Shown here: positions 1 through 64,000 of the stretch, piece by piece | Numbering within the stretch: position 1 is the first letter of the stretch | Layout: each line of letters starts with the position of its first letter | NCBI GenBank assembly: GCA_964421015.1 | Contig: CAYQUS010000008.1 | Location: forward strand, 1,932-65,931 | Direction of reading: 5' to 3' | DNA: 64,000 bases | Source of the DNA: an uncultured Planctomycetia bacterium | GTDB lineage: Bacteria > Omnitrophota > Gorgyraeia > Tantalellales > Tantalellaceae | Notes under the pieces: generated by a model | Told to the model about the DNA's origin: nothing | Database searches by the model: none | What the model saw: the letters and a program-made list of their open reading frames with translations, nothing else | Program-made: the position numbers and the translations under genes

Positions 1-1
1 G

Positions 2-415
2 AGAGAAAGGACCTATTATGACGAGGACGGCTGCAGGGAATTACGCGAAACATATAACGGTATCGGGGAGAAAACCTCCGAGGCGCGTTATGACAAGAGC
101 GGGAAGCTTAAGACCGGCCCGGACGGATGGGCCTGCATGATGTGGAAATACAATGACGGCAAAATGACGGGGGAAGGTTATTACGGAGCCGACGGAAAAC
201 TTATCGAGTACAAGAGGTACAATTCCGAGGGCGATCTTATCGATAAAAAATATTTTGGAGGACGCGATCCCGATCCCAGCGAAGAGTATGAGACAATACC
301 CACCATAGCGGGGGAAAGCGTGGAATATTACGACGAGTACGGAAGGGAAGAGGGAAGAACCAGTCTGACTTATGATGAGCCTTTTTTCCCGTATTATTTT
401 ATCTATGACGATTGA
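2..415 (+). CDS. MORN-repeat (YwqK-like) protein, 5'-truncated by window edge
   Basis: The frame stays open from nt 2 to the stop at 415. The protein shows repeating YxxG/DG/KxGE units (YNDGKMTGEGYYGADGKLIEYKRYNSEGDLIDKKYFG) typical of MORN/YwqK repeats. The ATG at 137 is internal. Confidence 0.5.
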   Translation, partial: RERTYYDEDGCRELRETYNGIGEKTSEARYDKSGKLKTGPDGWACMMWKYNDGKMTGEGYYGADGKLIEYKRYNSEGDLIDKKYFGGRDPDPSEEYETIPTIAGESVEYYDEYGREEGRTSLTYDEPFFPYYFIYDD

Positions 416-433
416 GTTTTCGCCGGAGAGTTA

Positions 434-661
434 TTAACTCCAGGAACCCAGGATCTTTCTCGCGGCCCATTTTATGAATACCCAGGTAAGCCGCAGCGCG
501 GCAGAAAGGAAATAGAAAACCGCTCCTATGATGGGGCCGTAAAATACAGCGTCCTCTCTTTTTAAGGTGGTAGAGAGAGCCAGCACCATGAATATCGCCG
601 AGAAGAGAAATAAAAGGAATACCTCTTCGGCCGCGAATTGTAAAGGAGTTTTATGCTTCAT
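434..661 (-). CDS. small hypothetical membrane protein (2 predicted TM)
   Basis: A 75 aa ORF with two hydrophobic helices. It sits in the convergent gap after the MORN gene. I recognise no similarity. Confidence 0.3.
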   Translation of the reverse strand: MKHKTPLQFAAEEVFLLFLFSAIFMVLALSTTLKREDAVFYGPIIGAVFYFLSAALRLTWVFIKWAARKILGSWS

Positions 662-780
662 GAGGGTATATTACCACACAAGAAAGAGGATTTGGCGATA
701 AATAACTCGGTTTCGGTGTCGGTCCCGCCACGCCGAACTTTTATTTTGATTAAAGCGTGCAACGGTATTAGAATGTCCGT

Positions 781-2340
781 ATGAAAACGCTTACGTTCAA
801 GACCCGCGTGGCCCTGGTTTTTTTCGCGGCCTATTCTGTCCTGTCCCTTTACCTGATATTTTTTTTCTATCAGAGGACAATTATATTCCAGAAGGAACAG
901 CTCCGAAACAGGCTTATGCAGGTTTCCGCCCTGGCGGCCCTGTCCCTTGATACAAATGTCCTTGAGGCCATAACACCCGAGGGAACCTCCGCCGGCACAG
1001 AGGAATGCGCCGGTCTTTCGGCCAGGCTGCGTAAGGCAAAGGAAGATATGCCAGACGTGGCCGATCTTTACGTGCTTGTTTCCACCGAAAAACCCGGAAT
1101 AATGAGATTTATTGCCAACGCCGACCCCGCTGAGCCTGTCGAATGCGGCGAGGAGTTCGACATAACACCTTATCCTGAAATGTCAAAAGCTTTTAATGGA
1201 CCGGCCGCTGACCGGGAAATAACCCGGGATAAATGGGGATACTGGATCTCGGGGTACGCGCCGATCGAGAACGCGGGGGGCAAGGTTATCGGGATAGTGG
1301 GAGCTGATATTTCCGCAGTGACCGTGACGCTCATGAGAAAAGACATAAAAAAAGCAGCTGTGTCGGTATTTGTCGTAGGCATATTGCTGTCAGTCGCGGC
1401 AGGCAGGCTGGCTTCATGGTGGCTCACTAAACCTATGGTGAGACTCATGGACGGGATGAATGACATTTGTTCCGGAAATCTCGATCGCCGGATACCTGTC
1501 CTATCGGACGACGAGTTCGGCAAGCTTTCCCGTAATTTTAACGATATGGCGGGAAAGCTCAAAAAGTATATACAGGACCTGACCGAAACAACAAAGGAAA
1601 AGGAGAGGCTCAACAGGGAACTGGAGATAGCCTCAGAGCTGCAAAAGGCGATGCTGCCCCGCTACACTGTGGAAGTTGAGGGCGTAGACATAGCCGGGAT
1701 AAGCCTGCCGGCAAAGACAGTTGGAGGCGATTATTTCGATTACATAAACAGCGAAGGAAATAACATAGGGTTTGTCATAGCGGATGCCGCCGGTAAAGGG
1801 CTGCACGGGTCTATTTTTATGACCACATCCAAAAGCATCTTTAAGGTGATGACAACAGGAGAGACTTCCCCCGCCAGAGTTATGGCCAGGACAAACGACC
1901 AGGTTATAAGTAATATAGACCCTGTCTCCGCCATGTTCATAACCATGTTTTACGGCATATACGACGTTAACGGGATGACGTTCAAATATTCCAACGCCGG
2001 GCACAATCCGCCTGTTTTTATGGACGGGAGCACCGGGGATATAAAACTTCTGGGGTCACACGGATATCCCATAGGCATATGCGAAAAACAGGAATACGGT
2101 GAAGATACCATAGGCATAAAAAAGGGAGACGCGGTCATCCTCTACACAGACGGTGTGGTAGAGGCTATGAATACAAGAGGAGAGATGTTCGGCCTCGAGA
2201 TGCTCAAGAAGGCCTGCCTTGATTCCCGGGGACTTAGTTCACAGGAAAGGCTGGATATGATAAAAAGCAGGGTTTTCGAGTTTTGCGGTTCCGCCGATCA
2301 GTTTGACGATCTTACGCTCCTGGTGTTCCAGGCGGTTTAA
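781..2340 (+). CDS. sensor serine phosphatase: TM + extracytoplasmic sensor + HAMP + PP2C/SpoIIE (RsbU-like)
   Basis: There is an N-terminal TM helix, a ~150 aa periplasmic-like region, a second TM and a HAMP-like linker. A PPM/SpoIIE phosphatase core follows, with the GGDYFDY motif and AGKGLHGS / DGVVEA / DDLTLL motifs. Confidence 0.8.
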   Translation: MKTLTFKTRVALVFFAAYSVLSLYLIFFFYQRTIIFQKEQLRNRLMQVSALAALSLDTNVLEAITPEGTSAGTEECAGLSARLRKAKEDMPDVADLYVLVSTEKPGIMRFIANADPAEPVECGEEFDITPYPEMSKAFNGPAADREITRDKWGYWISGYAPIENAGGKVIGIVGADISAVTVTLMRKDIKKAAVSVFVVGILLSVAAGRLASWWLTKPMVRLMDGMNDICSGNLDRRIPVLSDDEFGKLSRNFNDMAGKLKKYIQDLTETTKEKERLNRELEIASELQKAMLPRYTVEVEGVDIAGISLPAKTVGGDYFDYINSEGNNIGFVIADAAGKGLHGSIFMTTSKSIFKVMTTGETSPARVMARTNDQVISNIDPVSAMFITMFYGIYDVNGMTFKYSNAGHNPPVFMDGSTGDIKLLGSHGYPIGICEKQEYGEDTIGIKKGDAVILYTDGVVEAMNTRGEMFGLEMLKKACLDSRGLSSQERLDMIKSRVFEFCGSADQFDDLTLLVFQAV

Positions 2341-2389
2341 ATGTGAGGGTTGCATAGGTTATCGGGTAATCAAAAAGAGGAGACTTCAA

Positions 2390-3709
2390 ATGTTCAGAAA
2401 AATGTCGGATTTTTTAAAGAACGATATATGGCGTATCAGGCTGGACAGAATGTCGAGAAGAAGGTCCATGCTCATAAAGCACCTGAGGATAGTGCTTCTT
2501 TCCATAAGGGGTTTCAATGAGGACGAGTGTCAGCTGAAAGCCTCTGCGCTCACGTTCTTCTCGCTGCTTTCCATAGTTCCCGTGGTAGCCATGGCTTTCG
2601 GCATAGCCAAAGGTTTCGGGTTCGAGCAGATGCTTGAGTCGCTGCTTGTGGAAAAACTACCCGGACAGGAAGAGGTAATAGGCCAGGTGATAGCTTTTGC
2701 CCACTCACTTCTCCAGAACACTAAAGGAGGGCTCATAGCGGGGATAGGAGTAGCGATACTTTTCTGGACGGTGATAAAGGTGCTGGGTAACGTTGAGAGT
2801 TCTTTTGACAGCATATGGGGAGTAAAGGAAGAGCGTTCCATGGGAAGAAAATTCAGCGATTATCTTTCGATGATGTTCATCTGCCCGGTGCTTTTTGTGG
2901 TGGCCAGCAGCATAACGGTATTCATAAAGACACAGGTCACTCTTGTCACCGAAAAAATGGCTTTTTTGGAAGTTATAGGTCCCGTTATTTTTACTTCCCT
3001 CAAAATACTTCCCTTTGGTGTTATGTGGGCGCTTTTTACTTTCGTGTATATATTCATGCCAAATACCAAAGTTAAGTTCACTTCGGGCCTTTTTGCCGGG
3101 ATAGCCGCCGGAACCATCTATCAGATAGTTCAGTGGGGGTACTTAACTTTTCAGATAGGAGCGGCAAAATATAACGCCATATACGGGAGTTTCGCGGCCC
3201 TTCCTCTTTTTCTTGTCTGGCTTCAGCTTAGCTGGATAGTCGTGCTTTTCGGAGCCGAGATATCTTTCGCGCATCAGAATGTAGATACGTACGAGTTCGA
3301 GCCGGATTGCCTTAACGTCAGTAACGCTTTTAAAAAACTGTTCGCTCTAAGAATAACCGAACTTTTGGTCAAGAATTTCAGCGAAGGCGGAAGCCCCCTT
3401 ACCGACAGCGAGATAGCAAAAAGAACGGACGGCCCCATACGCCTTGTCCGGCAGATACTTTTCGAGCTCATGGAGGCGAAAATAGTTTCCGAAGTGAATA
3501 CGTCTCAATATAAACAGGGAGCGTACCAGCCGGCAAGGGACATAGGAAAGCTGCACATAAAGGATATCGTGGATTCGCTGGATAAAAGGGGCACGGAGAA
3601 CGTGCCTATAGACGATTCCAAAGAGACAAAAAAGATCATCGAAAGCCTTAGGGCAATAGACCTGGCGGTCGAGAAGATGCCGGCCAACTTAGCTCTCAGG
3701 GATATCTGA
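2390..3709 (+). CDS. YihY/BrkB (virulence factor BrkB / RNase BN-like) family membrane protein with C-terminal winged-helix-like extension
   Basis: FFSLLSIVPVVAMAFGIAKGFG and LFGAEISFA are YihY hallmarks. The six-frame ORF begins at 2303 and overlaps the upstream gene. The ATG at 2390 has an AAGAGGAG RBS 7 nt upstream. Confidence 0.8.
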   Translation: MFRKMSDFLKNDIWRIRLDRMSRRRSMLIKHLRIVLLSIRGFNEDECQLKASALTFFSLLSIVPVVAMAFGIAKGFGFEQMLESLLVEKLPGQEEVIGQVIAFAHSLLQNTKGGLIAGIGVAILFWTVIKVLGNVESSFDSIWGVKEERSMGRKFSDYLSMMFICPVLFVVASSITVFIKTQVTLVTEKMAFLEVIGPVIFTSLKILPFGVMWALFTFVYIFMPNTKVKFTSGLFAGIAAGTIYQIVQWGYLTFQIGAAKYNAIYGSFAALPLFLVWLQLSWIVVLFGAEISFAHQNVDTYEFEPDCLNVSNAFKKLFALRITELLVKNFSEGGSPLTDSEIAKRTDGPIRLVRQILFELMEAKIVSEVNTSQYKQGAYQPARDIGKLHIKDIVDSLDKRGTENVPIDDSKETKKIIESLRAIDLAVEKMPANLALRDI

Positions 3710-3740
3710 CACATATCGGAATTTTTACAAAGAGGCTTTC

Positions 3741-4895
3741 TTGGAAAAAAAAAGGTATTTATTGTATTTTTCGGTTCTTTTCCTGGCGTTTTTTGCGGGG
3801 GGCTTATTTTTCGCGGGGAACCTGGTCTCAATCGCGGCAAAGAATAAGCTGGAAAATTTCTTTAAGGGAAGCGTGGTCCATATAGGGTCATGCGAGGTGA
3901 GTCCTTTAAGCGCCATAACTATCCGAGACCTTAAGGTCAAGAGGAAAGACATCTACTACATAACGGTTGAAGAGGCCGTGGTAGAGTACAGTGTGGGCGG
4001 TATTGCCAGAGGAAGGCTTAACAAAGCCCGTCTCGCGGGAATCGATATCCGGGTCAACGCGCCGAAGGTAAAAACCGCGAAACTAACTGAGCTTATTGAG
4101 ATCTCCGGTGGGGGCAGGATCGCTCTTCGTACGGCCGAGGCTTCAGATGTCAAGCTGAAGGTAAAAACCGCGGAGGCCGATATAGAAGCAACGGGAGCAG
4201 TTTCTTTTTCTCCCATGGAAGGAACTTTTAACACCGTGGATGTTGTCTTAAATAAGGCGGAGATAATGGGAGCGGTGTTCAGTGATGTCCGGATAAAGGG
4301 GGATAATCTTTCCGGCGGAGGAGAAGGCGAGGTTTCGGCGGAGAGCGTAAAATACAATAAGGTGGAATTGAAAGCCGTCAAGGGTATCCTGAGGGCAGAC
4401 GGAAATGAAGCCGGCGCGGGTGACTTTAGTTCGAAACTTTTTGACGGGGCGGCGGAGGGAACTTTGGATTTCCGGATGTTAGGAGACTGGGATTTTTCGG
4501 CTCAGGTGGGTTTTGTCGGAATTGATCTTGAGGCTGTAGTAAGGGACCTTGAATTGGAAGAGAAATTTCAGCTTACGGGGAGGCTGTCCGGAGGCTTATC
4601 CATAAAAGGCAAGGGGTTTAGGCTTACAGACGTCAAAGGCGAGCTTGAGGCAGTGCCCGGCGGAGGAGTCCTTGTTATAAAGGACGACAGTTTCCTTGAA
4701 AGAATTTCGGGGCAATCCGGACAGGCTATGGATATAGCGGCCGAGAGCCTTAAAAATTATGTTTATAGAACGGGTAAGGCTGAAGTTTCGCTAGAGGACG
4801 AAGATCTGATCCTCGGAGTGGATATGGAAGGCGACTCCGGGAAACGAGTTTTTGACATAGTTTTGCATGATATAATACAGGTAAAAGGGAGGTAA
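3741..4895 (+). CDS. hypothetical membrane-anchored protein, possible YdbH-like (AsmA-superfamily) partner of YnbE/YdbL
   Basis: An N-terminal TM anchor is followed by a soluble domain rich in beta strands. The assignment rests on synteny: it lies directly upstream of a YnbE-YdbL lipoprotein, as in E. coli ydbH-ynbE-ydbL. At 384 aa it is much shorter than E. coli YdbH. Confidence 0.35.
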   Translation: MEKKRYLLYFSVLFLAFFAGGLFFAGNLVSIAAKNKLENFFKGSVVHIGSCEVSPLSAITIRDLKVKRKDIYYITVEEAVVEYSVGGIARGRLNKARLAGIDIRVNAPKVKTAKLTELIEISGGGRIALRTAEASDVKLKVKTAEADIEATGAVSFSPMEGTFNTVDVVLNKAEIMGAVFSDVRIKGDNLSGGGEGEVSAESVKYNKVELKAVKGILRADGNEAGAGDFSSKLFDGAAEGTLDFRMLGDWDFSAQVGFVGIDLEAVVRDLELEEKFQLTGRLSGGLSIKGKGFRLTDVKGELEAVPGGGVLVIKDDSFLERISGQSGQAMDIAAESLKNYVYRTGKAEVSLEDEDLILGVDMEGDSGKRVFDIVLHDIIQVKGR

Positions 4896-4897
4896 AA

Positions 4898-5455
4898 ATG
4901 AGAAAGGTTGTTTTGTTGGCGGGGTTAACTTTACTGTTCATGGCCGGATGCGTTGGCGTTGAGGTCAAGGCGCCCAAAGAGCCTATCAAGGTCGACATAA
5001 CTATGAGGCTTGACGTTTATCAGCATGTTCAGCAGGATATAGATTCCATAGAAAGCATAGTCACGGGTTCCGATAAGCTGGGGCCGGCGGTTTCCCAGCA
5101 GAGTTTTCTTGACCGCCTGGTGCCCACGGCTCACGCGCAAACCATCGATCCCGAGGTGGAAAAGGCGGCGTTAAGAAGAAAAGCCAGGTACGAGAAGATA
5201 GTTTCTCTGGAAAAACAGGGTATTCTTGGGGAAAATCTTTCGGGGTTAGTTGTGGCGCGCAAAGTAACCGACCCGTCAGCCGCAGCTATCGCCGATGAAG
5301 AGAACAGTGACCGGATGGCGATATATCGGGGTATAGCGAAAAAGAACGGGACATCGGTGGAGAGTGTCCAGAAGCTTTACGCCGAGAGGCTTCAATTGGA
5401 CGCCCCGGCCGGAACCCCGCTTGAGAAGAGCCCGGGTAACTGGCAGATAAAATAG
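4898..5455 (+). CDS. lipoprotein: YnbE-like N-terminus fused to YdbL (DUF1318) domain
   Basis: A signal peptide with lipobox (LLFMAGC) is followed by CVGVEVKAPKEPIKVDITM, matching the YnbE pattern C..IEVAAPKEPI.I.M. The C-terminal part (ALRRKARYEKIVSLEKQGILGEN..., AIADEENSDRMAIYRGIAKKNGTSVESVQKLYAERLQ) is a textbook DUF1318/YdbL. Confidence 0.75.
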   Translation: MRKVVLLAGLTLLFMAGCVGVEVKAPKEPIKVDITMRLDVYQHVQQDIDSIESIVTGSDKLGPAVSQQSFLDRLVPTAHAQTIDPEVEKAALRRKARYEKIVSLEKQGILGENLSGLVVARKVTDPSAAAIADEENSDRMAIYRGIAKKNGTSVESVQKLYAERLQLDAPAGTPLEKSPGNWQIK

Positions 5456-5529
5456 GGAAGATATCGTGGGCCGAGATCGGAAAAAGTTTAGGGCAGACAT
5501 TCTAACAGACATTTTGTCGATGGAGTTTT

Positions 5530-5940
5530 ATGTATGATCTTATAGAACGTCTGAAAGATAATAATCTCAAAGTTACTCCTAAAAGAAGAGAGATACTGAA
5601 TTTGCTTTCCGGGACGGGAAAAGCATATTCCCCCGAAGAGATCAGGGACAGGCTATCTTTGAAATTTAAAAAAGTGAGTTACCCCTCGGTGTACAGAAAT
5701 CTTGAAGAGATGAGGGAGCTCGGCATGCTTGCCAGGATAGTAAAGCCTGACAGAAGATTGTATTACGCTTTATGCCGGGCAAAAGGCAAAGAGCATCACC
5801 ACCATATAGTGTGCACAAAATGCGGGAAGGTGGGAGAGATAATGTGGTGCGGCCTCTCGAATAAGAAGATCATGGAAGGGTACGAGGTCACGGGACACTT
5901 TTTACAGGTGGAAGGGGTTTGTCCTTCCTGCAGAGAGTAA
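5530..5940 (+). CDS. Fur-family metalloregulator (Fur/Zur/PerR type)
   Basis: A winged-helix N-terminus precedes a His-rich stretch, HHHHIVCTKCGKVGEI...CPSCRE, with two CxxC pairs forming the structural zinc site. Confidence 0.85.
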   Translation: MYDLIERLKDNNLKVTPKRREILNLLSGTGKAYSPEEIRDRLSLKFKKVSYPSVYRNLEEMRELGMLARIVKPDRRLYYALCRAKGKEHHHHIVCTKCGKVGEIMWCGLSNKKIMEGYEVTGHFLQVEGVCPSCRE

Positions 5941-5991
5941 ATTTTTTTAGGTTAAAAACAGAAACCGTTTCTATTTAAAAAAGGAGAGGAA

Positions 5992-7200
5992 ATGACGATC
6001 AAGGTCACGTCGGCGTTAATGTGCTTTTTGGTGTTTTGCTCTTCCGGGTTTGCGTCAGAAAGCGATATGCAGAAACAGATAGATATGTTGAGAGAGGAGA
6101 TGCGCCAGATGTCTGCGGTCTACGAAAAGCGTATACGCGAACTGGAAGAGAAGGTAGCTTCCGGGAATGAGGATAAGGCCGTTGAGGAAGCAGAACATGA
6201 AAAGCACCGGCACGTAGAAAAAACCGGGCATATCGATGAGGGCGGAATGCACAAACACCAGCACGGTATTCTTGGCGACAAGGTGAACATCATAGGCGGT
6301 GTTGACTCAAGGTATATGAGAGTTGACGGAGAGAAGAACACACTTTTTCTGCATGAGGCCAAAGTAGGCGCCCAGGCAGACATCGCGGAATGGCTTTCAG
6401 GATATGTTACTTTTACGAAACATCACGGAGAGGATGTCCATATAGAAGAAGCTTATGCCCTTCTGCGTTCCGAAGAACTGGGTGTTTCTCTGAAACCGGG
6501 GAAATTTTTCATGGATTTCGGGCCGGAAAATACAGCTCACTTTTTTAACAGAAGAACGATAACTTTTTCTTCCATGCACGAGGGCATTTTCGGCAGTGAA
6601 TCCTGGGCTGACACGGGAGTCCAGTTTGGGTGGGACGTACCCGTTGATTTTTCTTCGCACCTGGCAGTATCGCTCGTCGACGGAGATAATGCCAGTACTT
6701 TCGGGGACGGAGAGAATGAAGTTTCCAACAATAACATGCCCGTAGCCGCCAATTGGGTTAACGCCTTTGACACGGAGTACGGTTTTTTCAGGCTGGGGAA
6801 TTCCATGGCGTATGGTCAGTGGGACATGGACGACAAACATAATGTTTATCTTTTGGGAACTGACGCATACTACCGGATAGGGAACTTTGACGCGCAGTGC
6901 GAGGTCATATACAGGTGGAAGGATCTGCCCGATAGCCGGGAAGAGGACTCTTACGGGTATTATGCCTGGGGAGCCTACACGGTTCCGGTGGGGTTCAAAT
7001 ACCTTAAGGGAATAGAGTTTCTGGCCGGATTCGGGCAATTCATCCCCGATCTCGGCGACAGGGAAACGAAAGTTACGCCTCAAATAAGTTTTCTTTTAAA
7101 TGATTTCGCTAAGTTAAGGGCGACGTATGAGGTACGGGAACAGTATCCTAAAGACAACAACGATAACAGGTTTATAACACAGTTCGCTCTGGAATTTTAG
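5992..7200 (+). CDS. outer-membrane beta-barrel protein with N-terminal coiled-coil and His-rich (metal-binding) segment
   Basis: It has a signal peptide. Residues ~60-95 contain the His-rich stretch EAEHEKHRHVEKTGHIDEGGMHKHQHG. The rest shows alternating-hydrophobic beta-strand character and ends in the C-terminal ...LEF, a Phe OMP signature. Confidence 0.55.
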   Translation: MTIKVTSALMCFLVFCSSGFASESDMQKQIDMLREEMRQMSAVYEKRIRELEEKVASGNEDKAVEEAEHEKHRHVEKTGHIDEGGMHKHQHGILGDKVNIIGGVDSRYMRVDGEKNTLFLHEAKVGAQADIAEWLSGYVTFTKHHGEDVHIEEAYALLRSEELGVSLKPGKFFMDFGPENTAHFFNRRTITFSSMHEGIFGSESWADTGVQFGWDVPVDFSSHLAVSLVDGDNASTFGDGENEVSNNNMPVAANWVNAFDTEYGFFRLGNSMAYGQWDMDDKHNVYLLGTDAYYRIGNFDAQCEVIYRWKDLPDSREEDSYGYYAWGAYTVPVGFKYLKGIEFLAGFGQFIPDLGDRETKVTPQISFLLNDFAKLRATYEVREQYPKDNNDNRFITQFALEF

Positions 7201-7298
7201 GGTTACACACTGAGTTTGACAAAAACTTTGGATAGGTGTACTCTAGAAATTACTAAGGTAGGCAGACGGTGACAAATCCGTAAAAAATGGAGGTAGTT

Positions 7299-7808
7299 AT
7301 GAAAAAGGTTTTAGTTTTACTGGCGGTTTTCGGAGTAGCTTTCACTACGGTCGCTTTTGCGGGCGGAAAGTATGGCGGGAAAAAAGAGATGGATCTTGAC
7401 GAGAAGTTTTACATGGTATCTTCAATCGCGGTAAAGAACGCCGAAGAGCTCGGGCTTAGCGAGGAACAGAAAGAGGCCGTGAAAGAGAACAAGTACGCGC
7501 TTAAAAAAGACCTTGTCCGCAAGAAAGCCGAGATAGAACTTATGTGCATAGATATTTCCAGCGAACTTTGGAAAGATACGGTAAACGCGGAAGCGGTTAA
7601 CGCGCTTGTTGACAGGAAATACCAGCTTAAGGCCGAAAAGAAAAAAGCCATAGTTAACGCGTACGCGGGCCTTATGAACAGCCTATCTAAAGAACAGAAA
7701 GACAGCATTAAGTCTTTATGCGGGATGGAACGCGCCATGAAGTGCCGGTGCGGGTGCCAGGCTCAGGGATGTAAGGCGGAAAGCCCCAAGCCTGAGAAGA
7801 AAAAATAG
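7299..7808 (+). CDS. periplasmic Spy/CpxP/ZraP-family protein with Cys-rich C-terminal tail
   Basis: It has a signal peptide and two LTxxQ-like motifs (LSEEQKEAVKE, LSKEQKDSIKS). The tail reads CGMERAMKCRCGCQAQGCKAE. A GGAGG RBS precedes the ATG at 7299; the upstream ATG at 7287 has no RBS. Confidence 0.65.
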   Translation: MKKVLVLLAVFGVAFTTVAFAGGKYGGKKEMDLDEKFYMVSSIAVKNAEELGLSEEQKEAVKENKYALKKDLVRKKAEIELMCIDISSELWKDTVNAEAVNALVDRKYQLKAEKKKAIVNAYAGLMNSLSKEQKDSIKSLCGMERAMKCRCGCQAQGCKAESPKPEKKK

Positions 7809-7836
7809 GGAACTGTTTTATACTGATCTCAATTAA

Positions 7837-7865
7837 GGGCGGAACCGGGAGTTCCGCCCTTTTTA
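7837..7865 (+). terminator. rho-independent terminator
   Basis: GGGCGGAAC-cggga-GTTCCGCCC followed by TTTTT. Confidence 0.8.
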
Positions 7866-7935
7866 CTTAAGATATCGAATTAAAAATACGATTGAGAGAG
7901 GCAACGAAAATTGCTATACTTGAACCGAGGTAGAC

Positions 7936-8628
7936 ATGCCCAGGATAAAACAGCTTATAGTAATGTCGGTAAGGGCGCTTTTCCCGGTGGCTGTTCTTAT
8001 AATAATGGTCCAGTTCACCCCGCTTGGTGTTTCTTCCGAAATCTTTAAACGATTTCTATCGGGAACTTTTATGGCCGCTTCCGGTCTGGTACTTTTTTTC
8101 GCGGGAGCGCACCTGGGGCTCCTGCCGCTCGGGGAATATTTTGGTTCCGTCCTCGCGAGGACGGGGAAATTATGGCTTGTTCTGACCTTCGCCGTTGTAA
8201 TAGGGTACGCCATTACCGTAGCTGAGCCGTCGGTCAGGGTGCTTGCCGGTCACGCCGAGGCGGCCTCCGGCGGAGAAGTCTCAAAAAGTATTCTGGTACA
8301 CACTATAGGGCTGGGGGTGGCTTTTTTCATGGGTCTGGCGGTTTTAAGGGTCATACGCGGAACCAGTCTCAAACTCATATTAAGCGCCGGATACGCCATA
8401 GTGTTTGCCCTGACACTTTTCGCTGGTGATAATTTTATTCCGGTCTCCTATGATGCCGGAGGAGTGACCACCGGGACAGTTACCGTGCCTTTCGTGCTGG
8501 CTCTTGGGATGGGTATGGCGTTCACTCTCAGGGGTAAGGACGCCTCAAGTGAAAGTTTCGGAATGGTAGGCCTGGCGTCGATAGGGCCTATAATGGCGAT
8601 GTTGATACTCGGCATGCTGGCAAAATAA
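7936..8628 (+). CDS. DUF1538-family integral membrane protein (paralog 1)
   Basis: A polytopic membrane protein, paralogous to the next gene. Shared motifs include GEYFGSVLA / GRALGEAF, AEPSVRVLA / AEPAVRVL, and YDAGGVTTGTVTVPF / FDSGGVASGPMTATF. Confidence 0.6.
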   Translation: MPRIKQLIVMSVRALFPVAVLIIMVQFTPLGVSSEIFKRFLSGTFMAASGLVLFFAGAHLGLLPLGEYFGSVLARTGKLWLVLTFAVVIGYAITVAEPSVRVLAGHAEAASGGEVSKSILVHTIGLGVAFFMGLAVLRVIRGTSLKLILSAGYAIVFALTLFAGDNFIPVSYDAGGVTTGTVTVPFVLALGMGMAFTLRGKDASSESFGMVGLASIGPIMAMLILGMLAK

Positions 8629-8642
8629 GGGATCATACTTAA

Positions 8643-9401
8643 ATGATGACGGGTTTTCCGACCATTGTGATGGAAGTGATATCGGCTCTTTTCCCTCTGG
8701 GCGCGCTTTTTATTATTTCCAATATTTTCCTCAAGAAACTTTCACGGCGGCGGGTAGTGGAGGTTTCGGCCGGTTTTATTCTCATCCTGCTGGGGCTTTC
8801 TTTGTTCCTCCAGGGTGTGTATTCGGGTTTTCTTCCTATGGGCAGAGCCCTGGGAGAGGCCTTTGCCGCCTGGCCGCATAAGTGGGTTCTTGTGCCTTTC
8901 GGGTTTGTTCTGGGTTTCGCCGGAACAATGGCCGAGCCCGCGGTCCGGGTGCTGAACTATCAGGTCGAAAAAATAACTTCGGGATATATTCCCCAGAAGA
9001 TAATGCTTTTCACCCTTTCCACCGGGGTGGGTGTGTCTGTAAGCCTGGCCATGCTCAGGATATTGACGGGTCTTCCTCTGAGAAACATCGTCATTGCCGG
9101 TTACGCGGCGGTTTTTGTGCTTATGGTGTTTTCTAAACGTTCTTTCGTGGCCATAGCTTTTGATTCCGGAGGGGTTGCGTCGGGTCCTATGACAGCGACT
9201 TTTATAACGGCTATGGCCATAGGCGCGGCCTCTGGGATAGAAGGCCGAGATCCGCTTATATACGGCCTGGGGCTTGTAGCCTTAGTGGCCCTTCTGCCCA
9301 TAATAACGGTGCTGGCGCTGGGGCTTTTGTACGATCTTCAGGAACGCAGGATAAAAAGAAGAGAGACGGCGGGAAGAATAATCATATCCGATGAAAGATA
9401 A
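8643..9401 (+). CDS. DUF1538-family integral membrane protein (paralog 2)
   Basis: A tandem paralog of 7936-8628 with the same motif order. Confidence 0.6.
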   Translation: MMTGFPTIVMEVISALFPLGALFIISNIFLKKLSRRRVVEVSAGFILILLGLSLFLQGVYSGFLPMGRALGEAFAAWPHKWVLVPFGFVLGFAGTMAEPAVRVLNYQVEKITSGYIPQKIMLFTLSTGVGVSVSLAMLRILTGLPLRNIVIAGYAAVFVLMVFSKRSFVAIAFDSGGVASGPMTATFITAMAIGAASGIEGRDPLIYGLGLVALVALLPIITVLALGLLYDLQERRIKRRETAGRIIISDER

Positions 9402-9414
9402 CTCAGGAGGATCT

Positions 9415-9744
9415 ATGTCTGAAAAAGGGCTTTGTGACCTTGTTGTGACGATAGTCAATAAGGGTGACGCCGAAAAAGTTGTTGAATTCTCCAAAAGAGC
9501 GGGAGCCGGAGGCGGGACCATATTTTTCGCCAGGGGCACCGGAGGGCATGACCAGGTAAAACTTTTCGGGATATCCATAGAACCCGAGAAGGAGATAGTT
9601 CTTACGCTTGTGGAAAGCTGGAAAACCGACAAGGTGCTTTCCTCTATAGCCGAAGGCCTTGACCTTGAAAAACCGGGAAAGGGAATAGCTTTCGTTATCA
9701 ACGCCGGTCAGGTGGCAGGGTACGTTCCCAAAATATCGGGATAG
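9415..9744 (+). CDS. PII-like (GlnB-fold) signal-transduction protein
   Basis: About 110 aa with a beta-alpha-beta layout. Motifs include CDLVVTIVNKGDAEKVV, a T-loop-like GTGGHDQ, and IEPEKEIVLTLVE. An AGGAGG RBS sits upstream. This is the usual third gene after a DUF1538 pair. Confidence 0.6.
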   Translation: MSEKGLCDLVVTIVNKGDAEKVVEFSKRAGAGGGTIFFARGTGGHDQVKLFGISIEPEKEIVLTLVESWKTDKVLSSIAEGLDLEKPGKGIAFVINAGQVAGYVPKISG

Positions 9745-9764
9745 TCACGGATCTTTGATTTTCC

Positions 9765-9792
9765 TTGAACATACCGTTTAAAAGCCTATAAT
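9765..9792 (+). promoter_or_regulatory. sigma70-like promoter (TTGAAC-16-TATAAT)
   Basis: -35 TTGAAC at 9765-9770 and -10 TATAAT at 9787-9792. It lies upstream of the small ORF at 9848. Confidence 0.5.
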
Positions 9793-9847
9793 TAGGTAGA
9801 GAGTACTGATAGATTTTGTTGTTTTAAAGCAAAAAAAGGAGGGCAAG

Positions 9848-10015
9848 ATGGGCGGGCTTCTGGGTCTGGTTGTTCTTGTGCTCGATATTATCGCGATAGT
9901 GGATATAGTGAAGAGTTCCTTTGATACCGGCAAAAAGATCCTTTGGCTGGCGCTGGTTATATTGCTACCGGTACTTGGGATGGTTCTTTACTTCCTTGTA
10001 GGAAAGAAAAAGTAG
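9848..10015 (+). CDS. small PLDc_N-type (PLD nuclease N-terminal / YxlE-like) 2-TM membrane protein, 55 aa, absent from ORF track
   Basis: Translation: MGGLLGLVVLVLDIIAIVDIVKSSFDTGKKILWLALVILLPVLGMVLYFLVGKKK. The WLxxxLLxPxxGxxxYxxxG pattern is diagnostic of PF13396. An AAGGAGG RBS lies 6 nt upstream. Confidence 0.7.
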   Translation: MGGLLGLVVLVLDIIAIVDIVKSSFDTGKKILWLALVILLPVLGMVLYFLVGKKK

Positions 10016-10147
10016 AATACGCCTTACACAGGTGGTGATAAAAGTTTAAATGCCGAGTGTTCGGTCAAGAAGAGGACAGGCGTTTTTCCGTTTGTTTGGG
10101 AACAGCGCCTGTCCTCTTTTCAAATGTGAAAAGCGGGAGATTCAAGC

Positions 10148-11713
10148 ATGAAAAAAAGGACAAACATAGGGGTGTACCTTTTCTGCCTTATACTGATACT
10201 CGCTACAGCCGGTATTATATACTTCAAGATAAACACCGGAGGAGAAAGGGTCATAGCATCAAAAGACAGGGAACTGTGGCGCGTAAGCGTCATAATCAAC
10301 ATAGCCGGCGCCGGAGAGCCCGGGCGATTAAGGCTGTACCTTCCCCACAATACCAGAAGGCAGCTGATATACAACAGTCATTTCGATAACGACGGACTTG
10401 ATTTTACTCTTGAGGAACGTTACCCCACTGGCAACACCAGGGGGGTCTGGCGGTCCATGGCGCTTGACGGCGTAAGGCAGATCCAGTGTGATTTTTCAGC
10501 TCAGATAGTGAATATTCCTTATGTCATGCCGAAAGAACTTAAGATACCGGATGATCCTGAAACAGGTTACCCTGAGGATATAAACTTCTGGCTCAAGCAT
10601 TCCGAGCAGATACAGAGCAAGGATGATTTCATAGCGAAAAAGTGCAGAGAGATAGTAGGCAGGGAGAAAAAAGTTTCGGCTGTAGTGGAAAAGATATACG
10701 CTTTTGTAAGAGACGAGATAAAGTACAAGTCTGAAAAGGGAAGCCGGGACGCACGCAGGACCCTTGACGAACTGACCGCCGATTGCGGTGGTAAGGCGCG
10801 GCTTTTTGTGGCGATGAGCAGGGCTTCCGGTATACCTTCGAGAGTGGTGGGAGGGATAATACTCGATAACAAGGTCAAGAGGGTGACACATGTTTGGGCA
10901 GAGAACTATATCGGGGGTGAGTGGGTGCCGTTCGATGTGGTTAACGGCCACTTCGCTTATCTCCCGAACGATTACATGGAAATATACAGAGGAGATATCC
11001 CACTTTTGAAACACAAGGGGCTTTCCAGTATAGAGTGGGTTTTTATAGCGGGGCCGGCCAACATTCCCCCCATAGATAACGTCTGGTCGCTGTATGTGCT
11101 TCCCGAGCATTTGAACAACATGCTTAACATACTTCTTCTCATACCTTTCGGGGCCATGGTAACGGCTTTTTTGAGAAATGTGGTAGGCATACAGACTTTC
11201 GGGACGTTCTCGCCTATGCTGCTTGCCCTGGCTTTTTGCGAGGTAACTCTGGGGTTCGGTCTTGTGATCTTTGTCGTTATATTCCTGGCGGGGTGGGTGC
11301 TGCGTAAAGCGCTGGACGCGCTTAAGATACTTTTTATACCCAAGCTCTCGATAATACTGAGCGCGACAGTTATTATGGTCCTTGTGATAATGATGGTCGG
11401 GTTTAATCTGGGCATAAAGAAAATGTATTATGTGTCCATTTTTCCGCTTGTCATAATATCCTGGATAATAGAGAGGTTTACCATAAGCCAGCTCGAGGAC
11501 GGGACCGTACCGGCCCTTAAACTCGGTTTTTCTACGCTTGTAACGGCGATGATACTGTACTATTTCATGAACCTGCATATACTTAGGCTTTATCTTTTCG
11601 CGTTTCCAGAACTCATAATAGCCATGATAGGTGTACTGCTTCTTATCGGTAGATACACCGGGTTAAGGCTAACCGAGATCTTCCGGTTCAAGGAACTGAC
11701 GAAAAAATCCTGA
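10148..11713 (+). CDS. inactive transglutaminase-like domain fused to 7-TM domain (7TM_transglut family)
   Basis: An N-terminal TM helix is followed by a transglutaminase-like core (ADCGGKARLFVAMSRASGIPSRVVGGI...HVWAENY...FD) and then 7 predicted TM helices at the C-terminus. It is paired with a downstream ATP-grasp gene. Confidence 0.75.
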   Translation: MKKRTNIGVYLFCLILILATAGIIYFKINTGGERVIASKDRELWRVSVIINIAGAGEPGRLRLYLPHNTRRQLIYNSHFDNDGLDFTLEERYPTGNTRGVWRSMALDGVRQIQCDFSAQIVNIPYVMPKELKIPDDPETGYPEDINFWLKHSEQIQSKDDFIAKKCREIVGREKKVSAVVEKIYAFVRDEIKYKSEKGSRDARRTLDELTADCGGKARLFVAMSRASGIPSRVVGGIILDNKVKRVTHVWAENYIGGEWVPFDVVNGHFAYLPNDYMEIYRGDIPLLKHKGLSSIEWVFIAGPANIPPIDNVWSLYVLPEHLNNMLNILLLIPFGAMVTAFLRNVVGIQTFGTFSPMLLALAFCEVTLGFGLVIFVVIFLAGWVLRKALDALKILFIPKLSIILSATVIMVLVIMMVGFNLGIKKMYYVSIFPLVIISWIIERFTISQLEDGTVPALKLGFSTLVTAMILYYFMNLHILRLYLFAFPELIIAMIGVLLLIGRYTGLRLTEIFRFKELTKKS

Positions 11714-11722
11714 GGACGGAAC

Positions 11723-12661
11723 ATGATAAAAAAAATATTAAAGATAGACCCATCGATCCTGGGGATAAACCGCCGGAACCGCAACTACATAATGTTCTTT
11801 AATCCCAGGGGTAAATACCCGCTGGTCGACAATAAGCTTAAGACCAAAGAACTCTTGTCACAGCACGGGATACCGACGCCGGAGCTTTTCTTTTCCATTA
11901 AAGATTACAGGGATATGAGGTGCCTAGGGGAGGCGGCCTCTCTCGAGAGTTTTGTGGTAAAACCGGCCAATGGTTCCCAGGGAAGAGGCATACTTGTTGT
12001 AGCGGGAAAGGACGGCGAAGTCTGGAAGACCATAACCGGAGGTCGGGTATCGAACGTGGACCTGAAGTACCACATATCCAACATACTATCCGGGCTTTAT
12101 TCTCTTGGCGGCGATACCGATGACGCTTTTTTCGAGGCTTTCGTGGAAAGCCATGACGTTTTTTCCAGGGTGAGCTCCGAAGGTGTTCCGGATATAAGGA
12201 TCATTTTGTACAAGGGGATACCTGTCATGTCGATGCTGAGACTTCCCACTTTCGAATCGGGGGGGAAGGCGAATCTGCACCAGGGAGGGGTGGGCGCGGG
12301 AATACATCTAAAAAGCGGACTTACTTTCGGAGGGGTACATCATGATAAGTTTATTTCAGTCCACCCCGATACCGCCTGCCCCATAGAAGGGATTGAAATA
12401 CCATTTTGGGAAGATATACTCAGGATAGCGATAAGAACCTACCCTATATTCGGGATGGGATATTTCGGGATAGATTTCGCCATAGACAAAAAAACCGGAC
12501 CCACCATTTTCGAGCTTAACGCCAGGCCCGGACTCAGCGTTCAGATAGCGAACAGGGCGGGTCTTGTGCCCAGGCTTGAGAGGATAGACGGGATATTGAG
12601 GAAGACACCCGAACTTTCCGAGGACGAGAAGATAAACGTAGTAATGACTTCCGGTATTTAA
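11723..12661 (+). CDS. alpha-L-glutamate ligase-like (RimK-type) ATP-grasp protein
   Basis: ILGINRRNRNYIMFFNPRGKYPLVDNKLKTKELL matches TIGR02291-type proteins. FVVKPANGSQGRGILVV is the ATP-grasp loop. Confidence 0.8.
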   Translation: MIKKILKIDPSILGINRRNRNYIMFFNPRGKYPLVDNKLKTKELLSQHGIPTPELFFSIKDYRDMRCLGEAASLESFVVKPANGSQGRGILVVAGKDGEVWKTITGGRVSNVDLKYHISNILSGLYSLGGDTDDAFFEAFVESHDVFSRVSSEGVPDIRIILYKGIPVMSMLRLPTFESGGKANLHQGGVGAGIHLKSGLTFGGVHHDKFISVHPDTACPIEGIEIPFWEDILRIAIRTYPIFGMGYFGIDFAIDKKTGPTIFELNARPGLSVQIANRAGLVPRLERIDGILRKTPELSEDEKINVVMTSGI

Positions 12662-12693
12662 CCAGATAAACAAAAAATAAAACCATAAAAAGT

Positions 12694-12727
12694 TTGACAA
12701 TATTAGAATATTAGGATATTCTAATAT
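12694..12727 (+). promoter_or_regulatory. promoter with perfect 12-4-12 palindromic operator (likely ArsR autoregulatory site)
   Basis: TTGACA at 12694-12699. ATATTAGAATAT (12700-12711), a tagg spacer, then ATATTCTAATAT (12716-12727). The palindrome overlaps the -10 region, 5 nt before the arsR-family start codon. Confidence 0.65.
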
Positions 12728-12731
12728 TGCT

Positions 12732-13022
12732 ATGAGAACGATCCCTGAATACCCTTTTGAAGAAGCGTCAGTTATACTTAAGGCCGCGGCTCACCCTGTG
12801 AGGCTTAAGATACTGGCTTTGCTTGAGGATAAGAGCATGAAGGTAGGGGACATACAGCGTATGGCCGGAGTGAAGCAATCGATAACCAGCCAGCATCTTG
12901 CTGAACTTATGTCTCGCGGGATACTGGGGCGGGAGCGCAAGGGTAACGAGGTTTACTATCATATAAAAAAGAAGGAAGTGCTGGGGATTTTGTCCTGTAT
13001 AAAAAAATGCTGCAAAAACTGA
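12732..13022 (+). CDS. ArsR/SmtB-family HTH transcriptional regulator
   Basis: PVRLKILALLEDKSMKVGDIQRMAGVKQSITSQHLAELMSRGIL is the classic ArsR HTH. Confidence 0.85.
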   Translation: MRTIPEYPFEEASVILKAAAHPVRLKILALLEDKSMKVGDIQRMAGVKQSITSQHLAELMSRGILGRERKGNEVYYHIKKKEVLGILSCIKKCCKN

Positions 13023-13028
13023 AAAGGG

Positions 13029-15563
13029 ATGTATATGTTTAAACGAATAATAGCGTTTTCAATCAACAGACCTCTTGTGATAATGGCGATAGTAGCGGCC
13101 GCTACAGTTGTAAGTGTTTTGCAGTTCCCTAAAATGAAGGTCGATACCGATCCCGAGAACATGCTTCCCGAAGATGAGTTTGTCAGGGTCTTTCATCACG
13201 AAATAAAAAGAGAGTTCGGTCTTTACGATTTCATAGTTCTTGGAGTAGTGAACGAAGAAGCCGAGAACGGGGTATTCTCTCCCGAGACACTTGAAAAGGT
13301 TTATGCCATAACCGAAAAGATCAAGGGGATAAACGGGGTCATAGCGTATGAACTTATAAGCCCCTCGACAAAAGACGATATAGAACAGGCCGGGCCGGGA
13401 GAGGTGAGTTTCAGGTGGCTTATGGGGCCTCCGCCGTATAGCGATGAAGAGGCTCTTAAGATAAGGGACAGGGCCAGGGAAAACCCCATGTTCGACGGGA
13501 CGATAGTGTCGGAAGACGGAAAGGCCCTTTGCATATATGTCCCAATAGAGGCAAAGGATCAGAGCTACAGGATATCCAGGGAAATAAGGGAGATAGTAAG
13601 GGAACTGAAGGGTGAGGAGAGATATCATATAACCGGACTTCCGGTGGCAGAGGATACCTTCGGTTTCGAGATGTTCACGCAGATGGCTGTTTCCGCCCCT
13701 CTGGCCATGCTGGTGATATTTTTTCTAATGCTTTTCTTTTTCAGGAACGCGAAACTTGTTGTTGTGCCGCTTATTCTGGCCGGGATAACGGTCCTTATAA
13801 CAATGGGCGCTCTCATAGGAGCCGGGTTCACGGTCCACATAATGAGCTCGATGATACCCATCTTCCTGATGCCCATATCCGTACTTGATTCCGTTCATAT
13901 CCTCAGCGAGTTTTTTGAAAGATACCAGAAGTCGCAAGACAGGAAAAAGGCCGTAACGGAAACGATAGAGGACCTGTTCATGCCCATGCTCTTCACTTCT
14001 CTTACTACCACGGCCGGTTTTTTCTCTCTGGCTTTCGCCGAAATACCTCCCGTTCAGGTATTCGGGGTTTTTGTGGCCTTCGGCGTTATGGTGGCGTGGA
14101 TCCTGACCATAACCTTTATACCCGCTTCAGTGGCTCTCATGAAAAAAGAATGGTTCCTTGGTTTCGGCGCGAACAAGACGGCTTCAGAAACCTCCAGAAT
14201 AAACCGTTTTCTCGAGGCGGCCGGCAGATTTTCCACGTCAAAATGGAAGACGGTCCTGGTTTTTTCGGGGCTTTTGTGTGTGTTTTCGGTTTACGGAATA
14301 ACTAAGATAGTTATAAACGACAATCCCGTTAAATGGTTCACGCCTTCTCACGAGATAAGAGTAGCGGACGATATTCTTAACGAGCATTTCGGCGGCACTT
14401 ACACTGCTTATTTTGTAATGGAGGCCGAGGATAAGGAGGGGGAGGTTTTCAAGGAGCCGGAAATGCTGAGATACGTCGAAAAGCTGCAGCGGCATGTTCT
14501 TGCGGACGGGGATGTCGGTAAAACCACTTCTCTGGCAGATGTGACTAAGAAAATATACTACGAGCTTCTCGGCGGAGATAAGAAAAACAACGTTATCCCA
14601 GATACGAAAGAGGCCGTGGCGCAGAGCCTGTTCTCTTACCAGAATTCCCATAAGCCTGACGATCTGTGGCACTTTACCTCTCCGGATCACTCAAAACTTA
14701 ACATATGGTTCCAGCTTAAGACGGGAGATAATGTCGGTATGACCAGGGTGGAAAATACCGTGAAGGATTTTATCGCCCAGAATACCCCGCCTTTTCCGCT
14801 GAAGACGGGTTGGGCGGGCCTTACCTACATAAACGTCGTATGGCAGAACCGGATGGTAGCCGGGATGCTTATGAACTTTCTGGGAAGCTTCATAATAGTG
14901 CTTTTTATGATGGTGTTCCTTTTCCGTTCGCCGGTGAGGGGTATAGTATCAATGGTGCCTCTTACCGTGACCATAGTTTTCATATACAGTCTTCTCGGGT
15001 TCGTCGGCAAGAACTACGATATGCCGGTGGCGGTTCTCTCGGCGCTTACACTCGGGCTTTCGGTGGATTTCGCCATACATTTCCTGCAGAGGGCAAGGGA
15101 AATATACGCGGTAAAAGGCAACTGGGCGGATACATCCGCCGAAATGTTCCGCGAACCGGCGAGGGCAATACTTAAGAACGCTCTTGTAATATCTATCGGG
15201 TTTCTGCCGCTTCTGGCCGCGCCGCTGGTGCCTTACAAGACCGTGGGCGTTTTCATGTTCCTTATAATGCTCACTTCGAGTTTCGGCACGCTTATACTGC
15301 TTCCGGCGATAATATCGGCTTTTCCGGATGTGATCTTCGATGAGAAGAAAAACCCGGCCTGTAAATGTTCTTACTGCGTGATCTTTGGCATCATAGTGGC
15401 CGCCTCGGTGGCTTATGTCATAGGGGGATATTCCATAACTTCATGGAAGGCCACTACTTTTATAACGGTTGCCATAATAGGAGTAACGGCCGGAATCTGC
15501 AATATTGTTTCCAGGAACAGCATATGCGCGGGTACAAAGGAGGGTAAAAATGAGAAAGTTTAA
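13029..15563 (+). CDS. MMPL/RND-superfamily exporter (two 6-TM sterol-sensing-like halves with periplasmic loops; HpnN-like)
   Basis: An 844 aa protein with 12 predicted TM helices in two repeats, each followed by a large periplasmic domain. This is typical MMPL architecture. The ATG at 13035 is an alternative start. Confidence 0.75.
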   Translation: MYMFKRIIAFSINRPLVIMAIVAAATVVSVLQFPKMKVDTDPENMLPEDEFVRVFHHEIKREFGLYDFIVLGVVNEEAENGVFSPETLEKVYAITEKIKGINGVIAYELISPSTKDDIEQAGPGEVSFRWLMGPPPYSDEEALKIRDRARENPMFDGTIVSEDGKALCIYVPIEAKDQSYRISREIREIVRELKGEERYHITGLPVAEDTFGFEMFTQMAVSAPLAMLVIFFLMLFFFRNAKLVVVPLILAGITVLITMGALIGAGFTVHIMSSMIPIFLMPISVLDSVHILSEFFERYQKSQDRKKAVTETIEDLFMPMLFTSLTTTAGFFSLAFAEIPPVQVFGVFVAFGVMVAWILTITFIPASVALMKKEWFLGFGANKTASETSRINRFLEAAGRFSTSKWKTVLVFSGLLCVFSVYGITKIVINDNPVKWFTPSHEIRVADDILNEHFGGTYTAYFVMEAEDKEGEVFKEPEMLRYVEKLQRHVLADGDVGKTTSLADVTKKIYYELLGGDKKNNVIPDTKEAVAQSLFSYQNSHKPDDLWHFTSPDHSKLNIWFQLKTGDNVGMTRVENTVKDFIAQNTPPFPLKTGWAGLTYINVVWQNRMVAGMLMNFLGSFIIVLFMMVFLFRSPVRGIVSMVPLTVTIVFIYSLLGFVGKNYDMPVAVLSALTLGLSVDFAIHFLQRAREIYAVKGNWADTSAEMFREPARAILKNALVISIGFLPLLAAPLVPYKTVGVFMFLIMLTSSFGTLILLPAIISAFPDVIFDEKKNPACKCSYCVIFGIIVAASVAYVIGGYSITSWKATTFITVAIIGVTAGICNIVSRNSICAGTKEGKNEKV

Positions 15564-16344
15564 GGTTTTGTCGGTTTTATCGGTTCTGCTTATATGTCTG
15601 GCTCCGCTGGCCAGAGGCATGAGCGCTCAGGAGGTCGTAAAAAGATCAAATCAGGCGTCCTATTATCAGGGTAAGGATGGGAGGGCCAGGGTTCACATGG
15701 TTATAACCGACTCTCTTGGAAGGACCAGAGAAAGGGAAATGACCATACTAAGGCTCGATGACGAAAGCGATATAAATCAGAAATATTACGTGTATTTCGA
15801 TAAGCCGAGCGATGTAAGGGGCATGGCCTATATGGTGTGGAAAAACCCCGGAAAAGACGACGACAGGTGGCTGTATCTCCCGGCGCTTGACCTTGTAAGA
15901 AGAGTGGCCTCCAGCGACAAAAGATCAAGTTTTGCCGGGTCCCATTTCGCGTATGAGGAGATATCCGGCAGGGGCGAGGAAGAGGACGAGCATGTTATCG
16001 AAGATGAAACGGAGGGATCTTACAGGATAAAAAGCACGCCCAAGGATCCCGCCTCGGTTGAGTTCTCATATTTTGTTACATGGATAGATAAAGTGACTTT
16101 TCTCCCTAAAAAAGCCGAGCTTTTTGATAAGAACGGCAAACATTACAAGACGATCGAGGCTCTTGAAGTCCAGGAGATACAGGGGTTCCCCACAATTACA
16201 AAGATGAAGGCCTCGGATCTTAACTCAAAAGGAGAAACGGTTTCGGAATTCTCGGATATAAGTTATGATGTCGGGATAGAGGATAGCGTCTTTACGGAGA
16301 GATATTTACGGAAACCTCCAAGGAACAGCATTGAGCTGAGATGA
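15550..16344 (+). CDS. LolA-like outer-membrane lipoprotein-sorting family protein (periplasmic)
   Basis: Signal peptide MRKFKVLSVLSVLLICLAPLARG. It shows the open beta-barrel LolA-like pattern commonly encoded next to MMPL exporters. AAGGAGGG RBS. It overlaps the end of the MMPL gene. Confidence 0.55.
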   Translation: MRKFKVLSVLSVLLICLAPLARGMSAQEVVKRSNQASYYQGKDGRARVHMVITDSLGRTREREMTILRLDDESDINQKYYVYFDKPSDVRGMAYMVWKNPGKDDDRWLYLPALDLVRRVASSDKRSSFAGSHFAYEEISGRGEEEDEHVIEDETEGSYRIKSTPKDPASVEFSYFVTWIDKVTFLPKKAELFDKNGKHYKTIEALEVQEIQGFPTITKMKASDLNSKGETVSEFSDISYDVGIEDSVFTERYLRKPPRNSIELR

Positions 16345-17645
16345 AGAGAATAGTAAAAATTTTATCCAAGTGGAGCGCGGCTATAGTTGTGCAGGCGATC
16401 GTTCTCTTGCCCTGGCAGGGGGCGAGCGCTTCCGATCTTCCCAGGCTGCATGGTTTTCTTGAGGAGGCCTACGCCCCAAGGATAGGCAAAGACGATACGC
16501 GGCACAGGCAGTACAATATGGCCGAGGCCAGGGCGCAGCTTAAGACCAACTATTATTTCTCGGGAGATAACATCCTGTCGGACTGGCAGACATCGGTTAA
16601 CGCGAAGTGCGATTTTGTTCTGGATCTTTATCAGGGGGGTAAAGTCATCACGGACCTCAGAGAGCTCAATACGTCTTTCACCCCGATGGAGATAATGGAC
16701 ATAAAAGCCGGGCGTCAGGTGCTTACCTGGGGGACTGGGGATTATATTTTTCTTAACGATCTTTTTCCTAAAGATTATGAGTCCTTTTTTATAGGCAGGG
16801 ACGACGAATATCTTAAGAAGCCTAATGACGCTCTGAGGCTAATGCTGTATCCGGAGATAGTTAACCTGGACCTTATCTGGATACCTTTTTTCGAGCCCGA
16901 TACGGTGCCTTCGGGAGACAGGGTAAGTTATTTTGACCCGTTTCAGGGAAAGATAGCCGGGGTGACGGCGGAACGCGACATACTGATGCCGGCTAAAAAG
17001 CCGTCTAATTTCGTTTATGCGGGTAGGGCGTATCGGTCTTTTGGTTCATATGAGGCGGCGGCTTACTATTACAGGGGATTCGATCCTTCGCCAAAAAGCT
17101 ATTACGACGAAGCCGCTCACAGGCTTTATCACGAAAGACTTGATTCTTACGGCGGAAGCTTGAGGGGGCCAGTTTTCTGGGGGATAGGGAACGTCGAGGC
17201 TTCTTACTATTATTCCCCCGAAGACCATAACGGCGACATAAGGACCATACAGAATTCCAGGATGAAATATCTCGCGGGATACGAAAAAGATCTCGGGAAC
17301 GATTTTTCCATGGCCTTCCAGTACTACCTTGAGCAGACGCTTGACTACAGGCAATATGAAAGGGCTCTCTTGCCCGCGGACTATAAATGGGCGGAATACC
17401 GGCACACCATAACCAACAGGCTGACAAAATTTTTCGCCAACCAGACGGTCAAGATAAGTTTTTTCACGTTCTTCTCGCCGTCGGACCTCGATGTTTACAC
17501 AAGGCCGTCCATAAGCTGGAGCCCCAGAGAATCCTGGACACTCACAGTGGGGTCGGACCTTATCTGGGGCAAGTCATCAATCACGGAGTTCGGGAGCGTA
17601 CAGAAAAATAAGAATATTTACGCCCGGCTCAGGTACAGTTTTTAA
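16341..17645 (+). CDS. outer-membrane beta-barrel protein (DUF1302/alginate-export-like?)
   Basis: Signal peptide, amphipathic beta-strand periodicity and a terminal ...RYSF. It is translationally coupled to the LolA-like gene (ATGA overlap). Confidence 0.5.
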   Translation: MKRIVKILSKWSAAIVVQAIVLLPWQGASASDLPRLHGFLEEAYAPRIGKDDTRHRQYNMAEARAQLKTNYYFSGDNILSDWQTSVNAKCDFVLDLYQGGKVITDLRELNTSFTPMEIMDIKAGRQVLTWGTGDYIFLNDLFPKDYESFFIGRDDEYLKKPNDALRLMLYPEIVNLDLIWIPFFEPDTVPSGDRVSYFDPFQGKIAGVTAERDILMPAKKPSNFVYAGRAYRSFGSYEAAAYYYRGFDPSPKSYYDEAAHRLYHERLDSYGGSLRGPVFWGIGNVEASYYYSPEDHNGDIRTIQNSRMKYLAGYEKDLGNDFSMAFQYYLEQTLDYRQYERALLPADYKWAEYRHTITNRLTKFFANQTVKISFFTFFSPSDLDVYTRPSISWSPRESWTLTVGSDLIWGKSSITEFGSVQKNKNIYARLRYSF

Positions 17646-17655
17646 GGAGGGATCT

Positions 17656-17853
17656 ATGATAGAAAGGATCTTACGCGGCGCAGCGGGGTTTTTCGTGCTT
17701 TTGAGCGTGGGTTTAGCTTTTCTGGTAGACATTAAATGGCTCTTTTTCACCGCTTTTGTGGGAATAAACCTTCTGCAGTCCGCTTTTACGAACTGGTGCC
17801 CGATGATGTACCTGCTTGAAAAGGCAGGGGTGGGAGAAAAGGGCTTAAAGTAG
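17656..17853 (+). CDS. DUF2892 (YgaP-like) small 2-TM membrane protein
   Basis: RGAAGFFVLLSVGLAF...FFTAFVGINLLQSAFTNWCPMMYLL matches the DUF2892 pattern. Confidence 0.65.
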   Translation: MIERILRGAAGFFVLLSVGLAFLVDIKWLFFTAFVGINLLQSAFTNWCPMMYLLEKAGVGEKGLK

Positions 17854-17880
17854 AGCCTGTTCTTATTCAGGGCTGTTTAC

Positions 17881-17909
17881 TTGTAAAAAAATCCGTCTCA
17901 CCTTATAAT
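17881..17909 (+). promoter_or_regulatory. sigma70-like promoter (TTGTAA-17-TATAAT) for secreted-protein operon
   Basis: -35 TTGTAA at 17881 and -10 TATAAT at 17904-17909. Confidence 0.45.
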
Positions 17910-17955
17910 GCTTTTTGAAACTGAAAGAGGATGGTTGTTTCTCAACGGGAGTAAA

Positions 17956-18924
17956 ATGGCTAAAAAAGGCCTGCTGATAATCATTGCGATGCTCTTTGCC
18001 TGCCCTTTGTTCGCCGATAATGTGGTTTTCTTCGACGATTTTAATAACAACACCAATAAATGGTTTACCGCTAAAACCAGAGATTATGATCTTGCCGTAG
18101 TTCACGGCTACTATATGATCGATAATAGGCAAGCCAGCCGTGCTCATATGTCGTATCTCAGGCCCTTATTTCTGGATATTACCAAGGATTTTGCCGTGGA
18201 GGTTCGTCTCAGGTCGACAGGCGGTAACAATATGGGTTTTGGCGTTCTTTTCGGTATAGGACAGAATCTCGATCATTACAGGTTTGAGATATCACAAAAC
18301 GGTTTTTTCTGTATAGTCACCCAGCAGGGGAAAGAGCTTGTATATAACAGTCAGTGGACCGCCAGCAGTCTTATTTCCCAGGGAAGCGATTTTAATGTTC
18401 TTAGAATATATAAAAACGGTGGAACAATTGTTTTTTATATTAACGGCGATGCCGTGGCAGTATCCGAGAACATGTTCCTTTTTGGTGACAGGCTAGGTTT
18501 TGTCGCGGAGGCGAACACTCATATCCAGGTGGACTATATAAAAGTTTATCAGGGCTGTCCTTCGTGGGCGCAAACTTTTCCGCCGGTTGAAAGAAAACCG
18601 GCAGGGGCAGAAATTCACAGTGTTTATGTCTCTCCTTCGGAGGTAAAACCAGGTGGCAAATTTACAGTCAACATGGAATATGCCATCAACGATCCAGACA
18701 ATGCCGGCCGTGAACTGGATGTAGAAGTAACCTGCGCGATATACAGGGATGGTAAAGAAGTGTTTTCGGAAAAAGACAATCTTTCGGTTCCCGAGGGGAA
18801 AAGGAATTTTGGAAAGAAAACCGGGCTTAAAGCCGCTAATAAGCCGGGAAGATACGAATTGAAGATCATCTTGTCTTACGCCGGAATAACCGCCGAAAAA
18901 AGCGCAGAACTTGTCATAAAATGA
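17956..18924 (+). CDS. secreted protein: concanavalin-A-like (LamG/DUF1080-type) jelly-roll domain + C-terminal Ig-like/CARDB-like domain
   Basis: Signal peptide MAKKGLLIIIAMLFACPLFA. The FDDFNN...W...Y...G...FEIS..G.F...YINGD...DYIKVY pattern is typical of lectin-fold domains. The ATG at 17956 has a better RBS than the track start at 17908. Confidence 0.5.
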   Translation: MAKKGLLIIIAMLFACPLFADNVVFFDDFNNNTNKWFTAKTRDYDLAVVHGYYMIDNRQASRAHMSYLRPLFLDITKDFAVEVRLRSTGGNNMGFGVLFGIGQNLDHYRFEISQNGFFCIVTQQGKELVYNSQWTASSLISQGSDFNVLRIYKNGGTIVFYINGDAVAVSENMFLFGDRLGFVAEANTHIQVDYIKVYQGCPSWAQTFPPVERKPAGAEIHSVYVSPSEVKPGGKFTVNMEYAINDPDNAGRELDVEVTCAIYRDGKEVFSEKDNLSVPEGKRNFGKKTGLKAANKPGRYELKIILSYAGITAEKSAELVIK

Positions 18925-21740
18925 GAAAAATAACGTGTTTAGCCATAATCTTTGGATTGTTCCTCGCTGAAAACGCTTTCCCGTGGGGTTCTGTCGAGAC
19001 CGGAGGGGGAGCATTCGCCACGCATCAATTTCTGAACAATAAAGCGTATGATATCCTCAAAAAAAAGAAGGCGTTCGCCTTTTCCTCTTTTCCGTCTATT
19101 TCTGATATACAGAGCCATTCCGGAGTAAGCGCTCCCAGTAAAAAAGGACTGGGTCCCGATGACGCCGACAGGTCGGATTATGACTGGCACTGGTATAACC
19201 CTTCGACGAGAGACGGGAAAACTCCTGATAAGGTGAGGGAATACCATTCTGACCTTGTTAAGAATATGGGGGAGATGGGAAATAAAACTCCGAGCGAGAA
19301 ACAAAAAGAAGAAGCCGCCCATAACGCCGCGTACGTGTCCCATTTTATGCAGGATATGACCTGTCCTTTCCATGTTTTTGGGATGTCGGAATCCCGTTTA
19401 AGCGTCGAGGTGATAGGAACCGATGCGGATATGGGGCCTTTTTTCGGGGATATCCTTTCCGATGATTTCTGGCTTTCCGAAATAAAAGATAAAGTACCCG
19501 AGAACGAGTGGCGGAAATATGCCTGGAAGACCCTGGTCGAAAGGCATTTCAGCGATCAGCATCCAGGAACGAATTTTTTTGACGCTACTTACTATGACGG
19601 CACATGGCCCGCTACCACAATGACAAGCAGCCATTTTGAATATGAGGCCGCGGTCGAGGTGAAGTACAAGTTTGATGTTACGGCCAAGGCTAAATTTATA
19701 TACTACGAAAGCCGGTACGGCGAAATTCCGGAGTTCTGGCAGAACGGGATGGACCTTCGGATGCTTACGCATAAAGTGGCGGATAGAACTCGTCAGCGGA
19801 TAGGCACAAAGGAAAATCCCGGGGAGTTGTGGGTAGACATAAGCCGTCTTAAAAGAGACACGGCTGTTCCGTATTATGACTGGTGGCGGGCCATACAGCT
19901 TACCTACGCGCTTTGGAGATCAAGTTTTTCAGCTCTTCATGCGGAAGCCGATGATATAAGGATGTCAAAGGTTCCCAATAAAGAGGACGCTTACAAGGTG
20001 AAAGTGAGGATATGGAACTGGGAAGAGAAAGAACCGGCTCTCAATGTGAAAGTGAATTACGACGTAAAAGGCGGGTCGTCGGGAACCGGTCAGGGTTCGG
20101 TCAAAGGATCGATCAGGGCGCTTGAGTCCAGCGATTGGCTTGACCTTGCAGGCGATGTTATTGTGAAGTCTCCGGCTGATCCGGAAGGAACCATCCGAAT
20201 AACCATAAAAGGACAGTACAACGATAGTTCTATTCCTGACTCCGGGGAAAAGATCGTGGAATATGATCTTAAAGATATATCGTTCGACGCTATCAAGATG
20301 GATGATGTAAGGATGACCAATAAGGATTCGGCGAAAGAATTCCTTGAGAGCTATCCCCGAAACTTTAAGGTTGTTTTTGTGCCTGCAGGAGAGCCGGACA
20401 TTCCAGATAAACACAACTTAGTGGAAAGCCAGAATCCCGCGCCGGGTGCCTGGGTAGCTCCAGGTGAAACCGTAAATCTCATGGTTTACGATGAGTATCT
20501 TGTGGATGTCGCTAATGTTATCGGAAGCGAAAGAGGAGACGCTATAGGAACACTTTCAGATCTGGGCCTTAATCCTTTGCCGGGCGAGATACTGGTCGAA
20601 TATGACGAACCTGAAGGTATTGTAATAGTGCAGGACCCGGCGGAAGGAAGAGTGAGGCCAGGAACCGATATAACCATTCTTGTTGCCAAAAAGAAACCGG
20701 CTCCGCCAGAAGAAGCTCCCGTAGAGTCCGCTGACGATCCGTCGGTGCCGGGAGATGATTATGAACTGCCGCTTACTCCGGTAACCCGATCCGAAGCTCT
20801 TATGGACATACAGATGTCTCCCCAGGCGGTTACGATAAAACTCGGCGAGAGCGCGGCCATCACGGCCGTGCCTATAGATATAGAGGGCAATCCGGTAAGA
20901 GGAAAAGATCTTGCTAGGTTTTCCTATGAGTGGATGGTAAATGATCCGTCTATCGGGAATATATCGGGAAATGGTATTACTGCCACGGTCTCCGGTATAA
21001 AACCCGGAGCGATGCAGGCAATAGTAAAAGCCGGCGGGTCTATGGGGGTGGCTGCTATCCTGATAGAGGAAGGTGATCCTGCTGAAGGGCTGGACGGACA
21101 TTCTCCGGAACATTCCGAACCCCCTTCAAGCGAAGATAACGTTGATTTCAGTTCTGATAATTCAGCCTGGGAAACCGAGCCCGCGCCTTCTCAGGGCGGG
21201 GATGCGGGCGGCGAATCAAATCTTTTTTCGGATTTTTTTGACCCGAATGCCGCCGTCCCTCAGGAGAGGACAAGCGAAACAGATATTAGAAATGAATATA
21301 CAGACCAGGCAAGCGCATATCAGCGCGAGCAGCAGCTGCAGCAGCAGAATCTGCAGAACCAGATGAATATGATGCAGGCAATGAGCCAGATAATGAATAC
21401 CATGAACAATATCAGGAACATGCAGGGCGGGACTAATTCTTCAGGATGGAAACCGCCCGTTGTAAATAATAACACCAGCCATGTTAACAACCCTTACAGC
21501 CAGCAAGGATCTGGTTATAAGCCTCCCGTTACAGGGAATACCGGAGGTGGAGCAACTAAGCCACCGAGCGTGACGCCTTCCACGCCGGGGGTGACTGTCA
21601 GGCCTGGTGTTTCAACTAATCCCAATGCCGTAGTTCTTCTGGGAGAAGTAGCTCCAGAGGTAAAAAATCCCAATCTTACTCCGAGGGGAAATCGCAGGGG
21701 AAGTTCCTCTGGCAGTTTTAGCCTGGATTTCAGCAAATAA
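18921..21740 (+). CDS. large secreted protein: zinc-dependent phospholipase C / S1-P1 nuclease-like N-domain + PASTA-like + Big_2 Ig-like + Q/N-rich and P/T-rich C-terminal tail
   Basis: The start overlaps the upstream stop (ATGA). The mature N-terminus begins with FPWGS...H, the Trp1/His zinc ligands of this fold. VSHFMQDMTCPFH gives the H-x3-D-x5-H spacing seen in B. cereus PLC (SLHYLGDVNQPMH). The ~600-800 region contains Big_2 (SPQAVTIKLGESAAITAVPIDIEGNP...ITATVSGIKPGAMQAIVKAGG). The tail reads QREQQLQQQNLQNQMNMMQAMSQIMNTMNNIRNMQ followed by PPVTGNTGGGATKPPSVTPSTPG. Confidence 0.6.
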   Translation: MRKITCLAIIFGLFLAENAFPWGSVETGGGAFATHQFLNNKAYDILKKKKAFAFSSFPSISDIQSHSGVSAPSKKGLGPDDADRSDYDWHWYNPSTRDGKTPDKVREYHSDLVKNMGEMGNKTPSEKQKEEAAHNAAYVSHFMQDMTCPFHVFGMSESRLSVEVIGTDADMGPFFGDILSDDFWLSEIKDKVPENEWRKYAWKTLVERHFSDQHPGTNFFDATYYDGTWPATTMTSSHFEYEAAVEVKYKFDVTAKAKFIYYESRYGEIPEFWQNGMDLRMLTHKVADRTRQRIGTKENPGELWVDISRLKRDTAVPYYDWWRAIQLTYALWRSSFSALHAEADDIRMSKVPNKEDAYKVKVRIWNWEEKEPALNVKVNYDVKGGSSGTGQGSVKGSIRALESSDWLDLAGDVIVKSPADPEGTIRITIKGQYNDSSIPDSGEKIVEYDLKDISFDAIKMDDVRMTNKDSAKEFLESYPRNFKVVFVPAGEPDIPDKHNLVESQNPAPGAWVAPGETVNLMVYDEYLVDVANVIGSERGDAIGTLSDLGLNPLPGEILVEYDEPEGIVIVQDPAEGRVRPGTDITILVAKKKPAPPEEAPVESADDPSVPGDDYELPLTPVTRSEALMDIQMSPQAVTIKLGESAAITAVPIDIEGNPVRGKDLARFSYEWMVNDPSIGNISGNGITATVSGIKPGAMQAIVKAGGSMGVAAILIEEGDPAEGLDGHSPEHSEPPSSEDNVDFSSDNSAWETEPAPSQGGDAGGESNLFSDFFDPNAAVPQERTSETDIRNEYTDQASAYQREQQLQQQNLQNQMNMMQAMSQIMNTMNNIRNMQGGTNSSGWKPPVVNNNTSHVNNPYSQQGSGYKPPVTGNTGGGATKPPSVTPSTPGVTVRPGVSTNPNAVVLLGEVAPEVKNPNLTPRGNRRGSSSGSFSLDFSK

Positions 21741-21791
21741 TTGATCGTGTTACGATGGGGCCTGGATTTTTTGTTCCCGGCGGAGCTGTTT

Positions 21792-21830
21792 CAATTAGTG
21801 CCAGGCACCATAGGTGCCTGGCACTAATTG
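21792..21830. terminator. bidirectional 18-bp perfect hairpin between convergent genes
   Basis: CAATTAGTGCCAGGCACC-ata-GGTGCCTGGCACTAATTG. It lies between the + gene ending at 21740 and the - gene ending at 21847. No strong U-tract follows. Confidence 0.5.
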
Positions 21831-21846
21831 CGCTACTAATAAATCT

Positions 21847-24462
21847 TTACGCCGACATTAAGAACTTGGTGACGTATTCTATTTCCTGGATGTTGTAAGT
21901 TTCGATAGGCCTGTAACGCAGTATTGTTGTTACTACGTTCTTCAGGGACCTTAAGAAATTTCCGGTGTCGGATGTCCCGAGCTCCACCATGCTTCCGAGG
22001 TAAGATCTTATGTCGGAACCCAGGGGAAGATAGGGGTGCACGAAGTAACAGGCCAGCCGATAGGAGCTGTTTTCCGTTTCCACGTCAATTTTTTCGAGAG
22101 ATCTTATGACGTTCATCCTCACGAGAAAAAGCCTTATGAAACCCGCTTTTTCGCTTTCTTCAAGTTTTTCAAGATCCACATATTCAGAATTAAGGAAACG
22201 CGCTCCCCTGAGCTGAGTGTTTTTCAGGAAAAAATCCTCCATTTTTTCAGGGGAAATATCTATTCCGGAAAGGTCTATACAAGACCTTTCCGCCATGGAA
22301 GGGGAATGGAGCTTTAACGCAAGGTCCTCCAGCGAGGAGTAAGTCTTTATCTTCCCCTTAAGTTTTTCCCTTACCAGTTTTTCGGCGTATTTCAGATCGT
22401 TCCCGGCAAAGAGAGACTCGTGGACGTAATAGTCAATATCGGTTTTCATGAAATCCCGCTCCAGGGCGGATAGTTCTTCTTCCGAGGGAGACACGAAAGC
22501 CTTTACTTCAGGAGGGGAACTGTCCGGATTTGAGTCCATAAAAAGTGAATATTCCCTGTGAAGGTCCATATACCTGAGGGCGTCTATGAAACCGTTAGTG
22601 TTAAGCACTTTTCGGCCTTCCAGAGCCATCCCGTAAGATATTTCGGCGAACATTGCCGACTTTGAGGCGTCCCAATCCGCGGATAGACCGTAAGCTAAAG
22701 CTTCGGCAAAAGCTTTCCGCCCTGCCGTATCATCCTTATTTTCGAAAATGGGAAGAGCCTTGAGACGGAAAGATGTTGCCTTGCCGAAGATGGAGTTATC
22801 GGCGGCCTTTACCAGGATTTCTTTTTGCTCAAGTCTTATGAAAACGGCGGCGGCAGCTCTGCCCATAAAGAAATCAGCTATTTCTTCCGGTGATACCGGA
22901 GAACTTATTCCGGTAGAAGCGGCGTAGATATTTTCAGCGGACTTAAGGTCAAGTACCGTGAATTTATCCTTATCGGGCTTAGCATCGGCAGGGATGACGG
23001 CTCCCTCGGGGATATCGAGGTAGTGTTCCCGGAGTATTTTTTCTGTTGTAGAGACCACGCTCCTGCTTTTAGACTCATAGGAGTTAAGGTCAAAGGCAGC
23101 CTCATCGCTCAAATAACTTATGCGAGGGTCTTCCGGGAAAAACTGAAAACTTTCTTTAACTACCCCGGCAAGGTTCCTGCTTGCTCTTTTTTCATCAGGG
23201 GCATCGGTTTTCTCATGTCCCGAGGCTCTGAATTCCCAATCAAGGAAGTCGGGGTTTTCCGTGGGATGCAGGATCCTGCCTACGCGGTGGAATATTGCTT
23301 CTCTTACTATGCGGTGGCGGTTAACCACATCCAGAATGGCTTCTTGCGATATCTCGCCGTTAGGGAGCTTGCCGTCTATGAGCACTTTTATGAAGTACTG
23401 GTAGTTTATGCAGCAGGCGAGTTGAACGGCTTTTTCAAGTTTTTCAGGAGATCTTGCCAGTTCCGGGAAATAGGTGCGGAAAGCCACGGCCTGCGGGTCT
23501 TTGTTGTTGGGGTAGGAGATCCTTCTTATGAGTTCTTTGAAGTTCTCGTTATTCTGGTAAACATTATGGTCCTGGTGGAAGGCGAAAACGAACCAAAGCA
23601 TCATGGCGTCGTTTATAAGGGAATACCTTCCGGATATGTCGTATGCCGCGTCCTCGCGACGGTCTATCTCGAACTGGCCGGAGGATCTTTCCTTAAAGCC
23701 CAGATGCCCGCCTTTTTTAAAGTTTCCGGTGTGGTCGCGCCATTTAAATTCGTGGCGGGCGAGCCTGTACAGTATTCCCTGGGCCAGGCTTATTACCCTG
23801 CCGTCTTCAGTCAGGAAACATATATCGTTTTTCAAAAGGCGTTTGGCGTTCACAACGAATTCCAGGGGGATCTCAAGTTTCGGTTTCTCCCACCTTTTAT
23901 CCCAGAGGATGCGTGGAAGCGCGAGTTCCCCATCGTCCAGAAAAAATTCGGTGTACACTATGTCTATCGGGAGTTCCTCCGGCACCTGTCCGTTTTCGTT
24001 AAGAGAGGCTTTCTCTATGCATCTTGTAAATATCTCGTCTATCCCGTAGGAGAGCATTTCGGACGCAACAGGGTCGTTTTTTACTTTATCCAAGGCTTCT
24101 TCACGGGTGAGGTAGAGGGACTTTGTGTCTATTCCGAGGCCTTCGGGGAAATCCGGACGGGTTTGATCAAGCACGTTACCGCGGCGCATAAGCGGATCGT
24201 TCATTACCATTTTTAGTTTGGCCGAGCCGCGCATTTCGTCTCGGACATTACCGTCGCCATCAAGGGCAACATCTTCTTCCGTTGAGCTTATACCCCCGGG
24301 GGAGGCAAGGCCGGGAGCCAGGTTTCTGTTGGCATATGATGCGTCGGGAAGCGAAAACGCCAGAAAAAGCGATAGAGACAAAGCTTTGGCTATGGTTTTG
24401 AGAGCGGAACATCCCGATGATAAAGTCATAAAGAGTTTCCTTATTATTCGTCCGAGGGACAC
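21847..24462 (-). CDS. 871-aa secreted hypothetical protein (no recognisable domain)
   Basis: It is the only long ORF here and it has an N-terminal signal-like hydrophobic segment (ALSLSLFLAFSL). It is transcribed divergently from the giant dikinase-like gene. Confidence 0.55.
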   Translation of the reverse strand: MSLGRIIRKLFMTLSSGCSALKTIAKALSLSLFLAFSLPDASYANRNLAPGLASPGGISSTEEDVALDGDGNVRDEMRGSAKLKMVMNDPLMRRGNVLDQTRPDFPEGLGIDTKSLYLTREEALDKVKNDPVASEMLSYGIDEIFTRCIEKASLNENGQVPEELPIDIVYTEFFLDDGELALPRILWDKRWEKPKLEIPLEFVVNAKRLLKNDICFLTEDGRVISLAQGILYRLARHEFKWRDHTGNFKKGGHLGFKERSSGQFEIDRREDAAYDISGRYSLINDAMMLWFVFAFHQDHNVYQNNENFKELIRRISYPNNKDPQAVAFRTYFPELARSPEKLEKAVQLACCINYQYFIKVLIDGKLPNGEISQEAILDVVNRHRIVREAIFHRVGRILHPTENPDFLDWEFRASGHEKTDAPDEKRASRNLAGVVKESFQFFPEDPRISYLSDEAAFDLNSYESKSRSVVSTTEKILREHYLDIPEGAVIPADAKPDKDKFTVLDLKSAENIYAASTGISSPVSPEEIADFFMGRAAAAVFIRLEQKEILVKAADNSIFGKATSFRLKALPIFENKDDTAGRKAFAEALAYGLSADWDASKSAMFAEISYGMALEGRKVLNTNGFIDALRYMDLHREYSLFMDSNPDSSPPEVKAFVSPSEEELSALERDFMKTDIDYYVHESLFAGNDLKYAEKLVREKLKGKIKTYSSLEDLALKLHSPSMAERSCIDLSGIDISPEKMEDFFLKNTQLRGARFLNSEYVDLEKLEESEKAGFIRLFLVRMNVIRSLEKIDVETENSSYRLACYFVHPYLPLGSDIRSYLGSMVELGTSDTGNFLRSLKNVVTTILRYRPIETYNIQEIEYVTKFLMSA

Positions 24463-24661
24463 TTTTCGGGTTAAATCGACCTACGCTTTTTTAAGTTTTT
24501 CCAAGATAGTATACCTGATGTAACTCTTTGTTGCAATAACAAAACAACACAAACATACTAACTTTTTTATTTATAACAAAGTAAGGTTTACCAAAAAAGA
24601 AACACCCAAAGTTTGCTTTTATTGTAGGTATTGTGTAAACTAACTTATGAAGGAGAGTTGT

Positions 24662-27600
24662 ATGTTTCTATTCTTAAGAAAAACATTTATTATGTTTTTT
24701 GCCGTTGTTTTTCTTTCCCATACGGAAGGAAGTGTGCTCTATTCTTTAGAAAATGCTCCAGGGAAAGGGGCCATTTTTGAAGAAAAGTCCGCGGATGATG
24801 AGGGTATAGTGCTGAATGCTCTTACCTTCAGTATTCCCGAGCACCTTGGAATCGTAAACGACAGATGGCAGGGTAGTAGCTCTCCGGTAGTAATTTATGT
24901 GCAGGATGCCCATTGCAATTACGAAGCCCAGCAAAAACTTTCCCAGATAGTAGCGTATGTAAACGAGAAGTACGGTATAGAAACCGTGGACCTGGAGGGG
25001 GGAGCGGGCGGCTATGATCTCTCGGCGCTTACCGATGTTACCGATCCTGTATCTAGAAGGAACATTGCGGACTTTTTTGTGAAAGAAGGTCTTGTTAACG
25101 GCGCGGAGTATTTCGCGGCCAATAATCCGGAAAAGGTTAGGCTTTGGGGCGTTGAGGACCGGGAACTCTATATGGAGAATCTCGGGGTATACAGGGACTC
25201 GCTGGCTTACAGGGAAAAGGCCAAGGGACACATAGCGGAACTGAAAAGGGTTATCGGAAAATTCAAAGAGAAGATGTATTCCCCGGAGCTTCTTCTCGTG
25301 GACGAGAAAAGGGGAGAATTCAGGAAAAATGACGTGGAATTGGCTGAATATATGGCCTTTATTTTCGGCGAAGCCGAAAATAACTCTGTGGACATTTCGG
25401 CCTATCCCAATATCTCGATGCTGAAAAAGATCTCCGACAAGGAAAGCTCGATAGATTTCAGGAAAGCCGATAAGGAAAAGGACCAGCTTGTTGACAGGCT
25501 GAAAAGGGCCCTTTCCAAAAGGTCCATGGAAGAACTTTTGAGGTGGACGATAGACCTCAAGGCGGAAAGGATGTCCCAGGGGGAATACTACAGGCGTCTT
25601 CTTGAGACTGCCCGTAAGGTGAATGTCCCGGTAGAGGATCTCTCGCAGCTTGGGGAATATGTGGAATACATGTCCATGTTCGATTCCGTGGATAAATCCG
25701 CGGCTATGAAGGAGCTTGAGGCTCTTGACGGGGCCGTAAGAGAAAAACTTTACAAAGCTGATGGAGAAAGGGAGCTTGACGAGCTTTCGAGGGATCTGGA
25801 GATACTCGAGGGGATCTTCGATATATCGCTTGTCAAGTCGGAATACAGGTACTATATGGATAACTCCGGGGACTTTGACGTAGCGCGGTACCAGTCTTTC
25901 ATTTCAAAGTACGCTACTCTTTACGGCATGGAAGCCGCGTTCAATAAGGAGATATTCTCCCTGGATGATTACCGCGGAAGAATGATCAGGTTCTTTGAAT
26001 ATTCTTTCAGGCGCGACGACGCTTTTCTTAAGAACCTTTCCGTCAGGCGTTCCGGAGGGGCGTCGCCGGAAGCGGCGATACTCGTTACGGGGGGGTTCCA
26101 CTCAGAAAACCTGTGCGAGCTCTTCAGGAATAACAACATATCCTATGTGTCGGTTATGCCTAATTTCAGAAGCCCGGCGGGTTATGAAAGCCCTTATTTC
26201 GCGCGTCTTGCGGGGGGAGGATCGGTCGTAAGCGTGCTTGAGCCGGCTGTCACGGCGGCATCGGCGATGCAGGTAGCGAGTTTATTTTCGGGGATAGCTA
26301 GAGACGTATGGGGAGACAATGCCGATAAAAGTATACGCGCCGCCGTAAAGGTGATGGAGATGAGGGGAGTCGAGTACCTTAGCGGCATATCTAAAGTAGA
26401 GTATGCGGATGGCAAGTTCACTTTTACGATGAAAAGCGGGGAGGAGGATGAGTGGTCAAGGGAGGAATCGGCGGAACTTAAGGGCGAAACTTTAGGGAGA
26501 TCCTCGGCTACGGATATCGGGGAAGGGGTGTTGCCTTTCAGGTTATATTCCTGGGAAAATAAGGGAGATTCCATATTTTCCGGTGACGTTTCCGCCGGAG
26601 AGATAAAACAACTTGTCCGCGGCGCTTCATCTATACCATTCGTAGTGGTCGGCGAGGAAATCGTGGATCCGGTTTCAGGAAAAACGAGAATTGGATTAAA
26701 GGAAATTCTGTTCGGTAGTCCGGGGATGGCTCACGGTTCAATGCTGGAGATCTATACGGCAGGCAAAGAGGATATTCCCTTTTACATAGGTTTTCTTTAT
26801 CAGGGATCGGTAAAAACAGTCGGAATTCCCGAGGAGTTAAAGTATTTGAATGGTCTAGTGGAAAAGATGTTCAAGGAGGAGGGTCTTGCTGATCCAGGAT
26901 ATGTAATAGCGGAACAGGAGGAGAGGACGCTTCTTTTTGTGGACCCGTTTAGCGGGCAGGCTATGGAATTTAACGCTGAAAACTCAAAAACACATGACGA
27001 CATACTCAAAGAGTTTAGTTCTCAGCTTAAAACAGGCTTAAAGGACTTAAAGAGCGGTAATACGCCGTCCAATAACCTTTGGAACATGCTCGGGTACGAT
27101 CCGGGGTCAGAGAGGCATAGGCAGGTGATCGAAAAACTGGATGATTGGGCGAGACAGTCAGAGAGAGATCAGGAGGAGCTTTCAATAGGGGGGATAATCG
27201 ATTTCTACCACGTATCGACGGGGTTTTCGCATGACGGGGAAAAAGTTGTTACCGTCCAGCTTCCGGTCTTTGAAGGATGGTATGAGATATTTGCAGCCAG
27301 TAACAGAGAATTGTACCGAAAGTTACTCGAATATGCTCAAGGAGCGAGGCTTGTAGAGAAGTTTTATGGAAAAGACAACACAGGGAAAAACACGCTTATA
27401 GATCTCCCGGAAGTGGAAATGATATCTAGTGACAGATTAAAGAGAAGGCATGTCTTCTCTCTGGATGAGAAGGACGTTACGGAAAAGTATAAAGCTACTT
27501 TCGGGAATAAAGCCGCAGGAATAGCGCGGGTAAAGACGCTGCTTAACGAGAAAAAACTTCCAGGGAAAGGAAGTCCAAATGGTTTTGTGATAACTACCGA

Positions 27601-30600
27601 TACGTACCGAGAATGGTTGAGAAACGGTAAAACCTTAACGGAAAGAACCAGAAATGAGATCTTTAGAGCCATAAGAGATCTTCAGTTCCAGAGGAAGATG
27701 ATTGAGGGGAAGAGTGAGGAATTTACCGTTTCCGTCAGAAGCGGAGCAGCTATATCTTTGCCGGGGATGATGGACACCAGTTTGGATGTGAAGATCAGAA
27801 AAATTGGAGAGGGAGAAGATTTTGGAGATGCCTGGGGGACGGTGATAGACGAGATTACAAAAGTTTTTGAGTCATGGGAATCTCCAAGAGCCTTAGAAGA
27901 GAGAAGCAGACGGGGTATATCTGATAGTTTTGGAACGGCAGTTGTTGTTCAGGAGATGGTTCTTGGAGATTTGGTTAAGAGAGACTACACAAGCTCTTTC
28001 ACTGGGGTTATGAAGACCAGGGATATTAAGACCGGAGAGGTTGGCGTTTCTGGAGAATTTCTTGAGAATTCTAAGGGAAAAGATCTTGTTGATGGCAGTA
28101 AAACACCCCGAAATCTTAGGGATTTCACGAAGTGGGATTTCAGTACGGGTGTTAAAAGGAAGATAACCTCTGTTCGTGAATTGGAATTCCGTAAAGATCT
28201 TTATTCTCAACTGGAAAAGTGGGCTACTGTTCTCGAGGAATATTACGGCTATCCCCAGGAGATAGAGTTTACGGTAGAGGACGGTGAACTTTATATACTG
28301 CAGACAAGAAGCGCCAATCTTACGCCGAGAGCAGAATTCACTCTTTTACAGGAACAGTTTCTTGGCGGACTTATTTCCGAAACAGACGCCATGAGAAAGA
28401 TGCCGGCTATACTTTCCGGGATGGCAAAGCCATCGATGAAGACTGAGGAAAAACCTTTAGTTTCCGGGATAGGAACATCTCCGGGGGGAATGTTGGGGAG
28501 GGTGGCATTTAGCAGGGAATCTGCAGAGAGAATGATAGAGGAGGAGAGTCTCAAACCCGAGAAAGAAAAACTTCCGGTTATTTTTGTCGCGGAAACCACG
28601 GATGTGGAAGATGTCGGTACCGTGAAAAAGATAGGGGACAGTGGCGGAGGAGTTGTGACATTGAAGGGAGGGATGACAAGCCACGCGGCGGGATACACTT
28701 ACCGTTGGAATATACCGGGTATAGTAGGAGCGGAGGGATTGTCATTAGAAAACGGTAAGCTTGTTTCAAAAGACGGCAAAACAGTAATAAGTGAAGGAAG
28801 CATCTTGGGGATGGATGGGTCCAATGGGAACGTTTATTACAGGTCTGACCAGGATTATGAGGGCTTGTACGAAGTTACGCAGTCTCCGCTAACTAAGAAA
28901 ATACAAAGTGACCTTGTATCCCTCGGGGATCTTACAGCTCTGGCCTTTGCCCTTTCCGGAATACTTTCAGGCGAAAAGACGGCGGTTGACAGTAGCGACA
29001 GCCTTGAAATTATCGACCATTCGGAATATGAGGATCAAAATGAGATAGCGGCTGTGGGGATAAACGGTTACATAAGTATTTCAAACAGGGACCGATTGGC
29101 GCTGAGCCCGCAGGTAGGAACACCGGCATCCGTGATGCGCCTGGTAGTCGTTAAAAAGGATACCGGTGAATACGCCTTTGTATTGGATTTTGGAGCCGTC
29201 TTCCATAAAGACATAATGCCTGAGAGTACTCATTACGCACATGGAAGCGTCTATTTTGAAGCTGGCGGAGGGAAAAATATATCCATTTTCAGTCCGGTAA
29301 CGGCCGACAGATTCCGCATCGGTAATGAAGATTCGTTCCGGGAGATTCATAAGGCTTTTCTGAAGGCCATTGAATCCGATGAACTTCTTAGCGAAGCTCT
29401 AAAGGGGGCTAACCTGGTTACTTCCATTTCTTCGGAGCTCGGTGGAAAAAAGATAAGGAGTACGGTGGGAGTTACTAAGGCTTCTTCAGGTCTTATCGGA
29501 AAACTTTACACGGATAAAGAAGGGGCTGTTATGGACGAGGACATTGTTACCGGTATTTCCTCCGACGGTAAGACCGTAAACGTGACCTCGTCTGATGGAA
29601 GCGCGTTATATGATGAGAATGGTAACGAGGTAGAAGGTATAACGGTGACGGAAGGAGTTATTGGTGATGAGCAAAAAACAGCGATTAAGGAAAAAATAGT
29701 GGCGTTGAGGCAGAAGAGTTCCGGTCTTGGGAGGATGAAGAGCCAATACGACAGTATTATGTTAAACCTTGAAAGCGTTATGGCTGGAGAATCTTCTGTC
29801 CTTGCGGCGGAGAATATGCCGGAAGGCGTTTTCGCATTGCCCGTGACCGGCACACGACAGATCGTTGTGTCTAAGGCAATATTGGAGGGAATATTGTCAG
29901 GCCGCGAGGCCGCTATTCTTCCAATGTTCCATGAATCCGGGGAGATGATGAAAGACAAAATAGAGAACGAAACGGGAATAGTCGCCCACACTTTCATGAG
30001 AGGGGTAGGGCAGAAAGTAAGGGATGCCATAAAAGATATAGTTAAAAACGGGAAATTTAAGGAAGGAATGAGTACTCAGGACTTTTTCGCGCTGATCAAC
30101 GAAGAACTGGCTGTTACAAGGCAAGGGACGCCGCTTACAGACGCGGAGAAGAAGCTTATGCTTTTCAATCTTAACGGCCGCGAAGAATTGTCTTTAAATG
30201 ATCTTACCGACGAGTACGCGTCTATTTACGGCGGTCTTCAGGACAAGGTTTTCGGCAAAGCGGCCAATGAAAATTTTACGAAAGATTATACGTCAAAAGA
30301 GGAAGCGCGGGCGAGGGCATCCGCCAGAGCGGCCAGGGTGGACGGTATTGTAAAAGCCATGGGACAGGTGGAAATGAAACACAGCCTAGTTAAGGCTGTT
30401 GTCGGGGTTCCTGATAACGGCATGTATGAGGCGGAGGTAACAAGGATGCTGGGACAGGTAAATTCCGATCTGGCGGATCTGGGGTTCGGACTTGTAGAGT
30501 CCACAAGCTACAGCAGGCAAGGCGATAAGAGACAGGTAATACCATACAAGATAGTTCAGAATGATCCGGAACAGACGAGGAAGAATTATGAAGAGGCCGT

Positions 30601-31072
30601 GAAAAAAGCTGACAGGATGCTTCAAGAACAGATGAAAACAGCCGCTAAAAGCGACCTGGGAGGGGATGGCCATATCGTTCTTTTCGCTCCGCATAAGAAT
30701 GCCGGGATTAACCTCGATGAGGGAGAAATAAAGGGAATGGAAGAGCAATACGGGAACCTCACGGTGGTCCCGGACGCTTATACCGATTATGACGCCAAAA
30801 GCGAAAGCTGCCCGGATATCTTTACAAGGGCCGTTCTAGCAAGGCATATAGCTTTCGCGTTTAAAAGCAAGGATCCTCTTGCCGTAATGAACATAATGGA
30901 TTTTCTGAACGGGGTCTCCGGAGAAAAAATATCAGAGGAAGAAATAAAGAACATAAAAGATCTGGCGGCCGTTATAAAGTATCTTTTCAACAACCCTCTC
31001 AAATTAAGTTCGGTCTTCGAGAATCTTGTCCAGATGCAGGAGTCCTATCAAGCCGTCGCAAGGTCTCTGTAA
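24662..31072 (+). CDS. giant (2136 aa) multidomain protein: N-terminal hydrophobic anchor, possible TraB/GumN/Tiki-like domain, PPDK/PEP-synthase-type ATP-grasp nucleotide-binding domain, PEP-utilizer phosphohistidine swivel domain, ~700 aa unknown C-terminal region
   Basis: AGGAG RBS before the ATG at 24662; the track ORF begins at 24647. ATP-grasp motifs at ~aa 930-1250: GKGSPNGFVITTDTY, SVRSGAAISLPGMMDTSLDV, VVVQEMVLGD, SGVMKTRDIKTGE...GEFLENSKGKDLVDGSKTPRNL, EIEFTVEDGELYILQTRSANLT. Swivel domain at ~aa 1290-1440: GIGTSPGGMLGRVAF, VIFVAETTDVEDV, GGMTSHAAGYTYRWNIPGIVGAEG (catalytic His), ISEGSILGMDGSNGNVY. No TIM-barrel PEP-utilizer C-domain is present. The N-terminal region has YVQDAHC and ILVTGGFHS motifs resembling the two His motifs of the TraB/GumN family (weak). 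Confidence 0.75.
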   Translation: MFLFLRKTFIMFFAVVFLSHTEGSVLYSLENAPGKGAIFEEKSADDEGIVLNALTFSIPEHLGIVNDRWQGSSSPVVIYVQDAHCNYEAQQKLSQIVAYVNEKYGIETVDLEGGAGGYDLSALTDVTDPVSRRNIADFFVKEGLVNGAEYFAANNPEKVRLWGVEDRELYMENLGVYRDSLAYREKAKGHIAELKRVIGKFKEKMYSPELLLVDEKRGEFRKNDVELAEYMAFIFGEAENNSVDISAYPNISMLKKISDKESSIDFRKADKEKDQLVDRLKRALSKRSMEELLRWTIDLKAERMSQGEYYRRLLETARKVNVPVEDLSQLGEYVEYMSMFDSVDKSAAMKELEALDGAVREKLYKADGERELDELSRDLEILEGIFDISLVKSEYRYYMDNSGDFDVARYQSFISKYATLYGMEAAFNKEIFSLDDYRGRMIRFFEYSFRRDDAFLKNLSVRRSGGASPEAAILVTGGFHSENLCELFRNNNISYVSVMPNFRSPAGYESPYFARLAGGGSVVSVLEPAVTAASAMQVASLFSGIARDVWGDNADKSIRAAVKVMEMRGVEYLSGISKVEYADGKFTFTMKSGEEDEWSREESAELKGETLGRSSATDIGEGVLPFRLYSWENKGDSIFSGDVSAGEIKQLVRGASSIPFVVVGEEIVDPVSGKTRIGLKEILFGSPGMAHGSMLEIYTAGKEDIPFYIGFLYQGSVKTVGIPEELKYLNGLVEKMFKEEGLADPGYVIAEQEERTLLFVDPFSGQAMEFNAENSKTHDDILKEFSSQLKTGLKDLKSGNTPSNNLWNMLGYDPGSERHRQVIEKLDDWARQSERDQEELSIGGIIDFYHVSTGFSHDGEKVVTVQLPVFEGWYEIFAASNRELYRKLLEYAQGARLVEKFYGKDNTGKNTLIDLPEVEMISSDRLKRRHVFSLDEKDVTEKYKATFGNKAAGIARVKTLLNEKKLPGKGSPNGFVITTDTYREWLRNGKTLTERTRNEIFRAIRDLQFQRKMIEGKSEEFTVSVRSGAAISLPGMMDTSLDVKIRKIGEGEDFGDAWGTVIDEITKVFESWESPRALEERSRRGISDSFGTAVVVQEMVLGDLVKRDYTSSFTGVMKTRDIKTGEVGVSGEFLENSKGKDLVDGSKTPRNLRDFTKWDFSTGVKRKITSVRELEFRKDLYSQLEKWATVLEEYYGYPQEIEFTVEDGELYILQTRSANLTPRAEFTLLQEQFLGGLISETDAMRKMPAILSGMAKPSMKTEEKPLVSGIGTSPGGMLGRVAFSRESAERMIEEESLKPEKEKLPVIFVAETTDVEDVGTVKKIGDSGGGVVTLKGGMTSHAAGYTYRWNIPGIVGAEGLSLENGKLVSKDGKTVISEGSILGMDGSNGNVYYRSDQDYEGLYEVTQSPLTKKIQSDLVSLGDLTALAFALSGILSGEKTAVDSSDSLEIIDHSEYEDQNEIAAVGINGYISISNRDRLALSPQVGTPASVMRLVVVKKDTGEYAFVLDFGAVFHKDIMPESTHYAHGSVYFEAGGGKNISIFSPVTADRFRIGNEDSFREIHKAFLKAIESDELLSEALKGANLVTSISSELGGKKIRSTVGVTKASSGLIGKLYTDKEGAVMDEDIVTGISSDGKTVNVTSSDGSALYDENGNEVEGITVTEGVIGDEQKTAIKEKIVALRQKSSGLGRMKSQYDSIMLNLESVMAGESSVLAAENMPEGVFALPVTGTRQIVVSKAILEGILSGREAAILPMFHESGEMMKDKIENETGIVAHTFMRGVGQKVRDAIKDIVKNGKFKEGMSTQDFFALINEELAVTRQGTPLTDAEKKLMLFNLNGREELSLNDLTDEYASIYGGLQDKVFGKAANENFTKDYTSKEEARARASARAARVDGIVKAMGQVEMKHSLVKAVVGVPDNGMYEAEVTRMLGQVNSDLADLGFGLVESTSYSRQGDKRQVIPYKIVQNDPEQTRKNYEEAVKKADRMLQEQMKTAAKSDLGGDGHIVLFAPHKNAGINLDEGEIKGMEEQYGNLTVVPDAYTDYDAKSESCPDIFTRAVLARHIAFAFKSKDPLAVMNIMDFLNGVSGEKISEEEIKNIKDLAAVIKYLFNNPLKLSSVFENLVQMQESYQAVARSL

Positions 31073-31128
31073 AACAAGCGCCCAAAATACACGTTTCCCG
31101 GAAAAACAGGTTGTGGTATAGTATCCGC

Positions 31129-32367
31129 ATGGAAAAAGCCCCCAAATCATTAAGGCTTCATATAGGCGTTTTCGGAAGGACGAATGTCGGGAAATCCAGT
31201 TTTCTTAACCTTGTGGCCGGGCAGGATGTCGCAATAACCAGCCCTATACCGGGCACGACCACCGACGTCGTGGAGAAGACCATGGAACTTCTGCCGCTCG
31301 GGCCCGTGGTGTTCCTGGATACGGCAGGAATAGACGACGTCTCCGCGCTGGGGGAAAAACGCGTGGAGAAGACGCGCAAGGTTTTTGCCAGGGCCGACAT
31401 AATATGTCTTGTCACCGAAGCCGGGAAATGGGGCGAGTTCGAAGATAAGGTGATAGAGGAGGCCCGGGGAAAGGGCGTTCCCGTGGTAGGAGTTGTCAAC
31501 AGGATAGACGAACATTATCCTGACAGTGAGTTTACGTCGCTTTTGGCCGGGAAGACCTCGGGGCACATAATGGTGTCCAGCATAGACACCGGGAAAAGAG
31601 ACGTTTACCTTAACGCGCTCAAGGAAAAACTGATAGATCTTGTACCGGATGATTTTTTGAAGCCGCCGCCGATACTGGGAGATCTTGTCCCAAGGGGAGG
31701 CCTTGCGGTCCTCGTAGTGCCCATAGACAAGGAAGCCCCTAAAGGCAGGATAATACTTCCGCAGGTCCAGACCATACGCGATTGCCTGGACAACGACATC
31801 ATTTCCATAACTCTTAAAGAAAGCGAGTACCCCGAAGTTTTTCCTTTGCTTAAACGCAAGCCGGACCTTACGGTATGCGACTCTCAGGTGGTAAAAAAAT
31901 TTGTATCGGATACCCCGGACGGAGTTAAGTGCACGACTTTTTCCATACTGTTTTCCAGGTGCAGGGGAGATCTTCTCGAGGCCGTTAACGGAGTGAGAGC
32001 CGTAGACGGTCTAAAACAGGGAGATAAGGTTCTTGTGGCCGAGGCATGCAGCCATCACGCCGTGGAAGACGATATAGGCAGGGTCAAGCTGCCAAGGTGG
32101 CTCAAGGAGTATCTGGGGCATGAAGTTCATATCGATGTATACGCCGGAAGGGACTACCCCGAGAACCTTTCGGAATACAAACTTATAATACATTGCGGCG
32201 GATGCATGATAAATAGAAGAGAGATGCTGCACCGAATTAACGTGGCCAGAAAAGCCATGGTACCCGTTACAAATTACGGCGTCTGCATATCCCACATACA
32301 GGGTGTTCTTGAAAGGGTGCTTTCGCCTTTTCCGGACGCTCTTGGGCTCTACAAGTCCTCAAAATAA
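31129..32367 (+). CDS. hydF: [FeFe]-hydrogenase maturation GTPase HydF homolog
   Basis: G1 motif GRTNVGKSS. The N-terminal half is collinear with Thermotoga HydF (AITSPIPGTTTDVVEKTMELLPLGPVVFLDTAGIDD). The C-terminal cluster motif CSHH-x46-HCGGC matches CxHx(44-53)HCxxC. The track start at 31111 is a TTG; the ATG at 31129 fits the HydF N-terminal length. Confidence 0.85.
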   Translation: MEKAPKSLRLHIGVFGRTNVGKSSFLNLVAGQDVAITSPIPGTTTDVVEKTMELLPLGPVVFLDTAGIDDVSALGEKRVEKTRKVFARADIICLVTEAGKWGEFEDKVIEEARGKGVPVVGVVNRIDEHYPDSEFTSLLAGKTSGHIMVSSIDTGKRDVYLNALKEKLIDLVPDDFLKPPPILGDLVPRGGLAVLVVPIDKEAPKGRIILPQVQTIRDCLDNDIISITLKESEYPEVFPLLKRKPDLTVCDSQVVKKFVSDTPDGVKCTTFSILFSRCRGDLLEAVNGVRAVDGLKQGDKVLVAEACSHHAVEDDIGRVKLPRWLKEYLGHEVHIDVYAGRDYPENLSEYKLIIHCGGCMINRREMLHRINVARKAMVPVTNYGVCISHIQGVLERVLSPFPDALGLYKSSK

Positions 32368-32400
32368 AATCTTAGACAAGCAATATCCCGAAGCGGGATT

Positions 32401-34122
32401 TTATCTATCCATCCCGAATTCTCTTTTTACCGTCGGAACGAAAGGTACCGGCCGCGGGATAGGCGCGAGCCCCACGATCTCTCTTGCTTTATTGAGGGCG
32501 TCGTCGATGTTGCCGAAGATATGGTCTTCGCCTATCTCGTCATAAAGCCCGGTACTGCGCATCGCTAAAAGAGGCTGGGCGTGCACTCCTGAAAGCACAA
32601 GCTCTATGCCGCGTGAACGCGAGAACCTTAGGATCTGTCTCAGGGCATTGAGGGCGGTGGCGTCCATGCTGAGGGCATTTCTCATGCGGAGTATCCTTAC
32701 CCGGGGTTTGCGGCTAACCGTGCTCATTATCTCGGTGAACTCCTCGGCCATGCCGAAGAAGAACGGGCCGGTTATCTCGAAAACTTCCACATCTTCCGGA
32801 ACTTCCCTGAGGTCTATGGAATTCGGGTCAAAGGCTTCTTCCTCATCCTCTTTTATGGAAGATGAGATCACTCTTACCCCTGCTGTATTGGAAAGCCTGT
32901 ATACAAGCAGGAACGCGGCGAGTATCATGCCCATCTCTATGGCTACGGTAAGGTCGACGAGTATGGTAAGAAAAAATGTGACCAGAAGGACCATGACGTC
33001 GCTTTTCGGAGATTTCAGTATGGAAATAAAAGAATGCCATTCTCCCATGCGGTATGCGACTATCATGAGGATACCGGCAAGACACGGCAGGGGAATAAGG
33101 GTGGCCCACTTGGCCAGGAATATCATTATGGCAAGCACGGTAAACGAGTGGACTATCCCGGCTACCGGGGTTTTTCCTCCGTTATGCACGTTCACGGCAG
33201 TACGGGCTATGGCGCCTGTGGCCGGTATGCCGCCAAAAAGAGAAGAGGCCATGTTTGCCGCTCCCTGAGCCACGAGTTCCATATTTGACCGGTGTTTTCC
33301 GCCTGTCATGCCGTCGGCTACCATAGCCGAAAGCAGAGACTCTATACCGGCAAGCATGGCTATTACCATGGCAGGCTGTATGAGCTCTCGAACGAGATGA
33401 AACGACATTTTTGGAAGGGCCGGCCAGGGGAGGCTGTTGGGGATACTCCCGAAGCGGTCGCCTATTGTCTCAACCGGAAGATGGTAGTAGCGGGAGATCA
33501 AGGTAACGGCTATTATGGCCACAAGGGAACCCGGCACTTTTTTTATTTTTGTCTGCCAGGCGAGCATTATTACGATAGTGGCTATACCGAGCAAAAGGGC
33601 CGTGGGATTTAAGGTTCCAGCCGCCTCAAAACACGCCTTCCATTTTTCTATGAATTCAGCCGGAAGGTCTGTGATGTTAAGCCCGAAAAAGTCTTTTATC
33701 TGGGAAGAGAAAATGAGAACGGCTATACCGGAGGTGAATCCCATGACGACCGGCCTTGGAATGAATTTTATGATATTGCCCATCTTAGCCAGTCCGAAGA
33801 ACACAAGTATGAGCCCGCCAAGGAAGGTAGCGGTAAGAAGACCTTCTATGCCGTACTTCTGGACTATGCCGTATACGATTATGACAAAAGCACCCGTGGG
33901 GCCGCCTATCTGCACTCTGCTTCCCCCGAAAGCCGATATTATAAAACCCGCCACGACGGCGGTCACAAGGCCGCGTTCCGGGCCGACCCCGGAAGCTATG
34001 GCAAACGCTATGGCGAGGGGAAGGGCCACAACGCCTACGATCACTCCCGACATGATGTCCTGCCGGAGTTTTGACGGAGAATATCCTTCTCTCAGTGTGG
34101 TGAAAAGCTTAGGTACGAACAT
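32401..34122 (-). CDS. SulP-family anion transporter with C-terminal STAS domain
   Basis: MFVPKLFTTLREGYSPSKLRQDIMSGVIVGVVALPLAIAFAIASGV is a typical SulP N-terminus. The C-terminal ~130 aa is STAS-like. An AAAGGAG RBS precedes the ATG at 34122; the track start at 34143 lacks one. Confidence 0.85.
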   Translation of the reverse strand: MFVPKLFTTLREGYSPSKLRQDIMSGVIVGVVALPLAIAFAIASGVGPERGLVTAVVAGFIISAFGGSRVQIGGPTGAFVIIVYGIVQKYGIEGLLTATFLGGLILVFFGLAKMGNIIKFIPRPVVMGFTSGIAVLIFSSQIKDFFGLNITDLPAEFIEKWKACFEAAGTLNPTALLLGIATIVIMLAWQTKIKKVPGSLVAIIAVTLISRYYHLPVETIGDRFGSIPNSLPWPALPKMSFHLVRELIQPAMVIAMLAGIESLLSAMVADGMTGGKHRSNMELVAQGAANMASSLFGGIPATGAIARTAVNVHNGGKTPVAGIVHSFTVLAIMIFLAKWATLIPLPCLAGILMIVAYRMGEWHSFISILKSPKSDVMVLLVTFFLTILVDLTVAIEMGMILAAFLLVYRLSNTAGVRVISSSIKEDEEEAFDPNSIDLREVPEDVEVFEITGPFFFGMAEEFTEIMSTVSRKPRVRILRMRNALSMDATALNALRQILRFSRSRGIELVLSGVHAQPLLAMRSTGLYDEIGEDHIFGNIDDALNKAREIVGLAPIPRPVPFVPTVKREFGMDR

Positions 34123-34424
34123 TCTTTCTCCTTTCAGAAACAAAAGTTTTGCGCTCTTACGGATAAGCCTTCTAATAAGAAACGACGTTCTAACCGCGCG
34201 TCGCGCGATAGGAACGTCGCTCTGTATTTTTCACGAATTGCCCGGGAGCTATGAGACGGGCTTAATATCAAACGCGGAAATTATACCACAAAACCCCCAA
34301 AAAGTCATATTCGCGCGGGGCAAATATCCGGCTTGGTGAAATCGCTTATGGCTAAGGGGTGGTTTTTCGAGTACAATAATGCCTTAATGTCCTCTAAAAC
34401 ATCATTTAACCCGCTTGATGGCAT

Positions 34425-35819
34425 ATGTCTCTCACGCTTATAGTCTTAGCTATGTTTTTTTCGGTTGTAACGGCGATACGTCCTTTGAGGATAGGGAAGA
34501 TATCGATAGATATGGTTACAGGTCCGGTGCTTGCGCTCGCGGTCCTGGTATTTAGCGGAGTTATCGACTCCGATACAATGGCGCTTGGGATAAAAGGAAC
34601 AGGGCCCTTGAGGCCCTGGGAAATAGTAGTTATTTTTTTTACGTCGGCCTACGTGAGCATAAGCCTTGAGGTGACCGGCATACTGGATTTTTTCTCGTAT
34701 AAAATAGTTCATAAAGCCGGCGGCAACGGGCTTAAACTTTTTCTGTTCTTTTACCTTTTTTCATGCTTTCTCACGGTTTTTACGTCCAATGATATAGTCA
34801 TACTGATACTGACCCCCATTATTTTTTATCTTGGTAAACACGCCGCTTTGAACATTATCCCTCTTCTTTTCGCGGAGTTTTTCGGAGCGAACACACTGAG
34901 CATGCTTCTTTACATAGGTAATCCCACCAACATCATAGTGGGGAATGCCCTGTCTATTGGGTTCCTGGAATATACGAGGGTAATGTGGATACCCACAGTC
35001 ACGGCCGGTGTGGCAAATCTTGTTCTTTTGTTCGTTTTTTTCAGAAAGGCTCTTACGGTGAAATTCAAACCGCATTTCGGCGTGGGGTTCAGCGTCAGGA
35101 ACTGGGCCGACGCCGTGATAAGTTGTGGTCTTCTCCTGCTTATGCTGGCAACCCTGACCTTTTCAAGGCCGCTTGGTCTTCCTATATGGGTGGTTACAAG
35201 TTTTTTTGCCGGGGTTTTCATGGCCGAAGACCTTGCTTTCGGGTTTTACTATACCATCAAGCATAAATTCCTGCCGGCCAGCGAGATAATAAAAGACGAG
35301 AGAGAAGTCTTCAGGCTTTACGGTATACCGGAAGAGCGCCATGAGTTCTGGATAGCGATCAAAAGGATACCGTGGAAGATACTGCCTTTTACACTTGTCT
35401 TTTTTATCCTGGTGGCTGCTTTGGGGAAACTGGGAGCCGTTGACAGGCTGGCGTCGCTTATCGCGGTTTACTCCGGAGACCTGGCGAGCAGCATCGCTGT
35501 TAACGGAATTCTCGGATTTATTTCTGCGAATGTTATAAACAACCAGCCTATGACGATACTTTTCAGCAACGTTCTCATAAGCGAAAGTTTCAAGATCTCT
35601 CATCAGGCCTTCAAGGGAGGAGCTTACGCCGTTATAATAGCCAGTAATCTCGGGGCTAACCTGACACTATTCGGGGCCCTGGCGGGACTTATGTGGAGGA
35701 GAATACTTGAAACAAAGGGACTTGAAATAAGCTATTCCGATTTTTTAAAAACGGGCGTGTTTATAACACCCGTTGTTTTTATCCTATCGCTGGCGGCGCT
35801 GTATTTGGTCTTACTGTGA
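34425..35819 (+). CDS. ArsB/NhaD-superfamily permease (putative anion transporter)
   Basis: It has about 12 TM helices and ArsB/NhaD-like repeats (IVILILTPIIFYL...GANTLSMLLYIGNPTNIIVGN...). Substrate unknown. Confidence 0.55.
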   Translation: MSLTLIVLAMFFSVVTAIRPLRIGKISIDMVTGPVLALAVLVFSGVIDSDTMALGIKGTGPLRPWEIVVIFFTSAYVSISLEVTGILDFFSYKIVHKAGGNGLKLFLFFYLFSCFLTVFTSNDIVILILTPIIFYLGKHAALNIIPLLFAEFFGANTLSMLLYIGNPTNIIVGNALSIGFLEYTRVMWIPTVTAGVANLVLLFVFFRKALTVKFKPHFGVGFSVRNWADAVISCGLLLLMLATLTFSRPLGLPIWVVTSFFAGVFMAEDLAFGFYYTIKHKFLPASEIIKDEREVFRLYGIPEERHEFWIAIKRIPWKILPFTLVFFILVAALGKLGAVDRLASLIAVYSGDLASSIAVNGILGFISANVINNQPMTILFSNVLISESFKISHQAFKGGAYAVIIASNLGANLTLFGALAGLMWRRILETKGLEISYSDFLKTGVFITPVVFILSLAALYLVLL

Positions 35820-35838
35820 GAGAACATCGGGATTTTTC

Positions 35839-37134
35839 ATGAAGACATTCCTTATCGTGAACCCATGGATATACGATTTCGCGGCTTATGACCTGTGGAT
35901 GAAACCATGGGGGCTTCTCAAGATAATGTCAGTGCTCAAATCCTCCGGGCACGGCGCCGTTCTGGTTGACGCCATGGACAGGCATCACAGGCTCATACCC
36001 GGAGAGGTCAGGGACAAGCCTGACGGCACGGGCAGGTTCATGTCACAGGAAATACCAAAACCCGCGGCGCTTAAAGGTATACCAAGGAAGTACAAGAGAT
36101 ACGGGCTTTCCAGGGAGCTTTTTGAGGCCGCCTTGCCAGGTTGCAGAGTGGATGCCATTCTTGTTTCAAGCGGGATGACCTACTGGTACCCCGGGGTTTT
36201 TGAAGCCATAAAGATACTTAAGAAAAGATACAAGGCGCCGGTGATACTCGGGGGCGCGTACGCTACGCTTTGTCGTGAACATGCGGTCAGGGAAAGCGGA
36301 GCCGATCACGTAGTAAGTAACGGAGATTTCCGCGGGCTTGAGGAGGCTATGGGCGTAGAATGCGGTTTTTCGTTCAGGAGCCTGCTGGAAGCGGATGCCG
36401 ATATTTCTTCTTACACGTTCAATCCTTATGCCGTTCTAAGGGTATCTTTGGGATGTCCTTTCAGCTGCGCTTACTGCGCCCAGAAAAAACTCGGTCCGGG
36501 TTTTATGCTCAAGAGCCTCGATGGGGCAATAAAAGAAGTAAAGGCCTTCTATGACAGGGGCATAAAAAACTTCGCTTTTTATGACGACGCCTTGTTATTC
36601 GACGGGGATCATATAGAGGAGTATTTTTCGGCGGTAGTAGAGGAGGGAATAAAGGGAAAGTTTTACACGCCGAACGGCCTTCACGCCAGATTTTTGAAAG
36701 AGAAGACCGCTTTTCTTATGAAAAAAATGAATTTTGTCAACCCGATACTGAGCCTTGAAACGGCAAACTGTGAAGTGGCGGAAACATGGCACGATAAGGT
36801 CGACAGAGACGAATTTAGGACGGCAGTGAACAATCTGAGAGCAGCCGGGTACAAAAAGGGGCAGTACACCGTGTATCTTATGCTGGGGGCTCCCGGAAGT
36901 TCCACCCGGGATGTAAAGGAAAGCATGGAATTCGCTCACTCTCTGGGGGCGAGAATATCTTTAAGCGAATACTCTCCCATATCCGGGACATTGATGTCGG
37001 AACGTCTCGGGGAAAGGCCCGAGGACCCTCTTATGGAGAATAACAGTATTTTTCCGTTTTACTCGCGGTCTACACGGGATACCGGCGCCGACAAACTTAA
37101 ATCCGAGGCTAAAATCCTTAATGCCTCTCTTTGA
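35839..37134 (+). CDS. B12-binding-domain radical SAM protein (class B radical SAM)
   Basis: An N-terminal Rossmann-like B12-binding-type domain is followed by LRVSLGCPFSCAYCAQ (CxxxCxxC) at ~aa 220 and a half-TIM-barrel remainder. The track start at 35773 overlaps the upstream gene; the ATG at 35839 is preferred. Confidence 0.7.
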   Translation: MKTFLIVNPWIYDFAAYDLWMKPWGLLKIMSVLKSSGHGAVLVDAMDRHHRLIPGEVRDKPDGTGRFMSQEIPKPAALKGIPRKYKRYGLSRELFEAALPGCRVDAILVSSGMTYWYPGVFEAIKILKKRYKAPVILGGAYATLCREHAVRESGADHVVSNGDFRGLEEAMGVECGFSFRSLLEADADISSYTFNPYAVLRVSLGCPFSCAYCAQKKLGPGFMLKSLDGAIKEVKAFYDRGIKNFAFYDDALLFDGDHIEEYFSAVVEEGIKGKFYTPNGLHARFLKEKTAFLMKKMNFVNPILSLETANCEVAETWHDKVDRDEFRTAVNNLRAAGYKKGQYTVYLMLGAPGSSTRDVKESMEFAHSLGARISLSEYSPISGTLMSERLGERPEDPLMENNSIFPFYSRSTRDTGADKLKSEAKILNASL

Positions 37135-37165
37135 GCCGCCGATGATCGTTCCCGGAACTTGAGAA

Positions 37166-38641
37166 ATGCCGTGTAAGGTGTATAATGCCGCTATGAACCT
37201 TCGACCTGGTGATGCTAAAGCCGGCTCTCATAAAAAGGGCGGCATAAGGGAAATGGTAGAGATAGCGGTACCGATGGTAGTGTCGCAGGCCTGCTATACC
37301 ATCATGACATTTACCGACAGGGTTTTTCTTTCCCGCCTGGGCCCGGAATACATGAACGCTTCCATGGTAGGCGGGCTTACCGTGTTCATGATGATGACAT
37401 TTTTCCTGGGCCTGACGGGTTACGCCACGGCCATAGCCGCCCAGTACCTGGGAGCATCACAGAAAGAGAAGTGTTCTGTGACCCTTACCCAGGCAGTTAT
37501 AATATCTTTCCTGGCATACCCGGTTATTTTTTTATCTAAGCCTCTCGCGCGGAGCATGTTCGAATTCATGGGGATAGACCCCGGGCAGCTTGTTCATCAG
37601 GAGGTATATTTCAACATACTGATAGCCGCGTCCATAGTGCCCCTTCTCAGGGGTGCCTTTAGCGCATTTTTTTCGGGGATAGGAAAGACCAGGGCGGTGA
37701 TGGCGTCGGGTCTTACGGCGATGTGCGTCAACGTTATAATGAACTACATCCTGATCTTCGGCAAGTTCGGTTTTCCGGCTATGGGGATAAGGGGCGCGGC
37801 TTACGGTACGGTGATAGGAGGGGCCAGCGGTGTCCTGGTCCTTGTTGTAAACTATTTGCGTCCGGAAAGCGTTAAAACTTTCGGTATAATGAGCTCTTTC
37901 CGTTTTGACAGACAGGTTATGACAACCCTTGTCAGGTACGGGTATCCGGCCGGACTGGAATTTTTTCTCAACCTGCTGGCTTTTGACCTCATGGTGATGA
38001 TATTCCATTCCGCGGGCCCGGTCGCGGCCACGGCTTCGACCATAATCTTCAACTGGGACATGGTTTCTTTTGTTCCCCTTGTAGGCGTACAGGTTGGCGT
38101 GACAAGCCTGGTTGGGAGGTATATGGGAGCCGGGAGGCCCGACACGGCCGAGGCGGCCACAAGATCCGGGTTTATGGTAGGGCTGGTGTACTCTGCAGCT
38201 ATTTTCATCCTGTTCGCCGGGTTTCCCGGTTTTCTGGCCGGTTTTTTCGCTCCCTCGGGAGGGGACGGGATATTCAGAGAGGCTTTTCCTGTCGCTATAG
38301 TCATGCTGCGCCTGGCGTCGATCTACGTTCTTGCCGAAGCGGTTTTTGTTGTTTTCATAGGGGCTTTACGCGGAGCCGGGGATACTTTCTGGGCGATGCT
38401 CATGTCGGTAACTCTTCACTGGATCCTGGTGCCAGTGCTTTACATCATGCTTAAAATTTCAGGAACAGACATTATATCGGCATGGAAGGTCGTTGTGGCG
38501 GCTTTTCTTATTTTTTCATGGTTTGTCTATCTGCGCTACAGGTACGGCAACTGGAGGAAATTACGGATCGTAAAACCGGCGCCGGTCGTGGCTCCTATGC
38601 CGATCGTCACGGACGATTTTCATGAGATATCGGATTTGTGA
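37166..38641 (+). CDS. MATE-family efflux transporter
   Basis: It has 12 TM helices and EIAVPMVVSQACYTIMTFTDRVFLSRLG, the typical NorM/MATE N-terminus. The true start may be the ATG at 37250, which has a GGGA RBS. Confidence 0.8.
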   Translation: MPCKVYNAAMNLRPGDAKAGSHKKGGIREMVEIAVPMVVSQACYTIMTFTDRVFLSRLGPEYMNASMVGGLTVFMMMTFFLGLTGYATAIAAQYLGASQKEKCSVTLTQAVIISFLAYPVIFLSKPLARSMFEFMGIDPGQLVHQEVYFNILIAASIVPLLRGAFSAFFSGIGKTRAVMASGLTAMCVNVIMNYILIFGKFGFPAMGIRGAAYGTVIGGASGVLVLVVNYLRPESVKTFGIMSSFRFDRQVMTTLVRYGYPAGLEFFLNLLAFDLMVMIFHSAGPVAATASTIIFNWDMVSFVPLVGVQVGVTSLVGRYMGAGRPDTAEAATRSGFMVGLVYSAAIFILFAGFPGFLAGFFAPSGGDGIFREAFPVAIVMLRLASIYVLAEAVFVVFIGALRGAGDTFWAMLMSVTLHWILVPVLYIMLKISGTDIISAWKVVVAAFLIFSWFVYLRYRYGNWRKLRIVKPAPVVAPMPIVTDDFHEISDL

Positions 38642-38774
38642 GGCGGTACGGGTATCGCGGGATAGAGTGGGTAAGTAGTAAGAAGGAAGGAGTAAGGAGG
38701 AATAAGAAGGTTTAGGTTGAGGTTGAGGCGGTGGGCATGTTCTTTGTGCCTGTCACCGATGATGGTGAGACGGC

Positions 38775-38909
38775 GGGACAAATGTGTTCGAGCACTGGAA
38801 GAATTCGACGCCTGAAAAGGATAAAAATAAGGACACATCCCTGAAGAGCCTCCTCCTGAAGTATTAAACTGACAGGAGAATTATGAAGCGCGCAGAACAC
38901 ATTTGTCCC
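38775..38909. repeat. 15-bp perfect inverted repeat (GGGACAAATGTGTTC ... GAACACATTTGTCCC) separated by 105 bp, within a 415-bp non-coding region
   Basis: Arms at 38775-38789 and 38895-38909. A purine-rich tract AAGAAGGAAGGAGTAAGGAGGAATAAGAAGG lies at ~38672-38702. AGGTTGAGGT-like direct repeats lie at ~38716 and ~38950. Confidence 0.4.
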
Positions 38910-39056
38910 ACGGTATTGGGGCGATGAAATAGCGATGAGGGTACAGCAGGTTGAGGTCCAGGTCTAGGTTCATGGAACAGGCGCCGGTGGTACCTTCACC
39001 AATGGGTTTTGTGGTATCGAGCGGCAAGACAGCGTGTTTAAATCAAGGAGGATGTT

Positions 39057-39692
39057 ATGAAGAAGAGAGTAAGTTCCGTTATATGCGCGGGTTTTGTTTT
39101 TTTCGCGGCAGTTGCCCTGCCGGCTGTTTCACCGAAAGCATGGGCAGAAGAGGAGAGCGGATCACGGGACCTTGCCGGCAAAAAAGTGGCGGTGCTTTTA
39201 GGGGAGGGTTTCCAGGACGAGGAAGCTTTTCTTCCCATAGGTTTTCTCTCTAACCGCGGAGCCGAGGTCACGGTGATAGGAGTCAGCGAAGGATATGTTA
39301 AGGCCTATAACAGCGATATTTACGCCCGCGTGGAAAAGTCTGTGGATGATGTCAAGTCCCAGGATTATGACGCCATAGTTATTCCCGGCGGGAAATCCCC
39401 GGCGTATTTAAGGCAATACGCTTCCATAACGGATTTTGTAAAAAGCGGGGCCGGTGAGGGAAAAGTCATAGCCGCCATATGTCACGGACCGGAGCTTCTT
39501 ATAGAAGCCGATCTTGTAGAAGGGAAGAGCGTGGCCGCGTACCCGGACCTGGCGGACGAACTTTATTCCGCGGGCGCCGAGTATGCCGATGTTCCCATGA
39601 TGCGGGAAGGAAAGGTCATAACATCCCGCAATCCGGACGATCTTCCGCATTTCGTTAACGCAATAGAAAAGGCTCTTCTGGAAAAAGAATAG
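39057..39692 (+). CDS. DJ-1/PfpI-family protein with N-terminal signal peptide (secreted/periplasmic)
   Basis: GGAGG RBS. Signal peptide MKKRVSSVICAGFVFFAAVALPAVSPKAWA. The DJ-1/PfpI core includes the nucleophile elbow AAICHGP and VIPGG. Confidence 0.8.
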   Translation: MKKRVSSVICAGFVFFAAVALPAVSPKAWAEEESGSRDLAGKKVAVLLGEGFQDEEAFLPIGFLSNRGAEVTVIGVSEGYVKAYNSDIYARVEKSVDDVKSQDYDAIVIPGGKSPAYLRQYASITDFVKSGAGEGKVIAAICHGPELLIEADLVEGKSVAAYPDLADELYSAGAEYADVPMMREGKVITSRNPDDLPHFVNAIEKALLEKE

Positions 39693-39792
39693 GGTTCTCA
39701 TTTTGGCCGGTCCTGCAGGCTTGAGCATCCGTTATGCTTCTGATATCCGGAAAGTGTTGTCGAAAAGATGAAGCGAGGGAGGTCGATATTTT

Positions 39793-40374
39793 ATGATCAA
39801 GAACATACTGATGACATTTATTCCGTTATTTGTCGCGGTGGACGCTATAGGAGTTCTGCCCATATTCGTTTCTCTTACAGAGAACGCGACTAAGAGGGAA
39901 AGGGCGAACATTATTCTCAGGTCTATCGCTACGGCGGTTTGTATCGCTTTGGGTTTTATCTTCCTGGGAAAGGCCGTATTCCGTGTGTTGAATATAACCG
40001 TTGCCGATTTCATGGTGGCGGGAGGAGTTCTTCTTTTCTGTATAGCGATAATGGATATACTTAATCCCGTTAAAAAAAGACGCATACCCGACAGCGAGCT
40101 TGGTTTTGTTCCCCTGGGGACGCCTCTTATAGCCGGGCCGGCGGTGCTTACGACATCTCTATTGATGCTGGACGCGTACGGCCTTGCCGCGACTATTGTT
40201 TCCGTAGTGGCCAATGTGTTTCTGGCGGGTATAGTCTTTTTCTCGTCATCAGCAGTGATAAAACTTCTTGGCGTGGCCGGGACGAGAGCTTTTTCAAAAA
40301 TAACAAGCCTGCTTCTGGCGGCCATAGCTGTCATGATGATAAGAAAGGGAATAGTTTTAATGATGGGTTTTTAG
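39793..40374 (+). CDS. MarC-family (UPF0056) integral membrane protein
   Basis: FIPLFVAVDAIGVLPIFVSLTEN is the canonical MarC N-terminus. It has 6 TM helices. Confidence 0.8.
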   Translation: MIKNILMTFIPLFVAVDAIGVLPIFVSLTENATKRERANIILRSIATAVCIALGFIFLGKAVFRVLNITVADFMVAGGVLLFCIAIMDILNPVKKRRIPDSELGFVPLGTPLIAGPAVLTTSLLMLDAYGLAATIVSVVANVFLAGIVFFSSSAVIKLLGVAGTRAFSKITSLLLAAIAVMMIRKGIVLMMGF

Positions 40375-40463
40375 GCGGTAACAACACATTTTACAGGGTT
40401 AGGAAAGCAAAAGATAGTTAGATTTTAGTTGTTCTAACAGTATATTGTGTTAGAATTCTGTCT

Positions 40464-43400
40464 ATGTGTTGTCCAGGCAGGCATACAACTATTAAAAGAA
40501 CGGTTTCGTTGGCTGTGGTCTTCTTGTTACTGGTCAACGATATTTCCTACGGCGCAGGCCGTATTTTCCCCTTACCGAACAGGTCTAATCTGTCCGCTCC
40601 TTTATCCACCGAACCCGTATGTGAAGTGGAGAGACTTCCGGGAGGACGTTACGGGGTAACCTTAAAGGACACTTCCAGGCTAAGGAATAAATGGGGTTTT
40701 CTCGAAGGTGTTTATCTCGCGGGCGACATCCTGCGTCTTTGCGGGGAATATGATTTTGAGCGTCCGGAAGAACTTCTCAGCAGGCTGTTTAGAAGCCGCC
40801 CCGGGACGGCCGAAGCCTTAAGCGAAATAACCGGTATAAAAGACTCCGGGAAGTTTAAGGCGTTCAGGATGTGTTTTGAAACCCCCGGCGGCGAGTCTTA
40901 TTTCATCAAGGTTTCTTTGGCAGCGCCGGGTCTTTCGGGGAAAGATAATATTTTTGTTCTTCGCGACGGGACAAAAATAAGCGTGGAAATAGAGAATGGT
41001 CCCGCGGAATATCCCGGAGAGGTCAAATTTGAGGGGACAGGAGAACCCGACACGAGTGAAAGTTTCCCGGATGGGGCTGTAGCGGAAGATGAACCCGACG
41101 ACATAGCAAAGCTTAAGATAACTCCTAAAATAATCCTGTCTCATGTTTTTCTGGCTCTGGTATTCTACGTTGTTGTACAAGAGGTCACCGGGCTTAACTC
41201 CCTATTGTTATGGCCTCTGACCGCATATATTTTCGGCACTACTTTGGCGCTCGATACCTGTATACAGGGGTTTCGTGTTTTCGGTTCTCCTCTGGGAAAG
41301 ATAATAAAGAGAAGGTTTTCCGGACTCTCCGTCGGGGAAGAAAGAACAAGAATGGCGGAAGAGAGGAAAGAGCGTCTTAAGGAATATTTCGAAAGTTTAA
41401 AAAAGAGAGACCCGCTGTACGGCAGATACCCCATCTTTTTCGCCGGCAGGGATATTTTCCCCGACAAGCTCGACGGAAAACTTTTTTTCGGTAAAAAGAA
41501 ACATCTGGCCATAAATGAAGATTTTCTCGAAGGGCCTTTTCTTGAGGCCAGGTTCAGGGCGCTTTATCGGCACGCCAGCCACGAGATGTATCTCAATGAG
41601 CGCGATTATAAAAGGTTTTCAGCCGAGCTTCTTGCCAGGGTGTTCGAGTACTCAAGTGGGAACCTTTTAATAGGGGCTCTTGTATTCATTCCCTCTCTTG
41701 TGGCGGCAAGAGTGAACACTCTTTACGGGAAACTTGCTCCCGGGTTTATGTCTTACGCCGCCCATGCGGGAAAGTCTTATGCAGTCCTAGGAAGCATATT
41801 TGTAGGTGTGGAGATATTTACGGCTTTTCTCAAGGCGACGTTACTTCCGCTTTCCGGGGCCTGGATAGCGCAGGGGATGCCTGTTCTGGGAACAGCGGGG
41901 CTTTTTGCCTGTACTTTTGCCGGGGGGGTACTTAGAGAGGTTGCGGCCATAGTTTTTTATGCCGCCCAACCGGGTCTTCCTCTGGGGAAGGTTCTCTTTA
42001 CGGCCTGGATACCTTACGTGGGATTTTATTTCTCTCTTCCCATGCAGGTTCTGGACGCGGGTATAGGCGATATGCGGCGAATGAACAAGATAGCTAACAA
42101 GGTTATAGACAGCGCCAACCGCAGCCAGCTTGAGCATGCCAAGAAGGTCATAGTCAGAAAACAAGCTTTTCCTATCGCGCGGGAAATCTTCAGTTACGAA
42201 GAGAAGAACAACATACGCTTTAGGATAAGGAAGGATTCTCATTCCCCGGAAAAGATAGAAAATTCGCTTATAATGGGGGAGCGGCCTGTGCTTCTTGTCG
42301 GGGAGGCCGACACTGTCGAAAAAACACTTTCGGGACTTAAAGTGGCTCCCTTTCTTCTGGGGCAGACTTTCGTGCTTGTCGTTAAGGAAGATAAGACATA
42401 CGGCGTGGAAAGAGCTTCCGAATGGATAGCCCGGAGAAATGGCGACGTTCTGACACGCGACCAGACAACTTCAGAAAATTTTCCATCCACGGCTCCAGAC
42501 GGGACGGTCAGGCTGAGTTTCACGGTCAACATGGGCAGGATGACCGGAAGGCAGCTTGACCTTGTCCTAAGTCAGGCCGGAGTAAGCAAGGCTTCCGTGG
42601 TCAAACAGGTCATTTTCGTGCGTGACAGGGCCCATGAAAAACAGGTCAGGAAGAGGCTTAAAGCTTATTACGGGGACCTTCCGGCTACCAGTTTTGTGTA
42701 CCAGTCTCCCCTGGGAGGAGATGTCTCTGTGGAGATAGCGGCTGAGTCTTCCGGACAGGCCAGGGTAACAAGGATAAGCGACAAGATCACGGTGGTCGAA
42801 AAGAACGGGGTTAAAGAAGCTCATGTCTCTGGAATAAGGCCCGCGTGGTGGGACAGGGATCCGTACAGGCAGGTTCAGAAGGCTTTTAAAGAGGCGGAAT
42901 CCCTGTTATCAGCAGCCGGTTTTGATTTCGCCGATGACGTAAAAAGAATATGGCTCTACCAGAAAAATATTACCGGGTCCTATCTTTTCTTTTCGGAAAG
43001 ATACCAGCGTCTTAACGACGGACGGGACGTGTTCTTTACGGAGCAAAAGATGAAAGGAAGAGGTTGGTACCCCGCGTCGACAGGTATAGGCATGTCAAAT
43101 GGGTCTATGTTGCTGGAATGCCTTGCTGTTAAGGGGGATAAGGAGGATTTGACTTTTAAACCTCTGGAGAACCCAGAATCAACGAACGCCCATGAGTATG
43201 ATAAGGAAAAGGTTCTTAAAAAAGGCGTTCATAAAACATCTAAGCCCCCGCTCTTTTCCCGGGGGATATCGGTCATCAAAGGAAAACACTCAAGGATATA
43301 CATTTCCGGAACAGCTTCCGTAAAGGGGCCCCATGTTGTTCATCCCGGGGATGTCGAAAAGCAGACAAGCACAACGATAGAAAATATAGGCATAGTCCTT

Positions 43401-44975
43401 TCCCGCGGCGAAGCGGAACTAAAAGATATCACCCAGCTCAGGGTATACATTAAGAACCCTGAGGATTTTCAGAAAGTTAAGGCCATAGTAGAGGCCGAAT
43501 TTCCTCACGCCCCTCCGACCGTCTATCTGCACGCGGATGTTTGCAGGGACGGCTGGCTGGTCGAGATAGAGGCTGTAGCTGACAGGATATTTTCTTCGGC
43601 AGAATCCATGCCGTCAGGCGAGGACAGCGGAAGCTCGGGCCGTGAAGATAGAGAAGGAGAGCCCAGGGCTTTACCGTCCGATAAAAGGCCCGCTTCTTCA
43701 ATAACGGAGGCGGAACTGGAGAAAATAATTTCAAATGGAGTGTTCGACATGACGGTGGATGGATATGTCGACAATCTGAGAGGGTACGAAAAAAATGTCG
43801 CTGATCGGCGGGTCCTTGACGTAGGCACGGGGCTGGGACAAATGGCTTTGTGGGCGGAAAAAGCCGGAGCTATCGAGATAACGGGTCTTGATATAAATCC
43901 GGAGGCGGTAAACGCAGCCAGGCGTCTTTCCGTGGAAAGAAAGACCAGGGTCAAATTTGAAAATAAAGACGTGTTCTCGGTTTCCCTGAAAGAAAAAAAC
44001 ATGGAAGTAATAACCGCTGCTTTTTTCTGGGAATTCGTTCCCGAAGAAAGAAAAGAGGAGCTTCTGAAAGAATTTTTCGACGCTCTGCCGCCCGGCGGGT
44101 CTGTGTTTTTCGTGGTAAGTAACGACGGAGTTTACGGCAGGGGGAAGGACTCTATGCCCGCGCTTCTCTCCAGGCCCCAGGGCGCTATTCCCGGTGAGCC
44201 ATGGTCTCATCACAATTGGAAAAGAGGACTTAAAGAGGCCGGATTCGAGGAGATAGAGACCAGATACATATGGGAAGAACCTGTGGGCGAGGCCGATCAA
44301 AAAAGTGTTATGAGCGTTGTCACCGCTCGCAAAAAAGGTGATCTTGAGAAAGAGAAATACAGAAAGGAGATAATCCACGCGCAGAACTTCAGGACCGCAG
44401 CCGGGTATATGCAGGGAAAGTCGCTTGATACGGCGGTCTGCCGAGGACAGGCTCCGGGACGGCGCATAATAGCCGTGGGCAGAAGCTGGCTTAAATCGTA
44501 TTTCCCGGGGAGCTATCAGCACAGCGCTTTTAATCCTCTTGTAAGCGCTATAAAGAACTACTGCGAGGGGATAGGGGTGCCCTTTATTATAGCGGATGAT
44601 GAAGATCTTCCCTGGCTTATCTCGAGAGAGAGGGAAAAGCGCAATATGCCAGAAGATACAAAGGTGATAATGCTTGCCGGAGCCAGGGCGGACGGAGAGA
44701 TTCCCGACATTTTAGAAGAACTTTCGCGTAACAAGCTTTACACGGTAGTAGGAGTGGACAGCTCAAAAATGCATCCGGGAGGGTATATCCGCATAATGGA
44801 AATACTGACAATAGCCTTGTGGCTTTCCATGGGGGTCCATCCCGATCCGGAAAATGAGAACATGGAGATATTGCCACCCGATTCGTTAAGACCCATATAC
44901 GTTATAGTTCCGCATTCCGCTCCCATGGACTACGGGATACTCAAGTTCATATATTCCATACAGAGATACGCTTGA
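40464..44975 (+). CDS. 1503-aa membrane protein: signal peptide + periplasmic domain + multi-TM region + tandem RidA/YjgF-like domains + class I SAM-dependent methyltransferase + unknown C-terminal domain
   Basis: One uninterrupted ORF. The RidA-like segment reads ISGTASVKGPHVVHPGDVEKQTSTTIENIGIVLSRGEAELKDITQLRVYIKN...PPTVYLHADVCRDGWLVEIEAVA; an earlier segment (VIFVRDRAHE...SFVYQSPLGGDVSVEIAAE) is similar. Methyltransferase motif I is VLDVGTGLGQMALWAEKAGAIEITGLDIN, with a post-I acidic residue and motif II/III-like FFDALPPGGSVFFVV. Confidence 0.65.
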   Translation: MCCPGRHTTIKRTVSLAVVFLLLVNDISYGAGRIFPLPNRSNLSAPLSTEPVCEVERLPGGRYGVTLKDTSRLRNKWGFLEGVYLAGDILRLCGEYDFERPEELLSRLFRSRPGTAEALSEITGIKDSGKFKAFRMCFETPGGESYFIKVSLAAPGLSGKDNIFVLRDGTKISVEIENGPAEYPGEVKFEGTGEPDTSESFPDGAVAEDEPDDIAKLKITPKIILSHVFLALVFYVVVQEVTGLNSLLLWPLTAYIFGTTLALDTCIQGFRVFGSPLGKIIKRRFSGLSVGEERTRMAEERKERLKEYFESLKKRDPLYGRYPIFFAGRDIFPDKLDGKLFFGKKKHLAINEDFLEGPFLEARFRALYRHASHEMYLNERDYKRFSAELLARVFEYSSGNLLIGALVFIPSLVAARVNTLYGKLAPGFMSYAAHAGKSYAVLGSIFVGVEIFTAFLKATLLPLSGAWIAQGMPVLGTAGLFACTFAGGVLREVAAIVFYAAQPGLPLGKVLFTAWIPYVGFYFSLPMQVLDAGIGDMRRMNKIANKVIDSANRSQLEHAKKVIVRKQAFPIAREIFSYEEKNNIRFRIRKDSHSPEKIENSLIMGERPVLLVGEADTVEKTLSGLKVAPFLLGQTFVLVVKEDKTYGVERASEWIARRNGDVLTRDQTTSENFPSTAPDGTVRLSFTVNMGRMTGRQLDLVLSQAGVSKASVVKQVIFVRDRAHEKQVRKRLKAYYGDLPATSFVYQSPLGGDVSVEIAAESSGQARVTRISDKITVVEKNGVKEAHVSGIRPAWWDRDPYRQVQKAFKEAESLLSAAGFDFADDVKRIWLYQKNITGSYLFFSERYQRLNDGRDVFFTEQKMKGRGWYPASTGIGMSNGSMLLECLAVKGDKEDLTFKPLENPESTNAHEYDKEKVLKKGVHKTSKPPLFSRGISVIKGKHSRIYISGTASVKGPHVVHPGDVEKQTSTTIENIGIVLSRGEAELKDITQLRVYIKNPEDFQKVKAIVEAEFPHAPPTVYLHADVCRDGWLVEIEAVADRIFSSAESMPSGEDSGSSGREDREGEPRALPSDKRPASSITEAELEKIISNGVFDMTVDGYVDNLRGYEKNVADRRVLDVGTGLGQMALWAEKAGAIEITGLDINPEAVNAARRLSVERKTRVKFENKDVFSVSLKEKNMEVITAAFFWEFVPEERKEELLKEFFDALPPGGSVFFVVSNDGVYGRGKDSMPALLSRPQGAIPGEPWSHHNWKRGLKEAGFEEIETRYIWEEPVGEADQKSVMSVVTARKKGDLEKEKYRKEIIHAQNFRTAAGYMQGKSLDTAVCRGQAPGRRIIAVGRSWLKSYFPGSYQHSAFNPLVSAIKNYCEGIGVPFIIADDEDLPWLISREREKRNMPEDTKVIMLAGARADGEIPDILEELSRNKLYTVVGVDSSKMHPGGYIRIMEILTIALWLSMGVHPDPENENMEILPPDSLRPIYVIVPHSAPMDYGILKFIYSIQRYA

Positions 44976-45237
44976 TACATGGCGCGCAAGATATGACCTT
45001 CGCGGACAAAAATCCAACTATCCTTATTTATCCCCGGATAAACGCCGGATAAAAGACTTTTTGTCTATAGCTTCCCCATGTGATAGTATTATATCCGGTG
45101 TCTCTGGGGCGGACATGAATATTGTTGCCCGCATCCGGGATGAATTCTAACTGTCACGCAAAAATCCGTTCTTTGCCGACGGCAGCGCACGGTCCTTGTC
45201 GGATGAGAAAAGACGGAACAATTTCAGGGAGGGAACG

Positions 45238-45516
45238 ATGACCAAGGCTAAGGCAAGACATATTCTTTTTTCTTCAAAAGAAAAATGCGAAGAGGTAAAA
45301 AAACAGATAGAGTCGGGTAAATCCTTCGCCGAAATGGCCAAACTCCACTCTTCGTGTCCTTCCGGAAGGTCGGGGGGAGACCTGGGGGAATTTTCTCCCG
45401 GGGAAATGGTGCCGGAATTCGACAAAGTGGTTTTTTCGGCAGAGGTAGGCAAGGTCCACGGGCCGGTTAAAACGGGGTTCGGGTACCATCTCATAGAGAT
45501 ACTGAGCCGCGGTTGA
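45238..45516 (+). CDS. parvulin-type peptidyl-prolyl cis-trans isomerase (PpiC/Par10-like)
   Basis: ARHILF...SGGDLGEFSPGEMVPEFD...GYHLIEI. GGAGGG RBS before the ATG at 45238. Confidence 0.85.
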   Translation: MTKAKARHILFSSKEKCEEVKKQIESGKSFAEMAKLHSSCPSGRSGGDLGEFSPGEMVPEFDKVVFSAEVGKVHGPVKTGFGYHLIEILSRG

Positions 45517-45604
45517 TGCTCCGGTCCTCGGGATCCTGGGATGCGTGAAAGTTTTTTAAAAAACATATTCGCGCGTGTGTTGTCGGCAATGAAAAGGGGG
45601 TTGA

Positions 45605-46144
45605 ATGAAATACGAACTTTTACCCGTGGAAAAGAAAAATGATGTGCCTGCGGAGTATCAGGATACGCCTATAGGACTTCTTCTTGAATATCACAACCTT
45701 GGCCGCAAGTTTGACGCGCATTCACGGGCCAGGCTTCTCATAGGTATGTGCATGGACAACCGGAAACACCTCAAGATACCGGATAATTTCGCCTACATAA
45801 TCCGGTCGGGAGGGGCTAATCTCAGGTACAGCGAGTTCAAAGTATCGTACGCAATAGCCGTGGGTGGAGTAAGGCACATAGTTCTTATAGCTCATGACCA
45901 TTGCGGAATGGTGAACCTTGTCTCTAAGAAAGATAAATTCATCATGGGTCTTGTCAACGGCGCCGGGTGGAAGAAACAGGACGCCGAAGACCATTTTATG
46001 AACCTTGTCCTTCTTCACGAGATAGGCAATGAGATGGATTTCGTTATGTGTGAGACAGCCAGGCTGAGAAGACGGTACCCTAAAGTCGAGGTAGCTCCGA
46101 TGTTTTACCGTCTGGGCAGCGGGAAATTGTACTGTATGAGATAG
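45605..46144 (+). CDS. beta-class carbonic anhydrase-like protein
   Basis: Zinc-ligand motifs CMDNR (CxDxR) and HDHCGM (HxxC) are present. The N-terminus is atypical. Confidence 0.55.
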   Translation: MKYELLPVEKKNDVPAEYQDTPIGLLLEYHNLGRKFDAHSRARLLIGMCMDNRKHLKIPDNFAYIIRSGGANLRYSEFKVSYAIAVGGVRHIVLIAHDHCGMVNLVSKKDKFIMGLVNGAGWKKQDAEDHFMNLVLLHEIGNEMDFVMCETARLRRRYPKVEVAPMFYRLGSGKLYCMR

Positions 46145-46195
46145 AAGGTTTTCTTTTACGGAGTTACACCTGTTCCTCTTCCCGGGAGTTTCAGC

Positions 46196-47557
46196 GTGGA
46201 TGACAGAAGGGTCAGGATATTGAAAGATGCGCCGGAGCTACGCGGTCCCGTAGTTTACTGGATGAGCAGGGACCAGAGGGCGCGCGACAACTGGGCTCTC
46301 ATCTTCGCGCAGGAGAAGGCCATGGAATTAAAGTACCCTCTTGTTACGGTTTTTACCCTTGTCCCCGCGTTTCTGGGAGCCGCCTACAGGCAATATTCTT
46401 TCATGATAGAGGCCCTCAGGGAAACCGGCGCGGAGCTCAGCAGGAAGAACATACAGTTCGTTATGCTTAAAGGCGATCCGGCCGATGAGATGTCGCGTTT
46501 CGCCAAAAAGATAAAGGCTTCGGCCATTGTAACTGATTTCGATCCGCTCAGGGAAAAACGGGAATGGAAGGCCCGCTGCGCCGCCCTGACAGATGTCCGC
46601 ATGTATGAGGTGGACGCTCACAACATCGTTCCATGCTGGGAAGCCTCGGGAAAGCAGGAAGCCGGAGCTTACACGTTAAGGCCGAAGATCAAAAAGTCGT
46701 TAACTGAATATCTGTCAGATTTCCCTGATGTAAAGAGACATCCTTACACTGCGGAAAGATGTTACGATTCCTCTGATTGGGGGGAGCTGACCTCTTTTAT
46801 CAAAGCCGACAAGTCTGTCGGTCCTGTTTCCTGGATAAAACCGGGATGCGCCGCTGCGGGGAAGGCCTTGAAAAATTTCATCGGGGAAAAACTTGATATG
46901 TACGCGAGCAGCGGCGGTCGGCCCGATGAGGATGCCTGTTCCGATCTTTCGCCATATCTGCATTTCGGGCAGATATCCGCTCAAAGAGCGGCCTTGGAGG
47001 TCATAAGGTCCGTCTCCGGCAAGGAAAACAAGGACAGGTTCCTTGAAGAGCTGATAATAAGAAGAGAACTCGCCGATAATTACTGTTTTTACAACAGGGA
47101 TTATGATTCTTTCGAAGGGATAAAGGATTGGGCAAAACATACTTTAAAAGAACACTCTAAAGACAAGAGAGAGTACGTGTATACGGCCCTGGAGCTTGAA
47201 AAAGCCGCTACGCACGACGAACTATGGAACGCATCCCAGAAAGAGATGGTATCCAGTGGGAAGATGAATTCTTACATGCGGATGTACTGGGCGAAAAAGA
47301 TACTGGAATGGTCGCGAAAGCCCCGGGAGGCGCATGAGACCGCGGTTTATCTGAACGACAGGTACGAGCTTGACGGCAGGGACCCTAACGGGTATGCCGG
47401 AATAGCCTGGAGCATAGGTGGCATTCACGACAGGCCCTGGCCGGAACGGAAAATATTCGGGAAAATAAGGTACATGAGCTACAAGGGATGCGCTTCAAAG
47501 TTCGACATAAAAGCCTACATCAATAAGGTGAACAAATTCAGTGACGGCGGGGATTGA
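46196..47557 (+). CDS. phr: class II CPD (deoxyribodipyrimidine) photolyase
   Basis: GTG start. It is collinear with archaeal/eukaryotic class II photolyases: PVVYWMSRDQRARDNWAL, EVDAHNIVPCWEAS, LSPYLHFGQISAQR, YMRMYWAKKILEWS, LNDRYELDGRDPNGYAGIAWSIGGIHDRPW, KIRYMSY. Confidence 0.9.
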   Translation: MDDRRVRILKDAPELRGPVVYWMSRDQRARDNWALIFAQEKAMELKYPLVTVFTLVPAFLGAAYRQYSFMIEALRETGAELSRKNIQFVMLKGDPADEMSRFAKKIKASAIVTDFDPLREKREWKARCAALTDVRMYEVDAHNIVPCWEASGKQEAGAYTLRPKIKKSLTEYLSDFPDVKRHPYTAERCYDSSDWGELTSFIKADKSVGPVSWIKPGCAAAGKALKNFIGEKLDMYASSGGRPDEDACSDLSPYLHFGQISAQRAALEVIRSVSGKENKDRFLEELIIRRELADNYCFYNRDYDSFEGIKDWAKHTLKEHSKDKREYVYTALELEKAATHDELWNASQKEMVSSGKMNSYMRMYWAKKILEWSRKPREAHETAVYLNDRYELDGRDPNGYAGIAWSIGGIHDRPWPERKIFGKIRYMSYKGCASKFDIKAYINKVNKFSDGGD

Positions 47558-47641
47558 TCCCGGGGTACTTGTAAACCCCCGGATTATCCGTATAATTATG
47601 GGGCATAGGTGTTATAAAAACAGGCGTTAAAACACAGGAAG

Positions 47642-48712
47642 GTGAAAGTGGGAACTAATTTCGATCTCAATAGTCCGTCGGTCTTTATCGGCAAGCAGGG
47701 TAACGGCGTAATAAGTTTCGGTTCCGGACAGCCGGATCTGCCGCCGCCTAAAGAGGCTATCGAGGGTATAGACATAAGAAAAGACCTGAGATACGGTCTT
47801 ATACAGGGAGAACTTCCCTTAAGAGAGGCCCTTGCCAAAGAGTATCCCGGATCTACCGCGTGTAACTTTGTCATTACTAACGGCGCCTCCGAGGCTCTGG
47901 ACCTTATATTCAGGGCATGGGGAAAAGGGAAAGTGCTTCTCCCCAGACCTTACTACTATTCGTATCCACCCATAATAAGAATGGCCGGGATGGAACCTGT
48001 TTTCACGGACCTTGTTGACGGCAGGATAGATATAGAGGATTTCAAGAAAAAAGTTAAAGGGTGCAAGGCCGTACTGATAAACTCCCCGTCAAATCCCACA
48101 GGAAGGGTGGAGTCCATCGAGACGCTCAAGGAAATAGAGAATATAACCGAAAAGCTGGGAATACATGTCATTTCAGACGAAGTCTACAAAGACCTCATAT
48201 ACGAGAGAGAGAATTACTGCCTCAAGGGGCCGCATGTTATAACGGTGAATTCCTTTTCGAAAACCTATGCTATGTGCGGGGTCAGGGTAGGGTATCTGTG
48301 GAGCAGGGACCAGAAAATAGCCGAGGACATAATAGAGATGAAGACCCACACATCGATGAACACGAACCTTGTAGGCCAGGACATGGCCTTAAGGGCCATG
48401 TCGGTTCCCAGGCAGTACATACTGGACCAGCAGAACATATGGAGAGAGAGGCGAGACATGATATACAAAGGTTTCTGCGACCTGGGTTTCGAACTTTGGA
48501 AACCCGAAGGGGCCTTTTATATACTGCCGAAATGCAAGAACGCCAGGGAATTCCTCAAAACCCTTTATTTCGATCATAAGGTCATATTCTATCTCGGAGA
48601 ATGGTTCGGGGCCCCGGATCACATAAGGTTGAGCTACGCCCTAGACACAAAGCTTATTCAGGAGGGTCTGGGAAGGATCAAAGAGGCCATGAAAAAAGTC
48701 AGGTGTTTTTAG
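47642..48712 (+). CDS. class I/II PLP-dependent aminotransferase
   Basis: GTG start with an AGGAAGG RBS. The SFSKTYAMCGVRVGY lysine motif is present. The fold resembles aspartate aminotransferase. Confidence 0.8.
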   Translation: MKVGTNFDLNSPSVFIGKQGNGVISFGSGQPDLPPPKEAIEGIDIRKDLRYGLIQGELPLREALAKEYPGSTACNFVITNGASEALDLIFRAWGKGKVLLPRPYYYSYPPIIRMAGMEPVFTDLVDGRIDIEDFKKKVKGCKAVLINSPSNPTGRVESIETLKEIENITEKLGIHVISDEVYKDLIYERENYCLKGPHVITVNSFSKTYAMCGVRVGYLWSRDQKIAEDIIEMKTHTSMNTNLVGQDMALRAMSVPRQYILDQQNIWRERRDMIYKGFCDLGFELWKPEGAFYILPKCKNAREFLKTLYFDHKVIFYLGEWFGAPDHIRLSYALDTKLIQEGLGRIKEAMKKVRCF

Positions 48713-48770
48713 TTCAATTTTGGGGACTCGTACCCGAGACACGCGTCCCCAAAAAAAGAGGGGACGGGCG

Positions 48771-50252
48771 GTGATAAAAAAGAAGGCCTTAAGGACATTC
48801 GTGCTCGCGGCGTTCTTTCTGGCTCTTGCCGCGATAAGCATATCCTGGGTGTACGGCAATTTTTTCCTCGAAATAGATACCGGAGAAATAGATCTCTGTT
48901 ACGAACTTCTCCTTAAAAAAGGAACCGCATCTTCCGATCTTATACTGGATCTCGGAGTCAGGGAAAGTTCCGACTTACAGCTGGCCGTCGACAGGATAAA
49001 GAAGGCCATGGCCCTCAAGGATTACGATATATGGCTTTCCTATCACGGCGACTCTACCCCTCCGGCGTATATAGAACGGAAGGGCCCTTTTCTCACGATA
49101 TACTTTTCCACGCAGATAGAACAATTAAGAGAAAAGATAAACGTTCTGATCCATGAGATAGGGCATGTTTATGTCTGGGGCCTCGGTGGGATCCCGAGCG
49201 GCTATGACGAAGAGAAGGTGGTGGATTCTTCCGGGGTATTCCTGGGCCTGGGTATACCGGTGTTGAACGGATTTACCGATGTCACTTCGATAGGGGGCAT
49301 GGGGGAATACAGAAAAGAAAAAAAATTCTACGGATATCTCACGCCTGACGAATTCGGCTACCTGATGGCCCGTTACTGCGCCGAAAACGGCGTATATGAC
49401 GGGAATGTCTCCGCCTTTCTCAATCATTCCGGCAGGAAATATTTTTCCCGCGGACGCAATTACCTGGCCAGGAATAACCCGGGTCTTCGCGGAGAGGGAA
49501 CAAAAAAAACGGGAGCTTTCTGGTGCCCGGAGTGCGGGCAGTTCAACCGTATCGATATCTCCTCCAAGATCTCGGTCTTGCGTTGTTCGAACTGCGCGTG
49601 GGAGAAACGTCCGGGTTTTTCGGCTTGGGACATTTTTATGGGCGGGAGGTTGGCAGAGTTTATTCACGGACCTTTGTTAGTGAAATTGTCTAAATGCGCA
49701 GAGGCCCTTTCGACGGCGGAAATAAATGTTTTCAGGTCCGTCAATACCGGCCTGGCGAACCCGGTATGCGATTCGGCGGTAAAGTTTTTTACGAGAGTAC
49801 CTGTGAGATACTTTATGATCCCCGCGGTCTTTCTTTTTATTTTTTCCAAACGCAAGTATCTAAAGGGTACCGCTCTGGCGCTTTTGGCTTCAAGCGCGGT
49901 CACGGCTTTTATATGCGATTTTCTGAAAGAAACCTTCAAAAGGCCTCGTCCTTTCCTTTCGCTTGAGGATGTGAGATTGATAGAGGGGGTGTACCCCGGG
50001 TATAGTTTCCCCTCCGGGCACGCGATGTGGGCTTTCTCCGTAGCCGCGGTCATGACCGTGCGCTATCCGAGGACAGGGTACGTGTTTATCTTACTGGCCG
50101 TTGCTGTAGCCGTTTCAAGGGTATACCTGGGCCTCCACTATCCGGGAGACGTGGCGGCCGGTGCTCTTATAGGGTGGTTCTGCGGTTATGCGGTGGCGGT
50201 TTACGGCTTTCCCGGAGAGACGGCAAAAAAGAAGAAACAAAAGGAGAAATAA
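48771..50252 (+). CDS. membrane protein fusing HExxH (putative Zn-peptidase-like) region, C4 zinc ribbon, and C-terminal PAP2 phosphatase domain
   Basis: LIHEIGHVYVWG (HExxH). CPECGQFNRIDISSKISVLRCSNCAW (CxxC...CxxC). PAP2 motifs KETFKRPRPF, SFPSGHA, SRVYLGLHYPGDV. The start is uncertain: GTG at 48771 has a GAGGGGA RBS, while ATG at 48720 has none and falls inside a hairpin. Confidence 0.65.
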   Translation: MIKKKALRTFVLAAFFLALAAISISWVYGNFFLEIDTGEIDLCYELLLKKGTASSDLILDLGVRESSDLQLAVDRIKKAMALKDYDIWLSYHGDSTPPAYIERKGPFLTIYFSTQIEQLREKINVLIHEIGHVYVWGLGGIPSGYDEEKVVDSSGVFLGLGIPVLNGFTDVTSIGGMGEYRKEKKFYGYLTPDEFGYLMARYCAENGVYDGNVSAFLNHSGRKYFSRGRNYLARNNPGLRGEGTKKTGAFWCPECGQFNRIDISSKISVLRCSNCAWEKRPGFSAWDIFMGGRLAEFIHGPLLVKLSKCAEALSTAEINVFRSVNTGLANPVCDSAVKFFTRVPVRYFMIPAVFLFIFSKRKYLKGTALALLASSAVTAFICDFLKETFKRPRPFLSLEDVRLIEGVYPGYSFPSGHAMWAFSVAAVMTVRYPRTGYVFILLAVAVAVSRVYLGLHYPGDVAAGALIGWFCGYAVAVYGFPGETAKKKKQKEK

Positions 50253-51079
50253 TGCGCGGTAAAAACGGCAAAAATCCATGGCTTGTGAAGGCGTACAAGA
50301 ATATCCCGTTCCTCAATAGTCCTCCCGCGCGTCCTATACGTATACTCGCAGAAATGATAGAGCCGGAGGTCCGCTGTTCCAGGCACGGGATAACCGGAAC
50401 AGTTGTTTTTTTCGGATCAGCCCGGACTCTTTCGGAAAAAGAGGCGGAAAAAGACCTGAAGAATGTTGAAGAAAAGATCAGGAAAACCGGAAAGGCTTCG
50501 GACCTGCTCACAAGAAAATACCATGATGCCAGGAATAATCTTGAAATGTCGGCTTACTATGAGGACGCGCGCGACCTGTCGGAGAAACTTTCCCGGGCTT
50601 TTAAAAAGCGGAACAAAAAAGGTGATAAGATCGTCATATCTACCGGAGGCGGGCCGGGAATAATGGAGGCGGCTAATCTGGGGGCGAAAAAAGCCGGATG
50701 CGAATCCATGGGTTTTAATATAAGCCTGCCGATGGAACAGACGCCTAATGAGCATCAGACAAAAGACCTGGCGTTCGAGTTCCATTACTTTTTTGTGCGC
50801 AAGTTCTGGTTCGTGAACCTGGCCAAGGCCATAATAGTTTTTCCCGGCGGGTTCGGCACGATGGACGAGTTTTTTGAGCTGCTCACGCTCATACAGACAG
50901 GAAAATCAAGGCGCAGGATCCCCGTAATACTGTACGGAGAAAAATACTGGAAGGACATAATAAATTTTGATAATCTGGTGAAGTGGGGCATGATCTCTAA
51001 AGAGGATCTGGGGCTTTTCAGGATCTTCAGCGATGTTGACGGAGCTTTTAGTTTTCTCAAAAAGGAGCTCGGTATCTGA
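50252..51079 (+). CDS. LOG-family (TIGR00730 Rossmann-fold nucleotide-binding) protein
   Basis: AAGGAG RBS. The ATG overlaps the upstream stop (TAATG). Motifs: VVFFGSAR, GGGPGIMEAANLGA, PGGFGTMDEFFE. Confidence 0.8.
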   Translation: MRGKNGKNPWLVKAYKNIPFLNSPPARPIRILAEMIEPEVRCSRHGITGTVVFFGSARTLSEKEAEKDLKNVEEKIRKTGKASDLLTRKYHDARNNLEMSAYYEDARDLSEKLSRAFKKRNKKGDKIVISTGGGPGIMEAANLGAKKAGCESMGFNISLPMEQTPNEHQTKDLAFEFHYFFVRKFWFVNLAKAIIVFPGGFGTMDEFFELLTLIQTGKSRRRIPVILYGEKYWKDIINFDNLVKWGMISKEDLGLFRIFSDVDGAFSFLKKELGI

Positions 51080-51153
51080 CATAAAGGTGGCGGAAGTTTT
51101 GGCAGGGAACCGCCCTGTGGCCGTTCCCGAAAAAGTAAAAAGGGAGGGAGAAT

Positions 51154-51486
51154 ATGAAAAAGTTCATAGTTCTGGTCCTAGCCGTTATGCTCTCAGTCGG
51201 TTTTGCCGGGTCGGCCTGGTCTCAGGCAGGGGCAGGACAGAAAGGCCCCAGCGCCAGGGCATTCGAGAAAGCCAGTGACGAGTCCGCGCTTAACCGTGTT
51301 GGGGACTGGTTCGCGACAAGGGGCAAATCGGAACAGGAAAAACAGGCTATCCTTACGGAACGCAAGGCCAAAAGAACAGCCGAAAAAATGAAAAAGGAAG
51401 CCGAGAAAAAGTCCAAAGAGATGAAGGCTAAGATGGACAAGGCCGGGAAAGACATGGGTAAAGGGCTGAAGTTGCCCAAGAAGTAA
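51154..51486 (+). CDS. small secreted Lys-rich hypothetical protein
   Basis: It has a signal peptide, AGGGAGG RBS and a strong terminator downstream. The C-terminal half is KE-rich low complexity. Confidence 0.5.
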   Translation: MKKFIVLVLAVMLSVGFAGSAWSQAGAGQKGPSARAFEKASDESALNRVGDWFATRGKSEQEKQAILTERKAKRTAEKMKKEAEKKSKEMKAKMDKAGKDMGKGLKLPKK

Positions 51487-51507
51487 CGACAATAGATCTA
51501 AATCGGA

Positions 51508-51546
51508 CCGGGGACATCCTTTCTTGAGGGGTGTCCCCGGTTTTGT
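51508..51546 (+). terminator. rho-independent terminator
   Basis: CCGGGGACA...TGTCCCCGG followed by TTTTGTTT. Confidence 0.8.
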
Positions 51547-51615
51547 TTCTGGACTAAAAAAGCCTGAGGGACTATAATCGAAAAGTAGGATAAAAAGACA
51601 GGGAGGTGCGTGTAA

Positions 51616-53028
51616 ATGATAACGGGGAGGAAGATATTATTTTCTGCTGCATGTATTTTTGCGATTATAACGGTCTTATGCGTTCCGGCCGGTTTTTCTC
51701 AGGATAAGCCGCAGACTGTTTCGGGCACGGAGCAGGCCACGCTTGATGCCAAAGCCCAGGAAGAGCTCGAGGTAATAAAAAAAGAAGCTGAAGAGGCAAA
51801 GGCCGCGGCCGAGGCTGCGAAACTGGAAAAAGAAAAAGCCGCCAGGGAAGAAGAAGCCATAAAAAAAGCGCTTGAGATAGAGAAAGCCAGGCTTGAGATA
51901 GAGGTCAAGGAGACGGAGCTTTCCAAACAGGAGGCCGCAGCGGTCAAGAAAACGTCCAAAGACCGCGCGGACGTTAAGACGGCTCTCCAGAAAACCAAAC
52001 AGGAGCAGAAAGAGGACCAGGAAGCCAAGGAAAGGATAAGGCTGGCCGAAGAGAAAATGATGACGGCCCAGAAGCGGGCCCAGGTAGCGGAAGAGGAAAT
52101 GAGGCTGGCCCAGGAGAGGATGTCTCTGGCCATGGAAGAGCTCCGAGCCAAGGGAGGCCGGCCGGATGTGGTCAGGAATCTCATAGAGTCGGTTGTGGTC
52201 GTGGTAACGGGACTTTTATTGGTGCTTCTCTTAAAGGCAGGAGTAAGGCGTCTGGAATTTTCCCTTACACAGAAGGATGTGCTGAGAGAGAGCGAGGCTA
52301 CTTTACAGATAAAAACCGTGGCAAAACTTTTTAACTGGCTCGGCACCGTGATAATCGTCGCCGCTATACTTTACATCGTGCTGGAGAAGCACGGGCTTGA
52401 CATGGCGCCTCTTCTTGCGGGGGCGGGGATAATGGGCCTTGCTTTCGGGTTTGGAGGACAGTACCTCATAAGGGACCTTATAAACGGTCTTTTTATACTT
52501 ATCGAAGGCCAGTACAGGATCAACGATGTGGTGAAGATAGGGGAGTACGGCGGACTGGTGGAAGACATAAATCTCAGGATAACCACGTTAAGGGACCTGG
52601 AGGGCAGGGTGATAATAATACCGAACGGCGAGATAAAAACCGTGGTTAACTATACAAAGGAGTACGCCCAGGCTCTTCTCAACGTTGGTGTGGCTTACAA
52701 GGAAAACATAGACAGGGTCATGGATGTTATAAAAGAGATGGGGAAAGAAATCAGGAAGGATCCATATTTCAAGCGGCTGATTCTGGACGACTTGGAGATG
52801 CTTGGCGTAGACGATTTCAGCGATTCCGCGGTGATAATAAAGTTCAGGATGAAAACCCTTCCCATCAGACAATGGGAGGTAATGAGGGAGTTCAGGAGAC
52901 GTCTTAAGAACAAGTTCGATGAACTCGGTATTGAGATACCTTTTCCCCACAGAACGATGTACTGGGGGGTAGGAAAGGATAATCAGTGGATGAGGGATAT
53001 GGCTCAAGGTACGGGCAAGGTCTCATAG
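51616..53028 (+). CDS. MscS-family mechanosensitive channel with long N-terminal periplasmic coiled-coil
   Basis: Signal peptide, then a ~150 aa E/K/A-rich coiled-coil, TM helices, and the MscS beta-domain (GLFILIEGQYRINDVVKIGEYGGLVEDINLRITTLRDLEGRVIIIPNGEI). Confidence 0.8.
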   Translation: MITGRKILFSAACIFAIITVLCVPAGFSQDKPQTVSGTEQATLDAKAQEELEVIKKEAEEAKAAAEAAKLEKEKAAREEEAIKKALEIEKARLEIEVKETELSKQEAAAVKKTSKDRADVKTALQKTKQEQKEDQEAKERIRLAEEKMMTAQKRAQVAEEEMRLAQERMSLAMEELRAKGGRPDVVRNLIESVVVVVTGLLLVLLLKAGVRRLEFSLTQKDVLRESEATLQIKTVAKLFNWLGTVIIVAAILYIVLEKHGLDMAPLLAGAGIMGLAFGFGGQYLIRDLINGLFILIEGQYRINDVVKIGEYGGLVEDINLRITTLRDLEGRVIIIPNGEIKTVVNYTKEYAQALLNVGVAYKENIDRVMDVIKEMGKEIRKDPYFKRLILDDLEMLGVDDFSDSAVIIKFRMKTLPIRQWEVMREFRRRLKNKFDELGIEIPFPHRTMYWGVGKDNQWMRDMAQGTGKVS

Positions 53029-53048
53029 AGGTTTAGGGAGCCGGGCAG

Positions 53049-56000
53049 TTATCTTGACAAGCCCTCAAAAAAAGCCTTAACATTCCCGCTTATGGCGTTA
53101 CGTATGGGGGCGAGGTATTCGAATTCCCATTTCTGGTCCTTGAGAGTTCCCCTGAGCCTGGCTCGGCTTATTGTCTTCCCAAAACTTGTTATGAAATTTC
53201 TCACGGAAACCGGCCAATCCTCTTCTTCCGGCTGGCGCTGTTCGATAAGTTCGTTCTCGAAAGAGAAGTCCAATCTGCCGTCGAAATCAAGGGAACCTTC
53301 GGCGATAAGGCATATGTCGCTGCCGGAAAGGACAAGGTCCTGGGTTATGAGTTTTCTGTCCTTTATGTCGAATGTAGCTCCGGCGGAGTCTATGTTTATC
53401 TTTTTGAAGGCAGGGAAGACATCCTCAAGACCTTCGTATATCCATCCAAGCAGGGGAGTAAGTATTGGAACTCTGCCCAGATTGGCGTCGTAGATAGCCA
53501 GAGCCCCCTCTCCGGCGTATGTTGTCTGGTATTCGGCTTTACCGAAGGCCTGCACGTTGAAGTCGAAATTGCCGTGCACAACGCTCTTTTTGTCCATAGT
53601 TTCTTTGACGAGGGCCATAAGATCGGCTCTTTTTATTTCTGCGTTAAAACTGAAGGGGAACCCCAGTGTACCAAGGTCGCATTTAAGGTTGCATGATAGA
53701 ACTCCCCTGTAGAATATGGCGGTAAGAGAAGGGACAGAGAAGAAACTGTTATCCAGAACCATGTCCCCGAAAACATTGTCGAACCTGACATTTCCGGTCC
53801 TCAAGGTCTTGAGCGAAAAAGAACTTCTAAAGAACTGGTTCCTGAAAAGACCTTTTTCCGACATGAAAAGCAGCGCTGAGTGCAGTTTTTCCAGTGAGGA
53901 CGGGTTGTCTCTTTTTCCCACCGCGGCGATGTGCCGTTCAACCTCCGAAAGGACCCTTCCGTGTCCCGCGAAAGAAAATGCTACATCGCCCGGACCTTCG
54001 ACCAGCCCGGGAGAAGAGAGCAGCTTGGTCGATATTTCAGAAAGGTCCGCCTGTTTCAGGACAGAACTGAACTTAACCGGGAAATCGGCGTAATCGATTC
54101 CAAGCCAGGCCGTGCCGGAAAGGCTGCTGTTCTTATGCGAGGCATAGAAGTAGGGGAGGTCGATGTTCCCGTCTGACGCGGACGCGTCCAGTTCGATTTT
54201 GTTAAGGCGTATCCCCTTATAGTCCATACCCGACAGGCGGAATCTTAGCCCGGCCCTTGTCCTGGCGAGCGGGTCCCTGTACTCGTTCTTCAACAGTGTC
54301 CGCCAGAATTTACGGAGAATTTCCTTTTCCGAAGTATTTCCTGACATGTCTTTAACTATGGCTGAAAGAAAACTGCCTGATCCGGAGAAAGATACATCAA
54401 GATCAAGAAGCCCGGGATCTATCGCCGATGTGTCCAGCATGTTCCTCGGTATGAGAGAGGGGGAGATGTCCTTTAAATAAAGGTCCACCGAAACAGGGAT
54501 ACCCCTTTCTGGGGGGGAGATCTTGAACTTTCCGTTGACGCTTCCTCCGAAGGCCCGAAAGAGCAGCGAGGGAAACGCAAAAGTTCCTTTGTCCAGGGTG
54601 ATAGCCGCTTTTACGTCCTCAAGGAGGATTCCGGAACAGTATAATTTCCTTATTTCGGAGGAAGATGTCAAGGTCACTTCGGGCAACCTGTGACGGTATT
54701 CCGGCAGAAGGAGCCTTCTCCATAGGTTGCCATCGTCTTTCCGGGAAAAGCTTTCTGCGTCCGGTACAGGTTTTTTGAAAAAATCTGAGATCAGTTTTCC
54801 GGGCCCCCTGAAGGAAACATCCAGTTTAACTGGGCCCTGCATGCGGCAGTTATTTCCCAGAAAATCCTTGGGCAGAAGGTCTGGATCCGGGATTTTCACG
54901 GAAAGGTCCCCGAAAACAGGCATTCCGGGTTCGGTAAAGGATATTCCGCCTTTTCCCGAGAATTCTCCTCCAAAAGACCTGAAGAAAAGGTCAGTAGCCT
55001 CGAGATATCCGTTCTTAAGAAAAAATTCCGCGATTATGTCGTCGAACCGGTTGTTTTCGTCGGAATAGTTCTTAAGTTTCACAAGGCCGGACATTTCCAT
55101 GCCGCTAAAAATACTGCCGTCGGGGTATATGGAGCCGGTTTCGGCGAAATAACGCGCGGCGGTATAGAGTTTCTTGCCGCTTCCGGAAAAGGATATCTCA
55201 AGATCACAAGGGCCGTAATTATTTTTGTTCGCGAGATTGATCCCGTTAAGTGTCCTGGTAAGGTCCATCTTTGACGCCGAAGCGGTAAAACTGACCGGAA
55301 GGGATTCATCGTAGACGTTCATTTTTAGGGATAATCCAGCCGGGTATCCTGCCACAAAAAAGGTCATATCAGAAACGGCAAGTATCCCTGAATTTACATT
55401 GAGTTTCCCGGATATGTCCCGGATCTCAAGGTTATTAAGGGGTAGTTTGTCGGCTTTTATGTTGGCTGAAACGGATATGTTCTTAATGTCGTCTTCCCTG
55501 AATCCCGCGTCGAAAGCGGCTGTGAACAAACCGTCACGGAAAACAGGGTCCTCGGCTTTTTCTCTCCCCAGGGCTAGAAGTATGACGTTCTTAAGGCCGC
55601 CTCCTACATACCCTTTGAGCCTCACCGTTCTTTTTCCTGGAACGGAGAGATCGGAGATGCTGCCGAAAATATCCGCATTGAACGACAATACCTTTCCTTT
55701 CAGGTTGTCTACGGCCAGGATATCGTCATCGGGGTAGAAACGCCCCTTAAGTGTGTAATCCATGGAGCGAAGGGTCCCGGAAAAACATGTTTTTTCCTGC
55801 GGTGTTTTGCTGAAATTCGCTAAAAAATCCTCTCCCTTGAACGAGAAAAGAACTTCGGCTCCTGTCAGCCCGCCGCTGCCGAGATCAAGTTTCCCGGTGA
55901 TCTTTCTCAGGCGGTATTCCCTGAACGAGATCTCTCCGCCCGTCAGTTCGATCGTCTTTATGACAGGGGATCCGAGTGTTTGGATCAGGTCATTTTTTTT

Positions 56001-56375
56001 CGGGATGTCTATTCTGGCCGAAAGGGTGGCCGAAGCTTCCGTTGTCTCTATGCCCTGAGCGGAGAGGGCCACGACAAGAGTATCCCCGGAAAGGAGTGTC
56101 CATATTTCGGGGGTTATTGATAAATTCTCTATTTTCCCCAGAGAGGCACCCGTGTCGGGAGAGGATATTTCTATTCCCCGAAGGACCAGCGAGAAGGGAA
56201 AAGAGAAACCTAACCGCGAAAAAACCACGGAACTTCCGGAGGCTTCGGAAAAAGCAAGTTCAAGGCGCTCTTTAAGTTCGGCAAGAGCCCTTGAGCTGTC
56301 ATTGTGGTACCATATAGTAATGGCCAGGAGGGCTGACAGTACAGCCACCACTCCCGTCCGTAAGAGCTTTTTCAT
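53049..56375 (-). CDS. AsmA-family (AsmA/TamB-like) large periplasmic-spanning protein
   Basis: An N-terminal TM anchor is followed by 1100 aa of repetitive beta-rich sequence (LSITPEIW..., LKMNVYDESLPVSF...) typical of AsmA-like proteins. Confidence 0.6.
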   Translation of the reverse strand: MKKLLRTGVVAVLSALLAITIWYHNDSSRALAELKERLELAFSEASGSSVVFSRLGFSFPFSLVLRGIEISSPDTGASLGKIENLSITPEIWTLLSGDTLVVALSAQGIETTEASATLSARIDIPKKNDLIQTLGSPVIKTIELTGGEISFREYRLRKITGKLDLGSGGLTGAEVLFSFKGEDFLANFSKTPQEKTCFSGTLRSMDYTLKGRFYPDDDILAVDNLKGKVLSFNADIFGSISDLSVPGKRTVRLKGYVGGGLKNVILLALGREKAEDPVFRDGLFTAAFDAGFREDDIKNISVSANIKADKLPLNNLEIRDISGKLNVNSGILAVSDMTFFVAGYPAGLSLKMNVYDESLPVSFTASASKMDLTRTLNGINLANKNNYGPCDLEISFSGSGKKLYTAARYFAETGSIYPDGSIFSGMEMSGLVKLKNYSDENNRFDDIIAEFFLKNGYLEATDLFFRSFGGEFSGKGGISFTEPGMPVFGDLSVKIPDPDLLPKDFLGNNCRMQGPVKLDVSFRGPGKLISDFFKKPVPDAESFSRKDDGNLWRRLLLPEYRHRLPEVTLTSSSEIRKLYCSGILLEDVKAAITLDKGTFAFPSLLFRAFGGSVNGKFKISPPERGIPVSVDLYLKDISPSLIPRNMLDTSAIDPGLLDLDVSFSGSGSFLSAIVKDMSGNTSEKEILRKFWRTLLKNEYRDPLARTRAGLRFRLSGMDYKGIRLNKIELDASASDGNIDLPYFYASHKNSSLSGTAWLGIDYADFPVKFSSVLKQADLSEISTKLLSSPGLVEGPGDVAFSFAGHGRVLSEVERHIAAVGKRDNPSSLEKLHSALLFMSEKGLFRNQFFRSSFSLKTLRTGNVRFDNVFGDMVLDNSFFSVPSLTAIFYRGVLSCNLKCDLGTLGFPFSFNAEIKRADLMALVKETMDKKSVVHGNFDFNVQAFGKAEYQTTYAGEGALAIYDANLGRVPILTPLLGWIYEGLEDVFPAFKKINIDSAGATFDIKDRKLITQDLVLSGSDICLIAEGSLDFDGRLDFSFENELIEQRQPEEEDWPVSVRNFITSFGKTISRARLRGTLKDQKWEFEYLAPIRNAISGNVKAFFEGLSR

Positions 56376-56468
56376 GGCAAGAAGTATATCATGGGGGTGG
56401 GGTAATCACAAGTAACGGCCTGCCGGAAGAGCGCGTCGTGAGTTTGGCGGCGGTAGGGACATTAACCT

Positions 56469-56496
56469 TTGACTTGACTGTTCAAGCTGTTATAAT
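56469..56496 (+). promoter_or_regulatory. sigma70-type promoter TTGACT-16-TATAAT ending 6 nt before the otsA ATG (leaderless transcript likely)
   Basis: -35 TTGACT at 56469-56474 and -10 TATAAT at 56491-56496. The ATG is at 56503, with no room for an RBS. Confidence 0.5.
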
Positions 56497-56502
56497 AAAA
56501 AT

Positions 56503-58026
56503 ATGGCCGGAAAAAGCGTGAAAAAAAATACCGCTGAAAAATCCGCGCGGAAGAAGGGAAGAGGGAACCTCATAATCGTGTCCAATAGGCTGCCGTACAC
56601 AAGAGGCGGCGCTAATGGAGAGGATTTTTTGTGGCAGAAGTCCACGGGCGGTCTTATAACCGCGATGGAACCTATATTGCTTTCCAGAAGAGGCACCTGG
56701 GTGGGCTGGGACGGTATGGTAGACCGTTCTCCCGATAAGGCAAGACCCCGAATACTCGATGTTAAGTCCATAAGAACGTCAGAAAAGAAACCCCGGACAG
56801 AAGGTTCATACGGGATACTATGCGTTCCTGTAAGCGAAAAAGAGGTCAAAGAGTATTATGACGATTTTTCCACCGGTACCCTGTGGGGGCTTTTTCATTA
56901 TTTTTTCGAAAAATGCCGTGTGGATTCCCGCGCATGGAAGACCTACTGTTCGGTAAACAGGAGGTTCGCCAGGTATATCTCCGAAATAGCCGGGGATGAA
57001 GATGTTGTCTGGGTACAGGATTTTCATCTTTTCATGGTGCCGCATTATTTAAGAGCTCTAAGGCCCCGGCAAAAGATACATTTTTTTCTGCACATACCGT
57101 TCCCCCATACCGATATACTCGACATACTCCCCTGGCAGCCGGAGATCCTTGGGTCGCTCCTGGAATGCGATACGGTAGGGTTTCATCACGAGCAGTATCT
57201 CCGAAATTTCCGGGAGGCGGTCGAGAAATACAGAGAGGGCCTTAAGGAAGGAGCTGTCATTACCGGAGAGAAAGACCTTACTCCGGAAAAACCGCGAAAG
57301 ACATTCTTCTACGCCAACCCCATCAGCATAGATTTTGATCTTATAGACAGTACATCCAGGAAGGCCGCCGTGATCGAAAGAAGAGATGAGATAAGAAGGC
57401 AGGCCGGATGCGAAAAAATACTTCTGGGGGTTGACCGCATAGATTACTCCAAGGGCATAGCGGAGAGGCTGGAAGGAATAAAACTTCTTCTGGAATCCCA
57501 TCCGGAACTGAGTGAAAAAATATTCTACTACCAGCTTGTTATACCGAGCAGGGAAAACGTGAAGGAGTATAAGGCTCTCAAGCGTAAGATAGACGAGCTT
57601 ATCGGCCAGATAAACGGCAGGTTCTCTACCGGGCTTTGGGCACCGGTCCACTACAACTACGGAACGGTGGATCTTAACGAGCTTGTGGCGCTTTACATGG
57701 CCGCCGACGTGGCTCTTGTGACGCCTTTAAGGGACGGGATGAACCTCGTATGCAAGGAATTTGTGGCCGCCAGGTCCGACGGTGACGGCGTGCTGGTCCT
57801 GTCAAAGTTCGCTGGCGCGATAGCGGAGATAAAGAACTGCCTTCCGGTGAACCCTTACAGCGTGGAAGATATAGCCGACGTTGTTTACCGGGCTTTAAAT
57901 CTCCCGGAAGAGGAGAGGCGACTGCGGATGGGCAGGATGAGAATGAACATAAAGGGCAATAACATAGCGGGTTGGCTTCAGAAATGCCTTGAGTATTTCG
58001 ATATCGCGCAAAGAGGTAAGGAATGA
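56503..58026 (+). CDS. otsA: alpha,alpha-trehalose-phosphate synthase (GT20, OtsA)
   Basis: [25 protein letters not shown] and the GT20 C-terminal motifs ([12 protein letters not shown]). Confidence 0.9.
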
Positions 58027-58823
58027 AACATCTTATGGATGAGTGGCCGGCCGTGGAAGCGGCCATAACAGGGTCTTGTGTTTTTTTTCTGCTTGATTTT
58101 GACGGTACTCTGGCGGCGATAAGACGCGATCCCGCCAAGGCGGCCCTCAGCCGAAAAGCGGAAGAGACCCTGGCTGAGGCCGTGTCCACAAAAGGGATTT
58201 CAGTGGCGGTCATAAGCGGAAGATCCAGGCGCGACATAATGTCCCGGGTGGGAATAAAGGGAATAACATACGTGGGCAATCACGGGTTTGAAACTGGAAA
58301 GCCCCAAACCGGGGGCTCTTTCCGAAAAACCCGCCGTTTTTCGCAAGCTATCAGGAAAGTAGCGACCTTGCTTAAAGCGTCATGCGGCAGTATTGACGGT
58401 GTTATCGTCGAGGACAAGGGGCTGACGATAAGCGTACACTACAGGATGGCCTCTTCGCGGGATGCCGCAAAGGTCAGAAGACTTTTCAGCGATGTTGTGA
58501 CCCCCTATTTGTCCGCCGGCAGGGTGTTCGCCTCAGGAGGCAAGAAGGTGTTGGAGGTGCTTCCTCCCGTAAAGTGGGATAAGGGAGAGGCCGCGTTAAG
58601 GCTAATTTCCGAAAAAAAAAGAATGTCGAAGAAGCCCGTTCTTCCGGTATATATCGGAGATGATATTACCGACGAAACGGCCTTTAAGGCCATAGGGAAC
58701 TCAGGCCTCACGGTGCTTGTCGGCAGGCGTTCTTCCGCGGCCGGTCACTACCTCGAGGGTACGGGAGAGGTCATAAGTTTCATACGGAGAACAATAAAGG
58801 TCAAGAAAGGAGACATAAGATGA
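58023..58823 (+). CDS. otsB: trehalose-6-phosphate phosphatase (HAD, OtsB)
   Basis: DFDGTL motif I, a trehalose-phosphatase-like cap, and GDDITDE motif IV. ATGA overlap with otsA. Confidence 0.85.
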   Translation: MKHLMDEWPAVEAAITGSCVFFLLDFDGTLAAIRRDPAKAALSRKAEETLAEAVSTKGISVAVISGRSRRDIMSRVGIKGITYVGNHGFETGKPQTGGSFRKTRRFSQAIRKVATLLKASCGSIDGVIVEDKGLTISVHYRMASSRDAAKVRRLFSDVVTPYLSAGRVFASGGKKVLEVLPPVKWDKGEAALRLISEKKRMSKKPVLPVYIGDDITDETAFKAIGNSGLTVLVGRRSSAAGHYLEGTGEVISFIRRTIKVKKGDIR

Positions 58824-59491
58824 ACGAGGGAAGATCCGGTAAAGATCCCTTTCATTTTTATTCAAGAATGCTTCTCCCCGAACTTACCGGACTCAGGGCC
58901 TCTGATCTGGGGGAGATGCTTTCGATAATAAAAAACGCTGAGCCTTCGGTTATCTATCATCACACCCACAGGTTCATACAGCAGCATCAGTATCTTACTC
59001 CGGAGCCTCCGAATGACTTCGCTTTCTGGATAAGCGGTGTTCTGGGGGAATACAAGCTCGGGGAAAAACTTGAGAGCATAAGCACAATAGACTTTCCGTC
59101 CATAGGGGCGCTTAAGGATAAAATTGTTTCCGTAATAGAACAATACGTAAAATCCTGTCCCGAGGCCCTGAACAGGAAGGCCCATCCCGGGGAAGAGTTC
59201 CATTTTGTCAAATCCGTGAGCTTTATTTTTCCTACTGACTATTGGGCCGCTGACCTGGATGAGTTCGCCGAGGCTCTAGGAAAAGTAGCTATGAGCTCGA
59301 TATACTTTCATATGTTCGAGGCCAGGCTCAGGCTTGAAAAAGGGAACAACGATTTTTCTTTCTGGATAGGTTCTTCTATGGGGGATACCGAGCTGGCGGG
59401 GAGAATATCCAGGCTTGACCCCTACACGTACACTCTTGAACAGCTCAGGGAAAAGATAATAAGTATGATAAAAGAGAGGAAGGTGAACTGA
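58820..59491 (+). CDS. hypothetical protein with internal duplication, embedded in trehalose operon
   Basis: Two repeats are present: NDFAFWISGVLGEYKLGEKL...ALKDKIVSVIEQY and NDFSFWIGSSMGDTELAGRI...LEQLREKIISMIKE. ATGA overlap with otsB. It ends 1 nt before treT. Confidence 0.5.
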   Translation: MNEGRSGKDPFHFYSRMLLPELTGLRASDLGEMLSIIKNAEPSVIYHHTHRFIQQHQYLTPEPPNDFAFWISGVLGEYKLGEKLESISTIDFPSIGALKDKIVSVIEQYVKSCPEALNRKAHPGEEFHFVKSVSFIFPTDYWAADLDEFAEALGKVAMSSIYFHMFEARLRLEKGNNDFSFWIGSSMGDTELAGRISRLDPYTYTLEQLREKIISMIKERKVN

Positions 59492-59492
59492 G

Positions 59493-60701
59493 ATGGGTAT
59501 AGATTCCTACTCGACGGTTGTCGGGCAGTTCGTGATAGATGATCTCAGGCTTCTGGCCACGAAGCTCAAAGGTAAGGTCATACAGCATTTTAATTCCACC
59601 GCCGTGGGAGGAGGGGTGGCGGAGATACTTAACCGCATGGTGCCGCTGCTCAAGGATCTTGGGGTGGAAAACAGATGGGATGTAATAAAAGGCGGGGAGA
59701 AGTTCTTCGAAGTTACAAAGAAATTCCATAATGCCCTGCATGGAAGGGACGAGGGGCTTTCGAAAAAAGATCTGGATGTTTTTCTGGAAACGGGGAGAGC
59801 CAACGAAGAGAATATGGACATACGGGGAGACATAGTTTTTGTGCATGATCCCCAGCCTATAACGCTCATTAACCGCAAGAAGGACAACAAGTGGTTATGG
59901 CGGTGCCACGTTGATGTGTCGAGCCCCGATGAGTACCTTTGGGAATTCCTCAACGGGTTCATTTCAAGGTACGATTCAGCCATATTTTCCGCTCCCGGTT
60001 TTTCCAGAAAACTTTCCATAAGGCAGTTCCTGATAGCCCCCTCGATAGATCCTCTCAGCGACAAGAACAGGGATCTTCCGGAAGATGTAGTGCGGAGTGT
60101 CCTTGAAAAATACTCGATCCCCAAGGATAAGCCCATAATAACCCAGATCTCAAGGTTCGATAGGCTGAAAGACCCGGTGGGTGTGATAGAGGCCTACAAG
60201 CTGGTTAAAAAGAATTTTGACTGCCGCCTGGTGCTTGCCGGAGGCACGGCCAGCGACGATCCCGAGGGAATGCTTGTTCTGAACGAGGTGCGGGAAATGG
60301 CTCACGGCGATCCGGATATACATGTTCTTCTCCTTCCCCAGGATGATATTGTCATAAACGCGCTTCAAAGAGCTTCCGACGTGGTCCTGCAGAAATCACT
60401 GAAGGAGGGGTTCGGGCTTACTATATCGGAGGCTTTATGGAAGTCTAAAGCCGTGGTGGCCTCTAACGTCGGAGGGATACCTCTCCAGGTAAAACACGGG
60501 TACACCGGGCTTTTGTGTAATTCGGTGGAAGGCGCGGCGTATTCGATAAAGAAGTTCCTCAGTAATCCCGCTTATGCCGCCCGGCTGGGGATGAACGGCA
60601 GGGAACACGTGAGGCAGAATTTCCTTTTGACCCGGCATCTGAGGGATTACATGCTTGTGTTCCTGTCGCTTTATCATCCGGGAGACATCGTTTGCCTGTA
60701 G
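59493..60701 (+). CDS. treT: trehalose glycosyltransferring synthase TreT-like (GT4)
   Basis: The N-terminus is collinear with archaeal TreT: HFNSTAVGGGVAEILNRMVPLL, RWDVIKG, FFEVTKKFHNALHG, VFVHDPQP, WLWRCHVDVSSP, EFLNGFISRYD. Confidence 0.8.
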   Translation: MGIDSYSTVVGQFVIDDLRLLATKLKGKVIQHFNSTAVGGGVAEILNRMVPLLKDLGVENRWDVIKGGEKFFEVTKKFHNALHGRDEGLSKKDLDVFLETGRANEENMDIRGDIVFVHDPQPITLINRKKDNKWLWRCHVDVSSPDEYLWEFLNGFISRYDSAIFSAPGFSRKLSIRQFLIAPSIDPLSDKNRDLPEDVVRSVLEKYSIPKDKPIITQISRFDRLKDPVGVIEAYKLVKKNFDCRLVLAGGTASDDPEGMLVLNEVREMAHGDPDIHVLLLPQDDIVINALQRASDVVLQKSLKEGFGLTISEALWKSKAVVASNVGGIPLQVKHGYTGLLCNSVEGAAYSIKKFLSNPAYAARLGMNGREHVRQNFLLTRHLRDYMLVFLSLYHPGDIVCL

Positions 60702-60719
60702 GGCATAACCTGCGGAGAT

Positions 60720-61976
60720 TCAGCTTTTCAAAACAAGCTCTGCGGAACTTATTCCGGCCAGATATCCCGTTGAGAAAGCGGCCTGAAGGTTAAAGCCTCC
60801 TGTATCGCCGTCCACGTCTATTATCTCACCGGCGAAATAAAGCCCTTCTACTATACGGGACGACATGGTTTTGGGGTCTATTTCCCCGAGGCTGATACCG
60901 CCGACCGTGACCATGGCTTCATCTATAGGGCAGGTGGAGGTCACCGTGAATCTGAGGGCTTTGAAGAGGCGGGCAAGCTCGAATTTTTCCGAGCGTGTTA
61001 TCTGGTTGCAGGTTTTTTCGCCGTCGGAAAGAGAAAGTGACACAAGAAATTCCGCGAGCCGCTTGGGGATAGAATCGTTGAAACAGTTCTTGAGCCGCCT
61101 GGAAGGAGAGGTTTTTGAATAAGAGGCGATGATATCCGAGATCTCTTCAAGACGACTATCCGGGAAAAGATCCAGTTCCAGAAAAACTTCTTTTCCCCCG
61201 GAGAGTTCGTCGGCAATAGATCCGCTGGCAGACAGAACAGCCGGCCCTGACAGGCCTTTCGCGGTGAAAATAACGTCGCCCTTTTCTTTCTTTATTTTTT
61301 TTCCGCCGGAGATCACGGTGACGGCCACACCGCAAAGAGAAACTCCTTTAAGCCGGGAGGGGTGATTTTCTTTTACCACGATAGGAACAAGTCCGGCCTT
61401 TGGGGGCAGGAAGCTGTGTCCGGTTTGGCGCGCCATTCGAAAGCCGTCGCCTGTGGAACCCGTGGAGGGATATGAAACGCCGCCGGTAGCAAGTATCACG
61501 GCCCGGCATGAAAGAGTTCCTCCCCCGGAAAGTTTTACCCCGGAAATACTCCCGCTTTTCACAACCAGGTCCGAGACGGGTTCTTTGACCAGAGTTTTTA
61601 CGTTTAAGTTCACCGTTTCTCTCTCGAGAACGGCAAGTATATCCGAAGATCTTTCCGTGGAAGGGAATACACGTCCGCCACCCTCGACCCGGCAGGCAAG
61701 ACCGCGTTTTTCGAAAAATCCCATCAGGACCGAGGGAGGGAAGCAGTTATAGGCGTCCCTAAGGAATTTACCGTTCCTGCCGAACTTTGAAATGAAACTT
61801 TCCAGAGGGGCGGTATTGGTAAAATTGCATCTACCGTTCCCGGTAAGAAGGAGTTTCCTTCCGAGAGCGGGATTTTTTTCCAGAAGACATACATTGGCGC
61901 CGCGAACTGAGGCGGATATGGCAGCCATGAGGCCCGCGGGGCCGGCTCCTATTACCGCTATATCGGTTTTTTTCAT
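60720..61976 (-). CDS. HI0933/YhiN-family FAD flavoprotein (aminoacetone-oxidase-like)
   Basis: MKKTDIAVIGAGPAGLMAAISA dinucleotide-binding motif, GNGRCNFTN, and the C-terminal GGFNLQAAFSTGYLAG. Confidence 0.8.
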   Translation of the reverse strand: MKKTDIAVIGAGPAGLMAAISASVRGANVCLLEKNPALGRKLLLTGNGRCNFTNTAPLESFISKFGRNGKFLRDAYNCFPPSVLMGFFEKRGLACRVEGGGRVFPSTERSSDILAVLERETVNLNVKTLVKEPVSDLVVKSGSISGVKLSGGGTLSCRAVILATGGVSYPSTGSTGDGFRMARQTGHSFLPPKAGLVPIVVKENHPSRLKGVSLCGVAVTVISGGKKIKKEKGDVIFTAKGLSGPAVLSASGSIADELSGGKEVFLELDLFPDSRLEEISDIIASYSKTSPSRRLKNCFNDSIPKRLAEFLVSLSLSDGEKTCNQITRSEKFELARLFKALRFTVTSTCPIDEAMVTVGGISLGEIDPKTMSSRIVEGLYFAGEIIDVDGDTGGFNLQAAFSTGYLAGISSAELVLKS

Positions 61977-62046
61977 GAGGCATATTATACATCCCGCCTA
62001 GGGGTGCAGGCAAAGCATTGTTTTCTGCCCCGGGGGGAACATTTTC

Positions 62047-62074
62047 TTGACAACACAGTGTTAAGTGATACTAT
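62047..62074 (+). promoter_or_regulatory. sigma70-like promoter TTGACA-16-TACTAT
   Basis: -35 at 62047-62052 and -10 at 62069-62074. It lies upstream of the dksA-like gene. Confidence 0.5.
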
Positions 62075-62132
62075 GGTATACGCCGTTTTTTGGAGATAGA
62101 AAGACTAACCGGAAAAAGAGGAGAGCTTAATA

Positions 62133-62519
62133 GTGAAAAAACTTACAAAAAAAGAGCTGGAACAGTACAAGGAGAAGCTTATTGCCGAGAGGGAGAAGAT
62201 ATCCGGTGAGGTCGGAAGGCTGACCAAGGACTACCTTCGCAAGAACTCCATGGATTCTTCCGGGGATATATCCTCCCACCCTTTCCACATGGCGGACGCG
62301 GCTTCTGGTTCGTTCGATACGGAGTTCAATATAGGGTTAGCCTCAAATGAACAGGGTATCTTGTACGAGATAGACCACGCTCTGGCCAGGATAGAGGACG
62401 GTACCTACGGCATGTGCGAAAAATGCGGGGAACCGATATCCAAGAACAGGCTCAAGGCCGTTCCCTTCGCCAAGTATTGCATAAAACACCAGGAATCTCA
62501 GGAAAAAGGAAGAGTTTAG
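62133..62519 (+). CDS. DksA/TraR-family C4 zinc-finger protein
   Basis: GTG start with an AAGAGGAG RBS. The N-terminus is coiled-coil. The zinc finger reads CEKCGEPISKNRLKAVPFAKYCIKHQ. Confidence 0.8.
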   Translation: MKKLTKKELEQYKEKLIAEREKISGEVGRLTKDYLRKNSMDSSGDISSHPFHMADAASGSFDTEFNIGLASNEQGILYEIDHALARIEDGTYGMCEKCGEPISKNRLKAVPFAKYCIKHQESQEKGRV

Positions 62520-62532
62520 CGGAAGGTGGAAT

Positions 62533-63711
62533 ATGGCAAGAGTTCTCATAATAGGAGCCGGCGGGGTAGGCGGGGTAGTAACTCATAAGTGCGCCGGAGT
62601 GCCGGAGGTGTTCAGCGAGATAATGCTGGCAAGCCGCACTTTGGACAAGTGTTCCCGGATAGCTTCACAGATCGACCGCAAAATAGAAATAGCGCAGCTG
62701 GACGCCGACAAAACCGATGAGGTCGTGGGGATCATAAAAAAGTTCAAACCCGACATCGTGGTGAACGTCGCTCTGCCTTACCAGGACCTTTCCATAATGG
62801 ACGCCTGTCTCGAGACCGGGGTGAACTACCTTGATACGGCTAACTATGAACCGCCGGACGAAGCTAAATTCTGCTACAAGTGGCAGTGGGATTACCGCGA
62901 AAAATTCAAAAAAAAGGGGATACTCGCTGTTCTCGGTTCCGGGTTCGACCCCGGAGTGACGAATATTTTCTGCGCTTATGCCCAAAAACATCATTTTGAC
63001 GAGATACACAGTATCGATATTATGGACTGTAACGCCGGTTCCCACGGTAAAGCCTTCGCCACGAACTTTAACCCTGAGATAAACATAAGGGAGATAACCC
63101 AGAAGGGCAAGTTCTGGGAAAACGGAAAGTGGAAGGAAACAGCTCCTCTTTCGGTTCACGAGACTTTTGATTTTCCAGAGATAGGCCCGCGCGAAATGTA
63201 CCTCATGTACCACGAGGAGCTGGAATCTCTGGTAGAGAACATAAAAGGCCTTAAAAAGATAAGGTTCTGGATGACTTTCGGCCAGGAATATCTTACGCAT
63301 CTTAGGGTCCTAGAAAATGTGGGCATGACAAGGATAGATCCCGTGGATTACGAGGGGCAGAAGGTGGTACCCCTTAAATTCCTCAAGGCCCTTTTGCCGG
63401 AACCGTCGACTTTGGGAGAGAATTATAAAGGCAAAACTAACATAGGGTGCATGATAGAAGGCATAAGGAACGGCAAACGGCGAAAAATTTACATCTACAA
63501 TGTCTGCGATCACGCTGAATGCTACAGAGAGGTAAAGGCTCAGGCTATATCCTATACCACGGGTGTTCCGGCTATGATAGGAGCCATGATGGTGCTTACC
63601 GGGGAGTGGAAGGGGAAAGGTGTTTTTAACGTCGAAGAGTTCGACCCGGATCCCTTTATGGAAAAACTCCCTGAACACGGTCTTCCCTGGGTGGTTGAAG
63701 AGAGAGACTGA
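62533..63711 (+). CDS. carboxynorspermidine/carboxyspermidine dehydrogenase (saccharopine dehydrogenase family)
   Basis: MARVLIIGAGGVGGVV Rossmann motif, MLASRTLDKC, and a conserved C-terminal domain. Confidence 0.8.
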   Translation: MARVLIIGAGGVGGVVTHKCAGVPEVFSEIMLASRTLDKCSRIASQIDRKIEIAQLDADKTDEVVGIIKKFKPDIVVNVALPYQDLSIMDACLETGVNYLDTANYEPPDEAKFCYKWQWDYREKFKKKGILAVLGSGFDPGVTNIFCAYAQKHHFDEIHSIDIMDCNAGSHGKAFATNFNPEINIREITQKGKFWENGKWKETAPLSVHETFDFPEIGPREMYLMYHEELESLVENIKGLKKIRFWMTFGQEYLTHLRVLENVGMTRIDPVDYEGQKVVPLKFLKALLPEPSTLGENYKGKTNIGCMIEGIRNGKRRKIYIYNVCDHAECYREVKAQAISYTTGVPAMIGAMMVLTGEWKGKGVFNVEEFDPDPFMEKLPEHGLPWVVEERD

Positions 63712-63743
63712 TAGCTCCGGGGAACGTTCCGTCTAACGGCAAA

Positions 63744-64000
63744 AATGACAATATCCCACAAGGTCCCTCACACTCCATGCTACGTTATAGACGGATCTCT
63801 TCTCAGGAAGAACCTTGAGGTCCTCTCTGGCGTCCAGGAATCTTCCGGCGCCCGGATCTTGCTGGCTCTCAAGGGTTTTTCGATGTTCAGCGTTTTTCCA
63901 GTCATAAGGCAGTATCTTGGGGGAGTAAGCGCCAGCGGCCTTAACGAGGCCAGGCTCGGACGGGAAGAGTTCGGCGGGGAAGTGCATGTATGCGCTCCGG
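63744..64000 (+). CDS. nspC: carboxynorspermidine decarboxylase NspC, 3'-truncated by window edge
   Basis: Manual translation from the ATG at 63744 gives MTISHKVPHTPCYVIDGSLLRKNLEVLSGVQESSGARILLALKGFSMFSVFPVIRQYLGGVSASGLNEARLGREEFGGEVHVCAP. The frame is open to the window end. It is missing from the ORF track because it has no stop. Confidence 0.8.

Follow-up and report, generated by a model that had tools for sequence, protein, structure and literature searches.

A truncated pyruvate phosphate dikinase cassette in a giant, predicted exported modular protein of an Omnitrophota family

Results

Organisation of the locus

The window, i.e. the whole 64,000-nucleotide stretch of DNA analysed here, contains a giant open reading frame of 2141 aa (24647..31072, + strand), encoding a modular protein of what we term the 'bookend' family, and, divergent from it, an 871-aa ORF with a GTG start (21847..24462, - strand). 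Both are present as described in a sequence-only reading of the same DNA, and all of the motifs quoted there were recovered in the translation of the giant. The public gene calls are slightly shorter, with a 2136-aa giant starting at M6 (nt 24662) and an 860-aa neighbour starting at M12 (nt 24429). At the local base composition, the chance probability of a 2141-codon open frame is ~8e-52. The two genes share an intergenic region of 184 bp (24463..24646, or 24430-24661 by the public start codons) that is indeed AT-rich, with a GC content of 28.8% compared with 48.8% for the window. Of two weak sigma-70-like sites, the minus-strand one (24536-24508) lies within this region and the plus-strand one (24398-24426) falls outside it, neither being above shuffle expectation.

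The HydF-type GTPase gene reported to adjoin the giant was found at 31111..32367 (+ strand; PF18133, PF18128 and PF01926), 39 bp 3' of the giant and on the same strand, with no terminator-like site found between the two. We treat it as context and do not claim it as part of the feature. An adhesin-like operon, also proposed to lie nearby, finds only loose correspondence in genes for an MMPL transporter, a LolA-like protein, a protein with a weak Laminin_G_3 match and a PASTA-domain protein. No RNA elements or tRNAs were found within the window, the anti-phage defence models of PADLOC gave no match, and tblastn revealed no paralogues of any giant module elsewhere in the window.

The giant contains a dikinase cassette with intact motifs

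Pfam places a PPDK_N domain (PF01326, E 1.9e-27) at aa 952-1228 and a PEP-utilizers mobile domain (PF00391, E 3.4e-9) at aa 1310-1379 of the giant. These correspond to a nucleotide-binding ATP-grasp of the pyruvate phosphate dikinase (PPDK) type, spanning aa ~941-1240 (27467..28366, + strand), and a phosphohistidine swivel, spanning aa ~1301-1400 (28547..28846, + strand). The ATP-grasp motifs comprise GFVITTD (aa 979-985), LPGMMDTSL (1038-1046), VVVQEMVLGD (1099-1108) and EIEFTVEDGELYILQTRS (1205-1222), while paralogous cassettes have GGKAAG/GGKGAG at the position of GNKAAG (aa 953-958). The swivel histidine is His1346 (nt 28682-28684), located inside GGMTSHAAG (aa 1341-1349). The closest solved relative is Clostridium symbiosum PPDK, which aligns over residues 25-113 and 191-508 (E 1e-45), the alignment stopping exactly at the end of the swivel domain, residue 508. 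Kept between the two are VSVRSGAxxSxPGMMDT, FxSWxxPRA, GTAVxVQxMVxG and QxxEFTxExGxLYxLQTR, and the giant GGMTSHAAG aligns to GGMTSHAAV of PPDK with the catalytic His matched. Identity to bona fide PPDK is ~35% overall, with every catalytic motif retained. A chance match can hence be set aside, as both the profiles and the PPDK alignment reveal an ATP-grasp and a swivel with complete catalytic motifs.

At the level of the whole protein, the TIGR01828 PPDK equivalog model matches only in part (242.9 bits, below its cut-off of 843.45). The rifamycin-inactivating phosphotransferase model NF041857 scores 18.9 bits (cut-off 999), and then on the ATP-grasp portion only, whereas the 534-aa NF004531 / PRK05878 model reaches 206 bits (E 9e-61), below its 456-bit cut-off. 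The giant thus has the ATP-grasp and the swivel His of a PPDK, and lacks both the PF02896 barrel and a whole-protein score at the level of the family.

Dikinase cassettes occur in 7 of the 120 best matches to the family described below, as two types with two domain orders. Three of these (P0034, P0054 and P0086) combine a swivel-then-grasp order with ATP-grasp motifs of the VRSS...ED...FAG type. All six paralogues with a swivel keep its His, and the six that were aligned keep the ATP-grasp motifs, at ~25-30% identity. The cassette is recurrent and under constraint. Alternatively, the PPDK-like segment could be a relic that has lost its activity and plays only a structural, space-filling part in a surface protein. 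Such a relic would fit with loss of the acceptor barrel, and earlier papers describe large Omnitrophota proteins as mosaics of poorly conserved domains. However, retention of the full catalytic set at ~35% identity to PPDK, and again across paralogous cassettes at ~25-30% identity, is unexpected for a relic, and we consider this explanation very unlikely.

No PEP/pyruvate barrel follows the swivel

The cassette is flanked by two regions, which we refer to as mid1 (aa 601-940; 26447..27466, + strand) and mid2a (aa 1401-1755; 28847..29911, + strand). No Pfam match to PEP-utilizers_C (PF02896) was obtained for the giant, and none of relevance for aa 1401-1890 even at E<=10. An exhaustive HMMER scan of aa 1401-1890 against 1.84 billion representative proteins yielded six matches, none of which is a PPDK or PEP synthase. 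Motifs that we take to be the signatures of the PPDK barrel were not seen on reading the translation of the giant, an inspection by eye rather than a formal search. A word-indexed homologue search with aa 1401-2141 returned one 430-aa fragment, 94% identical and from the 90%-identity cluster of the giant itself, and so contributed no new diversity. The reported absence of the barrel therefore holds in the Pfam, E<=10 and exhaustive scans alike, and the cassette is a truncated PPDK, with ATP-grasp and swivel intact and no PEP/pyruvate barrel. The giant could instead be an ordinary PPDK or PEP synthase fused to extra domains, with a barrel diverged past recognition. While the size of aa 1401-1755 is close to that of the PPDK barrel (~340 aa), the same scans and the halt of the PDB alignment at PPDK residue 508 make this highly improbable, and a divergent PEP barrel in aa 1401-1890 was rejected.

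No acceptor domain or substrate could be identified, and neither aa 601-940 nor aa 1401-1755 has a recognisable fold; the AF2 model is of low confidence over both. Mid1 has no Pfam match, and no match was found by jackhmmer among 120 family members. Its last ~90-190 aa are common only to the two closest dikinase-bearing relatives, with alignments beginning at aa 762 (BLAST) or 877 (phmmer) for P0001 and at aa 749 or 851, respectively, for P0027.

Constant modules define an Omnitrophota family

The first ~600 aa of the giant do not represent a region peculiar to this protein, as the sequence-only reading had assumed for the ~900 aa that precede the ATP-grasp, but contain a family-defining N-module (aa ~56-600; 24812..26446, + strand) common to all of the 120 best matches at 36-46% identity. 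This module has a TIKI/TraB/ChaN/erythromycin-esterase-like alpha/beta core, with a central parallel beta-sheet and flanking helices. A helical insert of ~290 aa (aa 172-462) splits this core. The putative catalytic residues are D87 and H89 in YVQDAHC (aa 84-90), E117, and H485 in ILVTGGFHS (aa 478-486). The D87-x-H89 pair, E117 (spacing 28) and H485 are invariant across 47 sequences, as are R183 and R456, so that the 2His/2Glu catalytic set and conserved basic residue of the TIKI superfamily are present in the sequence, with Asp rather than Glu as the first acid. Fold and catalytic motif thus uphold the resemblance to TraB/GumN/Tiki noted earlier. Profile methods gave no corresponding signal: aa 1-640 did not match any Pfam or NCBIfam superfamily profile (Pfam down to E<=10), and a PDB profile search with the family alignment found no TIKI superfamily member, only low-complexity or coiled-coil noise.

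At the opposite end, a C-module (aa ~1891-2141; 30317..31069, + strand) consists of an alpha/beta domain of Rossmann/vWA-like type and a helical tail, the last residues being ...QAVARSL-COOH. It occupies the extreme C-terminus in 94 of the 120 best family matches, regardless of the insert. A role as autotransporter was considered and dropped, the module being alpha/beta with no beta-barrel. Immediately upstream lies a 'pre-C' subdomain (aa ~1756-1890; 29912..30316, + strand) with the motifs FHESGE (1761-1766) and AHTFMRGVG (1780-1788), which on the basis of its sequence resembles a small HExx[E/H] metallopeptidase. Residues 1756-1882 recur in 17 of the 120 best matches, mostly immediately upstream of the C-module, and 39 of 94 matches have an HExx[EH] motif in the 330 aa that precede the C-module, where ~17% would be expected.

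Sequence comparison gives a family layout of a predicted Sec-type signal peptide, a ~550-aa TIKI-like N-module, a variable enzymatic insert and a ~250-aa C-module ending in [S/A]-L; the giant has each of the constant elements, ending in ...AVARSL. As complete two-module proteins span 908 to 3560 aa, the insert is optional as well as variable. Inserts include GT2, M48 with ABC1, methyltransferase, metallophosphatase, HATPase_c, Ser/Thr kinase, PP2C, cNMP-binding, FHA and helicase domains. A scan of GTDB representative genomes, which do not include the genome of the window, gave 453 confirmed matches. All 77 retained loci lie in Omnitrophota MAGs or in MAGs labelled 'uncultured Planctomycetia', and the family is apparently restricted to Omnitrophota; several loci occur per genome, sometimes in tandem. 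We found no conserved neighbour (secretion, partner or immunity gene) around these 77 loci, the best neighbour family occurring at 12 and most being housekeeping. The family also departs from polymorphic toxins and effectors, as its variability lies inside the protein and its C-terminus stays constant. Neither constant module is matched by a Pfam or NCBIfam model, and a literature search on these modules (Omnitrophota with Tiki or dikinase) found only domain counts. West-Roberts et al. (2023, bioRxiv 10.1101/2023.11.21.568195) rank PPDK_N as one of the 20 commonest domains of giant Omnitrophota proteins, hence its presence on such proteins is not new in itself.

The C-terminal end recurs with other inserts, and the divergent neighbour is an orphan

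The divergent pair had been read as a dedicated new dikinase, with a ~700-aa C-terminal substrate domain, forming a two-gene system with the 871-aa secreted protein. The intact ATP-grasp and swivel and the missing barrel are consistent with such a system, and aa 1401-1755 could bind a substrate. However, family members with unrelated inserts also contain the final ~385 aa of the giant, which are therefore not a dikinase substrate domain: the C-module is found with kinase, glycosyltransferase, peptidase and other inserts, and 16 of the 17 matches that contain aa 1756-1882 are without a dikinase cassette, P0054 alone having one.

The N-terminus of the 871-aa neighbour (MTLSSGCSALKTIAKALSLSLFLAFSLPDASYA-N) resembles a signal peptide. 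No Pfam, NCBIfam or PADLOC model matches the protein, and comparisons with the giant, with 120 family members and with the 1503-aa modular protein of the window revealed no similarity. Among 5.8 billion proteins only two homologues exist, namely the protein itself and one that is 62% identical. The divergent arrangement recurs on the 6-kb contig of this one close relative, the only other contig with an 871-aa homologue; the closest dikinase-bearing relatives, P0001 and P0027, are without an 871-aa-type neighbour. One relative at 62% identity is too few to tell a functional link from mere synteny. The 871-aa protein is best described from its sequence as a probably secreted orphan whose fold is not recognised, and its tie to the giant may be positional only. 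We regard the two-gene reading as unlikely.

Predicted export of the giant

A signal-like segment is present at the N-terminus of the giant (aa 1-28; 24647..24730, + strand; hydropathy segment aa 4-25), in line with the signal peptide or hydrophobic anchor proposed earlier. It consists of a charged n-region (RK), a hydrophobic core (TFIMFFAVVFL) and then SHTEG-S, a layout shared by the fragment from a close relative. Of the 120 best family matches, 99 have a hydrophobic segment that begins no later than residue 70, in many cases with AxA after it (e.g. AWA-A), and 65 of the 120 have no further hydrophobic segment. Signal-peptide and topology calls are simple heuristics on sequence, from which we infer that the giant and its family are exported via a Sec-type signal peptide. 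In the giant, a weakly hydrophobic stretch at aa 1423-1441, within mid2a, could alter the topology.

Export of an ATP-dependent enzyme is paradoxical and counts against this reading, as does the lack of conserved secretion or delivery genes beside the 77 family loci. An alternative is that the family is membrane-anchored, the N-terminal helix being an anchor and not a cleaved signal, and faces its own cytoplasm, with functions in phospho-signalling or regulation, the cassette acting as a phosphotransfer or ATP/AMP-sensing module. The inserts are mainly cofactor-dependent or signalling domains that are normally cytoplasmic, and an extracellular location for such domains in Omnitrophota giants has been judged implausible in earlier work. 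Against this, the N-termini, with a positive n-region, short h-region and AxA-type c-region, are typical of cleaved Sec signals, and the 65 matches without a second hydrophobic segment have none to return the body of the protein inside. We consider the cytoplasmic location rather unlikely.

Discussion

Omnitrophota are abundant, uncultured and largely host-dependent nanobacteria, and their many huge proteins are essentially uninterpreted. The architecture of the giant, its intact catalytic motifs, the absence of a barrel and the family context are established. The giant is probably an exported modular protein of an Omnitrophota family that carries a barrel-less PPDK insert between constant end modules. 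Judging from its motifs, it most likely autophosphorylates on His1346 and would pass the phosphate to a non-pyruvate acceptor outside the cytoplasm of the producer. The cassette would first bind ATP and phosphorylate His1346, as in PPDK, PEP synthase, rifampin phosphotransferase (RPH) and glucan-water dikinase (GWD), with the swivel subsequently handing the phosphate to an acceptor that may be held by the flanking regions (aa ~760-940 or 1401-1755) or else be an external protein or small molecule. The signal peptide would take the protein out of the producer cytoplasm, in which case ATP would be available only inside a host or prey cell, or via some other route. Hydrolase activity, directed at the protein itself or at a target, could reside in the TIKI-like N-module and perhaps also in the HExxE subdomain.

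More speculatively, the N- and C-modules might constitute an export, autoprocessing or delivery chassis by which host-dependent Omnitrophota bring interchangeable, mostly phosphotransfer-type cargo such as kinases, phosphatases and dikinase cassettes into or onto host or prey. In that case the giant would be delivered as a barrel-less dikinase and would use the ATP of its victim to phosphorylate a host molecule, or drain it to AMP, following release after export by the TIKI-like protease or HExxE domain. We advance this only tentatively. If true, it would amount to a new kind of inter-cellular delivery scaffold, while a cytoplasmic location would imply a new lineage-specific signalling scaffold.

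A compact and repeatable layout with two constant modules, neither covered by Pfam or NCBIfam, organises hundreds of Omnitrophota proteins and makes of the 'mosaic giants' a family whose parts can be tested. In enzymological terms, exported barrel-less cassettes of the PPDK and PEP synthase types would extend the small set of His-swivel phosphotransferases that serve acceptors other than pyruvate, and raise the question of the ATP source for an exported ATP-dependent enzyme.

Comparison with known systems

The Archaeovorins (West-Roberts et al. 2023) belong to the same phylum and are likewise enzymatic mosaics with signal peptides, but are far larger, with a dockerin class of at least 30,000 aa, a V. 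archaeovorus giant of 39,678 aa and many TM helices; the portions of these papers available contain no description of the constant N- and C-modules. Compared with the TIKI superfamily (Tiki, TraB/PrgY, ChaN, GumN, erythromycin esterases, RRSP and HopBA1), whose Pfam models do not detect it, the N-module differs in its first acidic residue and in the helical insert within the core, and it forms the N-terminal part of very large modular proteins. MARTX toxins provide an architectural analogy only: constant ends bracket variable enzymatic domains, at least one hydrolase domain in the giant could process the protein, and RRSP is a MARTX effector with a TIKI fold. There is no sequence or repeat similarity to MARTX, the constant ends of the giant being globular rather than glycine-rich repeats, and no type I secretion genes lie near family loci.

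Short 'PPDK' proteins of the NF004531 / PRK05878 type likewise consist of ATP-grasp and swivel with no barrel, but appear small and stand-alone, judged by the 534-aa model length. To our knowledge, these are also uncharacterised. Of PPDK, PEP synthase and RPH, the first is the closest to the cassette. It shares with the Clostridium symbiosum enzyme (PDB 1kbl/1dik) the ATP-grasp-then-swivel order, the nucleotide-site motifs and GGMTSHAA, but is missing the TIM barrel and is set within a 2141-aa, predicted exported protein, flanked by unrelated modules. RPH and GWD had been named as the only characterised enzymes with such a cassette and a different acceptor; the list is incomplete, as HpeHI, the PigC/HapC type and others exist (PMC4844700, PMC13553574, PMC12167813, PMC13534948). 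The giant has no sequence similarity to the acceptor domains of these enzymes, and its swivel directly follows the ATP-grasp, whereas RPH has the order ATP-grasp, rifampin-binding domain and C-terminal swivel. What the giant shares with all of them is the logic of an ATP-grasp coupled to a phosphate-carrying His swivel, and the swivel-then-grasp order of GWD is matched by its paralogues P0034, P0054 and P0086.

A PPDK-type cassette without a barrel

The giant is encoded by 2141 codons at window 24647-31072 (+), publicly called as 2136 aa from M6; a frame of this length would stay open by chance with a probability of about 8e-52. Every motif quoted for it in the sequence-only reading was found (aa 84-90, 478-486, 979-985, 1038-1046, 1099-1108, 1205-1222 and 1341-1349), and the ATP-grasp and phosphohistidine swivel proposed there are real and intact. 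In Pfam, aa 952-1228 match PPDK_N (E 1.9e-27) and aa 1310-1379 match the mobile swivel domain (E 3.4e-9). Among solved structures, the top match is the pyruvate phosphate dikinase (PPDK) of Clostridium symbiosum (residues 25-113 and 191-508, E 1e-45). Residue alignment with this enzyme reveals that the giant retains VSVRSGAxxSxPGMMDT, FxSWxxPRA, GTAVxVQxMVxG and QxxEFTxExGxLYxLQTR, as well as GGMTSHAA, in which the phospho-carrier His corresponds to position 1346. Just upstream of the PPDK alignment, GNKAAG (aa 953-958) aligns with the GGKAAG/GGKGAG of cassette-bearing paralogues. The NCBIfam PPDK equivalog gave a partial match (243 bits against a cut-off of 843), and the models of PEP synthase (PEPS), PigC/RedH and rifampin phosphotransferase (RPH) scored far lower.

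The reported absence of the PEP/pyruvate-binding barrel was likewise borne out: PEP-utilizers_C has no Pfam match in the giant, and the structural-database alignment to PPDK stops exactly where the swivel domain stops. A barrel hidden after the swivel was rejected, as Pfam found nothing relevant in aa 1401-1890 at E<=10, and an exhaustive HMMER scan of this segment against 1.84 billion representative proteins returned six matches, with no PPDK or PEP synthase among them.

A family with constant ends and variable inserts

Searching 5.8 billion proteins with the whole giant gave at least 468 matches, and every match with a named organism belongs to Candidatus Omnitrophota; the 120 best were analysed. 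These are 1200-3700 aa long, each aligning over about a quarter of the giant. An N-module (aa ~56-600 of the giant, 36-46% identity) is always N-terminal in the match, and a C-module (aa ~1897-2141, 25-40% identity) always lies at the extreme C-terminus. Neither is matched by a Pfam or NCBIfam model. With an iterated profile, the C-module was located in 94 of the 120, in all cases at the very end, with the final residues in register and an [S/A]-L ending in 80 of the 94. The family consensus is LrIrpIDfeeI.dwq.aQeAVatSL, the giant itself ending ...QESYQAVARSL. The fixed [S/A]-L end suggests that the free C-terminus may be recognised by, for example, a protease, a sorting factor or the family's own N-module. 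The stop codon has a fixed position across the family, the conserved ...QEAVAxSL tail falling at aa 2114-2141 of the giant (window 30986-31069). The giant did not match itself in this search; the representative of its 90% cluster is P0123, a fragment of 430 aa that scored below the 120 listed matches, and a fragment serving as cluster representative can hide self-matches.

Between these ends, precomputed Pfam annotation of the 120 best matches shows inserts that differ from protein to protein. They include glycosyltransferase 2, M48 peptidase with ABC1 kinase, M50 peptidase, methyltransferases, metallophosphatases, HATPase_c, Ser/Thr kinases, PP2C (SpoIIE), low-molecular-weight phosphatase, cNMP-binding, FHA, HD, TPR and HEAT domains, helicases, an amidase, and PPDK_N with swivel. 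Two exact N-module peptide patterns were run against a species-representative genome set, giving 453 confirmed places, from which 77 loci were retained. All 77 lie in metagenome-assembled genomes (MAGs) of Omnitrophota or in MAGs labelled 'uncultured Planctomycetia'. Complete two-module proteins in these loci measure between 908 and 3560 aa, and the smallest of them are barely more than N-module plus C-module. Genomes carry several members, two or three copies occurring within 8 of the loci, and P0001, the closest dikinase-bearing relative among the best 120, is preceded by another member in tandem. We regard these as a lineage-specific family of modular proteins, predicted to be exported, that appears not to have been described before.

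Many of the carrier MAGs (L002, L004, L006, L008, L010 and others) were deposited as 'uncultured Planctomycetia bacterium' in TPA binchicken assemblies. The N-module proteins of these MAGs are no more distant from the giant than those from named Omnitrophota; the labels are probably taxonomic placeholders rather than evidence of the family in Planctomycetia.

Dikinase modules occur in 7 of the 120 best matches, in two forms. The giant, P0001 and P0027 have the PPDK-type cassette, ATP-grasp followed by swivel. P0034, P0054 and P0086 carry PEPS/RPH-type motifs (VRSS...ED...FAG) with the swivel first, the order also found in glucan-water dikinase (GWD). P0072 has a PPDK-type ATP-grasp only, and P0111 shows weaker matches in grasp-then-swivel order. 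The two kinds, with different ATP-grasp motifs and opposite domain orders, imply at least two independent captures of dikinase modules. All six swivel-bearing paralogues keep the swivel His, and the ATP-grasp motifs persist in each of the six that were aligned; retention at a mutual identity of only ~25-30% argues for selection on catalysis, not decay. On its sequence, the giant is best described as carrying a barrel-less, PPDK-derived, putative His-swivel phosphotransfer cassette as one interchangeable insert among many.

The N-module resembles the TIKI superfamily

Six of the seven best matches to the predicted N-module fold are members of the TIKI superfamily. Matches comprise ChaN (8.6), two erythromycin-esterase-like proteins (8.4), the type III effector HopBA1 (8.4), EreC (7.8), a TraB-family protein (7.4) and, at rank 37, the MARTX effector RRSP (6.1). 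The defining features of this superfamily are a core of parallel beta-sheet and a 2His/2Glu catalytic set, accompanied by a conserved basic residue (PMC6254334). RRSP has E3900, H3902, E3930 and H4030 as its set, and Bcr135 has the pair H85 and E113 (PMC6254334). In the N-module, D87-x-H89, E117 and H485 (within GGFH) are invariant across 47 sequences, as are R183 and R456, and the H89-E117 spacing of 28 residues is the same as in Bcr135 and RRSP. A helical insert of ~290 aa (aa 172-462) divides the core. TIKI-superfamily sequence profiles do not detect the N-module. The proposed TraB/GumN/Tiki resemblance of the giant's N-terminus is therefore supported by fold matches and by the invariant 2His/2-acid pattern with its matching spacing, not by sequence profile.

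The region between swivel and C-terminus

What had been read as a new substrate domain of ~700 aa following the swivel was not sustained, as aa ~1756-1882 and the C-module are common to relatives without the cassette. The former is a subdomain with FHESGE...AHTFMRGVG, found in 17 of the 120 best matches, only one of which has a dikinase cassette. It usually lies just upstream of the C-module (aa 1756-1890 in the giant, window 29912-30316). Relatives such as P0036, P0043 and P0029 show HE[LS]GE or HExxH and then a downstream (R)HTxxRGxG, with HELGE, HELIH or HEMIH at the positions equivalent to the giant's HESGE. HExx[E/H] occurs within 330 aa upstream of the C-module in 39 of 94 matches, against ~17% expected. 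By these motifs, the subdomain may be a small, minimal metallopeptidase-like unit. The few distant matches to aa 1608-1890 also belong to the family and reach lengths of up to 6125 aa. The segments confined to the giant and its nearest relatives are aa 601-940 and aa 1401-1755; of the first, the final ~90-190 residues, which precede the ATP-grasp, are common to the giant, P0001 and P0027. These two segments are the only candidates for an acceptor-binding region.

The divergent neighbour and other genes in the window

The neighbouring ORF (window 21847-24462, -) has 871 codons, with a public call of 860 aa from M12, and is recorded as HPN72402.1 from a 'Candidatus Omnitrophota bacterium' MAG. 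Both ORFs of the pair thus exist as described, and the 184-bp spacer is indeed AT-rich (28.8% GC vs 48.8% for the window), with promoter-like matches no more frequent than in shuffled sequence. The neighbour has a convincing predicted signal peptide (...SLPDASYA|N), no recognisable domain, and no similarity to the giant or the 120 best members of its family. Its homologues among 5.8 billion proteins number exactly two: itself, and a protein of 62% identity encoded on a contig of 6.2 kb. The gene fragment lying divergently upstream on that contig starts with a signal peptide and the N-module motif ...LNVLTFNL. P0001 and P0027 have no neighbour of this type. The pairing is conserved only across a distance that plain synteny explains, and the suggestion of a functional two-gene system is unsupported.

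Several secreted, domain-less Omnitrophota proteins share a short similar motif right after the signal peptide (NRNLAPGLASPGG, NRSNLSAPLSTEP, GLAPLAASQNPLVK, LGIFPASHNPPVK), at window 24300-24429 (the neighbour's N-terminus), window 40464-40620, and in the loci L079:15109-17124 and L080:17416-20028. BLAST found no wider similarity between these proteins, and the motif may have a common role in processing or sorting, or may be due to chance.

Downstream of the giant, after a gap of 39 bp that contains no terminator-like site, comes a complete gene for a HydF-type GTPase of [FeFe]-hydrogenase maturation (window 31111-32367, +). The window ORFs that were scanned include no recognised HydE, HydG or hydrogenase; a radical-SAM protein with a B12-binding domain lies nearby (window 35773-37134). 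A large modular protein of 1503 aa (window 40464-44975, +) has a signal-peptide-like N-terminus and ~800 aa without a domain, followed by chorismatase FkbO-like N, RidA/L-PSP and SAM methyltransferase domains; it contains neither the giant's N-module nor its C-module. The adjoining operon of large secreted adhesin-like proteins corresponds to an upstream gene run on the same strand (window 13029-21740, +), which looks more like envelope or lipoprotein-export functions than like clear adhesins. The run comprises an MMPL/RND-type transporter, a LolA-like protein, a 434-aa protein without assigned function, a protein with a weak Laminin_G_3 match and a PASTA-domain protein of 939 aa. Further envelope-related genes are an AsmA-family protein of 1108 aa (window 53049-56375, -) and a transglutaminase fused to a 7-TM domain (window 10148-11713, +).

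Localisation and possible mechanism

The signal-like segment noted at the giant's N-terminus holds up, with a positively charged n-region, a short hydrophobic core (TFIMFFAVVFL) and then SHTEG|S. In 99 of the 120 relatives, a hydrophobic segment begins among the first 70 residues, in many cases with AxA after it (AWA|A), and 65 of the 120 have no other; the giant has one further weak segment (aa 1423-1441). By these heuristics the family is predicted to be exported, which is odd for ATP-, SAM- and nucleotide-dependent enzymes, a puzzle that others have already raised for Omnitrophota giants. On one of two readings, the enzymes would act inside a host or prey cell, where ATP exists. Such a site of action agrees with the dependence on hosts described for the phylum (PMC10066038), as well as with the repeated occurrence of TIKI folds among delivered toxins (RRSP, HopBA1). 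Alternatively, the topology prediction is wrong, and family members would be regulatory proteins facing the cytoplasm. In the 77 loci, no secretion or partner gene is conserved beside the family members, so genomic context does not decide between the readings.

By analogy with the established chemistry of PPDK, PEPS, RPH and GWD, the cassette would autophosphorylate His1346 in an ATP-dependent manner, and the swivel would move the phosphate to a second site. More speculatively, the acceptor might lie at aa ~760-940 or 1401-1755, or be an external target; the cassette might run futile ATP-to-AMP turnover. The giant might be exported to act in another cell, and TIKI-like or HExxE domains might carry out processing. 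That it represents a genuinely new effector-delivery chassis we consider rather unlikely.

By itself the dikinase is moderately curious; the architecture of the family and the paradox of exported ATP enzymes make the locus worth pursuing. In the accessible literature on large Omnitrophota proteins there is no description of the barrel's absence, of the complete catalytic set, of two types of cassette or of the constant-ends architecture. PPDK-like domains on big Omnitrophota proteins are already known and not new, since West-Roberts et al. (bioRxiv 10.1101/2023.11.21.568195) count PPDK_N among the 20 most frequent domains of giant Omnitrophota proteins.

What the first reader, a model, noticed from the sequence alone, without database searches (positions are those of the whole stretch)
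40464..44975. 1503-aa single ORF fusing periplasmic domain, polytopic membrane region, tandem RidA/YjgF-like domains and a SAM methyltransferase
RidA-like (L-PSP) domains are normally small stand-alone deaminases. Class I methyltransferases are usually soluble. Here both are fused in one membrane-anchored giant. It has a ~200 aa extracytoplasmic N-domain, multiple TM helices and a ~300 aa unknown C-terminus. I do not recognise this architecture. It suggests a membrane-coupled small-molecule modification, which might be signal-dependent.
Basis: partly seen in the sequence, partly recalled or inferred. Interest (0 to 1): 0.6.

Follow-up and report, generated by a model that had tools for sequence, protein, structure and literature searches.

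The report
Membrane chorismatase–methyltransferase with shared end domains
This is a real 1503-residue gene from an uncultured Omnitrophota bacterium that joins a chorismate-cleaving enzyme and a methyltransferase to a membrane module, framed by two undescribed end domains that a rare family of proteins uses to carry many different enzymes.

Summary
The 1503-aa ORF at 40464..44975 (+) is real. A second strain from another assembly has the same length with only 19 substitutions, and a 59%-identical orthologue sits in a syntenic locus. The "tandem RidA" region is a distant FkbO/Hyg5-type chorismatase. It keeps the catalytic Glu (E1034) and the Hyg5-type residues G874, G949 and C1027. It lacks the Arg that RidA deaminases need. 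The class I SAM methyltransferase call holds. The main new result concerns the "periplasmic N-domain" and the "unknown C-terminus". They are conserved head and tail domains of a very rare family. Members carry a signal-peptide-like N-terminus, the head, a variable cargo, and a tail ending ..VQKFA. Cargoes seen include histidine-kinase ATPase, methyltransferases, B12-radical SAM, HAD hydrolase, glycosyltransferase, racemase and a 6923-aa multi-enzyme giant. Head, membrane module and tail match nothing in Pfam or PDB. The cargo set mirrors that reported for Omnitrophota "Archaeovorin" giant proteins. My best reading is a membrane-tethered enzyme that converts chorismate to hydroxybenzoate plus pyruvate and also transfers a methyl group. 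Which side of the membrane the enzymes face is unresolved, and so is the role of head and tail.

The parts
40464..44975 (+). Whole ORF, 1503 aa plus stop
   Evidence: Identical length in the independent assembly P0007. Orthologue P0002 in a syntenic locus.
40464..40553 (+). aa 1-30: signal-peptide-like N-terminus. Positive n-region (R6, K11, R12), an 11-residue hydrophobic core VSLAVVFLLLV, then NDISYG|AG
   Evidence: Read directly from the sequence; hydropathy. The same type of segment occurs in every head-bearing family member, some with AYA|V or SYA|V sites. Cleavage is inferred, not shown.
40554..41003 (+). aa 31-180: 'head' domain (motifs LSAPLSTEPVCEV, RNKWGFLEGVYLAGDIL)
   Evidence: Exhaustive HMMER search: only P0002, P0010, P0011, P0012 and P0013 share it. 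A head HMM also hits L006, L009, two proteins in L010, L014 and L015. No Pfam hit at E<=10. AF2 gives an alpha+beta fold with pLDDT 70-80 for aa 80-180. No PDB fold match.
41004..41108 (+). aa 181-215: acidic, poorly conserved linker
   Evidence: pLDDT about 30.
41109..42098 (+). aa 216-545: membrane module. Predicted helices are 221-242, 246-268, 401-431, 439-469, 473-501 and 507-531, with a soluble insert at aa 276-396
   Evidence: Hydropathy. Low-confidence AF2 model. Shared only with P0002 (64% id), the giant P0009 at aa 3569-3879 (35% id) and, in part, P0014 at aa 805-906. No Pfam hit.
42099..42503 (+). aa 546-680: basic helix followed by a small alpha/beta linker domain (RFRIRKDSHS...PVLLVG)
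   Evidence: Conserved in P0002 and P0009. Its resemblance to the tail is only weak: hhalign probability 13%.
42504..43583 (+). aa 681-1040: FkbO/Hyg5-family chorismatase module. E1034 is at 43563-43565, C1027 at 43542-43544, G949 at 43308-43310 and G874 at 43083-43085
   Evidence: TIGR04444 E 1.8e-28, PF01042 86 bits, PF21168 27.1 bits. PDB Hyg5 and FkbO hits. The core is 88% and 79% identical to P0002 and P0010, against 33-34% for the head.
43584..43748 (+). aa 1041-1095: Ser/Glu/Arg-rich linker
   Evidence: not conserved.
43749..44318 (+). aa 1096-1285: class I SAM-dependent methyltransferase (motif I VLDVGTGLG, acidic D in ITGLD, LPPGG)
   Evidence: Methyltransf_25/23/11/12/31 all above their cut-offs. 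PDB methyltransferases 3mgg and 1wzn. 45% identical to the methyltransferase of P0010. Specific equivalog models (UbiE, UbiG, CpaM) score far below their cut-offs.
44361..44972 (+). aa 1300-1503: 'tail' domain ending IYSIQRYA-COOH (motifs GRSWLKSY, FNPL, YIRIMEILT)
   Evidence: 24-sequence alignment A3. It sits at the extreme C-terminus in every member. AF2 pLDDT 78.9, pTM 0.79, flavodoxin/Rossmann-like alpha/beta fold. Best PDB Foldseek E 9e-3 with TM <= 0.32. No Pfam or PDB sequence match.
45196..45516 (+). Parvulin-type peptidyl-prolyl isomerase gene directly downstream (context, possibly a partner)
   Evidence: PF00639, E 4e-23. The same gene follows the orthologue in L001 and L002.
39793..40374 (+). 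MarC-family membrane protein gene directly upstream (context)
   Evidence: PF01914, E 2e-35. Conserved upstream of P0002 but not of P0010.

Best explanation
The ORF is an intact gene of a Candidatus Omnitrophota bacterium. It belongs to a rare modular protein family built as signal-peptide-like N-terminus, head domain, variable cargo, tail domain. In this member the cargo is a roughly six-helix membrane module, a Hyg5-type chorismatase and a class I SAM methyltransferase. Proposed mechanism: the protein sits in the cell's own inner membrane with the enzyme modules facing the cytoplasm. The chorismatase protonates the enolpyruvyl methylene of chorismate through E1034 and releases pyruvate plus a hydroxybenzoate. 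The G874/G949/C1027 signature points to 3-hydroxybenzoate, but 4-hydroxybenzoate is not excluded. The methyltransferase moves a methyl group from SAM to this product or to another membrane-proximal acceptor. Head and tail are family-wide accessory domains for targeting, assembly or regulation, not for catalysis. Shown here: gene integrity, domain identities, conserved catalytic residues, family membership, cargo swapping, and much stronger sequence conservation of the chorismatase core than of the head or tail. Inferred: enzyme activity, the product, the methyl acceptor, cytoplasmic orientation, and the role of head and tail.
For: Gene integrity. Chorismatase: TIGR04444 E 1.8e-28 and PF21168 just above its cut-off; Hyg5 E 3e-16 and FkbO E 2e-13 in PDB. 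Hyg5 E334, C327, G240 and G173 align to E1034, C1027, G949 and G874. E334 is reported as the essential catalytic acid, and Gly/Gly/Cys as the signature of the CH-II/Hyg5 subfamily (PMC7170507). FkbO has Ala at both switch positions. The RidA-essential Arg aligns to T1019, as in the chorismatases. Conservation: the chorismatase core is 88% and 79% identical to P0002 and P0010 against 33-34% for the head, and none of the 19 strain differences fall in aa 824-1040. Methyltransferase: five Pfam class I models above cut-off and intact SAM motifs. Family. Cytoplasmic orientation: chorismate and SAM are cytoplasmic metabolites. The flanks after helix 246-268 (GKIIKRRF) and after helix 507-531 (MRRMNKIANK) are strongly basic, and the flank before helix 221 is acidic.
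Against: TIGR04444 scores 99.7 bits against a curated cut-off of 325. Only profile positions 81-310 align, so this is a distant relative and activity is unproven. One paper states that product type cannot be read reliably from alignment alone (PMC3949708). The N-terminus looks like a Sec signal peptide. Most family members have no other hydrophobic segment, which formally places head, cargo and tail outside the cytoplasm. P0010 carries the same head, chorismatase and tail without any membrane module, so head and chorismatase should lie on the same side of the membrane. With six spans after a signal peptide, that side would be the periplasm. The aa 1-700 model is low confidence (pLDDT 51), so the number of spans (5 or 6) is not settled. 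The syntenic orthologue lacks the methyltransferase, so coupling of the two enzymes is doubtful. No quinone, aryl-polyene or shikimate genes lie in the window.
Confidence: 0.5

Rival explanations
1. Exported or displayed effector. The signal peptide is functional, and head, cargo and tail lie outside the producer's cytoplasm. The cofactor-dependent enzymes act only after delivery to, or insertion into, a host or prey cell. There the chorismatase would destroy chorismate, the precursor of aromatic amino acids, folate and quinones. Head and tail would be secretion or delivery signals of a lineage-specific system.
For: Every head-bearing member has a canonical signal-peptide layout, and most have no other transmembrane segment. 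With six helices the C-terminal part falls on the same side as the head, which matches the TM-less homologue P0010. Omnitrophota are inferred to be predators or parasites. Their giant proteins carry the same domain set (methyltransferase, HATPase_c, radical SAM, PPDK_N, HAD, glycosyltransferase) and are mostly predicted extracellular. The 6923-aa tail-bearing protein P0009 contains a Fic domain. A parvulin foldase gene is conserved directly downstream.
Against: This ORF is an integral membrane protein, which is hard to deliver into another cell. The commonest cargo is a histidine-kinase-type ATPase, which makes sense in the cell's own cytoplasm. B12-radical SAM cargo (L010) would lose its cofactors if exported unfolded through Sec, and no twin-arginine motif is present. 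Tail-only members L012 and L024 have no signal peptide. No secretion-system or immunity genes are conserved next to family members. The authors of the giant-protein study themselves call some predicted localisations highly unlikely.
Confidence: 0.2
2. Quinone-precursor supply, a more specific form of the best explanation. The chorismatase provides 4-hydroxybenzoate for ubiquinone synthesis in place of the missing chorismate-pyruvate lyase UbiC, as XanB2 does in Xanthomonas. Membrane tethering places it near the prenyltransferase UbiA, and the fused methyltransferase acts as a UbiG/UbiE-like ring methylase.
For: Seymour et al. report UbiA in more than 50% of Omnitrophia and Aquiviventia genomes but no UbiC, and suggest an alternate source of 4-hydroxybenzoate (PMC10066038). 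XanB2-type chorismatases make 4-HBA for coenzyme Q (PMC3949708). Among the best NCBIfam methyltransferase hits are MenG/UbiE (E 1.7e-9) and UbiG (E 4.7e-8).
Against: The signature residues are Hyg5-type (3-HBA), not shown to be XanB2-type. The UbiE and UbiG scores (37 and 33 bits) are far below their cut-offs (158 and 103), so they indicate only a generic class I fold. The orthologue P0002 lacks the methyltransferase. No ubi genes lie in the window or in the related loci. The class of this MAG, and whether it has UbiA, are unknown. The family is far too rare (8 hits in 1.84 billion representatives) to explain a phylum-wide gap.
Confidence: 0.12
3. Sensor-output protein. The head is an extracytoplasmic sensor, the membrane module transmits, and the cytoplasmic enzymes are the regulated output. 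One possible output is 3-hydroxybenzoate acting as a diffusible signal, as in Xanthomonas.
For: A five-span topology would put the head outside and the enzymes inside, and it fits the charge distribution. Related members fuse the same chorismatase to histidine-kinase-like modules with an H-box-like motif (RSxxHGAFTDP). L006 has exactly one hydrophobic segment between head and cargo. 3-HBA is the diffusible factor of Xanthomonas.
Against: Most head-bearing members, including the kinase-type ones, have no second transmembrane segment, so the head cannot generally be a periplasmic sensor wired to a cytoplasmic output. No receiver or response-regulator partner is conserved nearby. The head has no similarity to known sensor domains.
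Confidence: 0.1
4. RidA-type imine/enamine deaminase domains fused to a methyltransferase.
For: PF01042 scores 86 bits and TIGR00004 gives E 1e-14. RidA homologues of known structure match aa 943-1039.
Against: The best matches by far are the chorismatases, and they extend over about 215-235 residues rather than about 100. The Arg essential for RidA imine hydrolysis (PMC4433059) aligns to T1019. TIGR00004 scores 54.7 bits against a cut-off of 106.
Confidence: 0.03
5. Assembly chimera or decaying fusion of 2-3 genes.
For: None found. The linkers at aa 181-215 and aa 1041-1095 are poorly conserved.
Against: The ORF is full length in a second strain from another assembly with no indels. Fragments from a third assembly cross the junctions. 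Homologues with the same head, chorismatase and tail order come from four other contigs. All modules are conserved.
Confidence: 0.02

Closest known systems
Chorismatases of the FkbO/Hyg5/XanB2 family (TIGR04444; PDB 5ag3 Hyg5, 4bps FkbO), subtype CH-II/Hyg5, 3-hydroxybenzoate synthase EC 4.1.3.45
   Same: About 215-235 residues align (E 3e-16 to Hyg5). The motifs PA(A/S)TGIG, SGTAS and DVCR...LVEIE are shared. The catalytic Glu and the Gly/Gly/Cys signature are present, and the RidA Arg is absent.
   Different: Known chorismatases are soluble proteins of about 340 aa encoded in natural-product or pigment/quinone clusters. This one is an internal module of a 1503-aa membrane protein. It scores well below the curated family cut-off (99.7 against 325 bits), and its first ~120 residues do not align to the family profile. 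No biosynthetic cluster surrounds it.
Archaeovorin-type giant proteins of Omnitrophota (West-Roberts et al. 2023 preprint; 2026 complete-genome preprint)
   Same: Same phylum. The repertoire of fused domains is the same: methyltransferase, HATPase_c, radical SAM, PPDK_N, HAD, glycosyltransferase. They also have a signal-peptide-like N-terminus, scattered transmembrane helices, and the same conflict between predicted extracellular location and cofactor needs. One tail-bearing relative is 6923 aa long.
   Different: This protein is 20-60 times smaller. It has no SecA-like, C39 or S8 peptidase domain or beta-helix. Term searches of the two preprints and one full section returned no mention of the head and tail domains.
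Secretion cargo with a shared sorting domain (for example type IX secretion substrates with a C-terminal domain) and polymorphic toxins. This is an analogy of logic only, from general knowledge.
   Same: A signal peptide plus interchangeable functional modules plus a conserved terminal domain. Paralogues lie in tandem (L010, L004).
   Different: The tail is a ~200-aa alpha/beta flavodoxin-like domain, not a beta-sandwich CTD. Both ends are conserved, not only one. The cargoes are metabolic or signalling enzymes, not hydrolases or nucleases. No immunity or secretion genes are conserved nearby.
Class I SAM-dependent small-molecule methyltransferases (Methyltransf_25/23/11; UbiE/UbiG/TehB-like)
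   Same: Fold-level Pfam matches above cut-off and intact SAM-binding motifs.
   Different: No curated equivalog is reached, so the substrate is unknown. Here it is an internal module of a membrane protein.

Membership tests
FkbO/Hyg5/XanB2 chorismatase family | Significant sequence similarity to characterised or solved chorismatases across the catalytic core | tested here: met
   Hyg5 5ag3 E 3.4e-16 (aa 824-1038 to 124-338); FkbO 4bps E 1.6e-13; TIGR04444 E 1.8e-28 over profile 81-310.
FkbO/Hyg5/XanB2 chorismatase family | Score at or above the curated family cut-off (TIGR04444, 325 bits) | tested here: not met
   99.7 bits. PF21168 (FkbO_Hyg5-like_N) only just passes: 27.1 against 27.
FkbO/Hyg5/XanB2 chorismatase family | Catalytic acid equivalent to Hyg5 Glu334 | tested here: met
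   E1034 in LVEIE aligns to Hyg5 E334. Its role is taken from PMC7170507.
FkbO/Hyg5/XanB2 chorismatase family | CH-II/Hyg5 subtype signature Gly/Gly/Cys (Hyg5 G173, G240, C327) | tested here: met
   G874, G949 and C1027. FkbO has Ala at the latter two positions. The signature is from PMC7170507. Mapping from Nat-Hyg5 numbering uses a constant offset of 9, which I inferred.
FkbO/Hyg5/XanB2 chorismatase family | Complete N-terminal part of the ~340-aa fold | tested here: inconclusive
   Profile positions 1-80 are not aligned. aa 681-823 is conserved among the orthologues at 55-64% but was not modelled.
FkbO/Hyg5/XanB2 chorismatase family | Conversion of chorismate to hydroxybenzoate or dihydroxycyclohexadienoate plus pyruvate | not testable with these tools
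   Needs an enzyme assay.
RidA/YjgF imine deaminases | PF01042 domain | tested here: met
   86 bits, aa 942-1039.
RidA/YjgF imine deaminases | Conserved Arg (E. coli TdcF Arg105) needed for imine hydrolysis | tested here: not met
   It aligns to T1019 in the alignment with PH0854. The requirement is from PMC4433059.
RidA/YjgF imine deaminases | Curated RidA subfamily score (TIGR00004, 106 bits) | tested here: not met
   54.7 bits.
Class I SAM-dependent methyltransferases | Rossmann-like methyltransferase fold models above cut-off, with motif I GxGxG and an acidic residue after beta-2 | tested here: met
   Methyltransf_25 58.7/27, _23 53.8/27, _11 50.7/21.2. VLDVGTGLG and ITGLD are read.
UbiE/UbiG/CpaM methyltransferase equivalogs | Score at or above the curated equivalog cut-off | tested here: not met
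   CpaM 43.9/180, MenG_UbiE 37.3/158, UbiG 32.6/103.
Head-cargo-tail family (defined here) | Head domain after a signal-peptide-like N-terminus | tested here: met
   phmmer of aa 1-700 finds P0010 (1.7e-17), P0011, P0012 and P0013 through aa 5-179. Head HMM hits in L006, L009, L010 (two proteins), L014 and L015.
Head-cargo-tail family (defined here) | Tail domain at the extreme C-terminus, with YIR(I/L)ME(I/M)LT and a terminal ..Y.(V/I)Q..A | tested here: met
   Alignment A3. The termini are listed. This ORF ends IYSIQRYA.
Archaeovorin-type giant proteins | Gene longer than 90 kb with SecA-like and peptidase domains | tested here: not met
   The gene is 4.5 kb and has none of these domains.
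Sensor histidine kinases | HisKA/HATPase_c catalytic module | tested here: not met
   Absent from this ORF. Present in the relatives P0002 and P0010.

The most novel reading that the evidence does not exclude
Head and tail are the address labels of an Omnitrophota-specific export, display or assembly system that handles interchangeable cofactor-dependent enzymes. On this reading the family are small, tractable versions of the phylum's giant 'Archaeovorin' proteins. This member would be a chorismate-destroying enzyme delivered to, or inserted into, a host or prey cell.
Probability: 0.15. Interest if true: 0.85.

Novelty: new variant of a known kind. Interest (0 to 1): 0.6.

Why it matters
The catalytic parts are known kinds of enzyme, but their setting appears to be new. 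I found no previous report of a chorismatase built into a polytopic membrane protein. The two end domains match nothing in Pfam or PDB.

The end domains define a very rare family that carries the same mix of enzyme domains found in the giant proteins of Omnitrophota. The function and location of those giants are open questions. Proteins of 900-1700 aa with the same logic can be cloned and assayed, whereas 30,000-85,000-aa proteins cannot. They could therefore be used to test whether such cofactor-dependent domains really end up outside the cell.

The chorismatase is also a candidate for the 'alternate source of 4-hydroxybenzoate' that Seymour et al. proposed for Omnitrophota lacking UbiC. The evidence here favours a 3-hydroxybenzoate-type enzyme, though, and the family is too rare to fill that gap across the phylum.

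Tried and rejected
- **Genome-contig scan with the two-sequence alignment.** The tool chose poor patterns from the head and found only an unrelated methyltransferase.
- **Word-index protein searches.** They returned very few relatives and did not even recover known members. The exhaustive HMMER search and the metagenome pattern scan were much more useful.
- **Viral contigs.** No relatives of the tail.
- **Foldseek against PDB.** The tail model gave only generic flavodoxin/Rossmann-like hits (E >= 9e-3, TM <= 0.32). The aa 1-700 model gave nothing (E >= 0.13). The weak protein-kinase-lobe hits there are noise, given pLDDT 51.
- **Idea that the aa 546-680 linker domain is an internal copy of the tail.** The tail HMM gave a partial hit, but the profile-profile probability is only 13%. 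Not supported.
- **Idea that the 2141-aa PPDK-like ORF or the 871-aa ORF in the window belong to the same family.** No significant head or tail match.
- **Sub-threshold UbiD hit in the linker domain (E 0.042, 13.5 bits against 23.3).** Treated as chance.
- **Promoter and terminator scan.** Counts were near the shuffle expectation, so it is uninformative.
- **Search for conserved partner genes next to family members.** Apart from the parvulin and MarC genes in the closest relative, nothing recurs.
- **Rfam scan of the window.** No hits.

Full report

An uninterrupted ORF of 1503 codons runs from an ATG at 40464 to a stop at 44973-44975 on the + strand. Base composition is even across it.

The exact protein is on record in NCBI-derived data. 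Its 90% cluster contains fragments annotated as Candidatus Omnitrophota bacterium (HPN73561.1, HPN72522.1, HPN73355.1). It also contains a full-length 1503-aa copy, P0007, from an independent Logan assembly. P0007 differs at 19 positions and has no indels. The fragments P0005 (aa 16-691), P0004 (aa 915-1323) and P0008 (aa 1316-1503) cross the module junctions.

A 1660-aa homologue, P0002, is 59% identical over aa 1-1047 and 39% over the last ~210 residues. It lies on two other metagenome contigs with the same neighbours: ArsB/CitMHS transporter, B12-binding radical SAM, MatE and MarC upstream; parvulin, carbonic-anhydrase-like protein, aminotransferase and PAP2 downstream.

The fusion is therefore a real, conserved gene and not a misassembly.

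**2. What are the recognisable modules?**

*Chorismatase, not RidA.* Pfam finds PF01042 (RidA/L-PSP, 86 bits, aa 942-1039) and PF21168 (FkbO/Hyg5-like N-terminal, aa 803-888, 27.1 against a cut-off of 27). NCBIfam's best hit is the FkbO/Hyg5 chorismatase family TIGR04444 (E 1.8e-28, aa 803-1038, profile positions 81-310 of 311). The score of 99.7 bits is far below the curated cut-off of 325.

Against PDB sequences the best matches are the chorismatases Hyg5 (5ag3, E 3e-16, aa 824-1038 to 124-338) and FkbO (4bps, E 2e-13). They rank well ahead of any stand-alone RidA protein.

- In these alignments Hyg5 E334 aligns to E1034, C327 to C1027, G240 to G949 and G173 to G874.
- E334 is reported as the essential catalytic acid of Hyg5. 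Gly/Gly/Cys is reported as the signature of the CH-II/Hyg5 subfamily, which makes 3-hydroxybenzoate (PMC7170507).
- FkbO has Ala where Hyg5 and this ORF have G949 and C1027.
- The Arg that RidA deaminases need (PMC4433059) aligns to T1019.

The "tandem RidA domains" are thus a single, distant chorismatase module of Hyg5 type. An older paper warns that the product cannot be predicted reliably from alignment alone (PMC3949708), so 3-HBA is the favoured product, not a proven one.

*Methyltransferase.* aa 1110-1265 match five class I SAM-methyltransferase Pfam models above their cut-offs and several solved methyltransferases. Motif I (VLDVGTGLG), the acidic residue after strand 2 (ITGLD) and LPPGG are intact. 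No curated equivalog (UbiE, UbiG, CpaM and others) comes near its cut-off, so the acceptor is unknown.

**3. The turn: the unknown ends are family-wide.**

An exhaustive HMMER search of aa 1-700 against 1.84 billion representative proteins found only eight proteins.

- P0010, P0011, P0012 and P0013 share only aa ~5-180.
- P0009 (6923 aa) shares the membrane module at its residues 3560-3970.
- P0014 shares part of the membrane module.

The last ~200 residues of the ORF recur at the extreme C-terminus of P0002, P0003, P0009, P0010, P0012 and P0013. A pattern scan of JGI metagenomes with the motif Y[IV]R[IL]ME[IM]L[TR] added 20 loci. In every case where the 3' end is present, the domain is terminal and ends ..IY.VQKFA or a close variant.

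Complete members have a signal-peptide-like N-terminus, the head, a variable middle and the tail. The middles seen are:

| Member | Cargo |
|---|---|
| This ORF | chorismatase + methyltransferase |
| P0002 | chorismatase + HATPase_c |
| P0010 | chorismatase + methyltransferase + HATPase_c, no membrane module |
| P0012, P0013, L009, L015, second gene in L010 | HATPase_c alone |
| L008 (5'-truncated) | HATPase_c |
| L013 | Methyltransf_28 + HATPase_c |
| L006 (2587 aa) | class I methyltransferase |
| P0011 (head, no tail) | class I methyltransferase |
| L010 (first gene) | B12-binding radical SAM |
| L012 (tail only) | radical SAM |
| L005 | HAD hydrolase |
| L018 | GT1 glycosyltransferase |
| L014 | Asp/Glu racemase |
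| P0009 (6923 aa) | GT9, GT1, Fic, AAA_11/12, Aminotran_5 + membrane module + tail |

Paralogues can sit side by side. L010 has two full members plus a fragment. In L004 the end of one member is followed by the start of a PPDK_N protein that weakly matches only the N-terminal stretch of the head profile (E 6e-7).

**4. Are head, membrane module and tail known?**

No Pfam family matches any of them even at E <= 10. A 24-sequence tail profile finds nothing in PDB sequences.

AlphaFold2 on a 9-sequence alignment gives a confident tail model (pLDDT 78.9, pTM 0.79). It is a long helix followed by a flavodoxin/Rossmann-like alpha/beta sandwich. Foldseek against PDB gives only generic matches: lumazine synthase, CbiC, LacI-type domains, TIR and type II dehydroquinase, with best E 9e-3 and TM <= 0.32.

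The aa 1-700 model is poor overall (pLDDT 51, pTM 0.28). It still suggests an alpha+beta head (pLDDT 70-80 for aa 80-180), six membrane helices with a soluble insert at aa 276-396 (pLDDT 65-84), and a small alpha/beta domain at aa 587-659. It finds no fold match.

**5. Which parts are constrained?**

Identity of each module to the two homologues that carry the chorismatase:

| Module | to P0002 | to P0010 |
|---|---|---|
| Head | 34% | 33% |
| Membrane module | 64% | absent |
| Chorismatase core (aa 824-1040) | 88% | 79% |
| Methyltransferase | absent | 45% |
| Tail | 47% | 51% |

None of the 19 differences between the two strains falls in aa 824-1040. The chorismatase core is much the most conserved part, which argues that it is an active enzyme and the main business of this orthologous group.

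**6. Mechanism and the topology problem.**

Chorismate and SAM are cytoplasmic metabolites. Because this ORF is an integral membrane protein, the only enzymatically sensible place for its C-terminal 950 residues is the cytoplasmic face of the cell's own inner membrane. The charge distribution agrees: basic flanks follow helices 246-268 and 507-531, and an acidic flank precedes helix 221.

Three observations pull the other way.

- The N-terminus has the layout of a Sec signal peptide in all head-bearing members.
- Most members have no other hydrophobic segment. P0010 has the same head and chorismatase with no membrane module at all, so head and chorismatase should be on the same side.
- With six spans after a signal peptide, that side would be the periplasm.

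Either the membrane module has an odd number of true spans in this protein, or the N-terminal segment is not an export signal, or the family is exported and its enzymes work elsewhere.

The same paradox is described for Omnitrophota giant proteins. [quoted passage not shown]

I commit to the own-cytoplasm reading for this ORF at about 0.5. I give about 0.2 to an exported or delivered effector and smaller shares to the sensor-output and quinone-precursor refinements.

**7. Context.**

The window's other genes are ordinary and varied: transporters, HydF, photolyase, aminotransferase, PAP2, an MscS channel, an AsmA-like protein and trehalose synthesis genes. They give no pathway context.

A parvulin-type prolyl isomerase directly follows the ORF here and in the orthologous locus. 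The giant-gene preprint lists a conserved Rotamase_2-domain prolyl isomerase within a conserved secretion-system locus encoded near giant genes.

Seymour et al. note that many Omnitrophota have UbiA but no UbiC, and propose another source of 4-hydroxybenzoate. A chorismatase could be that source. The signature here is 3-HBA-type, no ubi genes are nearby, and the family is extremely rare, so I rate this low.

**8. Novelty.**

The enzymes are known kinds. The architecture and the head/tail family appear undescribed. There are no Pfam, NCBIfam or PDB matches. Term searches of the two Omnitrophota giant-protein preprints returned no mention of them, and a full-text search returned no paper that describes a chorismatase-methyltransferase membrane fusion.

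I class the ORF as a new variant of a known kind, set within a probably new modular family. The literature check covers only the open-access library available here.

Noticed in passing
window 24647..31072 (+): A 2141-aa ORF with PPDK_N and PEP-utilizers mobile domains. Its N-terminal aa 20-544 are 41% identical to aa 27-555 of P0014. P0014 in turn shares the membrane sub-module (aa 805-906) with the target ORF. Large Omnitrophota proteins therefore seem to exchange modules, and this looks like a second type of N-terminal 'head'.
   Followed up: partly
window 21847..24462 (-): An 871-aa ORF with no Pfam match. Its signal-peptide-like N-terminus (KTIAKALSLSLFLAFSLPDASYA|NRNLAPGLASP) resembles that of the head family, including a LAP..L motif just after it. 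It is not a significant head or tail match.
   Followed up: partly
window 45196..45516 (+); L001 11340..11618; L002 6973..7251: A small parvulin-type PPIase gene lies directly downstream of the ORF and of its orthologue. The giant-gene preprint mentions a conserved Rotamase_2 isomerase within a secretion-system locus encoded near Omnitrophota giant genes.
   Followed up: partly
L010 7703..10621, 15994..19077 and 5261..5680: One metagenome contig carries two complete head-cargo-tail genes (B12-radical SAM cargo and HATPase cargo) plus a tail fragment. Between them lie TPR, transglutaminase-like and Abi_2 genes. In L009 a serine recombinase lies about 1.2 kb downstream of the family member (one gene between), which hints at variable or mobile regions.
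   Followed up: partly
L012 322..1986 and L024 1074..3884: These are tail-only proteins with no head and no signal-peptide-like N-terminus. L012 is a radical SAM enzyme. P0011 shows the converse: a head plus a methyltransferase with no tail. Head and tail are therefore separable modules.
   Followed up: partly
P0002 aa ~1085-1110, P0010 aa ~1150-1175, P0012 aa ~690-710: A shared motif (A/I)(V/I)RS(L/F/M)xH(G/S)(A/G)F(T/M)D precedes the HATPase_c modules. It looks like a divergent histidine-kinase H-box. No Pfam HisKA hit was obtained.
   Followed up: no
window 10148..12661 (+): A transglutaminase fused to a 7TM_transglut domain is followed by an ATPgrasp_ST gene. This is a recurrent gene pair of unknown role.
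   Followed up: no
window 31111..32367 (+) and 35773..37134 (+): HydF, the [FeFe]-hydrogenase maturation GTPase, and a B12-binding radical SAM gene. The radical SAM gene is conserved upstream of the orthologue and lies about 8 kb upstream of P0010. The listed TTG start at 35773 overlaps the preceding gene by 47 nt and may be too far upstream.
   Followed up: no
window 56503..60701 (+): A cluster for trehalose synthesis: OtsA-like GT20, trehalose-phosphatase and TreT-like synthase.
   Followed up: no
window 42099..42533 (aa 546-690): A sub-threshold Pfam UbiD hit (E 0.042, 13.5 bits against a cut-off of 23.3). It is curious next to a hydroxybenzoate-forming enzyme but is most likely chance.
   Followed up: no
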